A stretch of DNA of 64,000 nt from Candidatus Doudnabacteria bacterium (GTDB lineage Bacteria; Patescibacteriota; Doudnabacteria; UBA920): NCBI GenBank assembly GCA_963837465.1, contig CAWINB010000004.1, positions 202,853 through 266,852 on the forward strand, given 5' to 3'. The notes under the pieces are model-generated. The model did not search any database and was not told the DNA's origin. It saw nothing but the letters and a program-made list of their open reading frames with translations. Below are positions 1-64,000 of the stretch, one piece after another. The translations under genes were made by a program, and so were the position numbers. Position 1 is the stretch's first letter, and each line of letters opens with the position of its first letter.

Positions 1-36
1 AAACAAAGTTACTAAGCTCTATCCGCTAAACGCTTT

Positions 37-1422
37 TTACCATCCGAAAAGCTTGCCGACCTCTTCGGAAGATTCGCGACGACGAGCGATTTTTATTTCC
101 CCGTTTTGGGCGATAAGCTTGGCCGGAGAAGACAACAGGCAGTGGTGGGAAGCCAGCGCGTCCTGGTAGGCGCCGGTATCCAGCAGCGCTATATAAAGCT
201 CCTCTACCTCATCCAGTCTGGGCAATAAAACACAGTCGCCGCCGGCCGTGTACTTGTCGTCGCTGTCGCAGCTGGAGCCGGCCAGCCAGACCTTGGCCAT
301 TTTTTTTGTATTCATGTGGTTAATGGGAATGACGTGCCATTTTTGGTGGATGGCCCAGGTATCTATTAAATCATTCATGAAACTGCCGTCAATAATATAC
401 CATTTAAAATTTCCTTTGTTGCCGACGTCTTTTTGCGCCAGGATTTTATAAATGGTGATTTGCGCGGGCGCGGCCACATAGCTGCCCCACTCCACGATTA
501 AATTAGGGTGTTTTAACCCGAGCTTATCGCACTCTTTTTTGGCCGTTTTAACAATTTGCTGGACCAGGCTTTTGCCGCTGTAAAAATGCTTCTTTTTTTC
601 AAAGGGCACGCCGGCTCCGCCGCCAATGTCCAGAGTGTCCAGGGCGGGATTTTTTTCCTTCATTTTGGCGTACAAATCCATGGCGCGTTTTATGGGTTTA
701 ATAAAACCCTGAATGCTTTCTATCTGTTTGGAAATGTGGTAATGGAGCGTGGACAGGTTTCTGACTTTGCCGATTTTTATAAGTTCTTCCTCGGTGAAAC
801 CGTAACGGTTGAATTTTTTATCCCAGTGGGCCTGGACTTTAATATCCAGGTTGACGCGGATGCCGACCTCGCCTTTAAATTTTTGCAGCCGTTCCAGTTC
901 GTTGTAATCTTCAATAATTGGGATAACCGTCAGGCCTTTGCCCTTAAGCTCTTCAATCAAGCTGATGTATTTTTCGGTTTTCGGACCGTTGCAGATGACG
1001 CGGATTTTGGTGTTGAATTTGTCCTGTTCTATCATCCTTTTGACCAGAAACAGTTCGTTGGCGGAAGCCACGTCCAAGTTGGCGCCTTCGGCCACGGCAG
1101 GCAGCACGAATTCCTTGGTCTGGTTGGCCTTCATGGCATAATGGTAAAAAAACTTGCCCTTGTAGCCCAAAACTTTTATGTAGGCGTTGAATGTTTCTAT
1201 CAGGTCGCGCACGCGGTTTTCTATAACCGTGGGAAAAACAATTTCCGTGGAAGTTCCGTATTTTTTGACGATGTCAAAAATATTGTACTGGTAGTTGCCT
1301 TCGCGCACAATCAGTTCGCCGTCCGGGCTGATGTCAAACATGGAAGTGTTGTATTCATCTATGCCCAGCCGCCAAAATTTACGGAAACCGTTTTTCTTTT
1401 TAGCCGCGGATTTTGTGGTCAT
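37..1422 (-). CDS. Fold-type III PLP-dependent decarboxylase, short SpeA-like (biosynthetic arginine decarboxylase family)
   Basis: 461 aa ORF. HYAMKANQ resembles the YxxKAN PLP-lysine motif of Orn/DAP/Arg decarboxylases, and a GGGAGVP glycine-rich loop is present. The N-terminal layout (YNIFD...FPTVIENRVRDL...LGYKGKFFYHYAMKANQ...ANLDVASANEL) follows E. coli SpeA. The exact substrate is not certain. Confidence 0.7.
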   Translation of the reverse strand: MTTKSAAKKKNGFRKFWRLGIDEYNTSMFDISPDGELIVREGNYQYNIFDIVKKYGTSTEIVFPTVIENRVRDLIETFNAYIKVLGYKGKFFYHYAMKANQTKEFVLPAVAEGANLDVASANELFLVKRMIEQDKFNTKIRVICNGPKTEKYISLIEELKGKGLTVIPIIEDYNELERLQKFKGEVGIRVNLDIKVQAHWDKKFNRYGFTEEELIKIGKVRNLSTLHYHISKQIESIQGFIKPIKRAMDLYAKMKEKNPALDTLDIGGGAGVPFEKKKHFYSGKSLVQQIVKTAKKECDKLGLKHPNLIVEWGSYVAAPAQITIYKILAQKDVGNKGNFKWYIIDGSFMNDLIDTWAIHQKWHVIPINHMNTKKMAKVWLAGSSCDSDDKYTAGGDCVLLPRLDEVEELYIALLDTGAYQDALASHHCLLSSPAKLIAQNGEIKIARRRESSEEVGKLFGW

Positions 1423-1778
1423 GTTAAATTAGGTGATAGGGATTAGGGATTAGAGCCTGAAAAATAAAAAAGCAAACTCTGGTGAATTTGCGTAAGTTTA
1501 ATTAAGCCATTGGGTTGACTTGTCGGTTGGGGATGAAATGGTCGCCGGATAATATCGTTTGTTTGCCTTTCAGACTTTAATATTGCAGATAATGTAGCAT
1601 TTGAACCTTGGTTTGTCAAATACACAACGGATGATTTTATGATTTATTCGTTCTGTCCTTCGGCCGCGCTTAGGAGATTCGGCCCGCTATTATTGGCCGA
1701 AGGTTACCAGCGAACTTATCCAAAAATGGTGAATCTATTTTACGAAGTCCAAACCTATTTTATCAAAAACAGCTAACC

Positions 1779-2204
1779 TTGACTACTCCTAAACCACCTT
1801 CTGTCTTAGCTATAACCCAAGACCTGCGGCTAAAGACCGAGGATATTGACCGGAGGCAAGAACGGCTTTTCCAGGGCTATCTTTCCGAAGACATTAACCC
1901 AGAAAAATACCGGCAGGAGAAGAACAAGCTAACTTTGGAAAAGAAGACCCTTACCGAGCAAATTACAAAGTTGGAACATAAACAAAAAATTTGGGTTGAA
2001 CCCCTTAAAAATTTCATCAAAGACGCTGAAAATTTGGGCGAAATAACGCTTTCGCCCGAACTGCACCCCAAAAAATCGGCTGCACAACAAATCTTTGGCT
2101 CGAACCTGTTTTTAAAAAACCGTCAGTTGCAGTTTAGCCCACAAACACAATGGGCTGCGCTAAGCGCAGCCCTGCAAAAAGTCGGGGAAAGTTCCTTTGT
2201 GTAA
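1779..2204 (+). pseudogene. C-terminal coiled-coil remnant of a large serine recombinase (LSR)
   Basis: The 141 aa ORF aligns with the C-terminal ~130 aa of the LSR at 44658..45725 (QDLR..TDEIDR..IW..PLK.WI.DAE.LGEITLSP.L.PKKS.AQ.IFGS.L.LKN). No catalytic or zinc-ribbon part lies upstream. It ends 5 nt from the 3' end of the convergent tRNA-Leu. Confidence 0.7.
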
Positions 2205-2209
2205 TATTC

Positions 2210-2296
2210 TGGTGCCCGGGGAGGGAGTTGAACCCTCAATCCCTTACGGGCGACTGATCTTAAGTCAGTAGCGTATGCCAGTTCCGCCACCCGGGC
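2210..2296 (-). tRNA. tRNA-Leu(TAA), long variable arm, CCA encoded
   Basis: The reverse complement folds as a cloverleaf. Acceptor GCCCGGG/CCCGGGC, anticodon stem ACTGA/TCAGT, loop CTTAAGA, variable hairpin CCC-GTAA-GGG, T-arm GAGGG-TTCAACT-CCCTC. Confidence 0.85.
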
Positions 2297-2360
2297 TTGG
2301 GTTATTAAATTGTTTCGCGCTCCGGCCGCGCTCAGGACAAAAATCTGCCGCGTAAATTTT

Positions 2361-2435
2361 TGGAGGTGCAGATGGGAATCGAACCCATGCATTGCGGTTT
2401 TGCAGACCGCCGCGTTACCACTTCGCCACTGCACC
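2361..2435 (-). tRNA. tRNA-Cys(GCA), CCA encoded
   Basis: The reverse complement folds as a cloverleaf. Acceptor GGTGCAG/CTGCACC, anticodon stem GCGGT/ACCGC, loop CTGCAAA, T-arm ATGGG-TTCGATT-CCCAT. Confidence 0.85.
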
Positions 2436-2561
2436 CCGCGCTGATGTTTATTTTTTATTCGGCGCCCAAAATTACAGCCCTTATATTTTAATCAAAAATC
2501 CGCATTTGTTCAATAGCCCGGGCAAATTTAAACCCCCCGACTGGCGGAGGGTTTAAATTAT

Positions 2562-3230
2562 TTATTGGGCAATGGTAGCCAGTTGCTGGTTGGCGGTAGC
2601 TGTAGCTATGGAGCTTTGGGCCATAGCCACGCGCTGCTGGTCGGAAGTCTGCTGTATCTGGGTCAGCTCAGCCAGTATCTTCTTGGAACCATAACGCCAG
2701 TTACTGCTGTATGGCTGCACATAGACGCCATCCATTTTGTCCAAGCTCCAGCCGTTGTAGCGGGTGTCGAGCAGGGTGCTCATATCGTTAATCCACTCGC
2801 CGAAGTTGTTGTATTTTCTTAAGTACTGCTGGCCTCCGATGCCGCTGCAGTTATAGTAAAGGTTGCGCTGGCACATATCGCTTTCCACAAAACTTATGGA
2901 AATGACCATGGGCCAGTTGTCCTTTGTAATCAATTGCGGCACATAGTTCGCCAGCGGTGAATCGCGGGCCTGTAAATAGGCCTGTAAATTGACGGTTAAA
3001 GGGTCTGCCTGCTGGACCGTGTTTATGTTTAAAGAATTTTGGTCTGTATTTGGGTTTGGGTTGAGTAAATTCGCATCCGCGACGTTGATTTTAAAAATTG
3101 CGGCTGATTGTCCAGAAGTATCTGCCATGGCCAACTGCGGGTATAGCATAGGAGTTAGTAAGACTAACGCCATAATACCCAGTAGCACACTTTGGTCCAA
3201 GACAAGCTTCAAGTTGGAAAGAGCTTTCAT
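2562..3230 (-). CDS. Secreted or membrane-anchored hypothetical protein
   Basis: 222 aa ORF with an N-terminal hydrophobic signal/anchor (LVLDQSVLLGIMALVLLTPMLY) and an N/Q/T-rich body. A palindromic terminator-like hairpin lies downstream at about 2530..2556. No domain recognised. Confidence 0.5.
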   Translation of the reverse strand: MKALSNLKLVLDQSVLLGIMALVLLTPMLYPQLAMADTSGQSAAIFKINVADANLLNPNPNTDQNSLNINTVQQADPLTVNLQAYLQARDSPLANYVPQLITKDNWPMVISISFVESDMCQRNLYYNCSGIGGQQYLRKYNNFGEWINDMSTLLDTRYNGWSLDKMDGVYVQPYSSNWRYGSKKILAELTQIQQTSDQQRVAMAQSSIATATANQQLATIAQ

Positions 3231-3764
3231 TCTTTAAATCAAACTCCTTTCTCCCCTGTCCCGTTTAACCCGGGAAAGTCTTTATGTTAAGGAACGACTG
3301 TTGGACCCACCCAGCTTTTTAATTAAACAAAGGTGTCAGTCGTCCGGGCTTAAGCTTGTCAAAATAGGCTCAAGCTCCGGAAGTGATTGCGCTGCTTATG
3401 TTTATAAAGCAGGGCTTATATAAAACAAAAAAGCGCCAAGTAGCACTTTTCTAAACCCATTATAGCTCTTTCCAGACATTTTTTCAAGGCCTTTTAGCGA
3501 CTTTTTGGCTTAAATAAAACAGAAAACATTATTCCATTAATAGAATGGGCAATTTTTGGCATTTAAAAAAACCCTATATTTAAAGGGTTTTATGCCAGTA
3601 CTCCGTAATCGGATGCGCGAGTCCTAATTAAAATCAGTCCGGGTTGAGCGCCTCTTTTAATAAAATTCAGAATATCAGAATAATGCCCAAGCGATACAAT
3701 ACTGTTTTGATATCGCTAAAGACGTGATATACTGAAAATCAGTTTAAATTAATAAACACTATAT

Positions 3765-4028
3765 ATGTCAACAAACGCATCAAATCCCGTTTCTAACCAA
3801 GATCCCAACCCCACTATTTACCAGGCAAAGAATCACGAAGATAGTCACGAAGTTTTACGGCTGCTTGGGGAGCATGGAATACAGGGAGTGGCTTTTACCA
3901 GTTTTGAGGGCGTAGACCTTACAAAACCGGAACAGGATTTTTCAAATTTGCCCGTATCTGTTTCAGTAAAGGCCCCGGAAGCAGAAACTGCCAAACAGAT
4001 TTTAAGAAATCACGGAAGAGAGTGCTAG
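3765..4028 (+). CDS. Small hypothetical protein
   Basis: 87 aa ORF in an intergenic gap with coding-like composition. No motif recognised. Confidence 0.3.
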   Translation: MSTNASNPVSNQDPNPTIYQAKNHEDSHEVLRLLGEHGIQGVAFTSFEGVDLTKPEQDFSNLPVSVSVKAPEAETAKQILRNHGREC

Positions 4029-4199
4029 CGCCATATAGGTTTAATTTTGACTGTCAAACTATCCTTGAATAATTGAAAAAACCGGCAAATCACCTGCCGG
4101 AATTAATCGTTTATGGCGCTGGCATAGCCGGTTTTCAAAGCAGGTTCCAAACTCTCCGGACAAAAACACGATGCGTAACGGTCTTAATTAAAATAGCAC

Positions 4200-4673
4200 A
4201 TGAACCAAAACGCGGAATTAATAAATAAATTTTATACTTGTTTTCAAGGTAGGGATTTCAAGGGTATGCAGGAATGTTACGCTGATAATGCTGTTTTTAA
4301 TGACGAAATTTTTACAAATCTTGGCTCTAAAGAGGTAAGGGCCATGTGGGAAATGCTTTGTATAAACGGAAATGACCTAAAATTGGAGTTTCGAAACATA
4401 TTGGCCGGCGAAAAAACCGCAACCGCGGAATGGACAGCCTGCTATACTTTTCCAGCCACAGGAAGAAAAGTGGTGAATCATGTCAAAGCCGATTTTTTTA
4501 TCGAGCAAGGGAAAATTATAAAACACACGGATATTTTTAGTTTTTACCAATGGGCGAAACAATCCCTGGGGCTTATGGGGGTTTTGTTCGGCTGGACCTG
4601 GCTGGTGAAAAACAAGATAAGGACAGAGGCGGCGAGGAAGCTTAATGACTATATATACCAGAAAATGATCTAA
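4200..4673 (+). CDS. NTF2/SnoaL-like (ketosteroid isomerase-like) family protein
   Basis: 157 aa ORF. The N-terminal pattern (LINKFYTCFQGRDFKGMQECYADNAVFNDEIF...G...V..MWEML) is typical of SnoaL-like polyketide cyclase/NTF2 domains. Confidence 0.6.
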   Translation: MNQNAELINKFYTCFQGRDFKGMQECYADNAVFNDEIFTNLGSKEVRAMWEMLCINGNDLKLEFRNILAGEKTATAEWTACYTFPATGRKVVNHVKADFFIEQGKIIKHTDIFSFYQWAKQSLGLMGVLFGWTWLVKNKIRTEAARKLNDYIYQKMI

Positions 4674-4785
4674 AATAGGTTCTAGCGCGCCTTTAATTTA
4701 ATTATGCCTATCAGATGTGTCTGAAAGTCCAATCAGCAGAGTATTTTAAACAACTTACTATAGTCAAATTTAAATTAATGGAGCG

Positions 4786-6060
4786 CTAGTCATTCCTGCC
4801 GTAGACTTCCCAATCAAAAATAGTATATTTTACCGCTTTGTACCAGCCGACCACGGAGGCATAGTAGCGGAGGTTGGCCAGGACGCGGAAGATATAGGCA
4901 AAGTAGCCGGTAAAGTAAAAACCCGCGTAATCAAAGATTGCCCATTTGCCTCCAAGGGCCACGATAAAACCGTGCTTTTTGCCGGCGTAAGCCAGCGGTT
5001 TTTGGTTTTCCATAATTAAAGGCAACGCGTAGGCCAGGTACTCGCCCTGGGCTACGGCATCCTGGGCAGTTGGGGGAGCGGGGCGGCTATCGGCGTTAAC
5101 AATGCAGGCGCAATCGCCCAGGGCAAAAATACTTTGGTCTTTGTCCGACTGAAAAAATTGATTGGTGATAATTCTGCCTTTGCGGTCCAGATTTAACGGA
5201 TCGGTAAACGGCAGAGCGCAGGCTTTAACGCCGGTGGTCCAAACTAAAGCGTCGTACTCTACCCGCTCCTGGGTAGCCATTTCTACAAAGCGCCCGTCAA
5301 CTTTAAAAATCGGACTGCTTAGTCTGACATTTACTCCCAAATTTTTTAGATGCCACAGCGCGTCCTGGCTTAAACGGTTGGAAAAACCGGCAATAAGCTG
5401 ATTGGCCGCTTCTATAATCATGACTTCAATTTTTTCCGGCGGGAAATCATTTTTCCATGCCATAAAGCGCAACTCATGAACCAGTTCGGCCGCGAATTCG
5501 CAGCCGGTGTAGCCGCCGCCGGCTATGACAATACGGATGTTTGACTTGGTCATTTCCAGCCGCTGCTTTTGCATGGCGAATTCTATTTTATTGCGCGCGC
5601 GCAAACCATCGGCCAGAGTTTTTAAAGTGGAAGCAAAATTTTCCGCGCCCTGGATGCCAAAAAAATCACTGACGGAGCCCAGGGCCACCGCCAGATAATC
5701 GTATTGCAATTTTTTATCGCCGGCCTGGACGAATTTTTGTTCCCTATTAATAGCTGTAACTTCGGCCTGAACAACTTCAATTGTCCTTCCGGCGAAAATT
5801 TCCTTTAAAGGGATGGTTACGCTCTTTTTTAACTGGCTCTGGCTAACCAATTCTTCTTCGGCCGTGGCCACTTCGTACAAATTGGAGGTAAATAATTGGT
5901 AGTCGCGCTTATCAACAAGAGTGATGGAAACGTCTTTGCTGTTCCTGAATTTTTTTTCCAAACCCCTGGCCGCGGCCACGCCGGCATAACCGGCTCCTAA
6001 AATTACAATTTTTTTCCCGCCGGAGGCGGATCCGCCTCCGGCGGACATTTTATTTTTCAT
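4786..6060 (-). CDS. ndh: Type II NADH:quinone oxidoreductase (NDH-2), FAD/NAD-binding
   Basis: 424 aa ORF with two Rossmann dinucleotide-binding motifs (IVILGAGYAGVAAA and IVIAGGGYTGCEFAAEL). The length and C-terminal hydrophobic tail are typical of NDH-2. Confidence 0.8.
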   Translation of the reverse strand: MKNKMSAGGGSASGGKKIVILGAGYAGVAAARGLEKKFRNSKDVSITLVDKRDYQLFTSNLYEVATAEEELVSQSQLKKSVTIPLKEIFAGRTIEVVQAEVTAINREQKFVQAGDKKLQYDYLAVALGSVSDFFGIQGAENFASTLKTLADGLRARNKIEFAMQKQRLEMTKSNIRIVIAGGGYTGCEFAAELVHELRFMAWKNDFPPEKIEVMIIEAANQLIAGFSNRLSQDALWHLKNLGVNVRLSSPIFKVDGRFVEMATQERVEYDALVWTTGVKACALPFTDPLNLDRKGRIITNQFFQSDKDQSIFALGDCACIVNADSRPAPPTAQDAVAQGEYLAYALPLIMENQKPLAYAGKKHGFIVALGGKWAIFDYAGFYFTGYFAYIFRVLANLRYYASVVGWYKAVKYTIFDWEVYGRND

Positions 6061-6403
6061 TTTTTGTTTCTAAGCGCTTACTTATTGATGAGTTGATTAT
6101 AACATAATAGCACTGGCGCGGACAGAGGCAATTCTCATAGTACTGTCAACCGTAGCCGGGTAATATCAGAGCTCGGTTAAACTAAGTAAAATTCAAGTAC
6201 TTTATATTACATAGAGACTGCTAAAATGGTCAAGGCCGCGCCAGGCCAATTTCTAAATCCTAAGCTCTAAATACTAAACAAATTGTAAATTACAAAGCTG
6301 TGAGATCCTGTAATTAATAAACAATAAACGGGAACACCCTGCGCGTTGTTCCCGTTTATTGTTTGTAATTTGTTTAGGGTTTCGCTATTAGAATTTCGGA
6401 TTT

Positions 6404-7651
6404 TTACTCGTATCGTAACGCCTCTATCGGATCCATCTTAGAAGCGCTCCTGGCCGGAAGCACTCCAAAGCCAATACCAATGGCGCCGGAAACTCCCACG
6501 GCGATAAAAATCGCGTACAAAGGCACGGAAAATGTCCAGGCCAGACCGGCGGCAGTTGCTATAACCGAAACCAGCCAGCCGAGCAGTGAGCCAAAAATAA
6601 TGCCAATTATCCCACCGGCAACAGTAACCAAAACCGATTCAATTAAAAATTCGTTTAAAATGTCGGCGTTGGTGGCGCCCAATGCTTTTTTAAGTCCAAT
6701 CTCGGCCGTGCGTTCGGTAACCACCACGTACATAATATTCATAATACCCACGCCGCCAACCACCAGGGAAATCGCGGCGATGGCAATAAGCAAAATTGTG
6801 ATGCCGTTAAAAATAGTGTTAAAGGAATCCAGCGCCTGCGCCTGGGTTTGCACCGTAAAATCATCCTTGGCCGGGTCGGTAATATTGTGGTTGTGTTCCA
6901 TTACGGAAGTTATGTCAGCGGCAGTTTCATCACCCAGCTGGATGTTCTGCAGCTGGACCACGCCAATAGAAATATAATTAATACCCAGCATTTTTCTTTG
7001 CGCCGTAACAAGGGGCATATACAGGCTGTCATCGGCGGAGCTTAAGGCGCCTTCGGGATTATAGACTCCTATGACCTGAAAATTTAAAGTGCCCAAACGA
7101 ATAAGCTGTCCGAGCGGGTTGCTTTGGTTGAATAAATCCGTTGCCAGCTGGCTGCCTAAAATTACCACCTGAGCTGCGCCGGCATCTTCGCTTTCGGTGT
7201 AAAACCTGCCCTCAGCCAGAGTATTCTGGTCAATCTGGAAGCGCGAGGCCGAGGCGCCATAGTAAATAACGCTTTTGTCGGTATCGCCAAAACTGGCCAC
7301 AGCCTGGCCCGTTACCATACCGTAGTCGTTAACCACATTGGGCAGTTGCTTAATATCATCCAAATCCCTCTGCGTAAAAGTGGTAATGACCACGCCGGAA
7401 AAAGCATTGGCCGCGCTACCGGCGGAAGCCGAAGCAAGATTTTTGGTGGTGGGTGGAACGCGGGTTTGGATAAACAACGTGTTGCTGCCAAGGGCGTTAA
7501 CCTGGGCGTTAATTAAACTCCTAAATCCGGCTCCGGCGGACAACACCAAAATCACCGTGGAAATGCCTATAACGATCCCCAAAGTAGTAAGGGCTGTACG
7601 CGCCGGGTTGGCGCGAAGGGCTTTTATGGATTGTCTAAAAGAATTGAACAT
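6404..7651 (-). CDS. ABC transporter permease, FtsX/MacB-like
   Basis: 415 aa ORF. It has an N-terminal TM helix, a large extracytoplasmic domain and a C-terminal 3-TM FtsX bundle ending in the conserved ...KMDPIEALRYE. Confidence 0.8.
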   Translation of the reverse strand: MFNSFRQSIKALRANPARTALTTLGIVIGISTVILVLSAGAGFRSLINAQVNALGSNTLFIQTRVPPTTKNLASASAGSAANAFSGVVITTFTQRDLDDIKQLPNVVNDYGMVTGQAVASFGDTDKSVIYYGASASRFQIDQNTLAEGRFYTESEDAGAAQVVILGSQLATDLFNQSNPLGQLIRLGTLNFQVIGVYNPEGALSSADDSLYMPLVTAQRKMLGINYISIGVVQLQNIQLGDETAADITSVMEHNHNITDPAKDDFTVQTQAQALDSFNTIFNGITILLIAIAAISLVVGGVGIMNIMYVVVTERTAEIGLKKALGATNADILNEFLIESVLVTVAGGIIGIIFGSLLGWLVSVIATAAGLAWTFSVPLYAIFIAVGVSGAIGIGFGVLPARSASKMDPIEALRYE

Positions 7652-7740
7652 AATTGACCAAAAATGACATAATTGACAAAATTATCCGGCTGAGTAGATT
7701 ATGTCAATTTTTTAAATTATTTAAATTTTGTCAATACTAT

Positions 7741-8928
7741 TTATTCGTATCTCAACGACTCTATCGGGTTCAACTTCGCGGCTTTGTAGGCCGGGTAGAG
7801 ACCGAAGACTACGCCGGTTAAAATGGAAACGCCTACGGACAGGATAACGGAGGTTAAGGAAATTACAAAGGCCCAGTCATAGCCCAAAGAATTCATAAGC
7901 AGCGAAACCAAATAGGCGACTATTACACCGGCAATAATTCCAATAAGTCCTCCGAGCAACGTAAGCGTGCCGGATTCAAATAAAAATTGCAGTAAGATGG
8001 CGCGGTTGCTGGCGCCCACGGCTTTGCGCAAACCAATTTCGCGGGTGCGCTCGGCCACGGTAACCATCATAATATTTAAAATACCGATGCCGCCCACCAC
8101 CAAGGCAATGCCGGCCATAGCGGTTAAAAATAAACTCAGCGCGGTGGTGACCGTGGTTAAAACGCTGACGGCCTCGGCGGTGTTGCGCACGGTAAAATCC
8201 ACCTCTGAAGGAGTCAGCACATGGTGGCGCTGGTCCAAAATATTGGTAACCTCGTTAATGCTTTCGTTTATATTATCCGCGGAATCAATCTTTAAATTTA
8301 TGGCCTGCAGATAATTGATACCCAAAATTTGCTGCTGGCCAATGGCCAAAGGCAGAAAAATTTGGTCATCCTGGTCCTGGAAAAACGCGCTGCCGCGCGA
8401 CTGGATAACTCCGATAACGCGCAGGGGAATACCGCCGGGCTGGTTTTCCGAACTTTGCGAACTGCTCCTGACTTTAATGACCTGGCCTAAAGGATCCGTG
8501 CCCGAATTGCCAAACAGCTCAGTTGCCACAGTTGAGCCCAAAACCACCACATTGGCGTCACCCTCGTCCTGTTGCTGATTAAAAAAAGAGCCTTCGCTCA
8601 TGGTAAAATTGACCACCCGCGGATAATAGTAATCGGTGCCGAAAAAATTGGTGTCCACGCTTTGGTTTTCCCAGGTCACTGTTACGCTGCCGCGCACATC
8701 GGCATTTACAGCCACGGCGTGAGGCACCGCGGAAGGAGCCCGGAGCGCCTCGGCATCGGCCGTTGTCAGTGTCGTCACCACCACGCCAAACACCTGGGCC
8801 GGCGGGCCTTTATCGTTGCTTTTGCCCGGTTGGACAGAAAGCAGATTGGATCCCAATTTGGTAACCTGTCCCAATACCAAAGCCTGGGCTCCGGCGCCAA
8901 GCGCGATAATAATAATCACTCCGGCCAC
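7741..8928 (-). CDS. ABC transporter permease, FtsX/MacB-like (paralogue)
   Basis: 395 aa ORF with the same architecture as the neighbouring permease and a C-terminal ...KLNPIESLRYE. Confidence 0.8.
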   Translation of the reverse strand: MAGVIIIIALGAGAQALVLGQVTKLGSNLLSVQPGKSNDKGPPAQVFGVVVTTLTTADAEALRAPSAVPHAVAVNADVRGSVTVTWENQSVDTNFFGTDYYYPRVVNFTMSEGSFFNQQQDEGDANVVVLGSTVATELFGNSGTDPLGQVIKVRSSSQSSENQPGGIPLRVIGVIQSRGSAFFQDQDDQIFLPLAIGQQQILGINYLQAINLKIDSADNINESINEVTNILDQRHHVLTPSEVDFTVRNTAEAVSVLTTVTTALSLFLTAMAGIALVVGGIGILNIMMVTVAERTREIGLRKAVGASNRAILLQFLFESGTLTLLGGLIGIIAGVIVAYLVSLLMNSLGYDWAFVISLTSVILSVGVSILTGVVFGLYPAYKAAKLNPIESLRYE

Positions 8929-9114
8929 GCCGATGACAATTCCGAGGATGGTGAAAAAGAACGACCCTTTCTGGCCAAAAGGGTTCTGAAAACCAATTTA
9001 ATTGTGGACAAGAAATTCATTGTCAGTTATGAGCTTTCAAGTTAAAAGTATCAGGCGCGAACCGTTTCCACTTGATAACTTTAAACGTTTAACTTGGGTT
9101 ATTTCACCAGCTCT

Positions 9115-9834
9115 TTATCCGGACTCTGCGATAGCGCGTTGTTTCACCTGTTCATCGCTGACTATATTTCCATCCTTTAAACGGATAATGCGCTTGGCGT
9201 GGTTGGCGGTGTCCTGTTCATGAGTTACCAAAATAATCGTGCGCCCGCCGTCATTTAATTTTTGTAAAATTTCCATTACGGTGTTACCGCTTTTGCTGTC
9301 CAAATTGCCCGTAGGCTCGTCGGCAAAAATTACCGCCGGGTCGCAGACCAAAGCCCGCGCTATGGCCACGCGCTGTTTTTCCCCGCCGGAAATCTGGTTG
9401 GTATAAAAATCCAGGCGGTGGCCCAAACCGACATCGGTTAAAGCTTTTTTGGCCAGAGCGTCCTGGTCCTTTTTTTTGCTGTAAAGCAAAGGCAGTTTGA
9501 CGTTATCCAAAACCGAAGTCCTGGACAATAAATTAAAAGATTGGAAGACAAAACCGATTTCTTCGTTTCGCAGACCGGCCAGATATTCATCCGGAAAAAT
9601 ATTGGTGTTCTGGCCCTTAAAAGCGTACAAACCCGAAGTCGGGCGGTCCAGAAAACTTAAGATGTGCATAAGCGTGGATTTGCCGCTGCCGGACGGACCC
9701 ATAATGGCCACAAACTCCCCTTTATCTATGGTAAAGCTGACGCCGTGCAAAACCGGAGTCACCACGCCTTCGTTGACGTAATTCTTTTTTAAATTTTCAA
9801 CGCGAATGAGATCCATAAACGAATTATGAAGCAT
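9115..9834 (-). CDS. ABC transporter ATP-binding protein (MacB/LolD-type nucleotide-binding domain)
   Basis: 239 aa ORF with Walker [13 protein letters not shown] signature [15 protein letters not shown], Walker [13 protein letters not shown] and an H-loop. Confidence 0.9.
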
Positions 9835-9889
9835 GAATCAGGAATTATGGGCGGCCGTTTCCTGATTCATGATTCCATATCCCTGACTC

Positions 9890-11501
9890 TTATTGTTTAA
9901 TATACGTTACCACGCTCTGTCCCGCGCTTAAGCCGCTGGTTATTTCCACCAAGCCGCCGTCGGCGTTAAGCCCGGTCTGCACCTGCGCCTGGTGATAGGT
10001 TTTCTTTTTCGGGTCATCAATCACCCGCACGTATTCGTTGCCGTTTTGGCTGATGATGGCGCTGCTGGGCACGGCCAAAACATTTTGTTTTTGCGCCACT
10101 AAAATTGTCATATTGGCAGTCATCCCCGGCTTAACATCAGAAATTTGCGGGATGCTGGCTTTAACCAGGTAATCCACTACTCCGGAAATTACCGTGGCTC
10201 CGGGATCAATGCTTAAAACGGTTCCGGCAAAGTGCCGGTCCGGACCCAAAGCGTCAAAAGTAATATCCACGCTTTGCCCTGGCTGCAAAGAAGCCACATC
10301 GGCCTCGCTGACATCGGCCTCAACATGCAAATTATTAACATCCTGCAAAATTATGGCTTCCTGCAAGGCCGGAGCCTGCTCGCCGACTTTGGTATCAACC
10401 GAAGTTATGGTCCCGTCGCTGGGCGCGGTAATAACAGTATCGGCCAAATTAGCCTGGGCCTGCTGCGCCTGTCCCTGGGCCGAAACTATCTGCGCCTGGG
10501 CCGCGGCAATGTCCGCCGGCTGCGCCTGGGCCGTTTGTTCGTTTAAACTGGCCTGGGCCTGGGCCAAAGCTGTTTCGCTGCTGTTAAGCTGGTCCTGGGC
10601 GGCCGCGATTTCGCTGTCGCGATTTTTTAAAACCGCCTGGTAAGCATTGTAATTGGTAAGATAGGAAGAAGAATAAGTATTGGGGATACTGACTGTCCAG
10701 CTGTCTGTGGTGGAAGGGTTGGAGCTGAATTGGATGTATAAACCGTTGCCGCCCATCGCCACCGGCTGGCCGCGTACCGGTCCGGAAGAGGTCTCAAGCC
10801 CGCTGAGATTAAACTGCAATCCGCTGCCGGTGCTGTAAATGGTAATATCATAAACTCCCTGGTTTGTGCCTGAATAAGTTCCGGTTATAACCGGAATGGT
10901 ATTGTCGCTGTTGCCGCTGCTGGGTACCGCGGAATTACCGCTGTTAAGCAAAGTAGTGTAGGCGTTCTGTACCGCGGTATCCTGTTGAGCCTGGGTGGTG
11001 GCCAGGCTGCTGGAGGCATTGGTAACCGCCACCTGAGCCGCGTCCACGGCTTCCTGCGCCACGGCAATTTGCTGGTCGCTGGACCCGTCCAGCACCTTTT
11101 GGTAATTGGCCCGAGCCTGATCCAATCCGCCTTCGGCGGAAGTTAAGGCGGCATCCGCTTTTGGCATCCAGGGTAGCCAAAACCTGGCCGGCTTTAACCG
11201 TATCGCCTTCCTGGACGTTAACCGTTTTTACCACGCCGCTGGTTTGGAAGCTTAAGTTTAAATCTGTCTGGCTAACCACCTGTCCCGTAGTCAAAACAGT
11301 CTGCTGGAGGTTTTGCTTTGCCACCACGGCAGTCTCTATATTGGAGGCATTGTTGCCGCCTTTAAAAATTTTATACAAAATCGGCGCGGCAATAACCAAA
11401 ATAACCACCGTCCAGATGATTTTCTTTTTGGTCAACCAGCGGCGCCAACCGGTTTTTGCCTGAGGGTTAAAGCCGGCGGAAGTTTCTTGATCCATATCCA
11501 T
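9890..11501 (-). CDS. MacA/HlyD-like periplasmic adaptor (membrane fusion protein), interrupted by a frameshift
   Basis: ORF 10944..11501 encodes a TM anchor, the first beta-barrel strand and the start of a coiled coil. ORF 9890..11167 continues in another frame with a long coiled coil, lipoyl/beta-barrel motifs and a membrane-proximal domain. The frames switch at an A4 run near 11161, where ...LDAK(S|A)DAALTSAEGG reads through. Confidence 0.75.
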
Positions 11502-11563
11502 AAAGGTAAAATATTTTTATTAAAATTAAATTATTAAGCAATAAGCCCAAAACGGCAAATTTG

Positions 11564-11932
11564 TTATGGTTCGCGGCGTTTTTTTTGCAAAACGCCCCCG
11601 AAAAAATTTTGAAAATGTTCTTTAGCCTGGCTCTCCAATCCCGTGCCGGATAAATTTCCCATAATTGTTTCCACAAAATCCGCCAGCTGGTCGGTCTTCA
11701 TCAGCCCCAGCACTTTGCCGAACTTGCCCATAACCACGATCTGGTCGCCGGGCTTTAGGCCAAGGTCCTTCCTGGCCTGGGCCGGAATCACCAACTGCCC
11801 GCGACTGCCCAAAGTAGTGGTGCCGTAAAGCTTATCCTGCGCCCGCATCCTTTTTTGGATTTTTTTTTGCAAATCCAGCTTCATAAAATTTACTGTTATT
11901 AAGTATGATATTTCATACTTATCATACACCAA
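11564..11932 (-). CDS. AbrB/MazE/SpoVT-family DNA-binding protein
   Basis: The swapped-hairpin motif LGSRGQLVIPAQARKDLGLKPGDQIVVM is present. The real start is probably the internal Met (MKLD or MRAQ). Confidence 0.6.
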   Translation of the reverse strand: MVYDKYEISYLITVNFMKLDLQKKIQKRMRAQDKLYGTTTLGSRGQLVIPAQARKDLGLKPGDQIVVMGKFGKVLGLMKTDQLADFVETIMGNLSGTGLESQAKEHFQNFFGGVLQKKRREP

Positions 11933-11967
11933 AGGCGGAGTTTGTCAAGAGGCTCCGGGGGAGCGGG

Positions 11968-13377
11968 TTAAAGAAGGCCGAAGTAATCCATGGATGACAG
12001 GGCTTTAAAGATCGCCTTATCCAGTTGTTTGGTTTGGAAAGCTTTATCCCGTTTCGCTTCAGGCACCGCTACTTCGTAAATAGTCGGCATGGCCAAAGCC
12101 AGAGATTGGCCAAGGGTTAGGCGTTGGGCCAGAGCGGAGTAGGCAGGATAATAGTCGCGGCCGCTAAAGTACAAATCCGAAGCGCTTGGAGCCGCGGGCT
12201 TGCCGTTGAACATCATCCAAGCCAGGGAACTTTCGGCAAAATTTTTACAGGGCGCGGACTGGGCTCTTGCCGATTCAAAATCCTCAACGCCGCCTAATTC
12301 CAAAAGCAGCGCTGTTAATTTTTCTTTTGTCCGGGTCAGCCTGGTGGTTTGGTTAAAGCCTCCGGCGCAGGCCAGCCCGGCATAAAGCAAAACCGTAAAA
12401 CACAAAGGGCTTGATGGATAAATTTTTCTTTTTTCCATCAAGCCAACAACATCCCGGCTTTCCCGCGGCAAATTAAGCAAAGCCTGCCTGCGACCGTCGG
12501 GACCAATACCCCAAAACATAAAGGTATGTTCCTGTCCAAAATGGCGCCGCCACAGGTTTTGGCCCTGGCGGCTTAAAACCATCCGGGAGAGGATATGGGC
12601 CGGGTTTTTAAAAACACGGATAAAGTAATTTATAATTAAAGTTTCCAAAGGCAGATAAACCGCTCTGGGAGCCGAAGGAAAAACAACCTGCCAAAACCTG
12701 TGGCTTATATGGCAGGCTTGGGCGGAAAAATTTTCCGCTCCGGGGCAATCTTCCATTTTCAGCAAATCCAGCAAATCACCAAAACGTCCGTCGCCGTGCT
12801 TTTTAATATAATCGATATTTTTTCCGGAAACAGCCGGCGCGGAAAAGACGGGCAGGGTTTTTTGGCGGTCCGGGAAAAAAGAATACCGCCGCAAATCCCC
12901 GCTGTTGTCACGGCAGAGCAGGGAGCCTGACCAGGAAGAAGTGTTATTTAAAGACACGCTCTCGGTGGCCAAAATCACGGCCGACTCCCCAGGCTTAAAA
13001 GCCAGGGAATAAATTAAGTCACTGTTGACAAAAATAGGATGCCCCCAAATACCGTGATGATCCACTGTGGAAACTAAGGGTTTTTTTATGAGTTGGGCGG
13101 TTGCGGAAGCGGCCAGGTCATCGCCATAATAAAATTTTAACAATTGGCCAAATACAAATAAAAAATCTTCGTCCGGCGGTTTGCCCGGAACTTCCCATCG
13201 CTTGGTTATGTAATCTTTTAAAATTTCACCGCCGTAACTGCCCGCTATTTCACCCAGCGCCGGCCGGCGTAAAAAAACTTCTTTTCGCATCTTCTCTATT
13301 ATATCCATATCCAGTATATTATACCGCCGCCGCCGGAATAAAAAAATACCCCCAAGAGGCTGTCTGAAAAGATCCAT
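11968..13377 (-). CDS. Hypothetical protein, 469 aa
   Basis: Long ORF with coding-like composition and no recognisable motif. Confidence 0.4.
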   Translation of the reverse strand: MDLFRQPLGGIFLFRRRRYNILDMDIIEKMRKEVFLRRPALGEIAGSYGGEILKDYITKRWEVPGKPPDEDFLFVFGQLLKFYYGDDLAASATAQLIKKPLVSTVDHHGIWGHPIFVNSDLIYSLAFKPGESAVILATESVSLNNTSSWSGSLLCRDNSGDLRRYSFFPDRQKTLPVFSAPAVSGKNIDYIKKHGDGRFGDLLDLLKMEDCPGAENFSAQACHISHRFWQVVFPSAPRAVYLPLETLIINYFIRVFKNPAHILSRMVLSRQGQNLWRRHFGQEHTFMFWGIGPDGRRQALLNLPRESRDVVGLMEKRKIYPSSPLCFTVLLYAGLACAGGFNQTTRLTRTKEKLTALLLELGGVEDFESARAQSAPCKNFAESSLAWMMFNGKPAAPSASDLYFSGRDYYPAYSALAQRLTLGQSLALAMPTIYEVAVPEAKRDKAFQTKQLDKAIFKALSSMDYFGLL

Positions 13378-13467
13378 TTCTGCCGCAATTTCAGCATTTC
13401 GGCAGAAATGGACTTTATGGACTGTTTCTTAGAAGGGGTATTCGCAAGTAAATTACGGCTACAAAGC

Positions 13468-13995
13468 TTACCTGACCCCTTCGGGGGTAAGGATGTGCAT
13501 GCCCGGGGCAAAGTCCCCTGTTTGGCTACTCAGGCAAAAATAATAGGCATAGTCGGGATACACCACGGTTGTGCCGTTGGCGCCCAAAAAAGTGGTGCCG
13601 CTTGGGTAATAATAATATTGGCTGCCATTGGTGCCCGGAGGAACCGGCGCCGGATAAGTAATGGATGGGCACACTCCGTCCGGCGGCTGGGGGTCTGAAG
13701 GGAGCGATGATGTGTATATAGGCACCAGCAGGCTGGTAATGGAAGGGTAGCCTTGGTTATCGGAAAAATACAGTTCCAGGCCCGTATTCATTTGGGCCAT
13801 ATCGGCAAGCCGTTTGGCATCCCGGCTTTTTTGTCGGGCCGACGACAAAGCTATTAAAGCTATGGAGGCCAAAAGACCGATAATGGCCACAACCACGAGC
13901 AATTCTATCAAAGTAAAACCCCTGGCGTTTTTATAAACGCCCGGGTTTTCGGGGTGTTGTTTTTCAGGCAAATTAATATTAAAAAAACCAAGCAC
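13468..13995 (-). CDS. Type IV pilin / pseudopilin-like protein (prepilin N-terminal methylation motif)
   Basis: The leader ends in G, followed by FTLIELLVVVAIIGLLASIAL, the class III signal and hydrophobic alpha1 helix. The mature domain is small. Confidence 0.8.
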   Translation of the reverse strand: MLGFFNINLPEKQHPENPGVYKNARGFTLIELLVVVAIIGLLASIALIALSSARQKSRDAKRLADMAQMNTGLELYFSDNQGYPSITSLLVPIYTSSLPSDPQPPDGVCPSITYPAPVPPGTNGSQYYYYPSGTTFLGANGTTVVYPDYAYYFCLSSQTGDFAPGMHILTPEGVR

Positions 13996-14182
13996 GATTT
14001 TTTGTTTTTAATTTTTTATTTCTTTCACAGACGGATATCTTATGCCCAATAATTATAGCAGATGTCCGGTATTTTTCAAAATGTATAACCAGGAAGTCGC
14101 GTTTTGCCCTTGAAAAAAAAGCCTAAATAGCGTAAAATGTCAGGGATAGTCAAAGGTTCCGGTCAAAAAGAGCTTGCGGTTT

Positions 14183-14258
14183 GGGACGGTAGCTCAGCTG
14201 GTAGAGCAGCGGCCTTTTAAGCCGTTTGTCCCGGGTTCGACCCCCGGCCGTCCCACCA
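14183..14258 (+). tRNA. tRNA-Lys(TTT), copy 1, CCA encoded
   Basis: Cloverleaf with acceptor GGGACGG/CCGTCCC, anticodon stem GCGGC/GCCGT, loop CTTTTAA, T-arm CCGGG-TTCGACC-CCCGG. Confidence 0.9.
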
Positions 14259-14261
14259 AAA

Positions 14262-14300
14262 TTTTCAAGCTTTCAAAGCAACTACTTTTAAATAAGTAGT
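14262..14300 (+). terminator. Rho-independent terminator-like hairpin after tRNA-Lys
   Basis: AAAGCAACTACTTTTAAATAAGTAGTTGCTTTTTTATTT, a perfect 12-bp stem followed by a T-run. Confidence 0.6.
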
Positions 14301-14551
14301 TGCTTTTTTATTTGTGTCCAGCTTTTTGCGGACTTCAGCCATTTATTTTGGAGATAACAAGTATGGAGCAACATTTTAAAGTTAACATTGGCGGCCGCTG
14401 CGGCTTGATGCATGTTTATGGAGATGGCGGTTGGTTAGAAATTGCGACCAATGAGCAGGACTACCATGACATGGGGGTTAAATACAATGTCGACAGCTGC
14501 GATCTGGTTAACGGCAAATGGGTTTTTCAGCCATTTGATTTTCAAAAATAA
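14300..14551 (+). CDS. Small hypothetical protein (island)
   Basis: 83 aa ORF at the island start. No motif recognised. Confidence 0.3.
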   Translation: MLFYLCPAFCGLQPFILEITSMEQHFKVNIGGRCGLMHVYGDGGWLEIATNEQDYHDMGVKYNVDSCDLVNGKWVFQPFDFQK

Positions 14552-14577
14552 TTAATCAAAAAAGAAAGGATAAATTT

Positions 14578-14802
14578 ATGGAGTATTTATTGGGTGTAGT
14601 AGTGTCTATTATAGTGGAAGTGGTCAAAAAATATTCTAACAGCAACACCGTTGGCACTTATGCCATTTTGCTGGTGGTGTCAGTGCTTGGAGCAGCTGGG
14701 TATTATTACGCCTCGCATTCGGCATACTGGCCGACTGCGCTGCAAATTTTGACCAGTGCTGCGGCATTCCACAACTTGGTGATTCGGCAGCTGGCTGATT
14801 AG
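14578..14802 (+). CDS. Small membrane protein with two predicted TM helices (island)
   Basis: 74 aa ORF with two hydrophobic helices, holin-like in size. Function unknown. Confidence 0.3.
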   Translation: MEYLLGVVVSIIVEVVKKYSNSNTVGTYAILLVVSVLGAAGYYYASHSAYWPTALQILTSAAAFHNLVIRQLAD

Positions 14803-15098
14803 GTGGGTATAACTTACGGCAGGCAGCTAAAAACAGGCTTGGTTTGCAGGCCTGTTTTTCATTTGACCTTAAGTATTTTTAGAGTATAATTAAGGTATAC
14901 AAAGTTGTCGCAGATTTAAAACAAAAGTTAAGATTTCATGTCTTTCAAGCAATTTAATTTTCCGGATAGCCGCAAGGACTCATTTTGCCGGTAACCAGCC
15001 ATTGTCACATCACCATTGACAATGGCCTTGACTCGTGGTAACATTAACGTTCCCTGTAACAGTCGGCCATCCCTATCGTTATTATTAATAGATGACTT

Positions 15099-15443
15099 AT
15101 GGCTGACGAAAAGTGCGTCATTGACATTTTAGATTACAGGCAAGTTCGGATAGTTTTCACCGAGAAGAAATGGATGTTTAAGTGCCAGACCCATCCTGAA
15201 CTAAAAAGCCAAACCTTTTTAAAAAACGTTGAACGGACGTTGCAAGAGCCTGAAGAGGTCTGGGAAGATTACGACGATCCTAAGCATAAATATTGTTATT
15301 ACCGAAAATACTCCACCAATACTATGGTCAAAGTCGTAGTATGGATGGATGGAGATAACCACATTGTTACGGCTTACGAAACTGATTTTATTAAAGAGAC
15401 CAAGTATCAACCGGATTTAAAACAAGTTTATAAAAAATTGTGA
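15099..15443 (+). CDS. Hypothetical protein (first gene of a small pair)
   Basis: 114 aa ORF placed 8 nt before the next ORF. No motif recognised. Confidence 0.35.
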   Translation: MADEKCVIDILDYRQVRIVFTEKKWMFKCQTHPELKSQTFLKNVERTLQEPEEVWEDYDDPKHKYCYYRKYSTNTMVKVVVWMDGDNHIVTAYETDFIKETKYQPDLKQVYKKL

Positions 15444-15450
15444 GGTATTT

Positions 15451-15861
15451 ATGACCGAAGCAATCCAAGAACAAAAGAAGAAAGAAATCTTTGATTTCGT
15501 TTACGGGCTTCCTGCAATGGCAAAAAAGGACGGCTGGGTTCTTCGCTATGATCCGGAAAGCGACGAAGCATCAATCACTGTCCCAGAACTCTCCGACGAC
15601 GCCCGCATCCACTATGTCAACGACGAAATCGCCCTCTATTTTTCCAAAGGTGTTATCCAGGGCTTGTTTATCGAATACTTCCGCAAGAACTTCGTTCAGC
15701 ATCAACCCAATGATCTCACCGCCTTGGCAGAAAAAATAAACACCCCTTCCGAAAATGAGGGTTTTGTTGAGATGTCTTGGAATAAGGTAGAAAAAATCGC
15801 TCCGGATTTGGAAGATTCCATCAAGCGCGCTTTGGTGAAAGACGCAGCACTATCAGTATAA
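15451..15861 (+). CDS. Hypothetical protein (second gene of the pair)
   Basis: 136 aa ORF followed by a terminator hairpin at about 15905..15955 (AAAAAAAAGCCGGGAG...CTCGGCTTTTTTG). Confidence 0.35.
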   Translation: MTEAIQEQKKKEIFDFVYGLPAMAKKDGWVLRYDPESDEASITVPELSDDARIHYVNDEIALYFSKGVIQGLFIEYFRKNFVQHQPNDLTALAEKINTPSENEGFVEMSWNKVEKIAPDLEDSIKRALVKDAALSV

Positions 15862-16198
15862 ATTACTTTGCTAAACCCCTCCGAATTCTGTAACAGGACC
15901 CGGAGGTTCCAAAAAAAAAGCCGGGAGTCCAGTGTTCTGGATATCTCGGCTTTTTTGTTATAATGGAGCTATGGGAACAGTAATTTTAATTATTTTAGCA
16001 TATCTTGTGGTCGGCTTACTCATGGTCTTTTGGGATTTCCGCAGAAACAACTCATTACATGAACCACCGCGTTTTATTCATGACCGTAGCGTAAGCACGG
16101 CAATAATTTTTGTATTAATTTGGCCTTACAAATTACTTGCAAAAATTTAACGATCGAGTTATATTAACTTTAGATTTTCGGCGAAGGCCTACCCTTTA

Positions 16199-16831
16199 TT
16201 GGTGGAGATTGGTCTAGTAGGTAGAATCAAACGGAACGGACCTGTTAGAATAGCCGAAAACGCAAACCCCGCAAGGGGTTTGTTTTATTACTTGCCAATA
16301 AATTTGGGGCAAGTTAATATGTTTAACAGCATGATAACTTTTGACAAAATTAAAGATTTTTTTAAACAAGGCTGGACTTATAAACGCATAGGCAATCAGT
16401 TTGGGGTGAGCAGGCAGCGTATCCAGCAGGTCGTTAAAGAGAATGGCTATGGTAATAGGCGGCCGCCTGTTCCCGATTTCACCGACGAAAAAAAATTTAA
16501 ACAGTCGGAATTTTATAGGAAGAGGGTCAAGCAATTCGGACGCTTTAATTTACGAGATTATTTAAACCGGCAACCAGTTTCAAAAAAGAAACGTTTAGAA
16601 GTTTTTCAGCGTGATAATTTTACCTGCCAATATTGCGGTAAAAAGAGAGGGGAAGTCAAACTTTCTGTTACTCACAAAATCCCCCTCTCTCGTGATAATC
16701 GAGACAACTTTCACGATATAGAAAATTTAATTACAGCTTGCAGGAGCTGCTCCAGTAAAAAAGGCTACAGAACCCACGAGGAATTCGTCAGCAATAAAAA
16801 GGTCACTATGTTTGAAGCTTTAGGCAAATAA
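16199..16831 (+). CDS. HNH endonuclease with N-terminal HTH
   Basis: HNH beta-beta-alpha zinc motif CQYCGKK...VTHKIPLSRDNRDNFHDIENLITACRSCSSKKG. An HTH (YKRIGNQFGVSRQRIQQVV) sits upstream. The real start is probably an internal Met. Confidence 0.75.
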   Translation: MVEIGLVGRIKRNGPVRIAENANPARGLFYYLPINLGQVNMFNSMITFDKIKDFFKQGWTYKRIGNQFGVSRQRIQQVVKENGYGNRRPPVPDFTDEKKFKQSEFYRKRVKQFGRFNLRDYLNRQPVSKKKRLEVFQRDNFTCQYCGKKRGEVKLSVTHKIPLSRDNRDNFHDIENLITACRSCSSKKGYRTHEEFVSNKKVTMFEALGK

Positions 16832-17149
16832 GGTAATTTTTATATCTAAAATAGACCTAATAAAGCCCGAAAAGGGCTATTTTTATTAGGTTTTCGCTTA
16901 TTCTTGACAAAATAGCTAAAATAATGTATAATTATATGTCTTAATAATTCCACTTTTGTAGGGGTTTATTAGGACGCATTTTGATCTTAAATATTTCAAA
17001 GGGGGACTATTTTTGAGAAGATAAAGAGATTCTTTGGGCAGATTTGCATACAACTTTTTGTATTCATCTCCGCCCAAGGAATCAGATAGTGTTCATGAGA
17101 CTATCTGGCACCTGGTTGCAGTTAACTTTCTGAAACAGGAGAATTCCAC

Positions 17150-17938
17150 ATGAAGACGCTTTCGATGATCATCACGCTTTCGCTTTCCGTTTCCGCATTC
17201 GGAGCCGATGTGCATCATATGCACAAAGGGAAGATCGAAGCTGACAGCACAACTACTGCCAACCCGGCCAGCACAGGAGCCAAGGTTCTCGTTTGGTCAG
17301 ACAAGAAGTTCTATCTGCCCGGCGAGGAAATCAAGCTCCGAGCGCTCGGCTTCGCCGCCGACGCAACCCAGCTCCAGATTTCCATCTCGGAGCAGTTCAC
17401 TGACGATCAGGGCAATGTGGTTTCCACAAACTACTATCCCTGTGAGTGCGGCGACAGCAACGCCGGATACGTCCCGACTCTGGCTAACTTCAACTTCATC
17501 ACGTTGCTTTCCAAACGCGTTCCGCAGCTTGCCATTGGCCGGTATGACTTCACGGTTACAATCAGCCAGTTTCCCGGCAACGGCGCAGCTAGTCTGCCTT
17601 ATCAGACCACTCAACTCACCGTATTTGGTATGATAAGCAATGCACCGGAGGTTAACCCGATCGTCATCAATCAGATCCAGCAGGGTGTCAGCCAGGGACC
17701 CATCATACTGGTCACCGGACGGTTTCCCAAGAATGTCCCGATGAACTACTTTATCGGCGCAGCACCTTATGAAGGGAGCTTTTCAGATCAACCGACCGCA
17801 ATCTCCACGGATGGCACGTCGCTGATCTTGCCGGGGCTGAGCGGATCTCGCATGGAAAGCCGGGTCATCCTCATGTTGCCGGACGGAAGTTTCAGCACCA
17901 CTTCGGCGCAGAACTTTCTGCCAGCGATCACGCACTAA
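17150..17938 (+). CDS. Secreted hypothetical protein in a GC-rich pocket
   Basis: Signal peptide MKTLSMIITLSLSVSAFGA. GC content is clearly higher than the surrounding AT-rich island, consistent with foreign origin. Confidence 0.5.
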   Translation: MKTLSMIITLSLSVSAFGADVHHMHKGKIEADSTTTANPASTGAKVLVWSDKKFYLPGEEIKLRALGFAADATQLQISISEQFTDDQGNVVSTNYYPCECGDSNAGYVPTLANFNFITLLSKRVPQLAIGRYDFTVTISQFPGNGAASLPYQTTQLTVFGMISNAPEVNPIVINQIQQGVSQGPIILVTGRFPKNVPMNYFIGAAPYEGSFSDQPTAISTDGTSLILPGLSGSRMESRVILMLPDGSFSTTSAQNFLPAITH

Positions 17939-18018
17939 CCTTCTCGATTCTAAATCCTTGCTTAATGCAAGGTAGCCGCGGCATCCTCAATGGATAGTCC
18001 GCGGCTTTCTTTTGGTTT

Positions 18019-18243
18019 CTAAAAAGTTTTAAATAGCTCCTCAAGGCTGGTGCCTAAGGCTTTGGCTATTTTTTCTATATTTTTCAAAGCTATATTCCGT
18101 TCCCCTCGTTCGACACCACCAATATATGTGCGATCTAACCCAGACTTATTGGCTAAAGCCATTTGGGAAGTGATCCCTTTTTTCAGGCGTAGCTGATAAA
18201 TGCGCTTACCAAACTTCTTTAAAATGTCATTGTTTTTATTCAC
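18019..18243 (-). CDS. XRE-family helix-turn-helix transcriptional regulator
   Basis: 74 aa ORF with the classic Cro/C1 HTH (LRLKKGITSQMALANKSGLDRTYIGGVERGERNIALKNIEKIAKALG). Confidence 0.8.
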   Translation of the reverse strand: MNKNNDILKKFGKRIYQLRLKKGITSQMALANKSGLDRTYIGGVERGERNIALKNIEKIAKALGTSLEELFKTF

Positions 18244-18363
18244 CCTTTAAGAATAAAGGGCAGATGATTATAAGGCGACGGACTATGAGTATCAGTAAAC
18301 CTGTGGTATAATGCGGGAAAAGGTGTATAATATAGGAAACATTAACTTTTAGAAACAAAAACA

Positions 18364-19848
18364 ATGGACAACCAAAATATAGGCATGGAGGGTAATTCTC
18401 CAGCGGTCTACACCCCGACAACTGCCATTCCACCAAGCAACGGCATGCCCGGCGCTAAATTGCCGGGACCCATTGCCATTTTAAGGCAAGCTTGGGAAAT
18501 TTATAAAAGCCGTTTTGGCTTATTGCTTGGTATAACATTGCTTCCCTCCGGATTATTGTTGGTTTATTTTTTGTTAGTTGGAGGAGGCGTAATCGCAGGA
18601 AGTTTTTTAACTCCACAGTTAGGGTCAACAGCTGGCGGTGCGACTGTAATCGCCGGGATAATACTTGCTGTCCTTCTATACATTGCGCTAATTTATGTTG
18701 GTATTTGGGCACAAACTGCTTTAATACTTGCTATAAAGGGTGCGGATCAGAAAGTTGGATTTAAACAATCGTTTGGTCAGGCTTCCCATAAAATCGGTTC
18801 ATTTTTTGGCGCCAGTTTACTTGTAGGAATGGCTGTTAGTGGCATGGCATTACTTTTTGAGGTGCCGGGTTTCCTTTTATTTTATAGTGTTTTGTTAAAA
18901 TTTTTACTGCCGTTTTATCAATACCTACTTTTCATCATTGGCGCCTTGGCTTTTATCTTAATTATTCCGGCTATTATTATTGGCGTTCGGTATTCCCTTT
19001 CTGCGTTTGTGGTTGTCGGAGATAACACCAAAGCCTTGTCTGCCGTTAAACGTAGTCGCGATTATGTAAGCGGCTATTGGTGGCCAGTGTTCTGGCGCTT
19101 TTTGTTCATTGGGGTAATAGCGATAATTTTTACTATAATTATTTTTATTATTACCGCATTTTTAACGACTGCCCTTAAAGGAGTAGCCGGATCAGTAGGG
19201 ACTATAATAGGGTCTATCATCAATCTAGCACTATCAGTCATTCTGCCGCCCTTATACATTACTTACGGCTATGAAGTATACACAAACTTAAAAGCCATCA
19301 AAGGAGAATCTCAGATACCGGCAGACAAATCTAGCGGAGTCGTGTGGATAATTATTGTGGTGGTAATACTAGTTATAGCCATAGCTGGGGTATCGATTGT
19401 TTTGCTCAGTTTAAACTCGGCTCGTTCAAAATCCCGCGATGCCAAAAGGTTGGCTGATGCCAGGCAAATCTCAGCAGCATTAGAACTCTACTTTAATGAT
19501 AACAACGCCTATCCGAATACTTTATCGCAATTAGTTCCTACCGATATAGGCGTATTGCCAGTAGCGCCAGAGCCTGCTGATGGTGCTTGCACCTCTTCTG
19601 AAAATCAATATCAATACCAACAAGTTAGCACTAATGATTATAAATTTACTTTCTGCACCGGTGCTTCGGTAGGCGGATATTCTGCCGGGATGCACACCAT
19701 GACCACTCAAGGTATAGATAGCGGTTCTAATAACTTAGAAAATTTTAACTTTCCAAATTCTATACCACAAAACACTACAGCTCCCGCTAGCCAAAGCAAT
19801 CTCGGCTCAAGCCTCAATAGCATTCAAAATTCCAATGGATCAAGATAA
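18364..19848 (+). CDS. Polytopic membrane protein fused to a C-terminal type IV pilin-like globular domain that lacks a prepilin cleavage site
   Basis: The N-terminal ~330 aa contain about 8 TM helices. The C-terminal ~150 aa (NSARSKSRDAKRLADARQISAALELYFNDNNAYP...GGYSAGMHTMTTQGI) are clearly homologous to the host pilin mature domain at 13468..13995 (SSARQKSRDAKRLADMAQMNTGLELYFSDNQGYP...GDFAPGMHILTPEGV). There is no G|FTLIE motif. Confidence 0.7.
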   Translation: MDNQNIGMEGNSPAVYTPTTAIPPSNGMPGAKLPGPIAILRQAWEIYKSRFGLLLGITLLPSGLLLVYFLLVGGGVIAGSFLTPQLGSTAGGATVIAGIILAVLLYIALIYVGIWAQTALILAIKGADQKVGFKQSFGQASHKIGSFFGASLLVGMAVSGMALLFEVPGFLLFYSVLLKFLLPFYQYLLFIIGALAFILIIPAIIIGVRYSLSAFVVVGDNTKALSAVKRSRDYVSGYWWPVFWRFLFIGVIAIIFTIIIFIITAFLTTALKGVAGSVGTIIGSIINLALSVILPPLYITYGYEVYTNLKAIKGESQIPADKSSGVVWIIIVVVILVIAIAGVSIVLLSLNSARSKSRDAKRLADARQISAALELYFNDNNAYPNTLSQLVPTDIGVLPVAPEPADGACTSSENQYQYQQVSTNDYKFTFCTGASVGGYSAGMHTMTTQGIDSGSNNLENFNFPNSIPQNTTAPASQSNLGSSLNSIQNSNGSR

Positions 19849-20755
19849 CGACCCAATTCCAGTGCCTAAACCTACAAGCTCGGATCCCGCCATTCAGGAG
19901 CTTGGAGAAATTACCGACGTTAATGCTGACGTTGATAAATATATCACCCAAAAATACCGTAACCAAATGATAGTTGGCGGATTAATTCTCTTAGCAGCTG
20001 AAGTCCTCTGGTTTATTTATATTTTTGCCAGCAATAATGTTTCTCAAGGCACTTTGGAAGTGGCCTTAATTCCGGTCTTCTTTGCCGTCGCTCTTTTCTC
20101 ACTCGTCAAAAATAAAATCCAAGACGCATTTTTCCAGCAGTTTGCAGCAAGCAACGGATTTACCTTCCAAAAAATCGGCTTGCCGGACAATTTGGATGGT
20201 TCGTTATTTTCCATCGGCCACAGCGCAGGGGGAAGAGATTTAGTTACCGGCAACTTCCAAAATTTGCCGTTGACCCTCTTTAGTTACCACTATACTATAG
20301 GTTACGGAAAAGGCGCACGGACTTATTTTTACACTATTTTCAGACTGGATTACCCCACCCCGTTGCCGCCGATTTTTTTACAAGTAAAAGGCCACGATTT
20401 CGGTGAAGGCATCTTTGATCACTTTTCCAAAAATGACCCGGAAAAAATCCAATTAGAAGGAGACTTTAATCAATACTTTACTCTTTATACCAAGAAAAGT
20501 TTTGAAACAGAGGCATTGCAGGTTTTATCCCCAGACTTTATGGTAAAAATTCAGGATGAGTGGAAAAATTTCAGCTTGGAATTTGTGGGAAGCCATTTGT
20601 ATATTTATACTTACCACGTTGTAGGCACCAAAGCCGAGCTAGACAGCATGTATCAGCTAGCCCAATACCTTATAACAAGAATAGAACCTATGGCGGCTAG
20701 AATGAAGACAACCCTAACTACTTTAGAAGGTTACTACAATGGAGAAAAACAATAA
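19835..20755 (+). CDS. Membrane-anchored hypothetical protein
   Basis: 306 aa ORF with two N-terminal TM helices, overlapping the previous gene by 14 nt. Confidence 0.4.
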   Translation: MDQDNDPIPVPKPTSSDPAIQELGEITDVNADVDKYITQKYRNQMIVGGLILLAAEVLWFIYIFASNNVSQGTLEVALIPVFFAVALFSLVKNKIQDAFFQQFAASNGFTFQKIGLPDNLDGSLFSIGHSAGGRDLVTGNFQNLPLTLFSYHYTIGYGKGARTYFYTIFRLDYPTPLPPIFLQVKGHDFGEGIFDHFSKNDPEKIQLEGDFNQYFTLYTKKSFETEALQVLSPDFMVKIQDEWKNFSLEFVGSHLYIYTYHVVGTKAELDSMYQLAQYLITRIEPMAARMKTTLTTLEGYYNGEKQ

Positions 20756-20848
20756 AAATTTGTTGACGGCTTGTCAAAAATGTGCTATAATTAAAGCAAT
20801 AATTCCTTTAAAATAAAAATTATTAATTCGATAATTAAAAAACCACAT

Positions 20849-23206
20849 ATGAAAAAAATACTTTCGACATTCGTTGCTATAGGGATGTTGACTTTTGTGC
20901 TGCTTCCAGCAGCGCAAGTTTGGGCTGCTGCGACAGTCACTTTGGCTGCCACAGCTCTACCTCATGCAAAGGTTAACCAACCCTATTCTGCCAGCGTTGC
21001 CTTTACCAACTCCGGTAATGGCAGCACCACCTATGCTCTTAACGGCACGTGGACGGGTTTGCCCAATGGCATTATTGGACAAGGTTTAGCTTCTAATCCT
21101 GATCAGGTTATGGGAATGTTGGGCAGTTCAGGAAATTTTACATTATCGGGAACCCCGACCCAAGCAGGGACTTACAACGTTAGCTTAAGCGTTAACGATC
21201 AATACGGCGGCTCTGCCAGCCAGAGTTTTGTATTATATGTAGACGGACCATCAGCTATTCAAATTAATGGGACATCAATTCCGGCCGGACTAGTTGGCAC
21301 ACCTTATAGCGCTTCCATCCCTTACACTTATAACGGCACTTACGCACTTAACGCTACTTGGACTGGATTGCCGCCGGGAATAATTGGTCAAGGATTAGCC
21401 TCCGATCCCAACCATGTTTATGGCTTGCTAGGAAACTCGGTTACTGTTCTTTTGCAAGGAACCCCAACTACAGCGGGCGTATACAGCGCGCACCTTTCGA
21501 TGACCGACCAATACGGCGCTACTGCCGATCAGTATTTTAACATCATCGTCAGCACGCCAAACTCTCTTAATATCACAGCAACTTCGTTAGCCAGTGGCAC
21601 AGTAGGTCAATCTTATTCAGCTACTATTCCTTACACCTATTCAGGCTCGCCTTGTTTGAATGCTACTTGGACAGGTTTACCGTCCGGCATCATCGGCCAA
21701 GGTTTGGCTTCTAACCCCAACTCTGTTCTCGGAGTATGCGGACAAGGAAATGAAAATCTAACTTTATCAGGAACACCCACTCAAGCCGGCACATTTACTG
21801 TTACGCTACAAATGACCGATCAGGGCGCGCTCAATGTCACTAAAACATTTGCTCTTTCCGTTAGCTCATCCGCGAACAGCACCGCGAATCAAAATTTTCA
21901 AGTTACAACCACTTCTCTACCGCCGGGGACAGTAGGCACCACTTATGCAAGCGGAATATATTACACTTACACAGGCCAAGATGCTTTAAACGCTACGTTT
22001 ACCAGTCTGCCACCCGGTTTATATACTGGCACGTGCGGGTCAAGTTGTTTAACCAATACTGGTATGACCCCGGCGAGCAATGGCGGCACTGGAACTGTAT
22101 ATATCAGTGGCACCCCTACTCAGGCAGGAAATTATAGCGTTTCTCTTTACATCAACGATCCAACATACGTAGGCTCTGCTTCTTCAGGAATCAGCAAACA
22201 GTTTACTATTCAGATAAACCCTACTGGTGTCAGTAATAATATGACCCCCACGGCTCCACTTTTTTCTGGACCGAGCACAGTCCAAGCGGGCACTTCCGCA
22301 TCTTATACTTTTAGTTCTTGGGATCAAGATAATGACGGCTATAATGGCGGTTCGTTAAGTTATTCAGTAAACTGGGGCGACAACTCTCCAATAAGCAACC
22401 AAAGTGGTTTTGCTTCCGGAGCCGGCTTTACTACATCTCATACATGGACAAATGCCGGCAATTACCAAATCACAGTTACTGTCACGCCGGGTTTGGGTAA
22501 TACAGTGCAAGGCAGTTATCCGGTGCAGGTGACTTCAACTGTTGTAACCCCAACTCCTACGCCGACTCCCACTCCCACACCATCTACTGGCAGCAGTATT
22601 AATTTACCCGACGGCACTGTCATAAAACTGCCTAATAGCCCGACTGTCTATTTGGTTTCCGGCGGTCAGCTTACACCGTTTACCTCGGCTCAAGACTTCT
22701 TAAGCAAAGGTTATACTTGGTCACAAGTCCAACAGGTTAGCCCCAGCCAAGTTTCTACTCCTACTACAAATACAAATTCTGGAAGTAATTCTGGATTAAG
22801 CACTTCCAGCTTCTATCCCTATCCTTCAGGTAGTTTGGTGAACGATGGGGGCACAGTTTACTTTATTGGCAGTGGTCATACCAAAGTCGCATTTACCAGC
22901 TCTCAGGCTTTTGTGGGATTAGGTTATTCATTCGGGAATGTCATTCAAGGTGACTTAACCAACTACCCCTTATCCAGCAGTTATGCTCTCTCTTCGTCAA
23001 ATATAGCTCACCCATGGGGAAGCTGGTTAATTAACAAAGGAACAGTTTACTATTCCTCTCAAAGCGGTTTAATAGGCGTTCCAAATTCTCAAATTTTCAC
23101 TGCCAATGGTGGAAATTGGAATTTACTAGTTAAAGCTAATTCCTACGATATGAGCGCCTCAATTCTTTCTGCTATGACGTTAAATGATACAAGAGTAATC
23201 CAGTAG
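20849..23206 (+). CDS. Large secreted cell-surface protein with tandem He_PIG-like (putative Ig) repeats, a (TP)n linker and a C-terminal domain
   Basis: Signal peptide present. At least four ~100-aa repeats follow the pattern NATWTGLPPGIIGQGLASNPN...LSGTPTQAGT..V.L.M.DQ, which resembles the 'LPxGL...G.ISGTPT..AGTY' signature of the PF05345 putative Ig domain. A PTPTPTPTPTP linker is also present. Terminator hairpins follow at 23221..23305. Confidence 0.6.
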   Translation: MKKILSTFVAIGMLTFVLLPAAQVWAAATVTLAATALPHAKVNQPYSASVAFTNSGNGSTTYALNGTWTGLPNGIIGQGLASNPDQVMGMLGSSGNFTLSGTPTQAGTYNVSLSVNDQYGGSASQSFVLYVDGPSAIQINGTSIPAGLVGTPYSASIPYTYNGTYALNATWTGLPPGIIGQGLASDPNHVYGLLGNSVTVLLQGTPTTAGVYSAHLSMTDQYGATADQYFNIIVSTPNSLNITATSLASGTVGQSYSATIPYTYSGSPCLNATWTGLPSGIIGQGLASNPNSVLGVCGQGNENLTLSGTPTQAGTFTVTLQMTDQGALNVTKTFALSVSSSANSTANQNFQVTTTSLPPGTVGTTYASGIYYTYTGQDALNATFTSLPPGLYTGTCGSSCLTNTGMTPASNGGTGTVYISGTPTQAGNYSVSLYINDPTYVGSASSGISKQFTIQINPTGVSNNMTPTAPLFSGPSTVQAGTSASYTFSSWDQDNDGYNGGSLSYSVNWGDNSPISNQSGFASGAGFTTSHTWTNAGNYQITVTVTPGLGNTVQGSYPVQVTSTVVTPTPTPTPTPTPSTGSSINLPDGTVIKLPNSPTVYLVSGGQLTPFTSAQDFLSKGYTWSQVQQVSPSQVSTPTTNTNSGSNSGLSTSSFYPYPSGSLVNDGGTVYFIGSGHTKVAFTSSQAFVGLGYSFGNVIQGDLTNYPLSSSYALSSSNIAHPWGSWLINKGTVYYSSQSGLIGVPNSQIFTANGGNWNLLVKANSYDMSASILSAMTLNDTRVIQ

Positions 23207-23289
23207 TTCGACTCAGAAAAAATTGCAAAACCGCCATGTCTAGAGCTGGCGGTTTTTGCTTTGTAAATAGGAAAAGCGGCCGCGAAACT

Positions 23290-24033
23290 TCATTGCGGCC
23301 GCTTGTAGATAGTCGGAGAACGAGGAGTTTTACCGCCAGCTTTCAGATAGTTTAGGAATTCAGCGCACCCTCTCTTGTAATCGCATCTCTGGAGGATATC
23401 GTCGGCTTCTAAAAAATCTGTATCAAGTGGCTGGCCGATGGCGCGAAGTTGCTTGACTGCAAGCTGGTCGACTTTTATCCATACCCTTTCTTCTTCCAGG
23501 AGCTGCTGTTCATCGGTCGCGTTGCCTTTGGTGTAGTAGGATTTGTCGCGCTCGAAGTGTGTAGCCTCATGCACCAGTCCCAAAGCAAAATTATTTTTAC
23601 TTAACTGGTTGAAGCCAACCGGCACTTTCTGTTGAACGCGCACGATCATAAGTAGCCGTGGCGTATAAATGAAAATGCAGGGCGTGTAGGGTGGTTTGTC
23701 ATCGCTGTTCTTAGACACGTAGGCAGAGCTCATCATCGTAGCCTTGTTTTCCAGCCCGGCCTTGATTTTGTAGTATTGCCCGATGGCTTCGATCTTGAGG
23801 CGACCAGCAGAATACTCATCCCAAATCCATTGAATTTTTTCTTTCATGAATGGTGTCATGTAGGAGTTCGCCGGATCGGATGCCCCCGTCGCCGTTAATA
23901 GGTCATTGACTAACTGCTTGGCTTCGTCTGCCGAAAACTGGAAAGTCTGCTCTGTAGGCTGTATTGGGGTTATAACCGTTGGTTCCTTTCTGGACTGTTT
24001 CGTTGGAAACAGAGCAAAAATTACCACGACCAT
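23290..24033 (-). CDS. Membrane-anchored putative zinc metallopeptidase (HExxH)
   Basis: The N-terminal TM segment is followed by a conserved VHEATHFE (HExxH) motif. The region is moderately GC-rich. Confidence 0.45.
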   Translation of the reverse strand: MVVVIFALFPTKQSRKEPTVITPIQPTEQTFQFSADEAKQLVNDLLTATGASDPANSYMTPFMKEKIQWIWDEYSAGRLKIEAIGQYYKIKAGLENKATMMSSAYVSKNSDDKPPYTPCIFIYTPRLLMIVRVQQKVPVGFNQLSKNNFALGLVHEATHFERDKSYYTKGNATDEQQLLEEERVWIKVDQLAVKQLRAIGQPLDTDFLEADDILQRCDYKRGCAEFLNYLKAGGKTPRSPTIYKRPQ

Positions 24034-24562
24034 AGCTGCAACGATTGCCAGTAGAGCGATCCAGTTCGGTTGCTTTTTACGGACTGCTCGACTCGTTTTC
24101 TTTGACTCAATTTTCTATCCTCCAATTGGTGTTGTAACAGACAATTATATAGGATTTTTGACACTTTGACAATGGTCGTATTTTTCGATTTGACACCTTC
24201 CTAACCACAAGGTAACATACGCCAAATTGCATAGATTATAACCCTTGTTAAGGCTTGCAGGCACAAGGATTGCAATATTGGCATTTTTCGTTATAATACG
24301 GAAAATCCACTTTTTGAAACCTATCAGCCTGCAAGCTGGGGAGTAAAAGAGTGGATTTTTCGTTTTGGAACTCCGCACACCGAACTCACTACAAGTGGCT
24401 TAAAAGTGATTTTGTTTACCTCGGGTCGTGAGGTGGAAAATTTTATTTTCTTTTAAGCCTGTGGATAAACATGTGCTAATTTTAGGAACCTCTAATAAAT
24501 TTAAAGTCTTGTTTCTTAGTGAACGTTCGTTCATAATAGATTCATGACTCCTCAAAAAACCG

Positions 24563-25723
24563 ATGAGCCAAATTCAAATAGACAGTTTACGAAAAACCCC
24601 ATCAAGGTCTTTCGTTGCAGAAACTTTTGGAAGGATATTTTCTATGTCCAAGCCTACAAAAACTTTCAGCGAGGCCGGCCAAGAGTTTCTCTATTGGTGC
24701 CAGTATGGCAGATCAGAAGCCGTTGCAAAAACCACGCTCAAAACCTATACCAGAACATTGGAACTTATTGCCAAGCATTTTGGAGATGTCCCGGTTAGTG
24801 AGGTTACGCTGGAGCATGTCCTGAATTTGAAAAAGGATTTTTTGGATCGGGGTGCCAAGCCTGGCTATTTGAATAAGGTGGTAATGCTAGTTCGGTCGGT
24901 TATAAAACACGCAGCAGAAAAAATGCATTTACCAGTTATGTCTTGGCGCGAGATTGAGCTGCCAAGAAAGCCCCGGCCGGAAGTCAGGTATTTGAGTCAG
25001 AGCGAGCTTGACCGGGCAATGTCTTTCATTCATACCGACACACTGCAAGGTATCCGCTTTAAAGCCGTCTTTACAGCCATGCTGGACACGGGCATGCGTA
25101 TTTCCGAGGTTTTGTCGCTAAACAGGGATTCTATTGAATGGGGAGATAAGTCAGCATATATTATTGGTAAGGGCAGTAAAAAACGAAAAGTCTTGTTTCA
25201 GGACTGGTCATTGTGGTGGATCCAACAATATTTATCTAACCGCAAAGACAAACATGAGGCCATGTTCGTTTCTCACCAGAGCGGATATCCCATAGCGCGG
25301 CTACAGACCAATGATGTGCAGCGGGTATTCCGGAGAATTGCCCTCAAGGCAGGTTTGGAAAAATTCACACCACACACGGCCAGAAAAACAGCGGGATCAA
25401 CCATGTGGAATAATGGGGCAGATATTCAGGACGTGCAGGTATTTTTAGGTCATGAAAAGTTGCAAACTACTCAAATTTACGTCGGTAAAAATTATGACCG
25501 TGTCCGGGAGGTGCAAAGCCGAACCTTACAGTATCGGGCTGTGGACGTGGGTGTTACAGCAGTCATCAGGTGGGCAAAGGGCTACGACAAATGCAGCAAT
25601 TGCGGCAAAACGGACAAGCCTCATGGCGCAAAAGGTTATTGCATTAATTGCTACATGAATTTGAAGAACGCGCGAATACGGGCAGAACAGGCACAAACCG
25701 TCGAGAAACCGGTGCCAATTTAG
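24563..25723 (+). CDS. Tyrosine site-specific integrase (phage integrase family) with a C-terminal Cys4 zinc ribbon
   Basis: An N-terminal SAM-like core-binding region is followed by a catalytic domain with R...HTARKTAGSTMWNNGADIQDVQVFLGHEKLQTTQIY, matching the integrase H-x-x-R...Y signature. The C-terminus has CSNCGK...CINCY. The start may be the internal Met at about 24644. Confidence 0.85.
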   Translation: MSQIQIDSLRKTPSRSFVAETFGRIFSMSKPTKTFSEAGQEFLYWCQYGRSEAVAKTTLKTYTRTLELIAKHFGDVPVSEVTLEHVLNLKKDFLDRGAKPGYLNKVVMLVRSVIKHAAEKMHLPVMSWREIELPRKPRPEVRYLSQSELDRAMSFIHTDTLQGIRFKAVFTAMLDTGMRISEVLSLNRDSIEWGDKSAYIIGKGSKKRKVLFQDWSLWWIQQYLSNRKDKHEAMFVSHQSGYPIARLQTNDVQRVFRRIALKAGLEKFTPHTARKTAGSTMWNNGADIQDVQVFLGHEKLQTTQIYVGKNYDRVREVQSRTLQYRAVDVGVTAVIRWAKGYDKCSNCGKTDKPHGAKGYCINCYMNLKNARIRAEQAQTVEKPVPI

Positions 25724-25760
25724 ACTTGCATTTGTATACCGGTTATGTTAATATGGATGT

Positions 25761-25949
25761 ATGCATGAACAAAAGCTTAGTCGGAACATGGCAGTGGTGA
25801 TTTTAAGGAAGGCTAACCCAAAAGTCTTTACTTTTGACGAATTAGCCGATTTATTTGAGGTTCAGAAGCATGTTGTGCATAAAGTGTTTCTGCGAGATAA
25901 GGATAAATATAACTTGCCAAACGAAAGTCTAGTAAATTCAAGGGTTTGA
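25761..25949 (+). CDS. Small hypothetical protein downstream of the integrase
   Basis: 62 aa ORF between the integrase gene and the att-like core and tRNA-Lys. Confidence 0.25.
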   Translation: MHEQKLSRNMAVVILRKANPKVFTFDELADLFEVQKHVVHKVFLRDKDKYNLPNESLVNSRV

Positions 25950-26148
25950 TAGGATTAGCAAATCTTGTATACCCATTTTGGAAAAATTTGGCAAAGTTCT
26001 TTAAAAAATTGGTGTTTATATAAAAGTAGTAAAGAAAATTTTGGCTCAATGATTGATGCTTTATCACACTGGGCTGAGTTCGACCCCATTAGACGACAAA
26101 GGCTCCTAATTTCCCAGTCTGTATACCTTTGAAAAATTTAATACTCGT

Positions 26149-26224
26149 GGGTCGGTAGCTCAGCTGGTAGAGCAGCGGCCTTTTAAGCCGTTTGTCGAGG
26201 GTTCGACCCCCTCCCGACCCACCA
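26149..26224 (+). tRNA. tRNA-Lys(TTT), copy 2 (different acceptor and T stems from copy 1)
   Basis: Cloverleaf with acceptor GGGTCGG/CCGACCC and T-arm GAGGG-TTCGACC-CCCTC. Positions 8-47 are identical to copy 1. Confidence 0.9.
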
Positions 26225-27665
26225 TATTGAACTTCTTGGAATCTGCAACGAGTTTAAACTCATTTTTCCAATTGGGGATTAGTGTTTCTCCATTCCAAGA
26301 AAAGTTTTCCAACATAGACTTCACCAAACGCCTTTTCCCTTCGGGAGAGGCTTTTTGGTAAGAGAAATAAGGATTTCTTAAAAGTTTTCCAAGTAGCACC
26401 ATTTGGTCTAAAATCTTTTCATCCGCAGTATCCAAAGCAACCCGCCTTTGCCTAAGCACTAATGATTGGTTAACAAACCTGGCCTTTAGCGAATTGTAAG
26501 TGTCTTCCTCAATTTTACCCTCAATTAGCCTCATTGCCAAGGCCTCAGTTTGTTGCCTTATTCTGACCTCGTCCATCTGAATTTTCTTTAGTTCGTCATC
26601 CTTGCAAAAGTTCATATCAGTCCGAAAACTCTTGACGGCTTCAATATATTTCTGCCCCTCTTGCTCGCTGAACTGGATTTCTTTTAACCGTTTTAAAAAC
26701 TGTTTTTCAATGACGGCTTCCCCAATATTTTTAAAGCCGCAGTTTTTATTTCGGCAATTGTAATATTTATATTTTTTCTTTGCCGAAACACAGCGTAGTT
26801 TACCTTTGCACAAAGGGCAGAATACTAAATTTTGAAAAACATAAATAAAAGTTTTGCTATGCTTGTAGCCTCTGCCACTTAAAACTACCTGCACTTGATC
26901 GTAAAGGTCTTTGGTGACAATGGGGGTATGCTTGCCCTCAATCGGTTCCTTGCGATAGCGAAAGAAGCCGTAGTAAAACGGATTGCGTAATATGTGAGCC
27001 AGTTTATTTTTACTTAACTTACAGCCTTTTTTAGTAAGTAAGCCCATTTCAGTTAAAATATCGGTTAACTGCACTAGCGAATAATTGCCTGTAGCGTACA
27101 TTTCAAAAGCTCTTTTTATAAACGGTGCTTTCACTGGATCTGGTTCTTTAAAAGCTTTCTTGCCCATGTTGACATAGCCTATCGGAGCAGGTAATGGAGT
27201 CATCCCTAAATTTAATAATCCGCTTATGCCTTTGTTGACTTCCTGCTTTAGGTTGGCAACGTAAGACTTGGCAAAACCAAATTGGATAAATAATATGCCC
27301 TTGTTGGGAGTTGAACTGGAAATTCCGTCAGCTACAAAATGCAGATCAAAACCAGCGTTCATCATATCTTCTAAAATTATCATATCCTGAAAATTCCTGG
27401 AGGCTCGGTCAACTTTATTAAAAATAATGCCTTTAACTTTATAATGTTTAGCTAATGCTATCATTTCGTGAAATTCATGGCGATCAATTTTTGAAGCACT
27501 TTCAATCTCCCTGAAAACTTTGAAAATTGGCAGTGGCGGATGATGATGTTCCGCATAAAATTGGTTTTGCCGTGTTTGTTCGTCTAAAGACGCTCCATCC
27601 GATTGCATTTGGCTGGAGACCCTGACATAGGAAATATAGGAATTTTGGTAGTCAATTGCTTTCAT
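26160..27665 (-). CDS. Large serine recombinase (resolvase catalytic domain, recombinase domain, zinc ribbon and coiled coil)
   Basis: Catalytic domain YISYVRVSSQMQ...KVDRASRN with the Ser nucleophile. The recombinase domain and zinc ribbon CPLCKGKLRCV...YYNCRNKNCGF follow, then a coiled coil. The last ~16 codons are encoded antisense to tRNA-Lys copy 2. Confidence 0.85.
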   Translation of the reverse strand: MKAIDYQNSYISYVRVSSQMQSDGASLDEQTRQNQFYAEHHHPPLPIFKVFREIESASKIDRHEFHEMIALAKHYKVKGIIFNKVDRASRNFQDMIILEDMMNAGFDLHFVADGISSSTPNKGILFIQFGFAKSYVANLKQEVNKGISGLLNLGMTPLPAPIGYVNMGKKAFKEPDPVKAPFIKRAFEMYATGNYSLVQLTDILTEMGLLTKKGCKLSKNKLAHILRNPFYYGFFRYRKEPIEGKHTPIVTKDLYDQVQVVLSGRGYKHSKTFIYVFQNLVFCPLCKGKLRCVSAKKKYKYYNCRNKNCGFKNIGEAVIEKQFLKRLKEIQFSEQEGQKYIEAVKSFRTDMNFCKDDELKKIQMDEVRIRQQTEALAMRLIEGKIEEDTYNSLKARFVNQSLVLRQRRVALDTADEKILDQMVLLGKLLRNPYFSYQKASPEGKRRLVKSMLENFSWNGETLIPNWKNEFKLVADSKKFNMVGREGVEPSTNGLKGRCSTS

Positions 27666-28429
27666 AATATCTTTGAATAGGCTCCGCTGTAAGTTTGATT
27701 TTTATAGGTTATAAATCCCTTATACATCTTATTGCTTAAAATTTTGCGTATTGATGAGGGATGCCAAAGACTGACTCCTCGCTTGGTCGGTATGTTATTT
27801 TGGTTAAGATGCTTGGCAATACGGGCAACGCTCATTTTTTGATAGCGCTTGAGGTAATAAATTTTTTTGACTACTTCCGCTTCTTTTTTATTTATAGTAA
27901 GTTGTCCGTCTTTGCTGTTATAGCCATAAATAAGCCCTCCGTGCCAGTTGCCTTTGGCAACGGATTGGTCACGGCCTGTCTTCATGCGAATGGTGATAAG
28001 ACTTCTTTCAAACTCGGAAAAAATTCCGATCATTTGCCTAAAGGCTTTGCGGAACGGATCATTATCCGATAAATTAGGCTCTAAAACTGAAACAATATTC
28101 TTTTTTAATTCGGCAAATTTTTTAATTAAAAGTTCCTGTAAAACCAAATCCCTGGCAAGCCTTGTCAGGCTGTAAATTAGTACTGTATCCACATCATCAT
28201 TGGTTTCCAAAAACTTCATTAGTTTTAGTAAGGCTGGTCTGTCTTGCAGTTCTTTGCTTCCGCTAACTCCGTCATCCTTGAAGCAGTCAATAATTTCCAT
28301 ATCATGTTTTTTTGCATAATCAGTCAAGCTTTTGACTTGTAATTCTATATTGTCATTTTCGGCCTGTATCGCTGTGGAAACTCGGCAGTAAATTATGCAA
28401 CGGGTCATTTTGACCTCCTTAAAGCCCAA
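27662..28429 (-). CDS. Short serine recombinase (resolvase catalytic domain and recombinase domain, no zinc ribbon or coiled coil)
   Basis: Catalytic motif CIIYCRVSTAIQ...SLTRLARD is followed by a partial recombinase domain. It overlaps the downstream LSR by ATGA, indicating translational coupling. Confidence 0.75.
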   Translation of the reverse strand: MGFKEVKMTRCIIYCRVSTAIQAENDNIELQVKSLTDYAKKHDMEIIDCFKDDGVSGSKELQDRPALLKLMKFLETNDDVDTVLIYSLTRLARDLVLQELLIKKFAELKKNIVSVLEPNLSDNDPFRKAFRQMIGIFSEFERSLITIRMKTGRDQSVAKGNWHGGLIYGYNSKDGQLTINKKEAEVVKKIYYLKRYQKMSVARIAKHLNQNNIPTKRGVSLWHPSSIRKILSNKMYKGFITYKNQTYSGAYSKIL

Positions 28430-28599
28430 CTCACTTTCTTAAATTCATCTCTGGCAAACTTTATGCCTTTTAGGAGAGAAAAGGCTTGTCCAAAGTCTCC
28501 GCTCATAATGCACTGTAAGCGTTCCCTCTCCATAGCTTGGATTTTCTGGCCTGCTAACCGCAACCAGTTAATCCGATCTTCTCTTGAAGAGAATTTCAT
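28405..28599 (-). CDS. Small basic hypothetical protein upstream of the recombinase pair
   Basis: 64 aa ORF overlapping the start of the recombinase gene. It could be an RDF or regulator, but nothing supports that directly. Confidence 0.25.
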   Translation of the reverse strand: MKFSSREDRINWLRLAGQKIQAMERERLQCIMSGDFGQAFSLLKGIKFARDEFKKVSWALRRSK

Positions 28600-28909
28600 A
28601 TTATCTCCAACTAAAAAACCACCAGAGATTGAACCGTCGATTGTTGCTACACAACAACAGTTTTCTCTGATGGCTTATTAGTAATATACCAATAAAAATA
28701 AGACCGTTCAATACCTATTGTTGTGTAGCAATTTAATTTTATAACATTTCTATGAGGGTGTACAATCGTTTATTAACAATTGCGATAAAGTATCGCCCTG
28801 TAATAACAATATGCAAAAACTTGGATACTTTTATATTGGTTTTTAGTCATATAATATATAGACTGAGGACAGATGGTGTCTTTACCGTCCATGCTGTCCA
28901 AAGACATCT

Positions 28910-30520
28910 TTAGAACTTCACACCTTCTACGCTTTCCTGTCCAGCATCGTCGTCTGCGGTAACGTCTTGTTCGTCCCCGGCTTTGTTTTGATTGGCTAGG
29001 ACAGCAGAGACGGCATTGACGGCATTTTCGTCCGTCTTTATTAAGCTAATGGTCCTTCCACCTGATTTGTCTTTTTCTACCTTAATCCCAATTGCAGCAA
29101 GGTTTGTGACGACCATTTCAAGCCTACGCCAGAGCCAGTTTGAGGTTTGCGGGAAATATTTGTTTTTGGTGTTAAGGCCAAGGCGTTCGGCTTCCGCAGT
29201 AAGTTCCCGTAATAAATCAGTAGGACTCGCTGTGTATTCCACCTGATCCCGCATGATCTCAATTACCACCTGGGCCACTAGCGAATCTTCAATGGCTTGG
29301 TAATTTTGCATAGCTAGGTTGGCTTTTAAGGCATTTACGAATTCCTCGTCCTTATGGCCTAAGGCGTTGCTAATAGCACAACCCCAGCGGACAAAATCAG
29401 CCATGCGCAAGTTCTCAATATCTTTGGGTAAAACTGTTTTCTCAAATAACTCCAGTGATCTCTTGACTGCGTCAAATAGTGCGCCGACCAAATGAGGTTT
29501 TGCCTTTGTAAACTTTGCCAACAGTTGGGCTTCGTCTTGATAGACTTCAGGCCTTTCAAGTTCAATTATTAATGAACGTTCCAACAGGTTAGGCTTGCTC
29601 ACAACGAGGTTAATTCCATTCATCGCCACAAGTCTACGGAAGCTGTAAATAATGTCGTCATCATCGCTGAAAAGTTCGCGTTTTGACATCGCCTCACCCG
29701 TAACTACGCGGCATAACATATCGGAAAAATTTGACTGTATGATAGACAAATTATCCAGTGGTAAAAGGTAGTGATGACTGGCAAGTTGAACGAATTCTTT
29801 GCTATCTCCAGTCGCTGTTAGCGTTTCCATTATTGATGGGTCAATCAACCTGCGGAGCAGTTTGCATAATGTAGTTTTACGGGAACCCTGCGCTCCGTGG
29901 ATTACCAAGACTGGATGAGGAAAATCAGGCACTATTCCAGCAACCATCCAAACCAGTAGTAATAATTTTTGTCCAGAATCTTTTGGCGTAGGGATAAAAT
30001 TATAGACTTCTTCTAAACTGCCTCCCGATATCGGCTCATCCTGGGCTCTCTGGTGTGAAAACCGATAAAACAATATCGGGGACGGATCAATAATTTTCCA
30101 GCCCTCTTTGCCGATTTCTACTGCTCTTCCGTCGCCAAGGTCGTAATAGATTTTATCCTTTAAAGTCGCAATCCGCACTTGCAACTTTATTTCCTCTCCA
30201 TCATGGGTAGCATGACCCTCAAGCGTCCTTACTGCGGTCTCAATCACGGCCGGGGAAACTGCTTTTTTTAATTCTTTCCAACCCAGGAATGACAGCCATT
30301 TTTTGAATTCTTTTGACTTAAGTTTTAAAACTTTTTTGCCATTGCCATCTATGGCCAAAAGTCCATTTTTAAACTGGTCAAAAAATAATTTAGATTTGCT
30401 GTTTAAAACCAAATTCACCAATTTTTTTGCCTGACTTTCATCCTCATCTTTTTCGCCCTCAATATTTCTTTCAATCTGTTGCAAAAGTTCTTCATCTTTT
30501 GTGTCTTTATTATCTTGCAT
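28910..30520 (-). CDS. P-loop NTPase of the primase-associated helicase type (VirE/D5/P4-like)
   Basis: Walker A VIHGAQGSRKTT and Walker B-like LLPLDNL. The acidic N- and C-termini and the 536 aa size are typical of mobile-element primase-helicases. Confidence 0.55.
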   Translation of the reverse strand: MQDNKDTKDEELLQQIERNIEGEKDEDESQAKKLVNLVLNSKSKLFFDQFKNGLLAIDGNGKKVLKLKSKEFKKWLSFLGWKELKKAVSPAVIETAVRTLEGHATHDGEEIKLQVRIATLKDKIYYDLGDGRAVEIGKEGWKIIDPSPILFYRFSHQRAQDEPISGGSLEEVYNFIPTPKDSGQKLLLLVWMVAGIVPDFPHPVLVIHGAQGSRKTTLCKLLRRLIDPSIMETLTATGDSKEFVQLASHHYLLPLDNLSIIQSNFSDMLCRVVTGEAMSKRELFSDDDDIIYSFRRLVAMNGINLVVSKPNLLERSLIIELERPEVYQDEAQLLAKFTKAKPHLVGALFDAVKRSLELFEKTVLPKDIENLRMADFVRWGCAISNALGHKDEEFVNALKANLAMQNYQAIEDSLVAQVVIEIMRDQVEYTASPTDLLRELTAEAERLGLNTKNKYFPQTSNWLWRRLEMVVTNLAAIGIKVEKDKSGGRTISLIKTDENAVNAVSAVLANQNKAGDEQDVTADDDAGQESVEGVKF

Positions 30521-30676
30521 ATTTTTGCTCCTCCCTAATTAATTTTGCCTTTTTTAATTTAGCTAACTTAAGACCCTTTCTAACTGCCCGACTTAAATTT
30601 TGACGATACGTAAGCCTCATTGCTTCTAAAAAATGCTGGGCTATGCGTCGTTTAAAACTTTTATTACCTTCAATTC

Positions 30677-31372
30677 TCATATATTTGAATCTCCTGTCAG
30701 TTGCCCGATTGCTTCTTTAAAAGCGCAACCTGTTTGCAACATAATTAGTTTTATTACGTCTCCCTGCATCCCGCAACCGAAACACTTAAAAGTATTAGTG
30801 CTGGTATAAATGGTAAACGAAGGTGTTTTTTCTTGATGTAGCATGCAAAGACCTACTTTGGTTTTGCCGCTCCGCCTCAACTTTCCTCGGTAAAAATTTT
30901 CTATAGGGACTTGTTTAGCATAATTTATCTGCTCTTGGGTTAGCCGTCCCTTTAAGACCTTGCCTCTTTTAATCCACAATAACCCCATGACTCGGTAAAT
31001 CTGTTTTTTCGCTTCAATTATTTTTTGGACTTCGTACGACTTCAGCCCTTGCCGCAGAAACCAAAGGTCGTTGGAATTTTTGGCAATAAGTTTAAAGGTT
31101 TTGAGTTTTTTACGAATTTCCGTAGATATAATTTGCTTGACGTTTTCCCAATCCTTGATTTTTTGTACCAACAAAGCTTCGTCTACTTCAGGGAAAATTT
31201 TTAATAGTTCTATTTCCGTGTATCTTACTTGGTGAAAGCGGTAATATTCTTCTTCAAGTTTCAAAAGATAAAGTAGTTGCCTATGCTCGGCCTCATCTTT
31301 TAAATCTGCTTCATTTAATATTTTCATCTTTAGCTGATTTTTTACCTTTCTGCTTAGCGACCAGTTCTTCAT
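30677..31372 (-). CDS. DNA primase zinc-finger (zf-CHC2) domain protein
   Basis: The C-terminal CMLHQEKTPSFTIY...FKCFGCGMQGDVIKL matches the DnaG/P4 primase CHC2 finger (C..H..PS......F.CFGCG..GD.I.). Confidence 0.6.
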   Translation of the reverse strand: MKNWSLSRKVKNQLKMKILNEADLKDEAEHRQLLYLLKLEEEYYRFHQVRYTEIELLKIFPEVDEALLVQKIKDWENVKQIISTEIRKKLKTFKLIAKNSNDLWFLRQGLKSYEVQKIIEAKKQIYRVMGLLWIKRGKVLKGRLTQEQINYAKQVPIENFYRGKLRRSGKTKVGLCMLHQEKTPSFTIYTSTNTFKCFGCGMQGDVIKLIMLQTGCAFKEAIGQLTGDSNI

Positions 31373-31585
31373 AAATGAAAAGTATTGATCGGCAGTATTC
31401 TGCCAAGTTTGGAGAAAGCTGGTCGCTAAGATTTAATAATTTTTTTTCTGGATCCATGCATTAATTATAAAATTTTCCAGAAAAATATTTTATTTCAACT
31501 TGTTTACTGTACAAAATAAAAAACGGCTAACTTTAGCCGTTTAAAAAAATTTATTAACAATAACCAAAAGTAAACAAACGGTAAA

Positions 31586-32590
31586 CTAATCGTCTTGCGT
31601 AAATTTTATATCATACCTATCGTAGTTTAACCTATACCCCCCAGTAGGAACTTTTTCAATTAACTTATAATGCAAATTCAATTTTTCTTGAAAATGTCGG
31701 TTAATTTCATTTACCGCTGTAGTGACAACAGTATAGCGGGTCTTTAATATTGCTATTAATAAGGGACCTGTTAAAAATCCGTTCTCTAAAGATTTTACCA
31801 AGACCATACGTTTGCGACTAATCGGATACTTCAACTCCCCAAGATCTCCAATTCTCCAAATGCCTTTGTTTCCAGATATATAAATTTGCATGCCGGTATG
31901 ATAGTCTGCCGGTTTGGGAACTTTAACTTTTTCGTATGGATTTTTATTTTTAGACAATGGCTTTAATAGTTCAACTGAATATTCATAACAATGAAGCTTG
32001 GAAGAAATATCATAATCCAAAAATAGACGCAATGATACGTTTAAAATTTTTATAAAGCCGTCATCGCTTATAGCCTGTATTGCTTCGCTAAGTGACACTG
32101 CCTGGTAATCATCTTGAGCGACTTTAAATAAATCCTTTTCAGTAAAGATAAACTTATCGCTATCCGCTCTTGACTTCGCTTCCAAAAGGGCTCGTGTCAA
32201 AATATTTTTCTGCTGTTCAATTTTATAAAATTTTTTGGGTATACAATTCTGGTTATTAAAAAACCAATTGGCAACCTCAAACACATTTTTCCAGTTAACG
32301 CCTTTCAAATGGTAAGCATATTCTACACGGTCATCCCCAGGCTCTCTTTCCACATCAACAACTCTAATTTGGTAGCTTTTAAATAAGCCCCACATATTAA
32401 ACCTCTCCACGCAGTTTTTTAAATCATTATCAACATCATCAATTATCATTTCCCCATCAGTTGCCCCGAATTGATAATTTTTTATAATCCCATTGAGCAG
32501 TTTAATTTCTGCCTCCGTTGGGTTCTGCATTAGGTCAGTTAGATGAATCATGGTTGTCACTCGGTTAAAACCGGATTTTTTAAAATTCAC
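31586..32590 (-). CDS. Hypothetical protein, 334 aa
   Basis: AT-rich ORF. No motif recognised. Confidence 0.35.
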   Translation of the reverse strand: MNFKKSGFNRVTTMIHLTDLMQNPTEAEIKLLNGIIKNYQFGATDGEMIIDDVDNDLKNCVERFNMWGLFKSYQIRVVDVEREPGDDRVEYAYHLKGVNWKNVFEVANWFFNNQNCIPKKFYKIEQQKNILTRALLEAKSRADSDKFIFTEKDLFKVAQDDYQAVSLSEAIQAISDDGFIKILNVSLRLFLDYDISSKLHCYEYSVELLKPLSKNKNPYEKVKVPKPADYHTGMQIYISGNKGIWRIGDLGELKYPISRKRMVLVKSLENGFLTGPLLIAILKTRYTVVTTAVNEINRHFQEKLNLHYKLIEKVPTGGYRLNYDRYDIKFTQDD

Positions 32591-32901
32591 AATGTCTATA
32601 CAGGGAACGTTTTTTATCGTTTTGTTCTATTATAGCCCTGCTTAATTAAGCTGGCAATTATTCACTTTAAGCTGATTTTGGTATATAATAGTAATGGAAA
32701 ATTTAACACCTAAACCGTAATTTTTACGGCATGGTGTGACAAAAAACGATTGAAGTTCAAGGGTGGTCATCCACCTTGCTTTACTTCAATCGTCATAGCC
32801 GAAAGGTTATGGGCAAATCCGAAAGGACGAGCCGAGCAAGCTCTGGATGGCCTTTTTGTTTGGCTAACCAACTTGCTCCTTAACAATTAAAACAATAAAA
32901 A

Positions 32902-33705
32902 ATGGATAAAAACATTACAAATGCTGTCTCCACAGAATCCAAAACTATTAATAAAGATGAAATGAAAGAGCTGCAAAAAAATAAAAAAATTGGTTTCATC
33001 GTTGGAATTATAGGGTTAGTTCTTTTGCCTGTTTATGGCCTTGGCATACTTCTGTTGCTACTAGCAGTATGGTTTTGGAATGGAAAGAAAATTCCAAAAA
33101 TTGTTAAATCTGTTACTGATTTTTCAAAGGATTCAAAACAAGAAAAAATTTTTTGGGATTTGATGAATGGAAAATATGGCCATACCGATCTAGGCGTAGG
33201 AGATATTATAATGTTGTATATTATCAGCTTAGTAAGAGAACTTCGTGTTGGAGATTTTCCCATCAAAAGTGCAACTGACCAAAATAGCTTTAATAAAAAT
33301 ATAATACAGGAAAGTAACGGGTCATTTAAAAATATTCAAATATTATGTGACGCTATGGAAGAAAAAAAGAAAATCAGTAAAGAACTCTTTAACAAGATTA
33401 CTTTTATTTCTACTGATGCTGAGGCACTTAAAAAATTTGAAGATTTTAAAAATGATATGATGAATCGTAATATTGAAGGAATTGACAAAGTTTTATCGTC
33501 TATTATTGATGCGGCAAAAGATCCAAAAAACGAAACTACGGTCTTGGAGGCCATGAATAAGTTTGGGGAGGACGGTATTTACGACCCACTTTATAAAAAA
33601 ATCCAAGAAAAAGAAACGGCAAAAAAATTAAAAGAAACTCTTAACGATTGGGAATACTTAAATATGCTAAGGTGGTGTATAGCAAGTTTTAAAGCAAGAA
33701 GCTAA
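32902..33705 (+). CDS. Membrane-anchored hypothetical protein
   Basis: 267 aa ORF with one N-terminal TM hairpin. A terminator hairpin follows at 33735..33770 (AAAAGCTCCCC...GGGGAGCTTTTTTG). Confidence 0.4.
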   Translation: MDKNITNAVSTESKTINKDEMKELQKNKKIGFIVGIIGLVLLPVYGLGILLLLLAVWFWNGKKIPKIVKSVTDFSKDSKQEKIFWDLMNGKYGHTDLGVGDIIMLYIISLVRELRVGDFPIKSATDQNSFNKNIIQESNGSFKNIQILCDAMEEKKKISKELFNKITFISTDAEALKKFEDFKNDMMNRNIEGIDKVLSSIIDAAKDPKNETTVLEAMNKFGEDGIYDPLYKKIQEKETAKKLKETLNDWEYLNMLRWCIASFKARS

Positions 33706-33846
33706 AAAATGAAAAACTTAAAAAAATAATTATTTTAAAAGCTCCCTTGTAATGGGGAGCTTTTTTGTATGAGGTTTTATACGGCCAACCTCGGATAAGT
33801 GTTCTGCCGGTCAATCTTCTTTCACAAAACTACACATCTGTTAGAG

Positions 33847-34239
33847 TTAGCCGATAGCCTCTTGTAATTTTCTTTCGTATTCCAAATCTACTTCTCCGTC
33901 AATATCTGGTTGTAATTCTTCTATCTGTTGTTCAGACCGTTCGGCTATAATTCCCTTATTTCTAGATCGGATTTCACGAAGTATGCCAGCCAATGGACCT
34001 TCCGTAGGAGTTGAAATTTCCATGCTGTCCTTAACCTTACCTAATGACCTGTCAAAAACTTCTTTTAATGCAGAAACCTCACCAGATTTAGCTTTCTCAA
34101 TCAGAGCTTCAACTAGCTCTTTTTTATTTGCTATAACCTGCTCTATCATATACTGCCGAAAGGTTATGGCTTCCAGCGTATGGCTAGCTAAACTGCCTTT
34201 TGGCCTGCCTGAGTTTTTGCGTTTTCCGCCGTGATTCAT
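33847..34239 (-). CDS. Hypothetical protein with a basic GGKRKNSGRPKG N-terminus
   Basis: 130 aa ORF. The GRPKG-type motif is reminiscent of phage small terminase or AT-hook-like DNA binders, but the assignment is weak. Confidence 0.3.
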   Translation of the reverse strand: MNHGGKRKNSGRPKGSLASHTLEAITFRQYMIEQVIANKKELVEALIEKAKSGEVSALKEVFDRSLGKVKDSMEISTPTEGPLAGILREIRSRNKGIIAERSEQQIEELQPDIDGEVDLEYERKLQEAIG

Positions 34240-34375
34240 AAAACTTGGTTAAATAATCAAATAACCAAGTTTATTATAATTGGTCTGCCAGTCCTGTAAA
34301 CGGATTAATTTTACTCTTTATAATAAGCCAATTTAGGTATATTATATATAAGTACACTTATTTTTATACTATAAA

Positions 34376-35314
34376 ATGCCTACTAAATTTAAACCAGGGG
34401 AGATAATTGATAAAGTATATATGGTTGAAGAAGCCTTTACAGGAGGTTCATTTGGGCATGCTTATAAAATAAAAAATGGTACAGGCTATGAAGTTATAAA
34501 AATCTGTGCAGAACCTGCTGGTACAACCGAAGCACTAAGATTTGTGCAAGAAAATGATTTTTTGTACAAACTATTTCCAAACCCCGCTATTATTGAGCCA
34601 CTAAGTAAAATCAGCCCATTAAATCCCGACAGTATTTATTATAGGATGAAGTTTGCTGATTATAATCTAGAAACTTATCTAGACGATTTTGAATCAAGCC
34701 TTGACCTAAATAGTAAATTGTCTATATTCAAAGGAATATGCGAGGGCTTAAAGCATGCACATGCAAATAAAATTTTGCATAGAGATTTGCATTGGGGGAA
34801 TATTTTAATTGACATGCTAAATAACATGCCAGTCCCTAAACTGACCGATTTTGGAAGATCTAAAGATCTAAAAGCTTTAATAGCATTATCATCAAATCCT
34901 GGAATTTGGGGAGAATTTGTTTGTCCACCAGAAATAAGGTTTAGGATTTGGGATAAACTTCCGACAAATTATATGGAGGGTGATATATACTCTTTGGGGA
35001 TTATATTTTATTATATATTAGGGGCTATGCCGAACTTCCCATTTATATTTCAAAATGAAATTATAAATTTTTTAAGAAATAAAAAGGTGACTCTTAAGAC
35101 AGTTAATGATGAAAGTATCCGTCATGGTTTGTATAAAGAATGGCTAGGAACCCTCACAGACCAAAAGATTAATAGTCATCTCAGCATTTTAATAAATGGA
35201 AGTGCGGTAATAAATGACAAAATTAATACCATTTTAAAAAAACTTAGCCATCCTAATTATGAGTTGCGGTATCGTTCGGTAGAGGATGTGTTAAAAGAAA
35301 TAGCAACACTATAA
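34376..35314 (+). CDS. Ser/Thr protein kinase-like protein
   Basis: Glycine loop GGSFGHAY, a VIKI lysine, catalytic loop HRDLHWGNILI and DFG motif LTDFGRS. Confidence 0.7.
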   Translation: MPTKFKPGEIIDKVYMVEEAFTGGSFGHAYKIKNGTGYEVIKICAEPAGTTEALRFVQENDFLYKLFPNPAIIEPLSKISPLNPDSIYYRMKFADYNLETYLDDFESSLDLNSKLSIFKGICEGLKHAHANKILHRDLHWGNILIDMLNNMPVPKLTDFGRSKDLKALIALSSNPGIWGEFVCPPEIRFRIWDKLPTNYMEGDIYSLGIIFYYILGAMPNFPFIFQNEIINFLRNKKVTLKTVNDESIRHGLYKEWLGTLTDQKINSHLSILINGSAVINDKINTILKKLSHPNYELRYRSVEDVLKEIATL

Positions 35315-37086
35315 TGGAAGACTTATTAATAATTCGTAATGCCACCAAAGCACAGCCAGCAGAAATTATTGCTGACCCTAATTTGGATTTGCCAGATTTT
35401 TATTTAGACCAAAAAAATCCGGAAAAAAATAAGTATTATGAAAAAGAAAAGTCCGAAGACTATTCCTTTTTAAGTAAAAATTTAAATAAAGAATTCCTAA
35501 AAAATCAATACAAAATAGCAAAATCAAATTTTGCAAGAAAAAAAAGCACCAGGAATGCTTACGCATTAGGTGAAATATTTTTATTAAAAAAAATCTTTTC
35601 CACTGCTAAAAATTATTACAAAATTAGCATAGAACTTGATAAGTCTTTTCTGCCTGCTTATGAAAAATTAGTATTGGTGTCCATAATTCTAAACGAAACA
35701 GATAGGGCAAATTACTATTATAAATTGCTTTTAGAAGTTTCCAATCATAGACCAGATCTAGTTCATAGTTACGCGCTTTTTAGAGTTGCAAGCTCTGCTG
35801 GAGATAAAACGACTTTGGATGAGACGCTCAAAGACTTAGATCAAATTTTAGCTCTGCAACCATTGGATATTGCCGCAATAAATAGTTATGGATTTATTTT
35901 ACTAAATTTTTACCAAAAACTTGATGAGGCACAACAGTATTTTGAGAAGGCTTTAGAAATAGATTCTACCTTTGTTCACTCAATGAATAATTTAGCGGTT
36001 TGTTATATTCATAAAAATGACTTAACAAAGGCTATATCACTACTTGAAAAAGCAATAAAAATCCATCCAAACTATGTGATGGCATATCAAAATTTAGCTG
36101 GCATATATTTTAGAACAAATAAATTAGCAGAAGTGTCCAAGATACTTAAGCAAGCAGTAAAAAATAATATTACCTTATCTGACGAAACCAAACATCTGTC
36201 TGGTTGGCTTTTAATTCTTACTCATAAATATGAGGAGGCAAAAAATTGGTACCTGAAAGAAATAATGGGAGAGCCAGGAAATAATCTTTTATATAACAAT
36301 TTAGGGTACGCATACCAACAACTCAAAGATTTAAACAAAGCAGAAGAATACTATAAACAGGCTGTTGATATAGCGAAAAGAAGAAAGGCAAAAAATTTAT
36401 TTGTTGATGACAGATCTCTTTTTGCCTTTTATAATCTTGGCCGACTTTTTCAATTTTTTGGTAAAGTTGACGAACTCCATAAAATTTCAAATGATATTCT
36501 TAATTGGAAGCCCGAAGATCCTTTTGGCCAATATTTGTATGGGAGCGCTTTAGTCATAGATGGTAAGCATGATGCCGCTAAAAAACAATTATTAAAGGTA
36601 GTTGAAAAATATCCGAAACTTCCAGAAACCTATCAAGACCTTTCTTACATATATGACTCTATAGATAAAGATTATAAAGCTTCTATTGATTTGTTGAATG
36701 ATGCCATAAAAATTGGAATTAACTTACCTATAATTTATAATAACTTGGCAATAGCCTATATAAATTTAGGAGACTTTAAAAATGCAGAGGACACGCTTAA
36801 TAAAATAACGGATGATTGTGAGCCTACAATAATTGCAACCCGGGGACTTTTAGCTTTTAGAAAAAATGATTCGGAGAAAGGTAATAAATATTACAAAAAA
36901 GCTGTCGATGAAATTAAACCGCAATTAAAAAATTTGGCGAATCAAATTTGGTTATATGAGCAAGCATTTTATTTCTTTCGTACTGGAAAGTTAGAAGAAG
37001 CAAAGATAAAACTCAAAGAATCAAAGAAAATGGGTAAATCATATATGACTAAGGATATAACCGAATTAGAAAATAAACTGACCTAA
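35314..37086 (+). CDS. TPR-repeat protein
   Basis: 590 aa ORF with multiple 34-aa TPR-like repeats (A..YY..AL..DP....A.NNLG..Y). Its start overlaps the kinase stop (ATAATGG). Confidence 0.7.
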   Translation: MEDLLIIRNATKAQPAEIIADPNLDLPDFYLDQKNPEKNKYYEKEKSEDYSFLSKNLNKEFLKNQYKIAKSNFARKKSTRNAYALGEIFLLKKIFSTAKNYYKISIELDKSFLPAYEKLVLVSIILNETDRANYYYKLLLEVSNHRPDLVHSYALFRVASSAGDKTTLDETLKDLDQILALQPLDIAAINSYGFILLNFYQKLDEAQQYFEKALEIDSTFVHSMNNLAVCYIHKNDLTKAISLLEKAIKIHPNYVMAYQNLAGIYFRTNKLAEVSKILKQAVKNNITLSDETKHLSGWLLILTHKYEEAKNWYLKEIMGEPGNNLLYNNLGYAYQQLKDLNKAEEYYKQAVDIAKRRKAKNLFVDDRSLFAFYNLGRLFQFFGKVDELHKISNDILNWKPEDPFGQYLYGSALVIDGKHDAAKKQLLKVVEKYPKLPETYQDLSYIYDSIDKDYKASIDLLNDAIKIGINLPIIYNNLAIAYINLGDFKNAEDTLNKITDDCEPTIIATRGLLAFRKNDSEKGNKYYKKAVDEIKPQLKNLANQIWLYEQAFYFFRTGKLEEAKIKLKESKKMGKSYMTKDITELENKLT

Positions 37087-37126
37087 ATCATATATTTTTG
37101 TTTAAATTAAAATATTTATTAACCGT

Positions 37127-37657
37127 ATGAAAATTTCCTCAATGATACTATTTCCACATAATCCTCATTCTAGTAAGCTAGATAGATTTATCAAAGTGAT
37201 ACTGTTAGTAGGGGTTTTAACCTTTTTTATCTTAATATATGAAAATATCATCGTACCTGCCCAGCAACGCCAGCCTTATTATGCCTTTTCTTTTCAAAAT
37301 AACTATGATACATTTCCGGAAAAAGAAATTTATTGTAATTTAAAGCCTCTATGCATGAACCCAGATCAAATTGTCATTTCTTATGACACTTATGCTGATA
37401 ATACAGCCGAAAAAAATTATGTATCACAGGCAATGATACAAAATGTTGATAACCAACAAATATTGAACCACTTAGAAAATGATGGGGCAATTAACGTAGC
37501 CCAACTAAAAGCTAAAGACATTAATGATTACCAAGACTACGTCAATCAAGCGATTACCCGAACTATTTTATATACAATTATTGCCTATTTTTTTGCTACG
37601 CAAATACTTTATAGAATTTTTTTATATATTGTTTATGGTAAGACGAAACAAGTTTAA
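37127..37657 (+). CDS. Membrane hypothetical protein (N- and C-terminal TM segments)
   Basis: 176 aa ORF with no recognised motif. Confidence 0.35.
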   Translation: MKISSMILFPHNPHSSKLDRFIKVILLVGVLTFFILIYENIIVPAQQRQPYYAFSFQNNYDTFPEKEIYCNLKPLCMNPDQIVISYDTYADNTAEKNYVSQAMIQNVDNQQILNHLENDGAINVAQLKAKDINDYQDYVNQAITRTILYTIIAYFFATQILYRIFLYIVYGKTKQV

Positions 37658-37666
37658 TTTAAAAAA

Positions 37667-37981
37667 ATGCGCAACATTAATAAGTCAGTTGCTATAATTA
37701 TACCTAAAAAGCCCTTTGCAAACTGGGCTAATCATCTGCCAGGTGTTGACACGGAACTTAGCTTTAACGAGCTTAAAAAATATGCTAAAGCTATTTTGCT
37801 AGAAAAATTTACAACTTCTAAAGAAGCCAAGGAAGTATTCAGTCAAACATGGAATGAGGTTTTTGAAGAGTATCTAACAAGCTGGTCTAACGACGTGGAT
37901 TATTGGCCAACAGGTAGAACCAAAGAATTATTTTACAAATGGTTTGATGTAGAATTTTATTCTAACGTTTTAGATCTATAG
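37667..37981 (+). CDS. Small hypothetical protein
   Basis: 104 aa ORF with no recognised motif. Confidence 0.3.
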   Translation: MRNINKSVAIIIPKKPFANWANHLPGVDTELSFNELKKYAKAILLEKFTTSKEAKEVFSQTWNEVFEEYLTSWSNDVDYWPTGRTKELFYKWFDVEFYSNVLDL

Positions 37982-38002
37982 AAAGATAAAAAATAAAAAT
38001 TT

Positions 38003-38578
38003 ATGGATTATAAGATATTCGTTAGTATAATTTCAGTCATCCTTGTTTTTGTAGGATACGGCCCGTACATTCGGGATATTTTTAAGCGAAAGACAACCCC
38101 ACATACTTTTACTTTTTTGGTTTGGGGTATTTCAAGTTCAATTACTTGGGCTTTACAAGTGATGGGGGGGGCTGGAGTGGGTGCGTGGATAACATTTGCG
38201 GTTTCTGCCGTGTGTATATTTATTTTTTTCCTGTGTCTAAAATATGGTGAAAAAAGTATCGCTATTTCAGACGTTGTATTTTTAATACTTGCCCTGTTTT
38301 CGCTTTTTCTTTGGCTTGTGGTAAAACAGCCAGTCTTGTCAGTAATACTTGTGGTTTTAACGGATATATTAGGTTTTGGGCCAACTATAAGAAAGTCTTG
38401 GAATAAACCTCATTCCGAAACATTATTTACTTGGTGGGTCGCGGCATTTAGGCACGCATTAGGTATTATTGCCTTACAAAAGTTTAATATTTTTACACTT
38501 CTTTATCCAGTAGCCTGGACGATAGCCAACTTAATTTTTTGTCTAATTTTGCTTATAAGACGTAAGCAAATTAAGTAA
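38003..38578 (+). CDS. Polytopic membrane protein (about 6 TM)
   Basis: 191 aa ORF made up almost entirely of hydrophobic helices. Confidence 0.45.
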   Translation: MDYKIFVSIISVILVFVGYGPYIRDIFKRKTTPHTFTFLVWGISSSITWALQVMGGAGVGAWITFAVSAVCIFIFFLCLKYGEKSIAISDVVFLILALFSLFLWLVVKQPVLSVILVVLTDILGFGPTIRKSWNKPHSETLFTWWVAAFRHALGIIALQKFNIFTLLYPVAWTIANLIFCLILLIRRKQIK

Positions 38579-38590
38579 ATTTGTCCTTTT

Positions 38591-38980
38591 ATGGAACGTG
38601 CAGAAACATTAGGCCTTTTGGCCTTTAAAAACTGGGTAGGAGATCGGGGCGAAATCCTTAATACTTCTAGGGATGGAGTTGGGTATGATTGCAAAGTAAA
38701 ATGGAAGGACACGGGCTTGGCCGAAACATACGAAATTAAAGGAACAGCAAAAGTATTGAAAATTCCCGATATGAGCGTCGTTGAATTTGATGAAAGCCAT
38801 AGATTAAAGGCCGATTTTCTTTTTGTGGCCGGAAACGTATTTGAAACTGGTAAAGAAGTGCTGTTTAAAATTCCAAGAGAAGCCTTAACTGAAGAAAATC
38901 TAAAACTGAAACAAACCTATCATATAAGGCTTTTCCAAAACCAAAAGAAAATGGGGAAATACCGCCTTACCAGTAATTAA
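38591..38980 (+). CDS. Stand-alone DUF3883 (NOV C-terminal, restriction-endonuclease-like) domain protein
   Basis: G.RGE...GVGYDCKV...ETYEIKGT matches the remembered DUF3883 signature G..GE...GyDi...yIEVKtT. Confidence 0.5.
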   Translation: MERAETLGLLAFKNWVGDRGEILNTSRDGVGYDCKVKWKDTGLAETYEIKGTAKVLKIPDMSVVEFDESHRLKADFLFVAGNVFETGKEVLFKIPREALTEENLKLKQTYHIRLFQNQKKMGKYRLTSN

Positions 38981-39260
38981 ATTGCTCTGATAAGGCAAAC
39001 CCGTCTGAAATAAAAAATTGACCTCAGATGAGGTCTTTGTGTAGAATGTATATAATATCGGCTTGGCTATTTAGATCATTCCTGACGTTAGCAGTGAACT
39101 CTGGGATAACCCTAATAAGGCCTGATAGATGTCCTTAACCAAACGAGCAAATAGTTTTCCAATTGGTTCTATATGCTCCACCAAAAAAAGCGCCGAGACT
39201 TTTTGGGCGCTTGTTAGTAAAAATAAAAAGTGGTATAATTAAGATAATTAAACTTATCTT

Positions 39261-39875
39261 ATGAGAAAAACATTATTACTTGCAGTTCCTTTAATTGCCT
39301 TGATGGCAGCTGGTTGTTCGTCAAATTCCAACAACAGCCCCCAGAGCAGCGCTTCGCAGTCACCAATTGCAAATTCTCCTAGCGTCCAACAACCATCGAC
39401 ATTGACGGCACCGTCAGCTGCCGAATCAGATTTTAAACAAGCCAGCGACCTAGCAGCACAGCAATGCAGTAATTTACAGCTGGTCGAATATTTCAAAAAT
39501 TTTAAACCAGCAGATAAGGGTAATACTGCCAGTGGTTATAAATTTATTTGCGACGATGGAAAATATGTCTCGGTTGATATAATGAGCACCGGAAACATGC
39601 AAACGAGAAAATTAACTAATCTTTACTATAAACCCATTACATTGGCAGATTGGAAAGTTAATTTAGATTCGGCAAAAAACATAGCTTTACAGAATGGTGG
39701 GAACGATTTTATTAGCAAAAATAGTGGAGCATTTTTGAATGGTGAAATTTTAACCAGCAGAACCGATGAAGGCTTTAAGTGGATTATAGATTTTGAGTCG
39801 CAAAATTATAATTCGGAATTGCAGATATTTATCGATCCGACGACTGGCGCAATACTAGGTCAGAAAACTTACTAA
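39261..39875 (+). CDS. Lipoprotein
   Basis: Signal peptide with a lipobox (LIALMAAGC|SSNSNNS). 204 aa. Confidence 0.6.
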   Translation: MRKTLLLAVPLIALMAAGCSSNSNNSPQSSASQSPIANSPSVQQPSTLTAPSAAESDFKQASDLAAQQCSNLQLVEYFKNFKPADKGNTASGYKFICDDGKYVSVDIMSTGNMQTRKLTNLYYKPITLADWKVNLDSAKNIALQNGGNDFISKNSGAFLNGEILTSRTDEGFKWIIDFESQNYNSELQIFIDPTTGAILGQKTY

Positions 39876-39983
39876 ATCGTATACCTTTAAAATTTCGGTC
39901 TGGGCAGGTTCTTTAAAAAATCGCACCAAACTTAAGCAAAGTTAAAATAATTCTCGCTTACAAATTGGTGGTTTGGCACATGT

Positions 39984-40012
39984 GCTGAGTTCGATCCCCG
40001 GCCGTCCCACCA
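39984..40012 (+). repeat. Partial tRNA-Lys 3' end (att-site remnant or direct repeat of tRNA-Lys copy 1)
   Basis: GCTGAGTTCGATCCCCGGCCGTCCCACCA. The 3' 24 nt match copy 1 with one mismatch. The 5' GCTGAGTTCGA part matches the attP-like core at 26073. Confidence 0.7.
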
Positions 40013-40044
40013 TAGTGTCCTTTTTCGCTTCTGCGACTAACCTG

Positions 40045-40152
40045 AATTCGTTTTTCCAGTTGACCTGTATAACCTTTTCGCTATTCCAGGTTAGGTTTTC
40101 AACCATAGATTTCACCAAACGCCTTTTCCCTTCGGGAGAGGCGTTTTGGTAT
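40045..40152 (+). repeat. Diverged ~105-bp direct repeat of 26255..26360 (LSR C-terminal coding remnant)
   Basis: CATAGATTTCACCAAACGCCTTTTCCCTTCGGGAGAGGCGTTTTGG aligns with CATAGACTTCACCAAACGCCTTTTCCCTTCGGGAGAGGCTTTTTGG. In both places the sequence lies directly 3' of a tRNA-Lys sequence. Confidence 0.7.
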
Positions 40153-40178
40153 GCCGGGTGCGGATTCTTCAGCCGTAT

Positions 40179-41261
40179 TTATTTTGCCTCCGCGCCAACT
40201 GCCTGGCTGATATTTGTAAAACCATCGCGCTTCAATAATTCAACCAACCCCCGGTTGATTTTTTTTACCAAACCCGGACCTTCATAAACCAAACCCGTGT
40301 AAATTTGAATTAAACTCGCGCCGGCTTTTATTCTTTCATAGGCGGTTTCGGCCGAATCAATGCCACCTAAGCCAATTATGCAAGGGCGCTTAAGCTGTTT
40401 GTAAGCGTGCCTTACCAGTTCCGTAGCTTTTTGCCTTAGAGGTTGTCCCGAGATTCCGCCTTTGCCGATTTTTTCCAAAATTGTTTTGTCCGTTTTTAAG
40501 TTGTCCCTGAACTTGGCGGTGTTGGTTAAAATATATCCGTCTATTTTACGCGCTTCACAAACTTCCAAAATTTTATCCAATTGCTCAAAATTCACATCCG
40601 GGGAAATTTTAACCAGTACAGGCTTTCCGTGGGCCATCGCGGCTTTAGCTTTATTAATTTCGTCCAGCAAAACTTTTAAAGCGCCGGGGTCTTCAAAAGT
40701 TTTCCCTTCCGCCGTATTGGGACAGCTGACGTTTAAAGTAGTGTAAGCAAACAAAGGGTAAAGTTTTTTAAACGTGTACAAAAAATCTTCCACCGCTTTA
40801 TCGCCCAAAATATTTGGATCGTGGGTCTTGGCGATGTTAATACCCACAGGCACCTGAAACTGTTTTCCGCCTAAACGCCAAGCGATAACATTAGCTCCTT
40901 CGTTATTTAGGCCTAAACGATTTATCAAACCGCTATCATCAGGCAACCTAAAAAGACGTGGCTTGGGATTGCCCGGAGAGGGGAGCGCCGTTATGTTTCC
41001 CATTTCAATATGGCCAAATCCTAAGGCCGGTAAAAAATCCAAAATTTTACCGTCTTTATCAAAACCCGCGGCCAAGCCCACGGGATTTTTAAACTTTATG
41101 CCAAAGACTTCGGTTTCCAAACTTGGATGTCCAAATTTATATACCGCGGAAACCGGACCGCTTAAACCTGCCGTATTGGCCACGCCGCACAGCCCCAGCA
41201 TCATGCCGTGCGATGCCTCCGGATCAAGCCCAAACAAAAACGGACGGATGAGTTTGTACAT
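40179..41261 (-). CDS. pyrD: Dihydroorotate dehydrogenase (class 2)
   Basis: 360 aa ORF with an N-terminal membrane-association helix and a TIM-barrel DHOD pattern (GLAAGFDKDG, GGISG, GLGGIDSAETAYERIKAGASLIQIYTGLVYEGPGLV). Confidence 0.85.
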   Translation of the reverse strand: MYKLIRPFLFGLDPEASHGMMLGLCGVANTAGLSGPVSAVYKFGHPSLETEVFGIKFKNPVGLAAGFDKDGKILDFLPALGFGHIEMGNITALPSPGNPKPRLFRLPDDSGLINRLGLNNEGANVIAWRLGGKQFQVPVGINIAKTHDPNILGDKAVEDFLYTFKKLYPLFAYTTLNVSCPNTAEGKTFEDPGALKVLLDEINKAKAAMAHGKPVLVKISPDVNFEQLDKILEVCEARKIDGYILTNTAKFRDNLKTDKTILEKIGKGGISGQPLRQKATELVRHAYKQLKRPCIIGLGGIDSAETAYERIKAGASLIQIYTGLVYEGPGLVKKINRGLVELLKRDGFTNISQAVGAEAK

Positions 41262-41263
41262 TA

Positions 41264-42064
41264 TTATCTAAACTGGTTAATTCGGTAACTTAACCTTTTT
41301 GTTTCCCCTGCCGGGTCTTCGGCAAAAATTATGGCGCGGGAAGAATTTATAATCAGGCCGCGTTTTTGGCTGTCCAGTCCGGCGCCAAGCACAGCCTGCA
41401 CATCCCCCCCTTGCGCCCCCACGCCGGGAACCAGCAAAGTCATTTCCGGAGCGATGGCTCTTATGGCCCTGATTTCGTCGGGATAGGTGGCGCCGGCCAC
41501 CAGCATGCAATTGTGGTTATAATCCCAGTCCTGGGACACTTTTTCCGCGATAATTTTCCACAGGGCTTTGCCGTTGACTTCCAAGTCCTGGATTTCCCCC
41601 GCCCCCGGGTTGGATGTCCTGCATAATATAACAGAGGCTTTATCCGGCCGGTCCAAAAACGGACCCAGGGCTTCCTTGCCCAAATAAGGATGCAAAGTTA
41701 TGGCGTCAAAACCCAGCCAGTCAAAAACAGAAGTCGCGTAGCCGTTATTGGTACTGCCAATGTCGCCGCGTTTGGCGTCGCAAATGGTAAAAACGTCCGG
41801 ATGTTTCTTCAGCAAGTAATCCATGGTCATTTTTAATTCCTTCATTCCCTGTTCGCCGCGCGCCTCGTAAAACGCCGTGTTCGGCTTGTAAGCGGCCGCG
41901 TAATCCGCCGTCTGGTCAATTATCCATTTGTTAAACTCAAACTGCGGATTCTCCAAACTTTTAAACCGCGGCGGCAACTTGTCGTAGTCGCTGTCCAGCC
42001 CGACACAAACCAAAGAATTAACCTTTTTGGCCCGCAAATTGTATTTTTCCGTGGGGATGTTCAT
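41264..42064 (-). CDS. pyrF: Orotidine 5'-phosphate decarboxylase (type 2)
   Basis: Motifs VCVGLDSD and ICDAKRGDIGSTNNGY. The start is taken as the internal Met, whose ATG overlaps the pyrE stop as ATGA. The longest ORF runs to 42142. Confidence 0.8.
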   Translation of the reverse strand: MNIPTEKYNLRAKKVNSLVCVGLDSDYDKLPPRFKSLENPQFEFNKWIIDQTADYAAAYKPNTAFYEARGEQGMKELKMTMDYLLKKHPDVFTICDAKRGDIGSTNNGYATSVFDWLGFDAITLHPYLGKEALGPFLDRPDKASVILCRTSNPGAGEIQDLEVNGKALWKIIAEKVSQDWDYNHNCMLVAGATYPDEIRAIRAIAPEMTLLVPGVGAQGGDVQAVLGAGLDSQKRGLIINSSRAIIFAEDPAGETKRLSYRINQFR

Positions 42065-42741
42065 TTTGTTTGTTTTAATTTTTCTTCCAAAAATTTTTTT
42101 CCGTGCCCGACCCTGGTATTTATGGGAACACCGGCTTTGCACAGGGGACAGTCATCGGCGTCAAAATTCTCGGCTTTAAAAATACACAGCGGATAAAACG
42201 GAGCGCCTAAAAATTCCGCGGTCACGTTTTCCGGATTACGGTTGGCAATCGCGGCAACAGCCGCTACTTCTCCCCCGACTTCCTTAACGGCCTCCACGGT
42301 CTTTCGCGCGCTGGCGCCGGTATTGGTAATATCCTCTACCACCAAAACTTTTTTCCCTTTAACCAACTGATCATAATTGCGGCGGCCGATTAACGTCATT
42401 CCCCCTTCCGGGGTTTTTTCAGCGTAAAGGCCTAAAATATCCTTATTCTTGATTTTTGACAAATGGTACGCCACCAGCTGAGAAAGAATAACCCCACCAA
42501 TAACCGGACCGACCACCGCATCGACATCCAGATACTTAATTTTTTGGGCGAATAGTTCGCAAAGCCTGAAGGTTTCCCGCGTGTGCGGATATATAGCGTC
42601 TTTGTTGATATAAACGCTCATATGACCGCCTTTGGTGCCAACAATGTGGCTGTCCGTAATAACAGCTTCCGTTCTTTTTAAAATGCCCAAAACTTCTTCT
42701 TGGATGTTCATAAATTTAGTCGGGCTCCGGACCAAGTCCAA
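42061..42741 (-). CDS. pyrE: Orotate phosphoribosyltransferase-like type I PRTase
   Basis: PRPP-binding motif KVLVVEDITNTGASA. The gene sits in the pyr operon. Confidence 0.7.
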   Translation of the reverse strand: MDLVRSPTKFMNIQEEVLGILKRTEAVITDSHIVGTKGGHMSVYINKDAIYPHTRETFRLCELFAQKIKYLDVDAVVGPVIGGVILSQLVAYHLSKIKNKDILGLYAEKTPEGGMTLIGRRNYDQLVKGKKVLVVEDITNTGASARKTVEAVKEVGGEVAAVAAIANRNPENVTAEFLGAPFYPLCIFKAENFDADDCPLCKAGVPINTRVGHGKKFLEEKLKQTK

Positions 42742-42783
42742 GGCATCTTATATTAAATATGAGTGTATGAGTGTTTGTCAATT

Positions 42784-43716
42784 TTAAAACAAAGTCCTCG
42801 TGCCGCTCAGTTTTTCCATAAGTTTTTCTTTTATGGAAACTTTGGCGTGGTCGTTAATTATAGTGTCGGTGGAATAAACGAAAGTGGTAAGTTTGCGGAT
42901 TTTATCCATGCAGTTGTATAAAAACAGGCCGTGGGTGGCGGCGCAGCAGACTTTTTTGGCCCCGGCCGCTTTGAGTTTTTCCAGGGCTTTTATCATAGTG
43001 GCGCCGGTGCTTATCATATCATCCAACACCAAAACATTTTTACCGGCGACTTCAAAGTCTCCGTCCATTTCGCCCACATCACGGTAATGGATTTTGTCGC
43101 CCTCGTATTCCTTGCGCGCTTTTTTGTATGACTTGCCGCCGTGCTCTGCCGCCATGTAACCGGCGCCCATGTCCGGCGAGATAACTTCACAGCCCTCCCC
43201 GCCAAAAGCTTCGCGGCGGGCAAAAGCCCCCAGCTCTTTGCCCATGGAAATATTTTCTATATCCAGCTCCGCGAATTTAGCCGGACCCTCCTTGTTTAAA
43301 AAATGGCAGTCAAAAGTCACCAACTTGTCGCAGCCGGCGCGCTTAAGCAAATTACAAAGCACGAAAGCGCTGGCTACTTCGCCGTTCAACTTTTTTTTAT
43401 CCTGCCGGGAATAGGCTAAATACGGGGCCACCACCGCCACGCTTTTGGCGCCTGCCTCTTTTACGGAATCCAAAATAAAAAGCAGCGCCACCAAGGAAGT
43501 GTTCTGCTCGGGATACAGCCTGTGAAATACGATTACGTCACTATCTTCGCATTCTGCCAAATTTAAAATCCTGACATGGGTGTCGCCGTCCGGGAATTTG
43601 CCAATTTCAATACTGGGCGGAAAAATATCGCTAAAATTCGGGGAAACCAAATGGACGGCTTTGGACATAGTATAATTGACAAAAATGGCAAGATTGACAA
43701 AAATGAGCAAAAACAA
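42784..43716 (-). CDS. prs: Ribose-phosphate pyrophosphokinase (PRPP synthetase)
   Basis: Motifs KFPDGDTHVRI, VISPDMGAGYMAAEHGG and VLVLDDMISTGATM. The real start is probably the internal MSKAV at about 43668. Confidence 0.8.
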   Translation of the reverse strand: MFLLIFVNLAIFVNYTMSKAVHLVSPNFSDIFPPSIEIGKFPDGDTHVRILNLAECEDSDVIVFHRLYPEQNTSLVALLFILDSVKEAGAKSVAVVAPYLAYSRQDKKKLNGEVASAFVLCNLLKRAGCDKLVTFDCHFLNKEGPAKFAELDIENISMGKELGAFARREAFGGEGCEVISPDMGAGYMAAEHGGKSYKKARKEYEGDKIHYRDVGEMDGDFEVAGKNVLVLDDMISTGATMIKALEKLKAAGAKKVCCAATHGLFLYNCMDKIRKLTTFVYSTDTIINDHAKVSIKEKLMEKLSGTRTLF

Positions 43717-43781
43717 GACCCCGACCCATGAATACTGACTTTATCATAACAAAAGTTTTTGGATTGTGCTAATATTTTCTT

Positions 43782-44117
43782 ATGAAACATCCCGGAACCA
43801 CTACAAAAAAATTTCAGCGGAAAATTGAGAATTTTACCTGCCAAAATTGCGGATTTAAAGTTACGGGCAACGGCTACACCAACCACTGTCCCAATTGCCT
43901 GTGGAGCAGGCACGTGGACATTAATCCCGGAGACAGGGCCGGGGCGTGCGGCGGATTAATGGAGCCGGTGAATTTGGAATTGCGAAAAAAGCAATATATT
44001 ATTACCCACCGCTGCCAAAAATGCGGCCTTGAAAGCAAAAACCGCCCGGCCGAAAATGACAACTCCGATGCTTTGCTTAATTTAGCCGGTACCCTTGCCA
44101 AAAAGGCAATGTTTTGA
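43782..44117 (+). CDS. RNHCP domain protein
   Basis: FTCQNCGFKVTGNGYTNHCPNCLWSRHVD matches the conserved R-N-H-C-P zinc-binding signature. Confidence 0.7.
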   Translation: MKHPGTTTKKFQRKIENFTCQNCGFKVTGNGYTNHCPNCLWSRHVDINPGDRAGACGGLMEPVNLELRKKQYIITHRCQKCGLESKNRPAENDNSDALLNLAGTLAKKAMF

Positions 44118-44175
44118 TATATTATTCTGGCAATCTTAAAAATATTTTGCGGCGAATCTGCGGTTAATATTCCTC

Positions 44176-44252
44176 GGGCGGTTAGCTCAGTTGGTTAGAG
44201 CGCCTCGTTTACACCGAGGAGGCCACAGGTTCGAATCCTGTATCGCCCACCA
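44176..44252 (+). tRNA. tRNA-Val(TAC), CCA encoded
   Basis: Cloverleaf with acceptor GGGCGGT/ATCGCCC, anticodon stem CCTCG/CGAGG, loop TTTACAC, T-arm ACAGG-TTCGAAT-CCTGT. Confidence 0.85.
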
Positions 44253-44312
44253 GATAAGTTGGAAGATGAAAATTATCAAGTGGAGCCACTTTTCACTTGA
44301 AATTTATTTATA

Positions 44313-44641
44313 TGCCTCGGTAGCTCATTGGTAGAGCGTTGCCCTATAAAAACAATCTTTGGGGCCATTCGCCGTAAGGCGGATTGAGAAAAACTGGGTG
44401 AACTCGGGGAAAACTTCATCTCATAAAAAAGATGAAATAATCCCGAGCCAAGTTCCGAAGGGCTTCGCCGGCTGGCGGAAGGTTTCGGAAAAGGTGTAGA
44501 GACTAATAGGTGAGTCCCAACAATAATCCTATACAAGCGCCCAGCCCCGGCCCTTTAATATAAAGAGCCGGGTGATGATATAGTCCAAATTAGCCTCGGA
44601 AGAGGCAAGCGTAGTCAGTTCGATTCTGACCCGAGGCACCA
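44313..44641 (+). tRNA. tRNA-Phe(GAA) interrupted by a 254-nt group I intron after U33
   Basis: The 5' exon 44313..44344 (GCCTCGGTAGCTCATTGGTAGAGCGTTGCCCT) and the 3' exon 44599..44641 (GAAGAGGCAAGCGTAGTCAGTTCGATTCTGACCCGAGGCACCA) join to a canonical cloverleaf with loop CTGAAGA. The intron carries the group I R element (GTAGAGACTAATAGG) and S element (GATATAGTCC). The IGS GGGGC can pair with the exon end GCCCU, with a U.G pair at the splice site. Omega-G is at 44598. Confidence 0.75.
44345..44598 (+). ncRNA. Group I self-splicing intron (no ORF)
   Basis: Conserved P7-flanking R and S elements and P1 pairing. 254 nt, too short for a homing endonuclease. Confidence 0.7.
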
Positions 44642-44702
44642 GATTTTACTAAGTTTTTTAGCGCGGACAGAGTTCCCCTAAAAAAAGCAACAATCCAAAC
44701 AA

Positions 44703-44776
44703 GCGGCCATGGTTCAATGGTAGAACTCCTCCTTGCCAAGGAGGGGATAGGGGTTCGATTCCCCTTGGCCGCTCCA
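44703..44776 (+). tRNA. tRNA-Gly(GCC), CCA encoded
   Basis: Cloverleaf with acceptor GCGGCCA/TGGCCGC, anticodon stem CTCCT/AGGAG, loop TGCCAAG, T-arm AGGGG-TTCGATT-CCCCT. Confidence 0.85.
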
Positions 44777-44930
44777 GTAGCAAACTTTCAGACATTTCAG
44801 ATTTTTTTGCACGGGCTTCGCAGAGCGAAGCCCATTGTGTCGGGGGGACGGAAACGATTTTTTGATTTTTTAAAACAAGGTGCGAGCCGAAGATTTTTTG
44901 TGCAGACGATTTTTTGGGGGGTAAGTCGGG
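44772..44930 (+). repeat. Perfect ~160-bp inverted repeat, copy A (partner 50672..50828)
   Basis: Copy A, from CTCCAGTAGCAAACTTTCAGACATTTCAG to GACGATTTTTTGGGG, is the exact reverse complement of copy B. It starts at the CTCCA 3' end of tRNA-Gly and encodes the penultimate ~50 aa of the LSR. Confidence 0.85.
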
Positions 44931-46329
44931 CGAAAGCGTTATTTCGCCGAGTTTTTCTGCGTCTTGTATCCACTCTTTGAGAGGTGCGAGCCAGATTGTC
45001 CGTTGTTGTTCAAGACGGGCTATTTGCTCCTCCAGCGACTTCTTATCGGACACAAGAACGTTCTTTTGTGTCCGATAGGTTTCCTGCTCAATGTCTTGGT
45101 CTAAATAGGCGTTAAGAAGTCGCTGGAGCTTGCGGTCAATCTCATCTGTCCTTGAACGCAAGTCTTGGACAACCACGGCCACGGAGCGGGCGGAGTCCTT
45201 GTCGTCCTTGTCCGCCATAGCGTTTAGCTGTTCCGCCCACTCTGGTGGCATTACAAAGGTTTTAAGGATAGTTGTAAGCTGGTTGTCCAGTTCCGTGTCC
45301 CTGACGGACAACTGCGAGCAATGGGTGTTTTTCTTAGTGCAACGATAGTATAGGTAATTATGGACATTGCCGTTTTTTTGGTGCTTGGTCTTGGTTTCGG
45401 CGGTTATGCTGCGGCCGCACTCGCCGCACTTGAGCAAACCACAAAACGGCTGGGGCTGGTTCTTGGGATTGTCGCGCTGGTGGCCGCGTTTTTCTAAAAC
45501 CTCCTGTACTTTATCCCAAAGCTGCTTGGTAATGATTGGCTCGTGTCGCCCTTGGTGCAACTCACCTGCGTATTGGAAAAATCCGTAATAAAAAGGGTCG
45601 TTTAAAATATATGTTATCCTGTCCCGTTTTAGGATTTTTCCGCTCTTGGCTACTATGCCCTTATCTTTTAAAAACAAAGAAATGGCCTCAAGGGTATTAC
45701 TACCTTGAGCGTATAGTTCAAACATCTGTTTAATGATTTTGGACTTCCTTTTGTCTATGACAATAGTTTTAGTCCGGCTGTCGTTAAGATAGCCGATAGG
45801 CGCACGGCTGGGATACTCGCCGCGCCGGACTTTTCTCTAAGCCCCCGTTTAGTGTTGTTGCTTAGGTCTAAAATAAACTGGTTAGCCATTCCAAACTCAA
45901 CGCTCATAAGCAGAACGTTATCAGTCGAGCGATAGCTCCGCTCATTGGTTTGGATATGCTGGATTATGCCGCGCTGTAAAAACCAGCTAATCTGCCCGCC
46001 GTCCACGGGGTTGCGGGCGAGCCTGTCCAGTTTCCAGCAGACAAGGCCTTGAGCTTCGCCTTTTTCAATCCGGCTCATCATCTCGGAAAACACCGGACGG
46101 CCTAAAGATTTAGCCGACTGTTTTTCCACAAACTCGCAAGCAATAGATAAGTCCTGCTCTTTTGCCAAAGCCCGCAACTCCGTGAGCTGGGCTTCTATGG
46201 ATAAAACCTGTTTATCCTCAACATCGGTGGACTTGCGGGCGTAGAGAAAATAGTTATCGTTTACCAAAATTGATTTTTTTGCTATCATATAATTGTAGTA
46301 AATTGTTATATATTGATACTAGCAAATAG

Positions 46330-46545
46330 TTGAAGAATATGCAAACAACCCCGAACATTGGGAATAATATAAAAAAATACAGGGGCAAGCTCGGCTTAAC
46401 ACAGGAAGATTTGGTAAAAAAATCAGGCGTAAAATACACCACCCTTTCTAAGATTGAAAGCGGAGCGTCAAAAAAACCGACAGTTCACATAATCGCTAAA
46501 ATCGCTAAAGCCCTCGGCGTTTCTATTGAAAATTTAATAAAATAA
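46330..46545 (+). CDS. XRE-family HTH regulator (possible controller of the R-M operon)
   Basis: 71 aa ORF with the HTH KKYRGKLGLTQEDLVKKSGVKYTTLSKIESG. It lies 5 nt upstream of mod. Confidence 0.7.
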   Translation: MKNMQTTPNIGNNIKKYRGKLGLTQEDLVKKSGVKYTTLSKIESGASKKPTVHIIAKIAKALGVSIENLIK

Positions 46546-46549
46546 ACTT

Positions 46550-48277
46550 ATGAAAAATCCAGAACGCGCGCCGGAAGATAACAAAAAGGCGCAGTTAGAA
46601 AATGAAGTGGCGAGGCTTAACAAAAAAATTGCCAAATACGAGGCCATAGAGTTAAAGCAAAATCGTTTTGGCTTGGTTTGGATTGATGTGCCGGAAGCCT
46701 TTGAAGATGATGTTGAAAACAAACTGCCGATTTTAGAAGAAGTGCCAAAGTTGGCAATAAACAGCAAAGACGGCAAGCCAACACATTTGCTTATTGAGGG
46801 CGACAACTATCACGCTTTAACCTGCTTAAATTATACTCACAAAGACAAAGTTGATGTTATTTACATTGACCCTCCGTATAATACTGGCTCCGCTGATTTT
46901 AAATATAAAGATAAGAGAATTTTAGACAAGTTTCCCGATGGGACTTTAGTGCCAGTTGACCACCCTTTACGCCATAGCTATTGGCTTTCTTTTATGAAAA
47001 AGCGTTTGGAATTGGCTAAAGATATTTTGAAAAAAACCGGAGTTATTTTTATTAGCATAGATGACAATGAACTTGCACAACTAAAATTATTATGTGATGA
47101 AATTTTTGGAACAGAAAACTTCATTGAAACAATTATATGGAAAAAAAGAGCTACTCCTCCAAATGACCGTGAAATTGGAAGAAATCACGAATATATTTTG
47201 TGTTATGGCAAAACCCAAAATGTAAATTTAAATTTGCTTCCAAGAACCGAAGAAGGGATAGCGAGATATAAAAATCCAGACAATGACCCGAATGGAGCGT
47301 GGGCGGCTTCTGATTTAAGCGCAAATGGAAAAGGTGGAAGATTAGTCCAATCTTTAGTATTTCCGATAAAAAACCCATTAAATAAAAAAGAATACTTGCC
47401 GCCTAAAGATAAGTGTTGGCTTTATAACAAAGAAAAAATTGATAAGTTCATATCCGAGGGAAGAATTATTTTTCGTAATAGTGGAGCGCCATTTTTAAAA
47501 AGATATTTGAGTGAAGTTAGACAAGGCCAAACCGCACCGACTATTTGGGTTGACGCAGGCTTTTCTCAAGATTCCGCTCAAGAGATAAAAGATTTGTTTA
47601 ACGGGGAAAATATTTTTGAAAGCCCAAAGCCTTTAAAGCTAATAAGCAGACTTTGTTTTTTGGGTTGCAAAAAAAAGGACGCTGTAATTTTGGATTTTTT
47701 CGCTGGCTCTGGTACAACAGGCCAAGCAATTATGGATTTAAATGAAGAAGACAAGGGAAGCAGGCGGTTTATTCTGATTACCAATAATGACGAAATAACA
47801 AACGGGGGAAAGCATAAAATAATGACAGATATTTGTTACCCAAGAATAAAAAAGGTTATTAAAGGTTATAATTCAAAAAAGGGCTTGGGTAATTCCATAA
47901 AGTATTTCAAAACGGCTTTCGTTGGGAAAAATAACATATTGAAAGCTGATGACGCAGATAAAATAGAATTAGCTCACAATGCAGGCGGTATGTTGGCTAT
48001 TGCAGAAAATACTTTTGATCAAGTTGAACAGAATAATTATTGGCAAATTTTTGAAAGTAACAAACAATATACAGCCGTATATTTTAGAGAAGAATTTGGC
48101 AAGTTTGATGAATTTATAGAAAAGGTTAAGAAACTAAAAAAACCGGCTGTTGTTTACATTTTTAGCTGGGAAAAAGAATTTGAATTTAACGAATTTGAAG
48201 AAGACAAAAACATAAAAATTAAAACTATTCCCCAGCCGATTTTAGAAATTTACAAACAGATTTATAACCTTGTTTAA
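46550..48277 (+). CDS. mod: Type III restriction-modification methyltransferase (Mod), beta-class N6-adenine/N4-cytosine MTase
   Basis: Motif IV DVIYIDPPYNTG comes before motif I ILDFFAGSGTTGQA. The 575 aa size and the position directly upstream of res support the call. Confidence 0.85.
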   Translation: MKNPERAPEDNKKAQLENEVARLNKKIAKYEAIELKQNRFGLVWIDVPEAFEDDVENKLPILEEVPKLAINSKDGKPTHLLIEGDNYHALTCLNYTHKDKVDVIYIDPPYNTGSADFKYKDKRILDKFPDGTLVPVDHPLRHSYWLSFMKKRLELAKDILKKTGVIFISIDDNELAQLKLLCDEIFGTENFIETIIWKKRATPPNDREIGRNHEYILCYGKTQNVNLNLLPRTEEGIARYKNPDNDPNGAWAASDLSANGKGGRLVQSLVFPIKNPLNKKEYLPPKDKCWLYNKEKIDKFISEGRIIFRNSGAPFLKRYLSEVRQGQTAPTIWVDAGFSQDSAQEIKDLFNGENIFESPKPLKLISRLCFLGCKKKDAVILDFFAGSGTTGQAIMDLNEEDKGSRRFILITNNDEITNGGKHKIMTDICYPRIKKVIKGYNSKKGLGNSIKYFKTAFVGKNNILKADDADKIELAHNAGGMLAIAENTFDQVEQNNYWQIFESNKQYTAVYFREEFGKFDEFIEKVKKLKKPAVVYIFSWEKEFEFNEFEEDKNIKIKTIPQPILEIYKQIYNLV

Positions 48278-48279
48278 TT

Positions 48280-50664
48280 ATGCCAGCATTTAACCTTTTA
48301 CCATTCCAAAAGACAACGATTGATGATTTAAACGAAGCCTTTTTAAGACTTTGGAAAAAACAAGGCAGGCAGTTGCCTTTGGTTTTTAAATCGCCAACTG
48401 GAAGCGGTAAGACTTTGACCGCCGCCCATTTTATAAAAGGACTTAATCATTTGCCGCAATGGAAAATTGATAAAGCATTTATTTGGATTACTTTTAGCGA
48501 TGACTTGGCAATGCAGAGCAAGGATAAGTTCAAAGACTATTTTGAAAACAATCTAGAAAATGCTCTGTTAACTGTAAACGATATAAACAGAGGCAAACTA
48601 TACGAAAATGATATTTTATTTTTGAACTGGCAAAAGGTTGTGCAGGATAATGCCGCAACCCGAAAACTTAAATTACGCAAACCCAAAGACGAAAGATTTA
48701 AAAAAGAAACGGGCAGTTATTTTGAAGATGTAATGGCAGAAACTAAAAAGGCTGCTCGAGAAATTATTTTGTTTGTTGATGAAGCCCACACCCACAAATC
48801 AACAGAGCTGGCGCAGGAGATTATTGACCTTATTAACCCTAAAATAATTGTGCATATAACCGCAACACCAGATGAAAAAGACGAACTGACGGCAAGGCGG
48901 TTAAAAAGTTTTGTAGAAGTAGCCCGAGAACAGGTTGTTGATGAGGGTTTAATAAAAGAAAAAATTTTAGTGCAGACTGAGGAAGACTTAAAAAAATACA
49001 AGGGCAAAGATTTAGATGAAGTCCTTTTGACACTGGGAATGGAAAGGCGGGAAGAGCTGGCAAATGAACTAAAAGCATTGGGTAAGGATATAAACCCGCT
49101 AATGCTTATTCAGTTGCCCAATGATGATAAAGAGCTTATAGCCAAAGGTGATAAGACTAAAGAAGAAGTTGTGAGCCAATTTTTAGCCTCTAAGGGCATA
49201 AAAAGCCAGCACATAGCCAAATGGTTTGACGGCAAAAAAGACAACTTGGACTTTATAGCCGACAATGACAGCAAGGTTGATTTTATGCTTTTCAAACAGG
49301 CCGCAGGCACGGGCTGGGACTGTCCCCGTGCGAGTGTTTTGGTTATGTTTAGGGAAATAAAAAAGGAAACTTTTTACACTCAAACAGTTGGCCGCATTTT
49401 AAGAATGGCCGAACCACAGGCAAAAGAAGATTATAAGAACAGTCCGAATTTAAGAACCGGCTATTTATATACCAACTATAAGCGTAGCCAAGTTGAACTG
49501 CCCGATTTAAAGAAAAATGAAATTCCAAGCCAGCACGCTTACAGGAAACAAGGTATTAAAAATATTAAATTGCAATCAGCCTATATTTCACGCATTGACT
49601 ATGGCGACATTCCAGCCTCGTCCAAATTCCAAGAGAGCTTTGTGAACTCAATGAACTCCTATTTTGGAATTACCAAAACAGACTTGCAAGCAATGGGGAA
49701 AGCCGAAGCGAAGCTAAAAAAGGCGGGCGTTGATTTAAGCCGCAAGCTAACCAACAGCATTATTGCCAATGCCAAGTTTGAAGATTTTGACCAAATGGCT
49801 TATGACTTTAAAAAGAGAGGCATTGATGTTGAGCTGGAAATATCAACCAATGATGTAGAAAAAACTTTTAATTATTTTTGCCTAATGCTCTTAAAAGAAC
49901 AAACAGATGAGCAGGCAAAATATACCAATGTCGCCCGTGCTTGGGGCGTGTTTAAATCAGCTATCCGTATTTGGTTTCAGGCTGTGTTAAACACAGACAG
50001 TAATTATTATTACAGGGTTTTTGTTAAGGATATACAAAAGGGGGCGGCCAGCAAATTCAGACCGGCAATAACCAAAGCCTTAATTGATTTTAAGCCTATT
50101 GCTCAAAGCATACTAAAAGACCGGAAGAAAAAACAGGAAGAAGCAGAAGCTCCGATTTTTGAAATTTTAGAGCAATACGGTTTTACATCTGATTACGAAG
50201 AACTGCCCCAAAAACTTTGCGCTTTGGATAAATGTTTTGTGCTTAAAGATTATAAAGGCAAAGAGAATGAATTGAATTTTATTAAATATCTTGAGGGCAA
50301 AGGCAAACAGATTGACTGGTGGTTTAAAAACGGCAATCAAGGCAAAGAATATTTTGCGATTAAGTATTTTAACAGCGTGGACGGCAAAGAAGCCCTGTTT
50401 TACCCCGACTTCATAATACGCTTTAAAAGTGGCGGGATAGGGATTTTTGACCCTAAAAAAGACCAGACGGCAACAGACCCCGAAACGGCCGACAAAGCCA
50501 AAGCGTTGGCGTTGAAACTAAATAAGTTAGGCAAGGTCTATGTTGGCGGTATAGCTGTTTTTGAAAATGGCGTTTGGAATTATAATAGCTCTGAAAAATA
50601 CAAATACCAAAAAGGTAAGATGAACCAAGATAAAAATTGGCAACCTCTTGAAAATTTATTTTAG
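48280..50664 (+). CDS. res: Type III restriction enzyme Res subunit (SF2 helicase-like with a C-terminal nuclease region)
   Basis: Walker A FKSPTGSGKT and a DEAH box LFVDEAHT. 794 aa, with its start 3 nt after the mod stop. Confidence 0.8.
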   Translation: MPAFNLLPFQKTTIDDLNEAFLRLWKKQGRQLPLVFKSPTGSGKTLTAAHFIKGLNHLPQWKIDKAFIWITFSDDLAMQSKDKFKDYFENNLENALLTVNDINRGKLYENDILFLNWQKVVQDNAATRKLKLRKPKDERFKKETGSYFEDVMAETKKAAREIILFVDEAHTHKSTELAQEIIDLINPKIIVHITATPDEKDELTARRLKSFVEVAREQVVDEGLIKEKILVQTEEDLKKYKGKDLDEVLLTLGMERREELANELKALGKDINPLMLIQLPNDDKELIAKGDKTKEEVVSQFLASKGIKSQHIAKWFDGKKDNLDFIADNDSKVDFMLFKQAAGTGWDCPRASVLVMFREIKKETFYTQTVGRILRMAEPQAKEDYKNSPNLRTGYLYTNYKRSQVELPDLKKNEIPSQHAYRKQGIKNIKLQSAYISRIDYGDIPASSKFQESFVNSMNSYFGITKTDLQAMGKAEAKLKKAGVDLSRKLTNSIIANAKFEDFDQMAYDFKKRGIDVELEISTNDVEKTFNYFCLMLLKEQTDEQAKYTNVARAWGVFKSAIRIWFQAVLNTDSNYYYRVFVKDIQKGAASKFRPAITKALIDFKPIAQSILKDRKKKQEEAEAPIFEILEQYGFTSDYEELPQKLCALDKCFVLKDYKGKENELNFIKYLEGKGKQIDWWFKNGNQGKEYFAIKYFNSVDGKEALFYPDFIIRFKSGGIGIFDPKKDQTATDPETADKAKALALKLNKLGKVYVGGIAVFENGVWNYNSSEKYKYQKGKMNQDKNWQPLENLF

Positions 50665-50671
50665 TTTATTG

Positions 50672-50828
50672 ACGTTACCCCAAAAAATCGTCTGCACAAA
50701 AAATCTTCGGCTCGCACCTTGTTTTAAAAAATCAAAAAATCGTTTCCGTCCCCCCGACACAATGGGCTTCGCTCTGCGAAGCCCGTGCAAAAAAATCTGA
50801 AATGTCTGAAAGTTTGCTACTGGAGTCC
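50672..50828 (-). repeat. Inverted repeat copy B
   Basis: Exact reverse complement of 44772..44930. Confidence 0.85.
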
Positions 50829-50873
50829 CTGTATCAGGACGCACGCACCCATTTTATCAAAAATTCCTGACTT
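50680..50873 (+). pseudogene. Orphan LSR C-terminal fragment (...PKKSSAQKIFGSHLVLKNQKIVSVPPTQWASLCEARAKKSEMSESLLLESLYQDARTHFIKNS*)
   Basis: The in-frame translation of repeat copy B on the plus strand is identical to the tail of the LSR at 44658 up to the CTGGAG junction. After the junction it continues with a different 15-aa tail. Confidence 0.6.
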
Positions 50874-51118
50874 CCGATAGGCCAAAACAGGGTCAAAAGG
50901 GGGGTCGTTTACCCCTTCATTCAGGTAGTCACTAGCCATTTTCAGAGTGACTACCCTCCGGTCTTAAAATAGCCCTGCTGCTATTGGCTTTCCTGCTCCG
51001 GCACTACCCAAAATCCAATGCCGACTTCACTCCGCTACAGTGTGCTCACTTCCGCTCCGTGATTGCCCCTCGGCCTTCTCTCCCGTCCGTCTTTTGACTT
51101 TACTCGTTGGTGGGGGTG
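50824..51118 (+). repeat. Near-perfect ~295-bp inverted repeat, copy C (partner 53928..54220)
   Basis: The reverse complement of 50824..51118 matches 53928..54220 except for a ~10-nt indel near one end. The sequence runs from CCCCCACCAACGAGTAAAG to GGTGCGTGCGTCCTGATACAGGGA. Confidence 0.85.
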
Positions 51119-51196
51119 TGTGAATTGAAACAAAAAAATTGCGCTCAAGGCCGCAAGGCCGAGCGCGAAAAAAATAAAAACTTGAATTTCTAACAA

Positions 51197-51988
51197 TCAA
51201 TTTAAATCATTTGATTTCTTCCATCGTTTATCAAAGACAGCTTTTAAAGCTGGCAAAAAGATTGATACCGTTTGTGTCGGCAGGAATATAACGAATGACT
51301 CTTTATTCGCAAAATCTTTAATGCCATAGCCAACTATCACCAAAGCGTTATCTGCTATTATGTATCTGTCGTGTAGCTCGTAAAACTTATCGTATTTTTT
51401 TAATTTTATGTTTTTAAATTCGCGTTTAAATCTTTTTAAGTTATTCTGAAAATTTGTTAAATTTCTTTGTTCCTCATTTCCTAATTGAGAAGATAAAAAT
51501 TTTATTTTGGTTTTTTTACCAAACTTTTCTAGTGTAAAAAATGTTCCATTACCATAGTATGGGTCAACAATACGCAAATCTCCTTTTAACATTTTAATAA
51601 TATTTGGAAGTTCTCTGTTTGAGTCTGTCCAAGCATTAACGCCGCTTAAAAATACTATTTTGTTTGTTGGTATATCAGGATTTTCTACTTTATTTTTATC
51701 TATCCAAGCAGGAAACCAATATTTCTTCTTATTGCGACCCCTGCCAACAATTTTAACCTTGACCACATCATTTTCTAAGAGAGGCTCCATCAATGATGTT
51801 AAGTTATTTGCTTTAATTTTTTTACCAGCACCCTCATTAAGTAAATGGGTAAGTTGCGATGAAGATATCACAGCGTCAAATTCCTCATCTTTCAATAATT
51901 TACATACCCGAAAAGCAAAACTCCCTTTGCGAGTGAGTTGTTTCGAATTTTCTATTTTATTAAAAACAGTCTTTTTTGCAATAACCAT
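51197..51988 (-). CDS. Hypothetical protein, 263 aa (cargo of the inverted-repeat cassette)
   Basis: AT-rich, basic ORF with no confident motif. Confidence 0.4.
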   Translation of the reverse strand: MVIAKKTVFNKIENSKQLTRKGSFAFRVCKLLKDEEFDAVISSSQLTHLLNEGAGKKIKANNLTSLMEPLLENDVVKVKIVGRGRNKKKYWFPAWIDKNKVENPDIPTNKIVFLSGVNAWTDSNRELPNIIKMLKGDLRIVDPYYGNGTFFTLEKFGKKTKIKFLSSQLGNEEQRNLTNFQNNLKRFKREFKNIKLKKYDKFYELHDRYIIADNALVIVGYGIKDFANKESFVIFLPTQTVSIFLPALKAVFDKRWKKSNDLN

Positions 51989-52035
51989 ATTATATTTTTA
52001 TGTAAAGCAGAACTTTTAATATCTCACTTTTTCAG

Positions 52036-52257
52036 TTAGACAAAATATTTGTACTTTCCGTCTTCTTTTTTTCTCATCACCCGCTCTCTCCTTAGTAAAT
52101 AAAGTAAATTAACCCTGATGTCTTCAGGTTTTTCGTTGTGGCCAAATCTGTCTTTCAGTTCTTTTCTGATTTCCTCTGCTATCTTTGGCTGCTTACTAAT
52201 TACTTTCATAATTTTTTCTGCAACACTTGGTTTTGATTTATTTGTTTTCATATTCAT
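52036..52257 (-). CDS. Small basic hypothetical protein (C-terminal ...GKYKYFV)
   Basis: 73 aa ORF. Its C-terminal motif is shared with the next ORF. Confidence 0.35.
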   Translation of the reverse strand: MNMKTNKSKPSVAEKIMKVISKQPKIAEEIRKELKDRFGHNEKPEDIRVNLLYLLRRERVMRKKEDGKYKYFV

Positions 52258-52260
52258 AAT

Positions 52261-52617
52261 TTATCTTTTAAAATATTTATAAGTGCCTTTTTGAGGCTTG
52301 TTTCTCCCAAGAACTTTTTTTCGAACCAATAATATTAAAGAGGGCATTAGCGAAGTGGTTGGCTTTACAACCCCCTCATCGCGCAGTTTTTTTTGTATTT
52401 CAGATATATCCTTAGGGTCTTTAAAAAACCCGTCTTTAACCAGTGTATATATTTCCCCAGTCAAACCAGAGAACTGGCTATGCTCTAAACCCTGTTTTCC
52501 AGTCCGTTTAGCCAAAATTGCCGACTTTTGTTGTTTAATGCCTACTGATTGTTTCAGTTCAACCAAAAGCGATTCGATTTCTTCAATGATATCTTTGCTA
52601 TTTCTTACTTTTTGCAT
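52261..52617 (-). CDS. Small basic hypothetical protein (C-terminal ...GTYKYFKR)
   Basis: 118 aa ORF, 3 nt from the previous ORF. It appears paralogous to that ORF at its C-terminus. Confidence 0.35.
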   Translation of the reverse strand: MQKVRNSKDIIEEIESLLVELKQSVGIKQQKSAILAKRTGKQGLEHSQFSGLTGEIYTLVKDGFFKDPKDISEIQKKLRDEGVVKPTTSLMPSLILLVRKKVLGRNKPQKGTYKYFKR

Positions 52618-52966
52618 ATTAGGTTTTATAATTTAATTAATAATTAAGTATAACGAATAGTTAAATAATATTAGTTGACCACCGTAAACATCTGAATTTA
52701 AAGCTGATTATGTCTTTTCCTATTGAACGTATAATATTACAAAATGGAATAGTTGTCAAGAATTAAATAGTAATAAACTAAAAAAAGCCTTATTTAAAGG
52801 CTTTAATGCTATTTTAGTTTATATCTTTAACTGAATAGGGATATAAAAACTATTTTAAAGTATATTCAGCTTGAGAAAGGAACGTTAATCAAACCGGACG
52901 ATTTTTAAGGGAGCTTAGAAGCTCTCTTTGCCCGCGCAACGGGAGGGTTGGGGCAAGGACAAAACC

Positions 52967-53833
52967 TTAATGCAAAATCGTTTTCGGCATATCGTCCTTC
53001 GGCGACTTCCATATCGGCTCAAAAATCGCCTCCGGCTTGGAGATTGAATAGTTTTTATCAGACGTAAACAGGAACATATTACTGCCCTGCTGGTTTGAGT
53101 TGGCCACCTTGGAGGCGATTCGCAAGTTTTCGCTCCGCGTTTCGTTAGGGGTTATAGTAATGACCCGAAAACGGGTGAAGCCTAAAGAATCTTTGAGCCG
53201 TTCTTCCCGCCCCCACCGCCAGTAAAGTTTTAGTTTGTTTACAAATCTTTCCTCGGTCATCGTCCCTCTATCGGCTTCAAGGAAGACGGGATATTTATAT
53301 TCCTTGGTATCCAAGACAAAGAAAGCGTCCGGCACGAGTTCGGGATTTTGGCCGTGCCGCCCCCGCAATGCGGACTTTAAGTCATAGCCCTGTAACCACC
53401 GGTGGAGCTTGAGGTCGTCTCGTTTCCGTATCGCCAATGTAAGACAAGTTCTAAACTGCGAAATCATCAGGGCGTGGGCAATCAAGGGCAGGGAGCGTTC
53501 AATCTCACGCATACGGCGCAAAATCCCTTGGAACTGTTCCGAGTCTCCGTAGACAACTTCCGCTCCTTTCTTGCCGAGGGAATAGATGATGTGGGAGGAA
53601 GGAAGCTTTGAATGGCTCTGGTTCTTAGGCCTGTCCAAGAATCCCAAGTCAAACATAGCGGCAAGACGGCGAAGGAAGTTACGTCTGCCTCCGGGGTGCA
53701 GGGCAAGGATTTGCTCGGTGTTGAGGAAACGATATTCTCCCAACTCTTGGAGCAGTTCCATATCCCGTGCCTGTAGCTGGAGGGGGTCTTTTACCTCTCT
53801 CCTGACTAACCTTTTTCTTAAAGCGGTAGCCAT
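52967..53833 (-). CDS. Replication-relaxation (Replic_Relax)-like family protein, GC-rich
   Basis: An N-terminal wHTH-like region is followed by a conserved ...FFVLD...YPVFLEADRGTM motif, as remembered for PF13814. GC content is far above that of neighbouring genes. Confidence 0.5.
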   Translation of the reverse strand: MATALRKRLVRREVKDPLQLQARDMELLQELGEYRFLNTEQILALHPGGRRNFLRRLAAMFDLGFLDRPKNQSHSKLPSSHIIYSLGKKGAEVVYGDSEQFQGILRRMREIERSLPLIAHALMISQFRTCLTLAIRKRDDLKLHRWLQGYDLKSALRGRHGQNPELVPDAFFVLDTKEYKYPVFLEADRGTMTEERFVNKLKLYWRWGREERLKDSLGFTRFRVITITPNETRSENLRIASKVANSNQQGSNMFLFTSDKNYSISKPEAIFEPIWKSPKDDMPKTILH

Positions 53834-53927
53834 AAAAGAATCTGTTATAATTCCATTATAGCAGGTTCCAAGACCCCCTCTGTCCGAGGCCTTCTCGACC
53901 CGTCCGCTACCTTATTTATCTGTTTCA

Positions 53928-54220
53928 CACCCCCACCAACGAGTAAAGTCAAAAGACGGACGGGAGAGAAGGCCGAGGGGCAATCACGGAGCGGAAGTGA
54001 GCACACTGTAGCGGAGTGAAGTCGGCATTGGATTTTGGGTAGTGCCGGAGCAGGAAAGCCAATAGCAGCAGGGCTATTTTAAGACCGGAGGGTAGTCACT
54101 CTGAAAATGGCTAGTGACTACCTGAATGAAGGGGTAAACGACCCCCCTTTTGACCCTGTTTTGGCCTATCGGAAGTCAGGAATTTTTGATAAAATGGGTG
54201 CGTGCGTCCTGATACAGGGA
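53928..54220 (-). repeat. Inverted repeat copy D
   Basis: Reverse complement of 50824..51118. It overlaps the 3' end of the truncated LSR gene. Confidence 0.85.
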
Positions 54221-54852
54221 CTCCAATCGGAACTTTCAGCCCTTTGACGCACCCTGTCAAAGGGTTTTCCGTAAGTAAATTGGGGCTTTTGGTCAATTAG
54301 TTTAGAGTTCTGAAGTAAGAAACCCAACAGCTCCCGTTTTTCATCGGGTTTCGCATTTTCATACAGTATTGCCGCATTTTTAGCGAGTTCTAAAGTTTTT
54401 ACGCCAAATTGGTAATAATCAATGTCCGCATAAGTATATTTGCTAATCAGCGTATCCAAGTCTTTAATTTTTTTAGAATACTCGGCAAACCTTTGGTTAT
54501 AAAATTCATCGCTAATCTTCCTGTCCAGCCTGTCCTCATACATAACGCTAAGCCGATTTTGTAGCTTGGCCTTTTCCGCTTCCAGCTTTTCCCGTGTTAC
54601 ATCCTCTGTATTGCGCTTAAAATACAAAGACTGCTTAAGACCCTCTGCCACATAATCAACAGCGTCCTGGGGCATTTTGTGCATTATGTGTAGTGAATTT
54701 AGTATATCCTCATCAAAGACAGTTTCATTTACGGCCTTTTGCATACAGTTAGTGCCAAACTTGGTGCAATGGTAATAAATAAATTCCTTGCCGGATTTTT
54801 TAACAACCTTTTCTGCCGTTACTGTGCGGCCACATTCGCCGCAAGCCAGCAA
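54166..54852 (-). pseudogene. 5'-truncated large serine recombinase (zinc ribbon and coiled coil only)
   Basis: The ORF begins directly in the zinc ribbon (CGECGR...YYHCTKFGTNC) and is followed by a coiled coil. No resolvase or recombinase domain lies upstream. Confidence 0.75.
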
Positions 54853-54951
54853 ACCCAGGCTTAAAAGTTAGTCCTAATTCCATAACCCCATTTATTTTTG
54901 ATATTGCTGACTCAAAAAACCTTTCTAGCATTGAAAGGCAGCTAATTAAGC

Positions 54952-56013
54952 TTGGCGAAAAACTACAAATTGAACTTATTGAAAACAAGGCTAAGAATCT
55001 TAAAAAGTATGCCTACTAAAACACAACACAGATATCCAAAGGTTTTTATACGCAGTAAAAACGAGCTGGCTAAAAGATTTGAGTCACCTGGGTTAACAAA
55101 AACCCAAGCTCTGGAGCTTATCAACGATGTTGTTAGTAATTTTAATAACTACTGGCGAGACAGCAAACACTCTCAGCCGAAAAAAAATAAATACGTTAGG
55201 AACGCTAAAGGTAAACCTCTAGGTAGACTCCTTAAATTGATAGACAAGAAGTTGTTAGCGCCCCACGACAAACTTATACCGGGATTTATTTTTGGCGGCG
55301 TATCCGGAAAAAGTCACATGGACGCCGCCTACTATCTTTTGGGTAAACAGCGGGAACGAACGCTACTAGCTTTGGATATTGGAAGATTTTTTGAGCAAAT
55401 ATCCGAGGATAGAGTATTTCACTTTTTTTATAATAAGGCCCAATGCAGTAAAAAAGCCGCGACCCTGTTGGCTAGGTTGTGTTGCGTAGAGGAAGGACCC
55501 AAAGGTAATGGCACTAATAAAAAAGTTTTAGCTCGCGGGTTTGCTACATCAACCAGATTGGCAGCTTGGTGCAATCTAGACACATTCTTAAAACTACATT
55601 GGCTAGCAAAAAATAATCTAAAACGGCACGACCCCCGACTGGCTATATTTGTTGATGACATTGGTATTTCTGCCAGCAGAATCTCACGAGATAATATGCT
55701 TACACTCCAAAAAGAAGTTGAAGACATTCTTGTAAATTCTGACCGTAATCAAAAATTACCTGTAAATCCTGAAAAAACTTTTATTTACTCCTATGAAGAA
55801 GGCATAGAACACTTGGGACTTAATCTTGGCAGGAACAAACTTTCATTCGGAAGCAAGACTCTTTCCCGTAAAGCCAAAGTAAACCACTTGCTAAAAATTA
55901 GTACTAAAAAATCAGAAAAAATAAAGTTGCGTATAAAAAGAAAGTCATATTTCGCTTACCGCGAGCAAATTAACAAACTTAATAAACAGGCAGCCAAGTT
56001 GCCACTAGCATGA
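54952..56013 (+). CDS. Compact reverse transcriptase (RT domain only)
   Basis: RT motif A LALDIGRFFEQI, motif B' LARGFATSTRLAAWCN and motif C AIFVDDIGIS (an xxDD variant). There is no endonuclease, maturase or other fused domain. 353 aa, or about 334 aa from the second Met. Confidence 0.7.
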   Translation: MAKNYKLNLLKTRLRILKSMPTKTQHRYPKVFIRSKNELAKRFESPGLTKTQALELINDVVSNFNNYWRDSKHSQPKKNKYVRNAKGKPLGRLLKLIDKKLLAPHDKLIPGFIFGGVSGKSHMDAAYYLLGKQRERTLLALDIGRFFEQISEDRVFHFFYNKAQCSKKAATLLARLCCVEEGPKGNGTNKKVLARGFATSTRLAAWCNLDTFLKLHWLAKNNLKRHDPRLAIFVDDIGISASRISRDNMLTLQKEVEDILVNSDRNQKLPVNPEKTFIYSYEEGIEHLGLNLGRNKLSFGSKTLSRKAKVNHLLKISTKKSEKIKLRIKRKSYFAYREQINKLNKQAAKLPLA

Positions 56014-56630
56014 TTTCAGACAAAAACAACTTAACACCATACGGCGGACCCAAGCGTTCTGAAGACGGACCTTTTCACGAATTATTTTTAATGCTTGGGA
56101 AAATTCCTGCCCAAAAAAGGCCTAAGCTTATACTGATAGATAAATTTCAGATGCTCATTTGTGATGGTGAAAGAATGACACTAAACACCACAATGAGGCC
56201 ACACGGCACAATTACTGGCCTGAGCTTTGACAGAGGCGAAGTGCTTGAGCTATTTGCCAAAGTAGAATTTTTAATAAACACCCTTGTTTTAAGTTATATA
56301 AAACCTACTGGAGGGAGCTTTGATGACTTTAATAAATTACTCGACAGTACGGACCTGTTTTCAAAAATAAAAGTTTTGATGGAGTGGGGTGTATTAAGTC
56401 CTAAATTAGGTAGTAAACTAATCTCAATAAAAAAGGTGCGCAATAGTTTCGCACACAGATGGTCGGAGGATGATGTGCTGTTTGAAGGTAAACCGCTCAA
56501 TAAGGATGCTGTTTTTGAAAAATTTGTAAAAGAAATTACTACTATTTGGATGGAGTTAATAAAAATTAGCCAATCGATCCAGCCTGACATTAAGGAATTG
56601 CTGAAAAAGTACGCCGTGCCGACAGAATAA
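56010..56630 (+). CDS. Small HEPN-like protein translationally coupled to the RT
   Basis: Its start overlaps the RT stop by ATGA. The C-terminal KKVRNSFAHRWSEDD fits the HEPN Rx4-6H motif (R-N-x-x-x-H). 206 aa. Confidence 0.5.
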   Translation: MISDKNNLTPYGGPKRSEDGPFHELFLMLGKIPAQKRPKLILIDKFQMLICDGERMTLNTTMRPHGTITGLSFDRGEVLELFAKVEFLINTLVLSYIKPTGGSFDDFNKLLDSTDLFSKIKVLMEWGVLSPKLGSKLISIKKVRNSFAHRWSEDDVLFEGKPLNKDAVFEKFVKEITTIWMELIKISQSIQPDIKELLKKYAVPTE

Positions 56631-56651
56631 TTTTTCAGCCTTATGTAGCCA

Positions 56652-56692
56652 CTCACAAAAAAGCCTGGACTTTTCCAGGCTTTTTTGATATA
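56652..56692 (+). terminator. Rho-independent terminator after the RT/HEPN operon
   Basis: AAAAGCCTGGACTTTTCCAGGCTTTTTTG. Confidence 0.65.
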
Positions 56693-57492
56693 TTAAATGG
56701 TCTTTGATACATATCAAGGCAAAAGGAGCAGGAGGATGAAAGTCACCGAATTGTATCGCTACCCCTTAAAGTCTGCGGGCGGCCTCGCTCAAGCTTTTAT
56801 TGAGGTTGATTCCCGCGGCTTCGTTCATGACCGGCAGTATATGGTCGTGGATGAAAACACCGACATGTTTGTTTCGCAGCGCAGCGATCGAGGTCTCGGA
56901 ATTGAGATTAAAATCATGTGCCAAATCCGTCCGACGTTGAGCAGCCTCGGCAATCTCGTTTTGCATGCCGAGGAAATGCAGTCTATGTTCATCTCTCACG
57001 ATGAAGCGAACTTTTGGCCTTCGCGTGACGTGCAGGTCTGGAGCAATAAATTCCAAGCCAAAGATGCCGGCGACGAGGCGGCAGAATGGGTTACCACCTT
57101 CCTAACGAAGGAGCGTCCGGGGAAGTATCGGCTCGTTCGCTTCGACGACGGACACCATCGTAACGCCAAACGCGGCGAAGCGGAACTCGCTTTTGCTGAC
57201 GCATACCCCTTTCTGTTTATCTCGCGAGCATCGCTCAAAGACCTTAACCAACGCATCAATGGCGAGGTGCTGGGCATGGACCGCTTCCGTCCCAACATCG
57301 TCATCAATGACTGCGAACCGTATGCCGAAGACCGCATGAAGCGCGTCCGGATAAACGGAGTCGAGTTCGAAGGAATGAAACTCTGCGTCCGCTGCCCGTT
57401 GACCATGACCGACCAGGATACGGCAAAACGTGGCAAGGAGCCGTTGCGCACATTGAGCACTTACCGCAAGAACCCTTACCCGTTACCGTTCG

Positions 57493-58691
57493 GGAATCCG
57501 TTGTTAGTAATCGCTTTTTTCGAAAAAATTTATTTTGTTAATTCCTAAAGTTTTTAAAGTTTCAGGCCACAGGGCCTGTTTTTTAATGGTAAATTCCAGG
57601 GAGCAGTGTTTGTTTAAATATTTAAATTTTTTGTCGCAATCGGTAAAAGTCTTGCTGCGGCGCCGAATCATCCAGGCGTTAAGCCAGCGATTTGCCGACT
57701 TAAAACTCTGGAAACCCTTGATGGTTTTAAGGCGGCCGTTTAAGTGGGAATTAAAAAGTTCTATGAGGTTGGTGTTGTTGGGACAGTCTTTGACTTTCAG
57801 GTAATTAAACAAGGCTTCGCGTCTACGCTTAACTTCCCAGATAATATCCTGGAGTTTGGGGCTGTGTTGGGCATGATTTCTTAAGACATGCTCCAGTCCG
57901 GCGTCAATTTTTTCCTCATCCGCTCCTTCGGTAAACACATGGAGCTTAAGTGAATTAAAAAAGTGTCTGTAGCGCTCCTCGGTTTTAACCCTAAGCACAG
58001 CGCGGATGTTTTCCAGGAAGTGGACATGGCAGAGCTGCAGCCGCGCGTAGGGAAAGACCTTGTTTAGAGCCTGTTTTATGCCTGCTCTGTCATCGGCGAC
58101 AACTATTTTAAGGTTGTAGCCCAGGTCTTTTAGTTTCTGAAAGTACTGGGAGAAAGCCGCTTCGTCCTCAGAAAAGAACAATTCTCCGTGTAAAATATCG
58201 TGAGTCAGGTAATCAATGCCGAACAGGAATGGAATCTTCCGCTCAAAGCCTTTAACCGCGATGTATTTGCCGTCAAGGATTAAAATCCCCTGGCAGTGGG
58301 CCAAATCACAGAGGGTTTTGGTCAAAAAGTCGTTTTTTGGCAGCTGATCCAGCTCTGTGATGACGCGCGCGTAGGTCTGGGGCCCTGACAGGGTGTTTTC
58401 ATCGCCTAAGCGTCTAAAGCCCACGCCGTCAATATGCTCTATCCAAAGGTTGTGAGAATCCTGGCCGTGGTAAATGGAAAAGGTGCGCTTACAAAAATGG
58501 CAGAGGTAGCGATGACTCTTGCCATCCTTACCAAATTTAATTGTTTTTAAACTGCTGCAATGTGGACAAACATGGCGACGTTTTTTTTGGCATGACTAGA
58601 TTCCTTTCTTAGTTAACTGGTTAAACCTTGGTTTTATCGCTTAAGCTTAACAGGAACATCTGATTTCACCAACGGATTTCCGAACGGTATC
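57493..58691. mobile_element. IS1595-family insertion sequence (~1.2 kb) with ~20-bp terminal inverted repeats and an 8-10 bp target-site duplication
   Basis: IRL TTACCGTTCGGGAATCCGTTG pairs with IRR (reverse complement) GATACCGTTCGGAAATCCGTTG. CCCTTACCCG is duplicated at 57483..57492 and 58692..58701. Confidence 0.8.
57504..58596 (-). CDS. IS1595-family transposase (N-terminal zinc ribbon and DDE domain), N-terminus frameshifted in an A8 run
   Basis: ORF 57504..58424 carries the DDE region (DGKYIAVKG...VVADDRAGIKQAL...CHVHFLENIR). Upstream in frame lies CPHCSSLKTIKFGKDGKSHRYLCHFCKRTFS, an IS1595-type zinc ribbon. The ATG at 58594..58596 is in the -1 frame relative to this and is separated from it by a poly-A(8) tract at 58583..58590. 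Confidence 0.7.
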
Positions 58692-59279
58692 CCCTTACCC
58701 GGGCGAGAACGGTGTGGTGTTCGGCCGCAACTTCAATCATGTGGGAACCGGCACAATCAAAATCGGCGACGAAATCGAAGTCCTCGAATGGGACTGAATG
58801 CTTTGGGAGCGTGCGCTGTTGACCTTAACCGGCAACGGCGTGCGCTTCTTCTTTTTTATTACTTAGTTCTAACTTAGTTAGATTCCCTTTAGGGGTCAAA
58901 AAGTTGGCAGATAGAATTTCTCACCAATAAGTGCAATGTTAGTTCTAACCTGCTGAACTAGGCAGCTCCAAAGAAAATTTACCGCCGCCATTTGGCGGTT
59001 TTTTCTTTTGTCTATTGGCGTTCCCTCCGCACATCTTTACACCCCCCGAAAGGGGGCTTTTGCTTTTAAGTGAAGCAAAAAAATTGGTTCGATTCTGGCA
59101 ATTTTGAATATACCGCTAAGTAGAATGTTTTTAACAAAATTCCAATAATTTTCTAATGACTATTGACGATTCTTTAAGTTCGAATGGATATTGATAAAAA
59201 ATGCTATAATATAATTAAATCCGACCACTGCGTCGTCGGTAACAGAATTAAATAACAAAGTTCATACAAAATAAATACT

Positions 59280-59804
59280 ATGGGAAATAATGACATAAAT
59301 CAACCTCATCATCGGCTTTTTGAAAGTCCTGATACGTCAACTCCGAAAGCAAAGCCGCCAAAACAACAAAGCGACGAATTTCTAAAATTACCTAAGAATG
59401 AAATGTATATCGCTTTAGTCATCTTAGGGTGGTCAGTTGGAATTATATTATTATTGTTCGTTATTTTTGCGGTAATAGTTGCATTTAGCCAGCCATATAA
59501 TTCCGACTCAATAAAAAGTATATTGTTGAATCATAACTACATAACGATTGGTAGCATAATTTTAATTCCTTTAGGCTGCTTCCTAACTTGGGTTGGTGTG
59601 CTTAAAGCAAAACAATATATTATGCCATCTCATTCGGCTTTAAAGCTAACGGGATATGCAGCTATTGTTTATTTCCTTTTGTATACCCAGCAAATTTCTA
59701 ACCCAACAACGATTATGATTCTTTTAATTTGGTTATGCGCCTATTACTACTTTGTAAACAAGGAAATAAAACTTGTCAAGAGCCGTAAGACCGCAAATAT
59801 ATAA
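59280..59804 (+). CDS. Membrane hypothetical protein (4 TM)
   Basis: 174 aa ORF with four hydrophobic helices. Confidence 0.4.
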   Translation: MGNNDINQPHHRLFESPDTSTPKAKPPKQQSDEFLKLPKNEMYIALVILGWSVGIILLLFVIFAVIVAFSQPYNSDSIKSILLNHNYITIGSIILIPLGCFLTWVGVLKAKQYIMPSHSALKLTGYAAIVYFLLYTQQISNPTTIMILLIWLCAYYYFVNKEIKLVKSRKTANI

Positions 59805-59810
59805 GTAGGA

Positions 59811-60037
59811 CTTACGCCTTCGCGTAATTTAAGTAATTAGCGACGGAAATTCTGGTAATGGATATTTTCTGCTCATACCAGCTGACCCCTTCGGCAATTC
59901 TGGCTCTTTCCAATTTAAAGAATGTCATGAATGCGGCAAGATTGTGAGTTTGCTGGGACTTGGCTTTTATGGAATAGCATTTTTCAATGCCGGTAGTTTG
60001 TTTAATGCCTCTGTGGAATTCTTCAATCTTCCAGCGG
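59811..60037 (-). pseudogene. Orphan C-terminal fragment of a DDE transposase (IS4/IS5-type C-terminus)
   Basis: Translation ...IEEFHRGIKQTTGIEKCYSIKAKSQQTHNLAAFMTFFKLERARIAEG...*. No N-terminal part is present. Confidence 0.5.
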
Positions 60038-60038
60038 T

Positions 60039-60637
60039 TAGAGCCTGTTTAATAAATCATTTAGTCAATCTTTTAAGCATTAAACTGGTCATCGCCAGGT
60101 AAATCATGTTCTCACTGGTCTCAGGGTTGTACTCATAGTCTTTGGAAAGCCTCCGATAGTTACCAAACCAGCCAAAGGCGCGCTCCACGATCCAGCGCTT
60201 AGACAAAACATGAAAGACTGGGAGTCAATAATCCCGGCGGCGGGCTGTTCCTTTTTACCGGCTTTGACGCGGACTGCGCTGCGGAGCGTATCATGAACTT
60301 TCTTCCAGGTGCCGTCTTTGCTGAATTTTTGAAAGTAGTAATAGACCTGTTCCCATTCAGGAAAGTCATTGGGAAGGAGTCTCCAGGCACAACCACTTTT
60401 TAACAAATACATAATGGCATTTATGACTTCCCGCGTATCAACCCGTCTTGGCCTGCCCCGTTTGCCTGGCCTGGGCGGCAAACTGAGCACCAAGACCCAT
60501 TCAGCATCGGAAAGGTCGGTTTCATAAGGTTTTCTGGGCACTTTTTGTTTTTGGTTTCGCATAAGGTTACAATCATCAGGTTAATGATTATATCCTTATT
60601 TTAAACCAAAATCAGTATTTATTAAACAGGCTCTAAG
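60039..60637. mobile_element. Internally deleted IS5-family element (~600 bp) with 19-bp terminal inverted repeats
   Basis: IR TAGAGCCTGTTTAATAAAT at 60039..60057 has its reverse complement at 60619..60637. Inside is a transposase with the DUF4096-type N-terminus (LSDAEWVLVLSLPPRPGKRGRPRRVDTREVINAIMYLLKSGCAWRLLP...IIDSQS). The typical C-terminus ([23 protein letters not shown]...LMLKRLTK*) is in another frame, and the DDE core is missing. Confidence 0.7.
60057..60562 (-). pseudogene. IS5-family transposase, internally deleted and frameshifted
   Basis: See the mobile-element entry. The listed ORF 60104..60562 is the N-terminal part only. Confidence 0.7.
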
Positions 60638-60765
60638 AGAATCGTGTTCCAATCTGTTGTTCTGAATAAATCAAATATAGGGAACCATTATTATTAACCA
60701 AAGCTCGGTACGAATAAAACTTCACCAACGGCCACCACTTTAGCTCGAACTTCCCTAATGAGGGA

Positions 60766-60806
60766 GCTCCAATCGGAACTTTCAGCCCTTTGACGCGTCC
60801 TGATAC
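60766..60806 (+). repeat. Copy of an LSR-junction motif (CTCCAATCGGAACTTTCAGCCCTTTGACGC + GTCCTGATACA)
   Basis: The 30-mer at 54221..54250 recurs at 60766..60795. The flanking GCGTCCTGATACA (54204..54216) recurs at 60794..60806 but in the opposite order, giving a circularly permuted arrangement. Confidence 0.6.
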
Positions 60807-60919
60807 AATAGCAGCCTCGCGACATCAGCAAACATTGATACGAAAAACGCGGACTTGTGTCCGCATTTTCTTTCCATATTCTTCTGACGCATCCTGGTCT
60901 GGTTCCAGGCTGCGCTATT

Positions 60920-60995
60920 TGGTGCGCGTGGTAGGACTCGAACCTACGGCCAGACGTGTATAAGACGTCCGCTCTACCAACTGAGCTACACGCGC
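60920..60995 (-). tRNA. tRNA with anticodon TAT (tRNA-Ile(UAU)-type, AUA decoding), CCA encoded
   Basis: The reverse complement folds as acceptor GCGCGTG/CACGCGC, D-arm GCTC-AGTTGGTA-GAGC, anticodon stem GACGT/ACGTC, loop CTTATAC, T-arm GTAGG-TTCGAGT-CCTAC. Confidence 0.7.
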
Positions 60996-61270
60996 ATGGT
61001 TGGCCTAACTAGGGTATTATAAAAAAACCAGGCAAAATAAGCAATGACTGAATTTTTCAAAATTTATTCCATAGCCCGTCAAACGGCATTTTTTGCCGTT
61101 TGACATATCGGCGCTCAATAGTTATTCAGCGACGGCGCGAACGACTTGCCGGTTTTATTTTTTAATGTGTTTAAGTCCGGTATTTTTTACGGGCGCCTCC
61201 GGCTATGTATTGCTTCATCCGGCTTTGGTAAGGGGCGTCCGGTTTGCTGGCCTGGATTTTAACCTCCCAA

Positions 61271-62113
61271 TTAAAACGTCCGGTTTTTGCCGACTATTAT
61301 TTTAAGTCTTTGGGGGATTATTTCCACTGTGGCCGGGAATTTGGCGACGACGCGGCCGAGCATGGTCAGGGAAAAACCGCGCGGCTCCAGGAACTGGATT
61401 TTTCTGCATTTTATAACCGTGGTGTTGGGGACTTTTTCCAAAAGACCCTCGGCCAGGTCCTTGCGATGGGCCAGGATTTGGGATTTTTTTAAGCGTTCCA
61501 CTATCAACAAATCCAAATAGCCGTCAGTTGGGTTGGCAATGGCTTCGTTTTTGCCCGAGCTGGAGCGGATGTTGGCCGCGAGTCCTCCCAGACCGCTAAG
61601 ATTGATGTTGTAGGAATCGTCTATCCTTATGGTAAAAGATTTGGATTCGCTGGATAAAAGCTTAAGGCTTTGCCACAAGCCGGCCTGCCGCAGCTGGTGG
61701 CTCATAACCCCGAACTCCAAAAAACTTATAAAGTAACTGCCGGAAATTTTGGCCAAGTCTATTTTTTCTATGCGCCGCGCCGCAATGGTTTTAATCCCGA
61801 CCGACAAATTTTCCGCCCCCAGAATTTTGGCCAGCATGGACTGTTCGTCCAGCGGGATGAATCCCAAAGTAAAATCCCTGCCCTTAAGCTGGGCCAGCAT
61901 GACGTTAAAGGTATCATCGCTGCCGCAGGCTACCAACGTGGTGGCGCCGCGCTGGCTGGCGGTGTTCACCAAATCCGCCACGGAACGCAGCGGCGTCACC
62001 CGCCCGGTTTCTCCGGCAATCTTAAATTCCGCCAGCAGGCCCTGGAGCTGGGTTTGCAGTTTTTCGAATTTATCTATGGGCATGCCGCCCTGGTCAAGGA
62101 TGTAGTAGTACAC
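61271..62113 (-). CDS. Diacylglycerol-kinase-catalytic-domain lipid kinase (YegS/BmrU family)
   Basis: 280 aa ORF with an N-terminal Rossmann-like part carrying ...TLVACGSDDTFNVMLAQL, equivalent to the GGDGT motif, and a C-terminal beta-sandwich. Confidence 0.6.
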   Translation of the reverse strand: MYYYILDQGGMPIDKFEKLQTQLQGLLAEFKIAGETGRVTPLRSVADLVNTASQRGATTLVACGSDDTFNVMLAQLKGRDFTLGFIPLDEQSMLAKILGAENLSVGIKTIAARRIEKIDLAKISGSYFISFLEFGVMSHQLRQAGLWQSLKLLSSESKSFTIRIDDSYNINLSGLGGLAANIRSSSGKNEAIANPTDGYLDLLIVERLKKSQILAHRKDLAEGLLEKVPNTTVIKCRKIQFLEPRGFSLTMLGRVVAKFPATVEIIPQRLKIIVGKNRTF

Positions 62114-62249
62114 AAAATAAAATGACTAAAATTAAAAAAATAATTCCGTCGGCGGCGGATCCGCCGCCGGCGGAAAAAACGGCAAAACCGGCGAACATCA
62201 ATTTGTTGCATTTGCCGTCCCGATTTAAAACAGGTTCCAATTTACCTTA

Positions 62250-62660
62250 TTATTCCGGCTCAATGCCAGGTTCGTGTTGTTTGGAATTTTTTTTGCCGCT
62301 GGCCGCCATTTCGCTTCCGTTCATTGAGCATTTGCCGGAAAATTGCGCGCCGTCTTCAATGCGTAAAACCTGGCAGGTAATGTCGCCGGTAATTTTAGCG
62401 GTTCCCTGCAGCACCAAATGCCCGCTGATTTTTAAATTTCCCTGCACGTCGCCGCCTATCATGGCGTTGCCGGCCAATACATCTGCCGCGATTTTGGCTC
62501 CCGGCATCACAAACACGCTCTGGCTGGTCTGGACTTTTCCCGCCACCTGGCCTTCTATTTTAATATTGCCTTCGCTGTTTAAGTCGCCCTGTATTTTTAC
62601 GCTTGGCCCGACTACGGTTTCGGCCGGCGCGTTTAAGTTATCATCCAGCATTTTGTCCAT
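62250..62660 (-). CDS. Bactofilin family cytoskeletal protein
   Basis: 136 aa ORF with repetitive beta-helix G-x-V/I-x-G repeats (IKIEGQVAGKVQ...IGGDVQGNLKISGHLVLQGTAKITGDI). Confidence 0.75.
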   Translation of the reverse strand: MDKMLDDNLNAPAETVVGPSVKIQGDLNSEGNIKIEGQVAGKVQTSQSVFVMPGAKIAADVLAGNAMIGGDVQGNLKISGHLVLQGTAKITGDITCQVLRIEDGAQFSGKCSMNGSEMAASGKKNSKQHEPGIEPE

Positions 62661-62699
62661 AAACTTTGTCTTTCCGATGGTTTAAATCCATTTTAATAT

Positions 62700-63191
62700 T
62701 TAATGATTGGCGTTTGATATTTGAAATTTGGTATTTGCCTCACTTATGGCTTGCTCCTCTTCTCCCGTGAGTTTTGATTCGCATTTTCCGTTTTCTATTT
62801 TTTTGCTGTAAACGCGATTTTGTTCCCGGCCATAAAGCGAGGTTATGATTATTCCGCTGCTGTGGGCATCCAGCAAAGCCAGGGAAAAACTAAAATTGCC
62901 CCCGCCGTCGCCAAAAGGATTAAAACGCACCAGCCCCATTTGCTGCAAAGAAAATCCGGAACCGCGCCGCAGCCCCGTAAGCTGGTTTTCCAAAGCTTCG
63001 GTCGCCCTTTGTCCGGCGTTGATTTTTTCTTCCAGCCGCAAAATTACGCTTTCCAGATCGTTGCCGTTTTTGCCCAAAAAAAATGTCCGGCGTAATTTTG
63101 CCAAAGACCTTCCCTGCCACAGGCAGTAGCCGGCAGTTAAAAAGGCCAAAACGCTTAAAATTAAGGTTAAATCGGGCGAAAAGAAGTTCAT
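62700..63191 (-). CDS. DUF4446 family protein
   Basis: An N-terminal TM helix is followed by the conserved RFNPFGDGGGNFSFSLALLD...SLYGRE core. Confidence 0.6.
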   Translation of the reverse strand: MNFFSPDLTLILSVLAFLTAGYCLWQGRSLAKLRRTFFLGKNGNDLESVILRLEEKINAGQRATEALENQLTGLRRGSGFSLQQMGLVRFNPFGDGGGNFSFSLALLDAHSSGIIITSLYGREQNRVYSKKIENGKCESKLTGEEEQAISEANTKFQISNANH

Positions 63192-63220
63192 AGCTAGAGT
63201 ATTGTAGCATTAGTTGTTGT

Positions 63221-63475
63221 TTGCTTTCAAATAGCGCCAAATGTTATAATTATCCTATGAGTAAAAAGCATAAAAAAAGCCAGTCGATGGCAGTGGCCCA
63301 GGCTCCCCATCCGGCAGCGTTGTCGCAAACCGCCGAATACCGGGTGATTAAGTTTGATTTAATCAAAGTTTTAATTCTGAACTTGGTCTACTTGGTCGTA
63401 ATTTTAGCGCTCTACTACGGCAATCAGCGCGATCATTTTTTGGATAACTGGTTCGCGAGGGTATTGCGCTTTTAG
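63221..63475 (+). CDS. Small membrane protein
   Basis: 84 aa ORF with one C-terminal TM helix. Confidence 0.35.
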   Translation: MLSNSAKCYNYPMSKKHKKSQSMAVAQAPHPAALSQTAEYRVIKFDLIKVLILNLVYLVVILALYYGNQRDHFLDNWFARVLRF

Positions 63476-63769
63476 GGGCCGCGGATTTGCCGCGGATTTT
63501 GTCCAGCGTAGCTTTGGCGAAGTTGGATATACGCGCTGAATAGACGCTGAATCTAAGTTGTTCCCATCCCGGAAATTTTGAGTGTACCCGAAAAATTATC
63601 CGGGATCCAGATTGACGTTTATAATTTAATCTGATAATTGCCAATAAAAACGCTATATTAAAACCCGCCATTACAGTGGGTTTTGTCATATATGATATAA
63701 TTTATTTACTATATTGACTCAAAGTCAAAATTTTGCTAAAATTATAATATAATTATATCACATACGATT

Positions 63770-64000
63770 ATGAAACCGACAATCCAGGATAATCAAAAAA
63801 TCGGCCGGTTCATAGCCGAAGTCAGGCAGTCCAAAGGTTTTACCCAAAGCGCTTTTGCCAAAGGATTAAAAACCAGCCAGTCGGCAGTGGCCAGGATGGA
63901 AAAGGGCGAACAGAATTTAACAACAGAAATGCTGGCTAAAATAAGCACGGTTTTAAACCAGGAAATTATCCAGCTGGCCGATAAATCCGTCAGCTTTAAA
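63770..64000 (+). CDS. XRE-family HTH protein, 3' end outside the window
   Basis: The ATG is at 63770. The translation MKPTIQDNQKIGRFIAEVRQSKGFTQSAFAKGLKTSQSAVARMEKGEQNLTTEMLAKIS... is a typical Cro/C1 HTH. The ORF runs to the window edge. Confidence 0.7.
   Translation, partial: MKPTIQDNQKIGRFIAEVRQSKGFTQSAFAKGLKTSQSAVARMEKGEQNLTTEMLAKISTVLNQEIIQLADKSVSFK

What the first reader, a model, noticed from the sequence alone, without database searches (positions are those of the whole stretch)
44658..44930. Serine recombinase genes end antisense inside tRNA genes; the att junction swaps the recombinase C-terminal tail
This occurs at three loci: tRNA-Leu with the remnant at 1779..2204, tRNA-Lys copy 2 with the LSR at 26160, and tRNA-Gly with the LSR at 44658. 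In each the LSR reading frame runs convergently into, or ends within a few nt of, the tRNA 3' end. At tRNA-Gly the last ~38 codons are the reverse complement of the tRNA plus upstream DNA (...ERPRGIEPLSPPWQGGVLPLNHGRLF...). The orphan repeat copy at 50672 carries the same gene segment but continues past the CTGGAG junction with a different 15-aa tail (...ESLYQDARTHFIKNS*). The crossover site therefore lies inside the recombinase ORF, and integration rewrites the enzyme's C-terminus, which may act as a directionality or regulation switch.
Basis: partly seen in the sequence, partly recalled or inferred. Interest (0 to 1): 0.7.

Follow-up and report, generated by a model that had tools for sequence, protein, structure and literature searches.

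The report
Integrase gene spans its own integration site
A very large family of serine integrases in tiny CPR bacteria inserts mobile DNA exactly at the 3' end of tRNA genes. The recombination site lies inside the integrase's own reading frame, so integration always replaces the enzyme's last ~14 amino acids, but whether that swap regulates anything is unproven.

Summary
At tRNA-Gly (44703-44776) a large serine recombinase (LSR) gene on the minus strand reads through the tRNA antisense. An inverted, 100% identical 148-nt copy of its 3' end (50678-50825) continues instead into "SLYQDARTHFIKNS*".

- This LSR is broken by a 1-nt frameshift.
- The tRNA-Leu remnant stops early only because of a 1-nt insertion.

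Among 67 related genome loci, 57 have a convergent tRNA (14 isoacceptors) at the same aligned residue, and only two degenerate copies stop before it.

Junction comparisons place the crossover at tRNA positions 72-73, which are codon positions 2-3 of the last shared Val/Glu codon. The alternative tail is the second attP half-site. It is conserved at the DNA level and carries a T-loop-like TCGAAC box 4 bp further out than in the tRNA arm.

AlphaFold predicts the last ~22 residues to be disordered. So the tail swap is shown, but a regulatory role is not.

Unexpectedly, the "orphan" is a conserved family feature: an intact inverted attP next to the LSR in at least 42 of 80 loci. The full-length LSR was never found on the attP-linked arm when the orphan was tRNA-linked. 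I have no explanation for this.

The parts
44703..44776 (+). tRNA-Gly(GCC); it provides the attB-type half-site of attL. The T-loop box TCGAAC (read antisense) lies at positions 15-20 from the crossover.
   Evidence: ARAGORN; Rfam; arm profile.
44772..44773 (+). Inferred crossover dinucleotide C72-U73 of attL (AG on the LSR strand, i.e. codon positions 2-3 of Glu506). The CCA at 44774-44776 is inferred to be supplied by the element.
   Evidence: Identity between attL and the orphan attP ends here. attR-like junctions keep [AT]G but often lack TGG. attP is dyad-symmetric about this point.
44658..46288 (-). LSR1, a large serine recombinase gene split by a 1-nt deletion near 45829 into ORFs 45755-46288 (Resolvase) and 44658-45725 (Recombinase + Zn ribbon). 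Its last 37 codons are antisense tRNA and upstream DNA.
   Evidence: 84% identical to the intact 545-aa P0001.
44772..44919 (-). P' arm: the last ~49 LSR1 codons. This is the element-side half of attL and the left arm of the 148-nt inverted repeat.
   Evidence: I2, 100%. The AGTTGTAT-type motif at -14..-7 mirrors the Q arm.
44813..44833 (+). GC-rich 9-bp hairpin (GGGCTTCGC AGA GCGAAGCCC) inside the LSR ORF, 37 nt downstream of the tRNA 3' end. It may be a terminator for the tRNA strand.
   Evidence: 8 of 9 pairs show compensatory changes in 25 lineages; folds. Not called by the terminator scan.
46330..50664 (+). Segment A cargo: HTH_3 regulator (46330-46545), N6_N4 DNA methylase (46550-48277) and ResIII helicase/restriction subunit (48280-50664).
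   Evidence: Pfam. The same gene order lies next to the homologous LSR in L001.
50678..50825 (+). Orphan inverted copy of the LSR 3' end (49 codons). With the Q arm it forms an intact attP-type site; AG at 50824-50825 is the crossover dinucleotide.
   Evidence: An equivalent orphan is present in 42 of 80 genome loci.
50826..51120 (+). Q arm (copy 2). The first 42 nt encode the alternative tail SLYQDARTHFIKNS, with the stop at 50868-50870. It is a slightly degenerate version of the family's conserved half-site (GCACGCAC for GCTCGAAC).
   Evidence: It is the left arm of inverted repeat I1 (307 nt, 99%).
51121..53925 (-). Segment B between the inverted Q arms: 263-aa ORF (51197-51988), 118-aa ORF (52261-52617) and a Replic_Relax protein (52967-53833).
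   Evidence: Pfam. The order LSR, Q arm, Replic_Relax is shared with L002.
53926..54222 (-). Q arm (copy 1) ending at the crossover dinucleotide CT at 54221-54222. This is the right end of element E1.
54166..54852 (-). Remnant of a second, older LSR (Zn ribbon to C-terminus, 31% identical to LSR1). Its 3' end is joined to E1's Q arm, which indicates tandem insertion.
1722..2296 (+). Decayed element at tRNA-Leu(TAA) (2210-2296, minus strand). It comprises an attR-type junction (TGGTG at 1727-1731, then 45 nt of Q arm ...TYFIKNS*), fused by internal deletion to the last 132 LSR codons (1779-2204, with a 1-nt insertion), then attL.
26149..27665 (-). LSR of a different clade (26% identical to LSR1), 26160-27665. 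It ends 65 nt inside tRNA-Lys(TTT) 26149-26224. A homologous C-terminal remnant plus a 32-nt tRNA-Lys 3' fragment lies at 39981-40172.
   Evidence: (D1-D3). Homologues also carry antisense-tRNA tails.

Best explanation
**What it is.** The window carries integrated mobile elements of a very large, mostly CPR/Patescibacteria family. Their large serine recombinase (LSR) integrates them precisely at the 3' end of tRNA genes.

**Where attP sits.** The element's attP lies inside the 3' end of the LSR reading frame.
- The last ~10 shared codons (...LSCIL-V/E) form one half-site, the P' arm.
- The crossover dinucleotide is positions 2-3 of the last shared Val/Glu codon. This equals tRNA positions 72-73.
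- The next 13-18 codons up to the stop (xLYxxARTYFxxNx*) form the other half-site, the Q arm.

**What integration does.** It joins P' to the tRNA. The LSR ORF then runs on into antisense tRNA, and the Q arm goes to the far end of the element. The tRNA stays intact and receives an element-encoded CCA and trailer, including a conserved hairpin.

**How the target is probably recognised (inferred).** Recognition probably uses the universal T-loop box. TCGAAC sits at positions 15-20 in the tRNA arm and 19-24 in the Q arm. This is the 4-5 bp offset of the DBD2/zinc-ribbon motif that distinguishes attB from attP in characterised LSRs. It would explain how the family has spread over at least 14 isoacceptors.

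**This window.**
- Element E1 (44774-54222, ~9.4 kb) sits at tRNA-Gly. Its LSR is frameshifted.
- E1 carries a type III-like restriction-modification cargo and a Replic_Relax segment.
- E1 inserted next to an older element's LSR remnant.

**The tail swap.** It is a shown structural consequence of this geometry. My best reading is that it is mainly a by-product of packing attP into the gene, with any regulatory effect unproven.

**Shown:** junction geometry, family-wide tail alternation, DNA-level conservation of the Q arm, the inverted spare attP.
**Inferred:** the exact crossover, T-box recognition, the origin of the CCA, the terminator role of the hairpin.
For: **Domain architecture**
- Resolvase + Recombinase + Zn ribbon. 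A coiled-coil insertion is seen in the AF2 model of homologue P0025.

**Family size and taxonomy**

**Junction with tRNA genes**
- 57 of 67 loci have a convergent tRNA whose 3' end sits at aligned residue ~505/506, covering 14 isoacceptors. The stop lies inside the tRNA in 30 and beyond it in 25.
- All read the T-arm in the same frame (G[IFLV]EP).

**Mapping the crossover**
- Orphan and LSR copies are identical up to TGG[AT]G and then diverge into the Q arm versus the tRNA arm, shown for 32 aligned lineages (39 of the 41 pairs listed give the same picture).
- attR-like junctions keep [AT]G but often lack TGG.
- The attP core tracks the tRNA terminus: CTCCA, TACCA, CACCA.
- Dyad symmetry: ATA.AAC at positions 7-13 of both attP arms.
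- TCGAAC is offset by 4 bp. This agrees with the 4-5 bp DBD2 shift reported for SPbeta, LI and phiC31 integrases (bioRxiv 10.1101/2025.01.03.631226).

**Q arm**
- The conserved block runs from the core to the stop. Third codon positions are as conserved as first and second.

**Tail structure**
- AF2 places the last confident helix at 482-496. Residues 497-518 have low pLDDT.

**Full element architecture**
- Reproduced in L204: tRNA-Arg, LSR, orphan P', Q inverted repeats around defence cargo.
Against: - No empty attB and no demonstrably circular attP form of the same element was recovered. Crossover mapping rests on junction comparisons. LSR-to-Q junctions can also arise from tandem insertions, as at site 3 of this window and in L155.
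- The P' arm lacks a TCGAAC box at the expected position, and the B' arm shows no conservation. The T-box recognition model therefore covers only two of four half-sites.
- The tail has features of a genuine coding end. Its length is conserved at 13-18 codons in 31 of 32 lineages, and the stop codon varies among TGA, TAA and TAG at a fixed place. A pure by-product view does not require this.
- That view also does not explain the conserved inverted second attP or its absolute orientation bias.
- The LSR in this window is frameshifted, so this particular copy may be inactive.
Confidence: 0.78

Rival explanations
1. **Functional switch ('suicidal' LSR with a spare end).** The native 14-aa tail would be needed for activity, or the tRNA-derived tail would inactivate or destabilise the enzyme. 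Integration through the LSR-linked attP would then lock the element in. The conserved inverted orphan (P' + crossover + Q) would keep the authentic 3' end. Rare recombination between the inverted P' repeats would rejoin it to the LSR body and re-arm excision.
For: - The ORF is open across the crossover in every lineage.
- Tail length and motif are conserved (xLYxxARTYFxxNx*), and stop-codon identity varies at a fixed place.
- An orphan with 84-180 nt of homology is retained in at least 42 of 80 loci. It is always inverted, so recombination would invert rather than delete the LSR.
- Orphan and LSR copies evolve in concert despite an old 10-11-nt insertion.
- In 0 of ~60 pairs is the full LSR on the Q-linked arm while the orphan is tRNA-linked. 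This is expected if that state is transient.
- Precedents: in SSV-type integrases gene disruption acts as the directionality regulator (PMC7253208); the Mx8 int 3' end changes on integration (PMC6070905); in phage BPs a C-terminal degradation tag is removed by integration (PMC4557955).
Against: - The tail and the 8 residues before it are predicted to be disordered.
- Third codon positions in the tail are as conserved as the others, so DNA-level constraint suffices to explain the conservation.
- Differences between orphan and LSR copies show no coding bias: 28 synonymous versus 26 nonsynonymous.
- The inverted state has never been seen.
- Integrated LSR genes are mostly intact and full length. 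That fits continued function with foreign tails.
Confidence: 0.17
2. **The LSR doubles as a DNA invertase.** The inverted attP-type sites would be inversion sites that flip segment A (LSR + cargo) or segment B (cargo between the Q arms). This would give phase variation of restriction or defence genes, or plasmid copy amplification as in the yeast 2-micron FLP system.
For: - Two nested pairs of near-perfect inverted repeats share a crossover core in the window, in L204, and in L074, L156 and L183.
- The cargo consists of restriction-modification or defence genes.
- The recombinase 3' end lies inside one repeat. From memory, this resembles the Cin/cixL arrangement of phage P1. That is a lead, not a tested point.
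Against: - Only one orientation of segment A relative to the tRNA was ever found.
- Characterised LSRs do not recombine attP with attP or attL with attP (established knowledge).
- Flipping segment B would not change any promoter-gene relation that I could identify. The Q-arm promoter idea is not supported by the scan in this window.
Confidence: 0.04
3. **Artefact.** The read-through tail would be an ORF-finder accident, and the orphan repeat an assembly error or a random remnant of a second element.
For: - Antisense tRNA often lacks stop codons.
- This LSR copy is frameshifted.
- Perfect repeats can result from assembly collapse.
- Contigs L001-L003 showed no terminal overlap that would prove circularity.
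Against: - The same junction, frame and orphan recur in dozens of independent MAGs and metagenome contigs from different studies and assemblers.
- Arm identities range from 90 to 100%, and a lineage-specific insertion is conserved.
- No homologue with an intact C-terminus stops before the junction.
Confidence: 0.01

Closest known systems
Myxophage Mx8 integrase (IntP/IntX)
   Same: attP lies inside the integrase coding sequence. Integration creates a recombinant gene with a new 3' end without destroying the enzyme (PMC6070905). From memory, the target is a tRNA gene.
   Different: Mx8 Int is a tyrosine recombinase. It is a single phage system, not a family covering 14 tRNA types, and no inverted spare attP is described.
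SSV-type 'suicidal' tyrosine integrases of archaeal viruses and plasmids
   Same: The att site is translated as part of the integrase. tRNA genes are the targets, and target specificity switches readily. Gene alteration on integration is proposed to act as the directionality control without an RDF (PMC7253208).
   Different: These are tyrosine recombinases, so far restricted to archaea. Integration splits the gene into two inactive halves. Here only a 13-18-residue, probably disordered tail is exchanged, and the catalytic and DNA-binding domains stay intact.
Integration-dependent immunity of mycobacteriophage BPs and relatives
   Same: attP lies inside an ORF, so the integrated and free forms encode proteins with different C-termini. 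The free-form tail is a functional degradation tag (PMC4557955).
   Different: The affected gene is the repressor, not the recombinase, and the integrase is a tyrosine recombinase. No degron-like motif is evident in xLYxxARTYFxxNx.
Characterised large serine integrases (Bxb1, phiC31, A118/LI, SPbeta SprA)
   Same: Same domain architecture. Short att sites with a 2-bp crossover, a dyad-symmetric attP, and a DBD2 motif 4-5 bp closer to the centre in attB than in attP.
   Different: Their att sites lie outside the integrase ORF and their targets are protein-coding genes or intergenic sites. Serine integrases were said not to be known for targeting tRNA genes (PMC7192596). A large LSR att-site survey does not mention tRNA (PMC10083194).
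Tycheposons of Prochlorococcus
   Same: Small cargo- or defence-carrying integrative elements next to tRNA genes, forming tandem arrays. A minority encode an LSR.
   Different: 910 of 937 use tyrosine recombinases. No ORF-embedded attP, no integration at positions 72/73 and no inverted spare attP is reported.
Serine DNA invertase systems (Hin, Gin, Cin, Pin)
   Same: A serine recombinase gene lies next to or overlaps one of two inverted crossover sites. Inversion swaps the C-terminal coding ends of a gene (established knowledge, from memory).
   Different: Those are small serine recombinases with an enhancer and Fis. They swap tail-fibre or flagellin genes, and both orientations coexist. Here the enzyme is an LSR and only one orientation was seen.

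Membership tests
Large serine recombinase (LSR / serine integrase) | N-terminal resolvase-type catalytic domain | tested here: met
   PF00239 at E = 9.5e-21 on ORF 45755-46288, and 1.5e-18 on the tRNA-Lys LSR.
Large serine recombinase (LSR / serine integrase) | Recombinase domain (DBD1) followed by a zinc-ribbon domain (DBD2) | tested here: met
   PF07508 and PF13408 on ORF 44658-45725 and on 26160-27665.
Large serine recombinase (LSR / serine integrase) | Long antiparallel coiled coil inserted in DBD2 | tested here: met
   The AF2 model of homologue P0025 has helices 347-395 and 400-427 after the zinc-ribbon strands, with pLDDT around 90. Tested on a homologue, not on the frameshifted window copy.
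Large serine recombinase (LSR / serine integrase) | Intact gene encoding one polypeptide | tested here: not met
   The tRNA-Gly copy carries a 1-nt deletion that splits the ORF. The tRNA-Lys LSR and most homologues are intact.
Large serine recombinase (LSR / serine integrase) | Short attP and attB sites that share only a 2-bp crossover, with attP dyad-symmetric | tested here: met
   Shared sequence is limited to TGG[AT]G; the arms diverge immediately after it; ATA.AAC is mirrored at positions 7-13. This is inferred from junctions, not from a recombination assay.
Large serine recombinase (LSR / serine integrase) | DBD2 motif 4-5 bp closer to the centre in B-type than in P-type half-sites | tested here: inconclusive
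   TCGAAC is offset by 4 bp between the tRNA arm and the Q arm. No corresponding motif was found in the P' or B' arms.
Large serine recombinase (LSR / serine integrase) | Separate recombination directionality factor for excision | not tested
   No candidate was identified. The smallest elements have only the LSR between the repeats.
Integrases with attP inside their own ORF (Mx8, SSV type) | Crossover site lies within the integrase coding sequence, so integration changes the product | tested here: met
Integrases with attP inside their own ORF (Mx8, SSV type) | Tyrosine recombinase catalytic fold | tested here: not met
   The Pfam hits are serine recombinase domains only.
Integrases with attP inside their own ORF (Mx8, SSV type) | Altered activity of the integrated-form protein | not testable with these tools
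   This needs recombination assays with the tail variants.
Serine DNA invertase / invertible-segment system | Two inverted crossover sites flanking a segment | tested here: met
   (I1, I2).
Serine DNA invertase / invertible-segment system | Both orientations of the segment occur | tested here: not met
   0 of ~60 pairs were in the alternative orientation. Only assembled contigs were examined, not reads.

The most novel reading that the evidence does not exclude
These would be bacterial 'suicide-and-resurrection' serine integrases.
- Integration at the tRNA removes the enzyme's native C-terminal tail and thereby locks the element in without any RDF.
- Each element carries an inverted spare copy of its own 3' end plus attP half-site.
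- Occasional recombination between the inverted repeats flips the gene back onto its native tail and re-arms excision.

This would be a new, self-contained directionality mechanism for serine integrases. Combined with recognition of the universal tRNA T-loop box and crossover at positions 72/73, it would also offer a naturally retargetable integrase family.
Probability: 0.15. Interest if true: 0.9.

Novelty: new variant of a known kind. Interest (0 to 1): 0.7.

Why it matters
Serine integrases are major genome-engineering tools. How their direction is controlled and how their targets are chosen are active questions. This family is interesting for four reasons.

- **Abundance.** It has thousands of members in CPR bacteria.
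- **Target.** It appears to use invariant tRNA features, the T-loop box and the acceptor end, as attB. It has moved among at least 14 tRNA types. The literature I could search does not describe this for serine integrases.
- **Compactness.** The whole attP is packed into the integrase's own 3' end. Minimal elements are essentially one gene plus repeats.
- **Built-in experiment.** The free and integrated forms differ only in a short tail, and every element keeps an inverted spare attP.

Even if the tail swap proves neutral, three results add to what is known about CPR mobile elements and defence islands, and they make attB/attP prediction for thousands of LSRs straightforward:
- the mapped attP/attB geometry;
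- the tRNA-targeting logic;
- the unexplained spare-attP architecture.

Tried and rejected
1. **Read-through as an ORF artefact.** Rejected. Homologues never stop before the junction unless they are degenerate. The apparent exception at tRNA-Leu is a 1-nt insertion.
2. **Tail conserved because of protein function alone.** Rejected as the sole cause. Third codon positions are as conserved as the others, and the tail is predicted to be disordered.
3. **A known structured RNA in the Q arm.** Rfam at gathering thresholds found nothing there.
4. **An outward promoter in the Q arm.** The motif would be the extended -10 TGATAAAAT (TAAAAT is the reverse complement of the conserved ATTTTA). It is plausible in the family consensus but was not called by the promoter scan in this window. 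I left it as speculation.
5. **Circular free forms.** Contigs L001-L003 have no terminal direct overlap and no tRNA. They may be episomal or tandem junctions, and this remains unresolved.
6. **Inversion isomers.** I searched all repeat pairs for a full-length LSR on the Q-linked arm with the orphan tRNA-linked. None was found. Apparent hits were ties in ORF length caused by a 1-nt frame offset. In L062 the orphan carries 16 nt of tRNA sequence, which I cannot explain.
7. **Coding constraint on the orphan.** 28 synonymous versus 26 nonsynonymous differences. This is uninformative.
8. **Orphan as the remnant of a second element or an assembly error.** Rejected because of its recurrence in at least 42 genome loci with 90-100% identity.
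9. **A TCGAAC box in the P' arm at the position dyad symmetry predicts.** Not found.
10. **Prior descriptions in the literature.** Searches found only tyrosine-recombinase precedents.
Full report
**1. What is at the coordinates**

tRNA-Gly(GCC) occupies 44703-44776 on the + strand. On the minus strand, ORF 44658-45725 (355 aa; Recombinase + Zn_ribbon_recom) and ORF 45755-46288 (177 aa; Resolvase) are two pieces of one large serine recombinase (LSR) gene. A 1-nt deletion near 45829 interrupts it (AAG[G]TCC, giving ...NTKRGLREK|VRRGEYPSRAPIGY...).

The repaired protein is 84% identical to an intact 545-aa database protein. Its frame crosses the tRNA 3' end and reads the tRNA antisense...SESLLLE|RPRGIEPLSPPWQGGVLPLNHGRLF....

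A 148-nt inverted copy, 100% identical (44772-44919 versus 50678-50825), carries the same last 49 codons. After the same Glu codon it continues SLYQDARTHFIKNS*.

**2. The other two loci**

- *tRNA-Lys.* The LSR at 26160-27665 (501 aa, intact, 26% identical to the first) stops 65 nt inside tRNA-Lys 26149-26224. A C-terminal remnant of a relative, fused to a 32-nt tRNA-Lys 3' fragment, lies at 39981-40172. In this clade the shared tRNA-like stretch is longer, so I infer that the crossover lies deeper in the tRNA. Its homologues also end in antisense-tRNA peptides, in all three frames (GxEP, NRTP, DSNx).
- *tRNA-Leu.* The remnant 1779-2204 (55% identical to residues 369-500 of the first LSR) seems to stop 5 nt before the tRNA. 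Removing one G from a GGGG run restores the family-typical ...QKVGKVPLCNILV|PGEGVEPSIPYGRLILSQ*, which reads into tRNA-Leu. Directly upstream lies TGGTG followed by a 45-nt Q-arm remnant (...TYFIKNS*). This locus is therefore an element reduced by internal deletion to its two ends.

**3. The family**

The protein search returned 6379 significant hits among the scored candidates. Named examples are Patescibacteria. The source contig is 868,218 nt and holds two more paralogues.

In a C-terminal alignment of 120 homologues, conservation runs up to ...[ILV]L[VE], which is residue 506 here.
- After that point most sequences continue with antisense T-arm peptides (G[IFLV]EP...).
- About eight continue with L[YF]xxxRT[HY]FIKNS*.
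- P0001 and P0019 are near-identical up to ...DLCFILE and then carry the tRNA tail and the THFIKNS tail respectively.

In 80 genome loci from GTDB species representatives, 67 have a downstream stop.
- 57 have a convergent tRNA, called by ARAGORN, whose 3' end sits at the aligned junction.
- These tRNAs cover 14 isoacceptors.
- The stop lies inside the tRNA in 30 loci and beyond its 5' end in 25. It lies before the tRNA in only 2, both with degenerate C-termini.
- Most of the remaining 10 loci have tRNA-like tails too.

**4. Where the exchange happens**

Three lines of evidence agree.

- *Paired copies.* I found an unbiased set of paired copies by searching for inverted repeats, without using any tail motif. 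One search lists 41 such pairs, and the orphan runs into a Q-type arm in 39 of them. For the 32 lineages aligned in detail, the LSR copy and its orphan copy are identical up to TGG[AT]G. They then diverge at once, the LSR copy into the tRNA and the orphan into a conserved 'Q arm'. The first two bases after that point differ between the arms, so the 2-bp overlap cannot lie further in.
- *attR-type junctions.* In junctions from metagenome contigs where non-LSR DNA meets the Q arm, [AT]G is kept. The preceding TGG is often absent and the base before [AT]G varies. So the overlap is [AT]G itself. This corresponds to C72-N73 of the tRNA, and to codon positions 2-3 of the last shared codon: GTG (Val) for discriminator A, GAG (Glu) for discriminator U.
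- *Core tracks the tRNA end.* The attP core follows the tRNA terminus: CTCCA here, TACCA in L001, CACCA in L003 and at tRNA-Leu.

It follows that the element supplies the CCA and the 3' trailer, and that the tRNA body is untouched. This is an inference.

**5. The tail is the other half of attP**

- In 67 unique family-like copies the conserved block runs exactly from the core to the stop codon (about 50 nt). Third codon positions are as conserved as first and second positions.
- The unbiased orphan set gives the same picture: 0.93, 1.16 and 0.86 bits for codon positions 1, 2 and 3. The consensus is ..TcTaTACaAc...GCTCGAACcTATTTTa.
- The two attP arms mirror each other. ATA.AAC occupies positions 7-13 in both. 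In the LSR this stretch encodes the conserved ...SCIL... motif.
- TCGAAC, the reverse complement of the T-loop box GTTCGA, lies at positions 15-20 in the tRNA arm and 19-24 in the Q arm. A 4-5 bp inward shift of the DBD2 motif in attB relative to attP is the feature that distinguishes the two sites in structurally characterised serine integrases. I therefore infer that DBD2 reads the T-loop box, which would explain easy retargeting among tRNAs.
- Caveat: the P' arm has no such box at the mirrored position, and the host-side arm shows no conservation.

**6. Is the tail a functional peptide?**

*For:*
- In 31 of 32 lineages the frame ends 13-18 codons after the crossover, although DNA conservation has faded by then.
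- The motif xLYxxARTYFxxNx recurs.
- The stop varies among TGA, TAA and TAG at one position.

*Against:*
- The conservation is at the DNA level (section 5).
- An AlphaFold2 model of a native-tail homologue (mean pLDDT 87.7) ends its last confident helix at residue 496. It gives low confidence to residues 497-518, which are the 8 residues before the crossover plus the 14-residue tail. The alignment is shallow for the tail.
- Integrated tails range from about 4 to about 125 residues with no shared property.

I conclude that the swap is real and that the tail is the gene's true end in the attP form. A regulatory role is neither shown nor excluded.

**7. The orphan is a family feature, not a relic**

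Self-comparison of the loci found an inverted copy of the LSR 3' end (84-180 nt, 90-100% identical) upstream of the LSR in 42 of 80 genome loci. Many of the others lack enough flank to tell. It was also found in many metagenome contigs.

- The gap between the arms is often only ~1450-1600 nt, which is just the LSR gene.
- In 39 of the 41 pairs listed the orphan runs into a Q-type arm, so it is a complete attP in inverted orientation. L062 is one exception: its orphan carries 16 nt of tRNA sequence.
- Where more context is available, a second pair of inverted repeats (the Q arms, 100-307 nt) brackets a cargo segment. This is seen in the window, in L204, and in L074, L156 and L183.

The general map is:
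host - crossover - Q1 - [cargo B] - Q2(inverted) - crossover - P'2(inverted) - [cargo A] - LSR - P'1 - crossover - tRNA.

- In the window, cargo A is an HTH regulator, an N6/N4 methylase and a ResIII helicase. Cargo B holds a Replic_Relax gene and two unknown ORFs.
- In L204, cargo B is a methylase, an MvaI/BcnI-type nuclease and GmrSD.
- Excision by attL x attR would give a circle with two inverted attP sites.

In roughly 60 pairs where one arm meets a tRNA and the other a Q arm, the full-length LSR is always on the tRNA side.

In about ten lineages the orphan carries a 10-11-nt insertion (TTTGAATTTT-like) after ...AAAATCTTCGGC, while the rest of the two copies stays nearly identical. The orphan is therefore old and evolves in concert with the LSR end. 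I cannot explain its function or the orientation bias. The switch-with-spare-end idea accounts for both but lacks direct support.

**8. A conserved hairpin in the P' arm**

About 40-62 nt downstream of the tRNA end (44813-44833 here), inside the codons for ...QWAAL.AAR..., lies a 9-bp GC-rich hairpin. 8 of its 9 pairs show compensatory double changes across 25 lineages. In about half of them it is followed by ATTGnTTTT on the tRNA strand. It may terminate tRNA read-through, since integration displaces the native terminator. This is an inference. The simple terminator scan did not call it here.

**9. Structure of the tRNA-Gly array in the window**

- E1 spans 44774-54222.
- Its right end (Q1-CT-CCA) abuts the 3' end of a second LSR remnant (54166-54852; Zn ribbon onward; 31% identity). 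That remnant's frame likewise crosses the junction into Q1.
- So E1 inserted between the tRNA and an older element. This also shows that LSR-to-Q junctions can arise by tandem insertion as well as in free circles.
- Further right lie a reverse-transcriptase gene, IS fragments, and another degenerate junction at 60754-60802.

**10. Comparison with known systems**

- attP inside an integrase ORF with an altered product is known for Mx8 and for archaeal SSV-type 'suicidal' integrases, where gene disruption serves as the directionality control. Integration-dependent removal of a C-terminal tag is known for the BPs repressor. All of these use tyrosine recombinases.
- For serine integrases I found no description of an ORF-embedded attP or of systematic tRNA targeting. 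One survey states that serine integrases are not known for targeting tRNA genes. A large LSR att-site study does not mention tRNA. A few tycheposons pair an LSR with tRNA-adjacent islands.
- By domain content the enzyme is a bona fide LSR. In behaviour it resembles Mx8 or SSV integrases, but it is not a member of those families.

**11. Verdict**

- The functional part, a switch, remains open. I consider it less likely than a by-product of packing attP into the gene.
- Three findings are new variants of known themes and are worth experimental follow-up: the integration geometry at tRNA positions 72/73, the T-box offset, and the universal inverted spare attP.

Noticed in passing
window 50678-51120 and 53926-54232; also L204 4708-4993 / 8169-8454 / 8452-8622 / 11297-11467, and 42 of the loci L004-L083: Every well-sampled element keeps an intact attP in inverted orientation next to the LSR, and a second inverted pair of Q arms bracketing cargo. 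The full-length LSR is always on the tRNA-linked arm (0 exceptions in about 60 pairs). Neither the function nor the orientation bias is explained.
   Followed up: yes
L019, L022, L035, L039, L050, L051, L056, L058, L066, L069 (orphan copies): The orphan copy carries a recurrent 10-11-nt insertion (TTTGAATTTT-like) after ...AAAATCTTCGGC, interrupting the codons for KIFGSN. The rest of the orphan stays nearly identical to the LSR copy. This points to an old duplication with concerted evolution.
   Followed up: partly
window 44813-44833 (copy at 50764-50784); tRNA-Leu locus 2142-2162: A 9-bp GC-rich hairpin lies inside the LSR coding sequence, with compensatory changes in 8 of 9 pairs across 25 lineages. 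It may be a terminator for the tRNA strand.
   Followed up: yes
window 44336-44608: Rfam calls a group I intron (71.9 bits) between tRNA-Val and tRNA-Gly. It is flanked by what looks like a split tRNA (3' exon ...GTTCGATTCTGACCCGAGGCACCA, ending about 44643) that ARAGORN missed. This matches the recent report of intron-containing tRNA genes in Patescibacteria (PMC13011429).
   Followed up: partly
window 26149-40172: A low-GC island (30-40% versus about 45-50%) sits at tRNA-Lys copy 2. It has two overlapping serine recombinase genes (27662-28429, a 255-aa truncated form, and 26160-27665). At its far end lies a 32-nt tRNA-Lys 3' fragment plus an LSR C-terminal remnant. The displaced fragment matches the acceptor stem of tRNA-Lys copy 1 rather than that of copy 2.
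   Followed up: partly
window 32707-32833: Rfam LOOT RNA match (51.8 bits, above the gathering score) inside the tRNA-Lys island.
   Followed up: no
window 54952-60802: The remnant second element holds a reverse transcriptase (RVT_1, 54952-56013) with a weak DUF4145-like neighbour (E = 0.0043, below Pfam's cut-off; possibly a defence system). It also holds a MOSC protein, IS256/Mutator and IS4/5 transposase fragments, and another degenerate Q-CTCCA-P' junction at 60754-60802.
   Followed up: partly
window 5997-6056 and 62126-62179: Two copies of a GC-rich palindrome (CCGCCGGAGGCGGATCCGCCTCCGGCGGA), each preceded by CTAAAATTA. They lie 56 kb apart and show up as both direct and inverted matches.
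   Followed up: no
L062 888-1054 / 4332-4498: This is the one locus where the inverted orphan extends 16 nt into antisense tRNA sequence instead of a Q arm. It could be a copy of attL or the trace of an inversion.
   Followed up: no
L205 / L206 (P0078 locus): A related element at tRNA-Gly carries a reverse transcriptase with a bAvd-like protein (which looks like a diversity-generating retroelement) and TrwB/TraG-type coupling proteins. This suggests that some members are conjugative or mobilisable.
   Followed up: no

What the first reader, a model, noticed from the sequence alone, without database searches (positions are those of the whole stretch)
50824..54220. Second nested cassette bounded by ~295-bp near-perfect inverted repeats carrying three unknown genes and a GC-rich Replic_Relax-like gene
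50824..51118 and 53928..54220 are reverse complements apart from one short indel. They enclose a 263 aa unknown protein, two small paralogous basic proteins (73 and 118 aa) with C-terminal GxYKYF, and a Replic_Relax-like gene whose GC content is much higher than its neighbours. The outer repeat copy D overlaps the 3' end of a truncated LSR, and copy C abuts copy B of the R-M repeat. This looks like serially inserted LSR elements whose ends became long inverted repeats. The cargo genes have no assigned function here.
Basis: seen in the sequence. Interest (0 to 1): 0.6.

Follow-up and report, generated by a model that had tools for sequence, protein, structure and literature searches.

The report
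Mobile element with duplicated inverted attachment module
The "cassette" is real, but it is one half of a single 9.4-kb mobile element sitting in a tRNA gene; this element family carries its attachment/origin region twice, in opposite orientation, which splits each element into two segments that hold swappable defence-type genes.

Summary
The repeats are real. Arms 50821-51120 and 53926-54225 are 300/300 complementary. A second pair, 44772-44919 and 50678-50825, is 148/148. Two independent short-read unitigs end exactly 30 nt inside the arms.

The repeats are not by-products of nested insertions. All three junctions share the core TGGAG, the reverse complement of the tRNA-Gly 3' end. The junctions read LSR1 tail-core-tRNA, LSR1 tail fragment-core-X, and LSR2 tail-core-X.

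The simplest reading is one element (44777-54220) that holds two inverted copies of a ~450-bp module: serine-recombinase tail, crossover core and X, a ~300-bp iteron-rich region upstream of the Replic_Relax (MOB_C-type) gene. Integration split one copy and left the other intact inside.

About 17 related Patescibacteria-type loci carry the internal copy. Their cargo differs, the relaxase segment occurs in both orientations, and some have intact recombinase-core-X joints.

The three "unknown" genes form a conserved operon with its own promoter: two small paralogous winged-helix-like proteins plus a winged-helix/phospholipase-D-like protein (TrmB-like fold). The operon is also found in DPANN-labelled genomes without the element.

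LSR1 is frameshifted and LSR2 is truncated, so this copy is probably immobile. What the duplicated module does remains inferred.

The parts
44703..44776 (+). tRNA-Gly(GCC), the integration target. Its 3' CTCCA (44772-44776) is the crossover core.
   Evidence: ARAGORN and Rfam; junction sequence.
44772..44919 (-). Arm A: the 3' tail of LSR1 (49 codons) plus the core. With the tRNA it forms the attL-type junction.
   Evidence: 148/148 complementary to arm B. The tail peptide is conserved in recombinases only 45% identical overall.
44658..46288 (-). LSR1, a large serine recombinase split by a frameshift near residue 150. The ORF reads through the core into the antisense of tRNA-Gly.
   Evidence: Pfam Resolvase, Recombinase and Zn_ribbon_recom. 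Frameshift mapped against intact relatives. The same frameshift is present in the independent unitig L115.
46330..50664 (+). Cargo slot 1: HTH regulator, Mod-like methyltransferase (N6_N4_Mtase) and Res-like helicase/endonuclease (ResIII). The type III assignment comes from this Mod/Res pairing.
   Evidence: ORFs; Pfam domains listed for L115. Replaced by a 102-aa ORF in L023 and by other genes in L025, L062, L091 and L095.
50678..50825 (+). Arm B: an inverted copy of the LSR1 tail with no recombinase body, ending in the core TGGAG (50821-50825).
   Evidence: Equivalent body-less tail fragments lie next to X in 17 loci, counting this window.
50826..51120 (+). Arm C: the internal copy of region X (iterons, conserved block). 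B and C together form an intact attP-like module.
51139..51156 (-). Terminator-like hairpin closing the cargo operon. The conserved backbone resumes here.
   Evidence: L023 homology resumes at window 51183.
51197..51988 (-). p263: an N-terminal winged-helix domain plus a C-terminal phospholipase-D-like (MIT_C-like) domain carrying an invariant HDRY motif.
   Evidence: 133 homologs and alignment. The PADLOC PDC-S05 profile matches the C-terminal domain only, E 8e-13. AlphaFold model pLDDT 88. Foldseek hits: TrmBL2 1e-9, Nuc, Zucchini, MITD1.
52036..52257 (-). p73: a small basic protein, probably winged-helix.
   Evidence: Orthologs at 70-74% identity lie immediately upstream of p263 homologs in L112 and L113. 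Weak profile hits to MecI/BlaI and AspA, E ~0.1.
52261..52617 (-). p118: a paralog of p73 with an added N-terminal helix.
   Evidence: 59% ortholog in L114. The single-sequence model has low confidence.
52731..52759 (-). Promoter-like site (TTGACA-17-TATTAT) for the p118-p73-p263 operon.
   Evidence: 11 of 12 matches, the best in the region.
52784..52804 (.). Bidirectional terminator-like hairpin between Replic_Relax and the cargo operon.
52967..53833 (-). Replic_Relax protein: wHTH plus PD-(D/E)XK nuclease, the MOB_C relaxase class. It is a backbone gene of the element.
   Evidence: Pfam. PHROG 'replication initiation by nicking', E 1e-14. 243 homologs, mostly labelled Patescibacteria. Literature: PMC3424549, PMC5357655.
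53834..53925 (-). Unique spacer upstream of Replic_Relax. It holds a TATAAT box and a segment that pairs with the inner end of X in a ~20-bp stem.
   Evidence: z = -3.4.
53926..54225 (-). Arm D: the Replic_Relax-proximal copy of X plus the core (54221-54225). It is the far (attR-type) end of the element.
   Evidence: In L023 the same end abuts CTCCA plus a terminator-like flank.
54166..54852 (-). LSR2 remnant (C-terminal 228 aa only) from an older element at the same tRNA. It is not part of the element described here.
   Evidence: Pfam. L024 has the full gene against tRNA-Gly.

Best explanation
Window 44777-54220 (9,444 bp) is one integrative, probably mobilisable element of a family found in Patescibacteria-type genomes. 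Its backbone is a large serine recombinase (LSR1), a Replic_Relax/MOB_C-type protein, and a ~450-bp cis module. The module consists of the last ~150 bp of the recombinase gene, a 5-bp crossover core, and X, a ~300-bp iteron- and hairpin-rich region.

The element carries this module twice, in inverted orientation. Recombination between the recombinase-proximal copy and the 3' end of tRNA-Gly split that copy into arm A (at the tRNA) and arm D (at the far end). The second copy stayed intact inside as B+C. This accounts for two inverted-repeat pairs whose inner members abut at the core.

The two copies divide the element into a recombinase segment and a relaxase segment. Each segment has a cargo slot next to the internal copy. 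Here the slots hold a type III-like restriction-modification system and a self-contained operon of three DNA-binding-type proteins.

Shown: the anatomy, its conservation, near-identity of the copies within an element against ~85% between elements, different cargo in the same slots, and both orientations of the relaxase segment among relatives.

Inferred:
- The excised form is a circle with two long inverted repeats, like the yeast 2-micron plasmid.
- Recombination between the repeats flips the segments and keeps the copies identical.
- X is the site where Replic_Relax binds and nicks (oriT or origin).

In this genome the element is probably immobile, because LSR1 is frameshifted.
For: 1. Junction logic. 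A reads LSR1 tail-TGGAG-tRNA-Gly(rc). B/C reads LSR1 tail fragment-TGGAG-X. D reads LSR2 tail-TGGAG-X.

2. L023, a related genome, has X - Replic_Relax - two different cargo genes - X(rc) joined to a tail fragment - a 102-aa ORF - recombinase - tRNA-Gly. Its repeats are 149 nt at 100% and ~300 nt at 96%. Its outer X end abuts CTCCA plus a terminator-like hairpin, not a second recombinase.

3. L024 shows the LSR2 type directly against tRNA-Gly, which explains the window's D junction as a tandem insertion.

4. Family survey.
- Long inverted repeats with one arm ~80-100 bp upstream of Replic_Relax occur in L025/L034, L029, L048, L080, L089, L091 and L103 (285-318 nt, 99.7-100% where both arms are complete).
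- Many contigs break ~200 bp upstream of the gene.
- L091 and L062 repeat the full two-pair layout at tRNA-Asn and tRNA-Gly(CCC), with three junction types sharing a core.

5. Body-less recombinase-tail fragments adjoin X in 17 loci, counting this window.
- In 12 the fragment lies beyond the cargo.
- In 5 (L057, L060, L062, L068, L069) it lies directly upstream of X and Replic_Relax, which is the flipped orientation.
- Full recombinase-core-X joints occur in L037, L103 and L107, and in the other orientation in L095.

6. L095 (10.6 kb, no tRNA) starts inside X and ends inside a copy of its own recombinase tail. A circle with a second, unassembled repeat copy would give this.

7. X has 2-3 direct 9-mers at 12-bp phase plus one inverted copy. 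They change together between elements (ACCCCTTCA against AGGTAGTCA). X also has an invariant ACTTCACTCCG block and a stem with the Replic_Relax spacer.

8. Replic_Relax relatives sit next to type IV coupling proteins in L031 and L095.

9. L037 combines an X/Replic_Relax part 90% identical to L025 with a recombinase only ~70% identical. This suggests exchange at the module.
Against: - No circular or excised form, and no inversion within one population, was observed directly. Because the repeats are longer than k, the unitig graphs cannot distinguish the isomers.
- The opposite orientations are seen in different, diverged elements. They could be old fixed rearrangements rather than ongoing flipping.
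- Within-element identity of 100% in short-read assemblies may partly reflect reuse of a collapsed repeat node.
- Relatives without the internal copy exist (L097, L052), so the second copy is not essential.
- Canonical large serine recombinases do not recombine attP with attP.
- Insertion next to LSR2 requires a non-canonical target (attL or attR of the older element).
- The origin of the duplication is unexplained.
- The nicking or oriT role of X is untested.
Confidence: 0.72

Rival explanations
1. One reading: two or more recombinase elements inserted one into another, and their ends happen to form long inverted repeats. The 3.4-kb unit would then be a separate nested element.
For: Two recombinase genes flank the unit. 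LSR2 is a genuine remnant of another element at the same tRNA. Other recombinase islands sit at tRNA genes elsewhere in the window.
Against: L023 has both repeat pairs with a single recombinase and a terminator-like native flank at the far end. The internal tail fragment equals LSR1's own tail (148/148), not LSR2's. The same layout recurs in more than 10 diverged elements at different tRNAs. Serial same-site integration gives direct repeats, not inverted ones.
Confidence: 0.1
2. The X-bounded unit is an autonomous transposon with ~300-bp terminal inverted repeats, moved by the Replic_Relax PD-(D/E)XK nuclease. It merely tends to land beside recombinase sites.
For: Terminal-inverted-repeat-like arms enclose a nuclease-fold protein plus cargo. 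Many contigs consist of just this unit bounded by the repeats (L001, L026, L054, L066, L100).
Against: Wherever the flanks are visible, the outer ends of X coincide exactly with the recombinase crossover core. They join either the recombinase tail or a tRNA-proximal flank. No target-site duplications were seen. Contigs bounded by the repeats are what assembly breaks would produce. Relatives have Replic_Relax plus recombinase without the second arm (L052, L097).
Confidence: 0.08
3. The repeats are the arms of a programmed invertible switch (phase variation) that turns the enclosed genes on or off.
For: Long inverted repeats with a recombinase site at their outer ends resemble the phage P1 C segment. 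Both orientations occur among relatives.
Against: The cargo operon has its own promoter-like site and terminator-like hairpins inside the segment. The Replic_Relax promoter region is also inside. Inversion would therefore not change which genes are read, and the recombinase ORF is unchanged by it. The recombinase is an integrase-type large serine recombinase, not a small invertase.
Confidence: 0.05
4. The repeats are an assembly artefact, such as a chimeric path through a mixture of integrated and excised forms.
For: The 148-nt arm is close to a typical read length. Identical repeat copies are what graph assemblers output.
Against: The inner junctions of arms B, C and D with unique DNA are present in two independent raw-read unitigs. 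The architecture recurs in assemblies from unrelated projects and assemblers, including long-read ones.
Confidence: 0.02

Closest known systems
Integrative and mobilisable elements (IMEs) with a serine recombinase and a MOB_C / Replic_Relax (PF13814) relaxase, as catalogued in streptococci (PMC5357655)
   Same: A site-specific recombinase, a Replic_Relax-class protein and cargo, integrated at a specific site. Some relatives also carry a type IV coupling protein.
   Different: The host is a Patescibacteria-type genome. The target is the extreme 3' end of tRNA genes. The element carries an internal inverted duplicate of its attachment/oriT-like module. No such duplicate turned up in my searches of the held papers.
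Yeast 2-micron plasmid (FLP/FRT within 599-bp inverted repeats); comparison from my own knowledge
   Same: Two long, near-identical inverted repeats divide the replicon into two unique segments. The recombinase target lies inside the repeats. Both relative orientations of the segments exist.
   Different: The recombinase here is a serine integrase, not a tyrosine recombinase. The element integrates into the chromosome through one repeat copy. Flipping, and any role in copy-number amplification, are not shown here.
Invertible segments of phage P1 (C segment, ~0.6-kb inverted repeats, Cin) and phage Mu (G segment, Gin); comparison from my own knowledge
   Same: A kb-sized segment is bounded by inverted repeats, with the serine-recombinase crossover site at the outer edge of the repeats.
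   Different: Those systems use small invertases with an enhancer, and they switch alternative tail-fibre genes. Here the enzyme is integrase-type and inversion changes no reading frame or promoter connection.
phiC31/Bxb1/SPbeta-type large serine integrase systems (attP x attB giving attL and attR)
   Same: The recombinase has Resolvase, Recombinase and zinc-ribbon domains. A short identity core is shared by all junctions. The attachment site lies next to the integrase gene.
   Different: The crossover lies inside the recombinase ORF's 3' end, so the C-terminal tail of the protein differs between integrated and excised states. A second attP-like copy is carried in inverted orientation.
TrmB/TrmBL2 family and PLD-fold proteins (Nuc, Zucchini, MITD1 MIT_C); PADLOC candidate defence gene PDC-S05
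   Same: p263 has a winged helix followed by a PLD-like domain, as TrmBL2 does (Foldseek E 1e-9). Its C-terminal domain matches PDC-S05 profiles (E 8e-13) and weakly matches DrmC and NsnC. A preprint reports that one PDC-S05 gene protected E. coli against T7, T5 and T4 (10.1101/2024.09.26.614923).
   Different: Only ~130 residues match PDC-S05. The catalytic motif is HxR(x)4D rather than HxK(x)4D. p263 is always preceded by 2-3 small paralogous proteins.

Membership tests
Large serine recombinase integrative element | Recombinase with Resolvase catalytic domain, Recombinase domain and zinc ribbon | tested here: met
   Pfam hits on the two halves of LSR1. The gene is interrupted by a frameshift near residue 150, which is also present in the independent unitig L115.
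Large serine recombinase integrative element | Element bounded by hybrid junctions that share a short core with the target site | tested here: met
   TGGAG/CTCCA is present at junctions A, B/C and D. L023 shows tRNA-Gly joined to the element on one side and the element joined to CTCCA plus a terminator-like flank on the other.
Large serine recombinase integrative element | Excision to a circle that regenerates attP and attB | not testable with these tools
   Only indirect evidence. Intact recombinase-core-X joints occur in L037, L095, L103 and L107, and L095's contig ends lie within repeat arms.
MOB_C / Replic_Relax relaxase | Match to PF13814 above the curated threshold, with conserved PD-(D/E)XK-type residues | tested here: met
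   89 bits against a cutoff of 25.3. Invariant D169, E186, D188, R189 and T191, and nearly invariant P-D-A-F-F and E-A-D-R-G-T stretches, in 22 homologs. Fold assignment from PMC3424549.
MOB_C / Replic_Relax relaxase | Nicks a cognate oriT and works with a coupling protein / type IV secretion system | not testable with these tools
   Iteron and inverted-repeat structure lies upstream of the gene. Coupling-protein genes lie beside relatives in L031 and L095. No coupling protein is present in this window's element.
2-micron-like inverted-repeat replicon | Two long near-identical inverted repeats separating two unique segments, with the recombinase site inside the repeats | tested here: met
   148 + 300 nt are identical within the window, with the core inside the module. 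The same holds in L023, L025, L062 and L091.
2-micron-like inverted-repeat replicon | Both segment orientations coexist in one population | tested here: inconclusive
   Both orientations are seen across different elements (12 against 5 loci). Orientation within one sample cannot be read from k=31 unitigs.
2-micron-like inverted-repeat replicon | Inversion during replication amplifies copy number | not testable with these tools
   No replication or coverage data.
Serine-invertase gene switch (Gin/Cin/Hin type) | Small invertase with short crossover sites, where inversion exchanges coding ends or a promoter | tested here: not met
   The recombinase is integrase-type (~500 aa in intact relatives). 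The predicted promoter and terminators of the enclosed genes are internal.
PDC-S05 candidate defence gene | Full-length match to the PDC-S05 profile | tested here: not met
   Only residues 101-232 of p263 match profile positions 164-283 of 306. There is no Pfam RhuM hit, whereas the tested PDC-S05 is reported to be RhuM-like (10.1101/2024.09.26.614923).
PLD-superfamily (HKD) nuclease | PLD fold | tested here: met
   Foldseek hits to Nuc 1byr (2.7e-5), Zucchini, NucT and MITD1, using a model with pLDDT 88.
PLD-superfamily (HKD) nuclease | Catalytic HxK(x)4D motif | tested here: not met
   The family has invariant H206-D207-R208-Y209, with D/N at 213-214. This is HxR, as in MIT_C domains.

The most novel reading that the evidence does not exclude
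The duplicated inverted module is a selected, working feature and not a tolerated accident. In this reading these Patescibacteria elements excise as circles with two attP/oriT modules. The inverted copies then serve one or more of three roles. They could flip the segments, a bacterial serine-recombinase counterpart of the 2-micron flip-flop. They could let either half be exchanged between elements, a natural two-site cassette exchange that would explain the two cargo slots and the mosaic L037/L025 backbones. Or, after single-strand transfer, they could snap back into a ~450-bp duplex that presents a double-stranded attP and origin.
Probability: 0.3. Interest if true: 0.8.

Novelty: new variant of a known kind. 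Interest (0 to 1): 0.62.

Why it matters
Mobile elements of Patescibacteria (CPR) are poorly described. My searches of the held paper library found no description of this family.

This finding defines a widespread family: 356 tblastn-confirmed loci in one metagenome scan. The backbone is clear (tRNA-targeting serine recombinase, MOB_C-type protein, structured cis region), and there are two cargo slots. Where the cargo could be identified it is mostly defence-type: restriction-modification systems, AriA/OLD-like ATPases, Ppl and Mrr.

An internal inverted copy of the attachment module was not described in any paper my searches returned. It has three consequences:
- It explains why these elements fragment in short-read assemblies. 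Many relatives' contigs end ~200 bp upstream of Replic_Relax or are bounded by the repeats.
- It gives a concrete, testable model for segment inversion and modular cargo exchange.
- It offers new serine recombinase/att pairs with defined cores at tRNA 3' ends.

The three-gene wHTH/PLD-like operon is separately of interest. It is a compact module found in genomes labelled as CPR bacteria and in genomes labelled as DPANN archaea.

Tried and rejected
- An exact 22-nt search for the core plus the outer end of X in JGI metagenome contigs found nothing. The family is too diverged for exact matching.
- A Replic_Relax profile scan of IMG/VR viral contigs found no relatives, so the elements are not catalogued as viruses.
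- The afdb50 fold library was unavailable.
- The single-sequence AlphaFold model of p118 had low confidence (pLDDT 51.5) and was not used for fold search.
- BLASTP of p118 and p73 against p263 was not significant. Only the profile-profile comparison was suggestive (E 5.6e-4, probability 30%).
- Pfam and NCBIfam gave nothing usable for the three cargo proteins. A PDB sequence-profile search for p263 found nothing.
- X as a structured RNA: no Rfam family matched it.
- X as the msr/msd of the neighbouring retron-like reverse transcriptase: considered and dropped, because X lies ~720 bp from that gene and is tied to Replic_Relax in all relatives.
- A tRNA-like fold for the outer end of X: checked by eye and rejected.
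- A junction of body-less tail fragment-core-tRNA, predicted if integration can use the internal copy: looked for and not found in the loci held. L103 (full recombinase-core-X joint plus an X-core-unrelated flank) hints at it, but its left end is cut by the contig.
- Paper searches for this architecture returned nothing relevant.

Full report
**1. The observation**

The window contains two inverted-repeat pairs. I1 has arms 50814-51120 and 53926-54232 (307 nt). I2 has arms 44772-44919 and 50678-50825 (148 nt, 100%). I call the arms A (44772-44919), B (50678-50825), C (50826-51120) and D (53926-54225).

Base-by-base comparison shows that 50821-51120 and 54225-53926 are 300/300 complementary, and that A and B are 148/148. 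The only three mismatches in I1 (50816, 50818, 50820) lie outside the shared core. There is no indel.

GC is 0.50-0.52 for Replic_Relax and the repeat, and 0.31-0.36 for the three small cargo genes.

Two Logan short-read unitigs from different runs equal the two unique segments plus exactly 30 nt of each flanking arm. L001 (ERR10755938) is window 51091-53955. L115 (ERR10755945) is window 44890-50707. That is the signature of true repeat boundaries in a k=31 graph. It also shows that the inner junctions of the arms exist in raw reads. Misassembly is excluded.

**2. Anatomy of the junctions**

tRNA-Gly(GCC) lies at 44703-44776. Read in the sense of the recombinase genes, the three junctions are:
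- A: LSR1 tail ...GAAAGTTTGCTAC-TGGAG-CGGCCAAGGGG (tRNA-Gly, reverse complement).
- B/C: the same LSR1 tail, 148 nt only, with no gene body, then TGGAG-TCCCTGTATCAGG (region X).
- D: LSR2 tail ...GAAAGTTCCGAT-TGGAG-TCCCTGTATCAGG (X).

TGGAG is the reverse complement of the tRNA's CTCCA end. All three junctions are therefore serine-recombinase joints that share one 5-bp core. B/C has the form of an intact attP (X-core-recombinase tail), inverted relative to A and D.

LSR1 (44658-46288) has Resolvase, Recombinase and zinc-ribbon domains but carries a frameshift near residue 150. The frameshift is also in unitig L115, so it is real. LSR2 (54166-54852) retains only its C-terminal part.

**3. Close relatives settle the boundaries**

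Three loci matter here.
- L023 is a related genome at ~85% nt identity with the same neighbouring genes. Its order is X (1590-1890), Replic_Relax (95% aa), two unrelated genes (320 and 274 aa), X(rc) (4825-5125), tail fragment (5121-5269), a 102-aa ORF, recombinase, tail (7289-7437), tRNA-Gly. Its outer X end abuts TGGAG preceded by a terminator-like hairpin flanked by A and T runs. I read this as the native flank downstream of the tRNA operon. No second recombinase is present.
- L024 carries an LSR2-type recombinase (94% nt) directly against tRNA-Gly.
- Together these show that the window's element spans A to D (44777-54220, 9,444 bp) and lies beside the remnant of an older LSR2 element.

Between the window and L023 the backbone is conserved: recombinase, both module copies, Replic_Relax, and the terminator next to X. 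The DNA in two slots differs. One slot lies between the Replic_Relax stop codon and ~60 bp before X. The other lies between the recombinase start and the inner end of B.

The repeat copies are identical within each genome but only ~85-88% identical between the two genomes.

**4. The family**

The scan for Replic_Relax relatives gave 356 tblastn-confirmed loci in JGI metagenomes, of which 80 were fetched. Homolog labels are mostly Patescibacteria, Parcubacteria or Minisyncoccota.

In a large share of contigs the gene starts 150-300 bp from a contig end, or both contig ends are inverted copies of each other. This is what a repeat just upstream of the gene would cause.

Where both arms were assembled, they are long and near-identical:
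- L048: 285 nt
- L080: 309 nt
- L089: 294 nt
- L091: 318 nt
- L103: 307 nt
- L025/L034: ~200 nt, cut by the contig end

L091 (at tRNA-Asn) and L062 (at tRNA-Gly(CCC)) repeat the full two-pair layout. In both, the three junction types share a core taken from the tRNA end.

Recombinase-tail fragments without a gene body adjoin X in 17 loci, counting this window.
- In 12 the order is X, Replic_Relax, cargo, X(rc), fragment. This is the order in the window.
- In 5 (L057, L060, L062, L068, L069) the fragment-core-X joint sits directly upstream of Replic_Relax. The relaxase segment is in the opposite orientation.
- Full-length recombinase-core-X joints (attP with its gene) occur next to Replic_Relax in L037, L103 and L107, and at the far end of the relaxase segment in L095.

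L095 is 10.6 kb and has no tRNA. It begins inside X and ends inside an inverted copy of its own recombinase tail. A circle of about 11 kb whose second repeat copy could not be assembled would look like this.

These states match those expected of a circle with two inverted modules, in two flip isomers, either free or integrated through the recombinase-proximal copy.

Relatives without the internal copy also exist (L052, L097). L037 pairs an X/Replic_Relax part 90% identical to L025 with a recombinase only ~70% identical.

**5. Region X**

An alignment of ten X regions shows the following:
- Two or three direct 9-mers at 12-bp spacing, then ~17 nt, then one inverted copy.
- All copies change together between elements. 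ACCCCTTCA pairs with TGAAGGGGT in some elements. AGGTAGTCA pairs with TGACTACC in others.
- An invariant ACTTCACTCCG block.
- A conserved inner end, CCTCGGCCTTCTCTCCCGTCC. In the Replic_Relax-proximal copy only, it pairs with the unique spacer just upstream of a TATAAT box (z = -3.4).

This looks like a protein-binding origin or oriT. Replic_Relax is a PD-(D/E)XK-fold family fused to an HTH domain (PMC3424549) and corresponds to the MOB_C relaxase class (PMC5357655). PHROGs labels its relatives 'replication initiation by nicking'. Relatives sit beside type IV coupling proteins in L031 and L095. The role of X is an inference.

**6. The cargo of the flagged segment**

p118, p73 and p263 form a unit with its own promoter-like site (52759-52731, TTGACA-17-TATTAT). 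Terminator-like hairpins flank it (52784-52804 and 51139-51156).

p263:
- It belongs to a well-conserved family of 133 proteins. The nearest is 72% identical, and labels include Nanoarchaeota, Micrarchaeota and Paceibacterota.
- The model (pLDDT 88) has an N-terminal winged helix and a C-terminal PLD-like domain.
- The best structural matches are the archaeal chromatin protein TrmBL2, then Nuc, Zucchini, NucT, FAM83 and MITD1.
- The motif is an invariant HDRY (HxR, not HxK), as in MIT_C domains.
- PADLOC PDC-S05 profiles match only the C-terminal domain (E 8e-13). One PDC-S05 gene is reported to protect E. coli from T7, T5 and T4 (preprint 10.1101/2024.09.26.614923). p263 is not a full-length member.

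p73 and p118:
- They are paralogs.
- Orthologs (59-74%) and further paralogs stand in arrays of two or three immediately upstream of p263 homologs in nine other genomes, without Replic_Relax.
- A profile of these small proteins aligns with the N-terminal domain of p263 (E 5.6e-4, weak). It also gives weak hits to the winged-helix proteins MecI/BlaI and AspA.

The operon is therefore a portable three-to-four-gene module of DNA-binding-type proteins. Whether it acts in defence (my leaning, given its neighbours and the PDC-S05 domain) or in regulation or chromatin is open.

Cargo in relatives that could be identified:
- SinI-type and D12 methylase systems
- Mrr
- An AriA/OLD-like ATPase
- Ppl

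**7. Mechanism**

Shown: the single-element anatomy, the shared core, conservation of the duplicated module, near-identity of the copies within elements, the cargo slots, and both orientations across the family.

Inferred:
- Excision yields a circle with two long inverted repeats.
- Recombination between the repeats flips the segments and homogenises the copies. It could be homologous, or catalysed by the recombinase, which would be non-canonical for this enzyme class.
- X is the Replic_Relax site.

Unknown: how the duplication arose and what advantage it gives.

The recombinase ORF crosses the core. Its last residues therefore differ between the integrated state (41 codons read from the antisense of tRNA-Gly) and the attP state (18 codons read from X).

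**8. Comparison and verdict**

This is an integrative, probably mobilisable element of a known general kind: serine recombinase plus MOB_C-type protein, inserted at a tRNA. Its unusual and conserved feature is an internal inverted copy of its attachment/origin module. That gives it a 2-micron-like two-segment layout with two cargo slots.

I rate it a new variant of a known kind, with moderate to high interest. Its interpretation is partly supported.

Noticed in passing
window 44336-44608 (+), within about 44312-44643: A group I intron (Rfam RF00028, 71.9 bits) interrupts a tRNA-Phe(GAA) gene. ARAGORN therefore misses this gene in the window. The orthologous tRNA-Phe in L023 and L024 lacks the ~253-bp insert (window 44346-44598).
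   Followed up: partly
window 54952-56630 (+): A reverse transcriptase lies directly beside the LSR2 remnant. Its best match is PADLOC retron type VI RT (E 7e-29), and it also matches St85-retron and Drt3a profiles. An overlapping 206-aa gene follows (faint DUF4145). No msr/msd RNA was sought.
   Followed up: no
window 60766-60815 (-): A 30-nt copy of the LSR2 tail plus TGGAG is preceded by 13 nt identical to the outer end of X (TGTATCAGGACGC). It lies ~100 bp downstream of tRNA-Ile(TAT). It may be a relic of another attachment site or the far end of the LSR2 element.
   Followed up: partly
window 1800-2195 (+) and 26346-28408 (-): Two more recombinases of the same kind. One is a C-terminal remnant (55% to LSR1) ending next to tRNA-Leu(TAA) at 2210-2296. 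The other is a full-length gene next to tRNA-Lys(TTT) at 26149-26224. A 160-nt direct repeat (26201-26360 and 39989-40151, 76%) may bound a ~14-kb island.
   Followed up: no
window 44658-44776 (-): The LSR1 ORF continues through the crossover core into the antisense of tRNA-Gly (tail RPRGIEPLSPPWQGGVLPLNHGR...). In the attP configuration it would instead end SPCIRTHAPILSKIPDFR. The recombinase C-terminus therefore depends on integration state. The same holds in L025 and L062.
   Followed up: partly
L037 against L025; L038: Backbone mosaicism. X and Replic_Relax are 90% identical between L037 and L025, but the adjoining recombinase is only ~70% identical. L038 has the internal module fused directly to the middle of a recombinase gene. 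This suggests that the module is a recombination hotspot between elements.
   Followed up: partly
L002, L004-L007 (DPANN-labelled MAGs); L112-L114: The p263 operon occurs in genomes labelled Micrarchaeota, Woesearchaeota, Nanoarchaeota and 'uncultured archaeon', as well as in bacterial-type contexts. This is a possible cross-domain mobile module. Bin labels were not verified.
   Followed up: partly
window 32707-32833 (+): A LOOT RNA motif (Rfam RF03000, 51.8 bits against a gathering score of 46.4).
   Followed up: no
window 57504-58424 (-) and 60104-60562 (-): A Mutator/IS256-family transposase fragment overlaps the end of a MOSC-domain gene. A second short ORF (152 aa) looks transposase-like by eye but was not scanned against any profile library. 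Both lie between the LSR2 remnant and the site at 60.8 kb, so the older element appears heavily rearranged.
   Followed up: no
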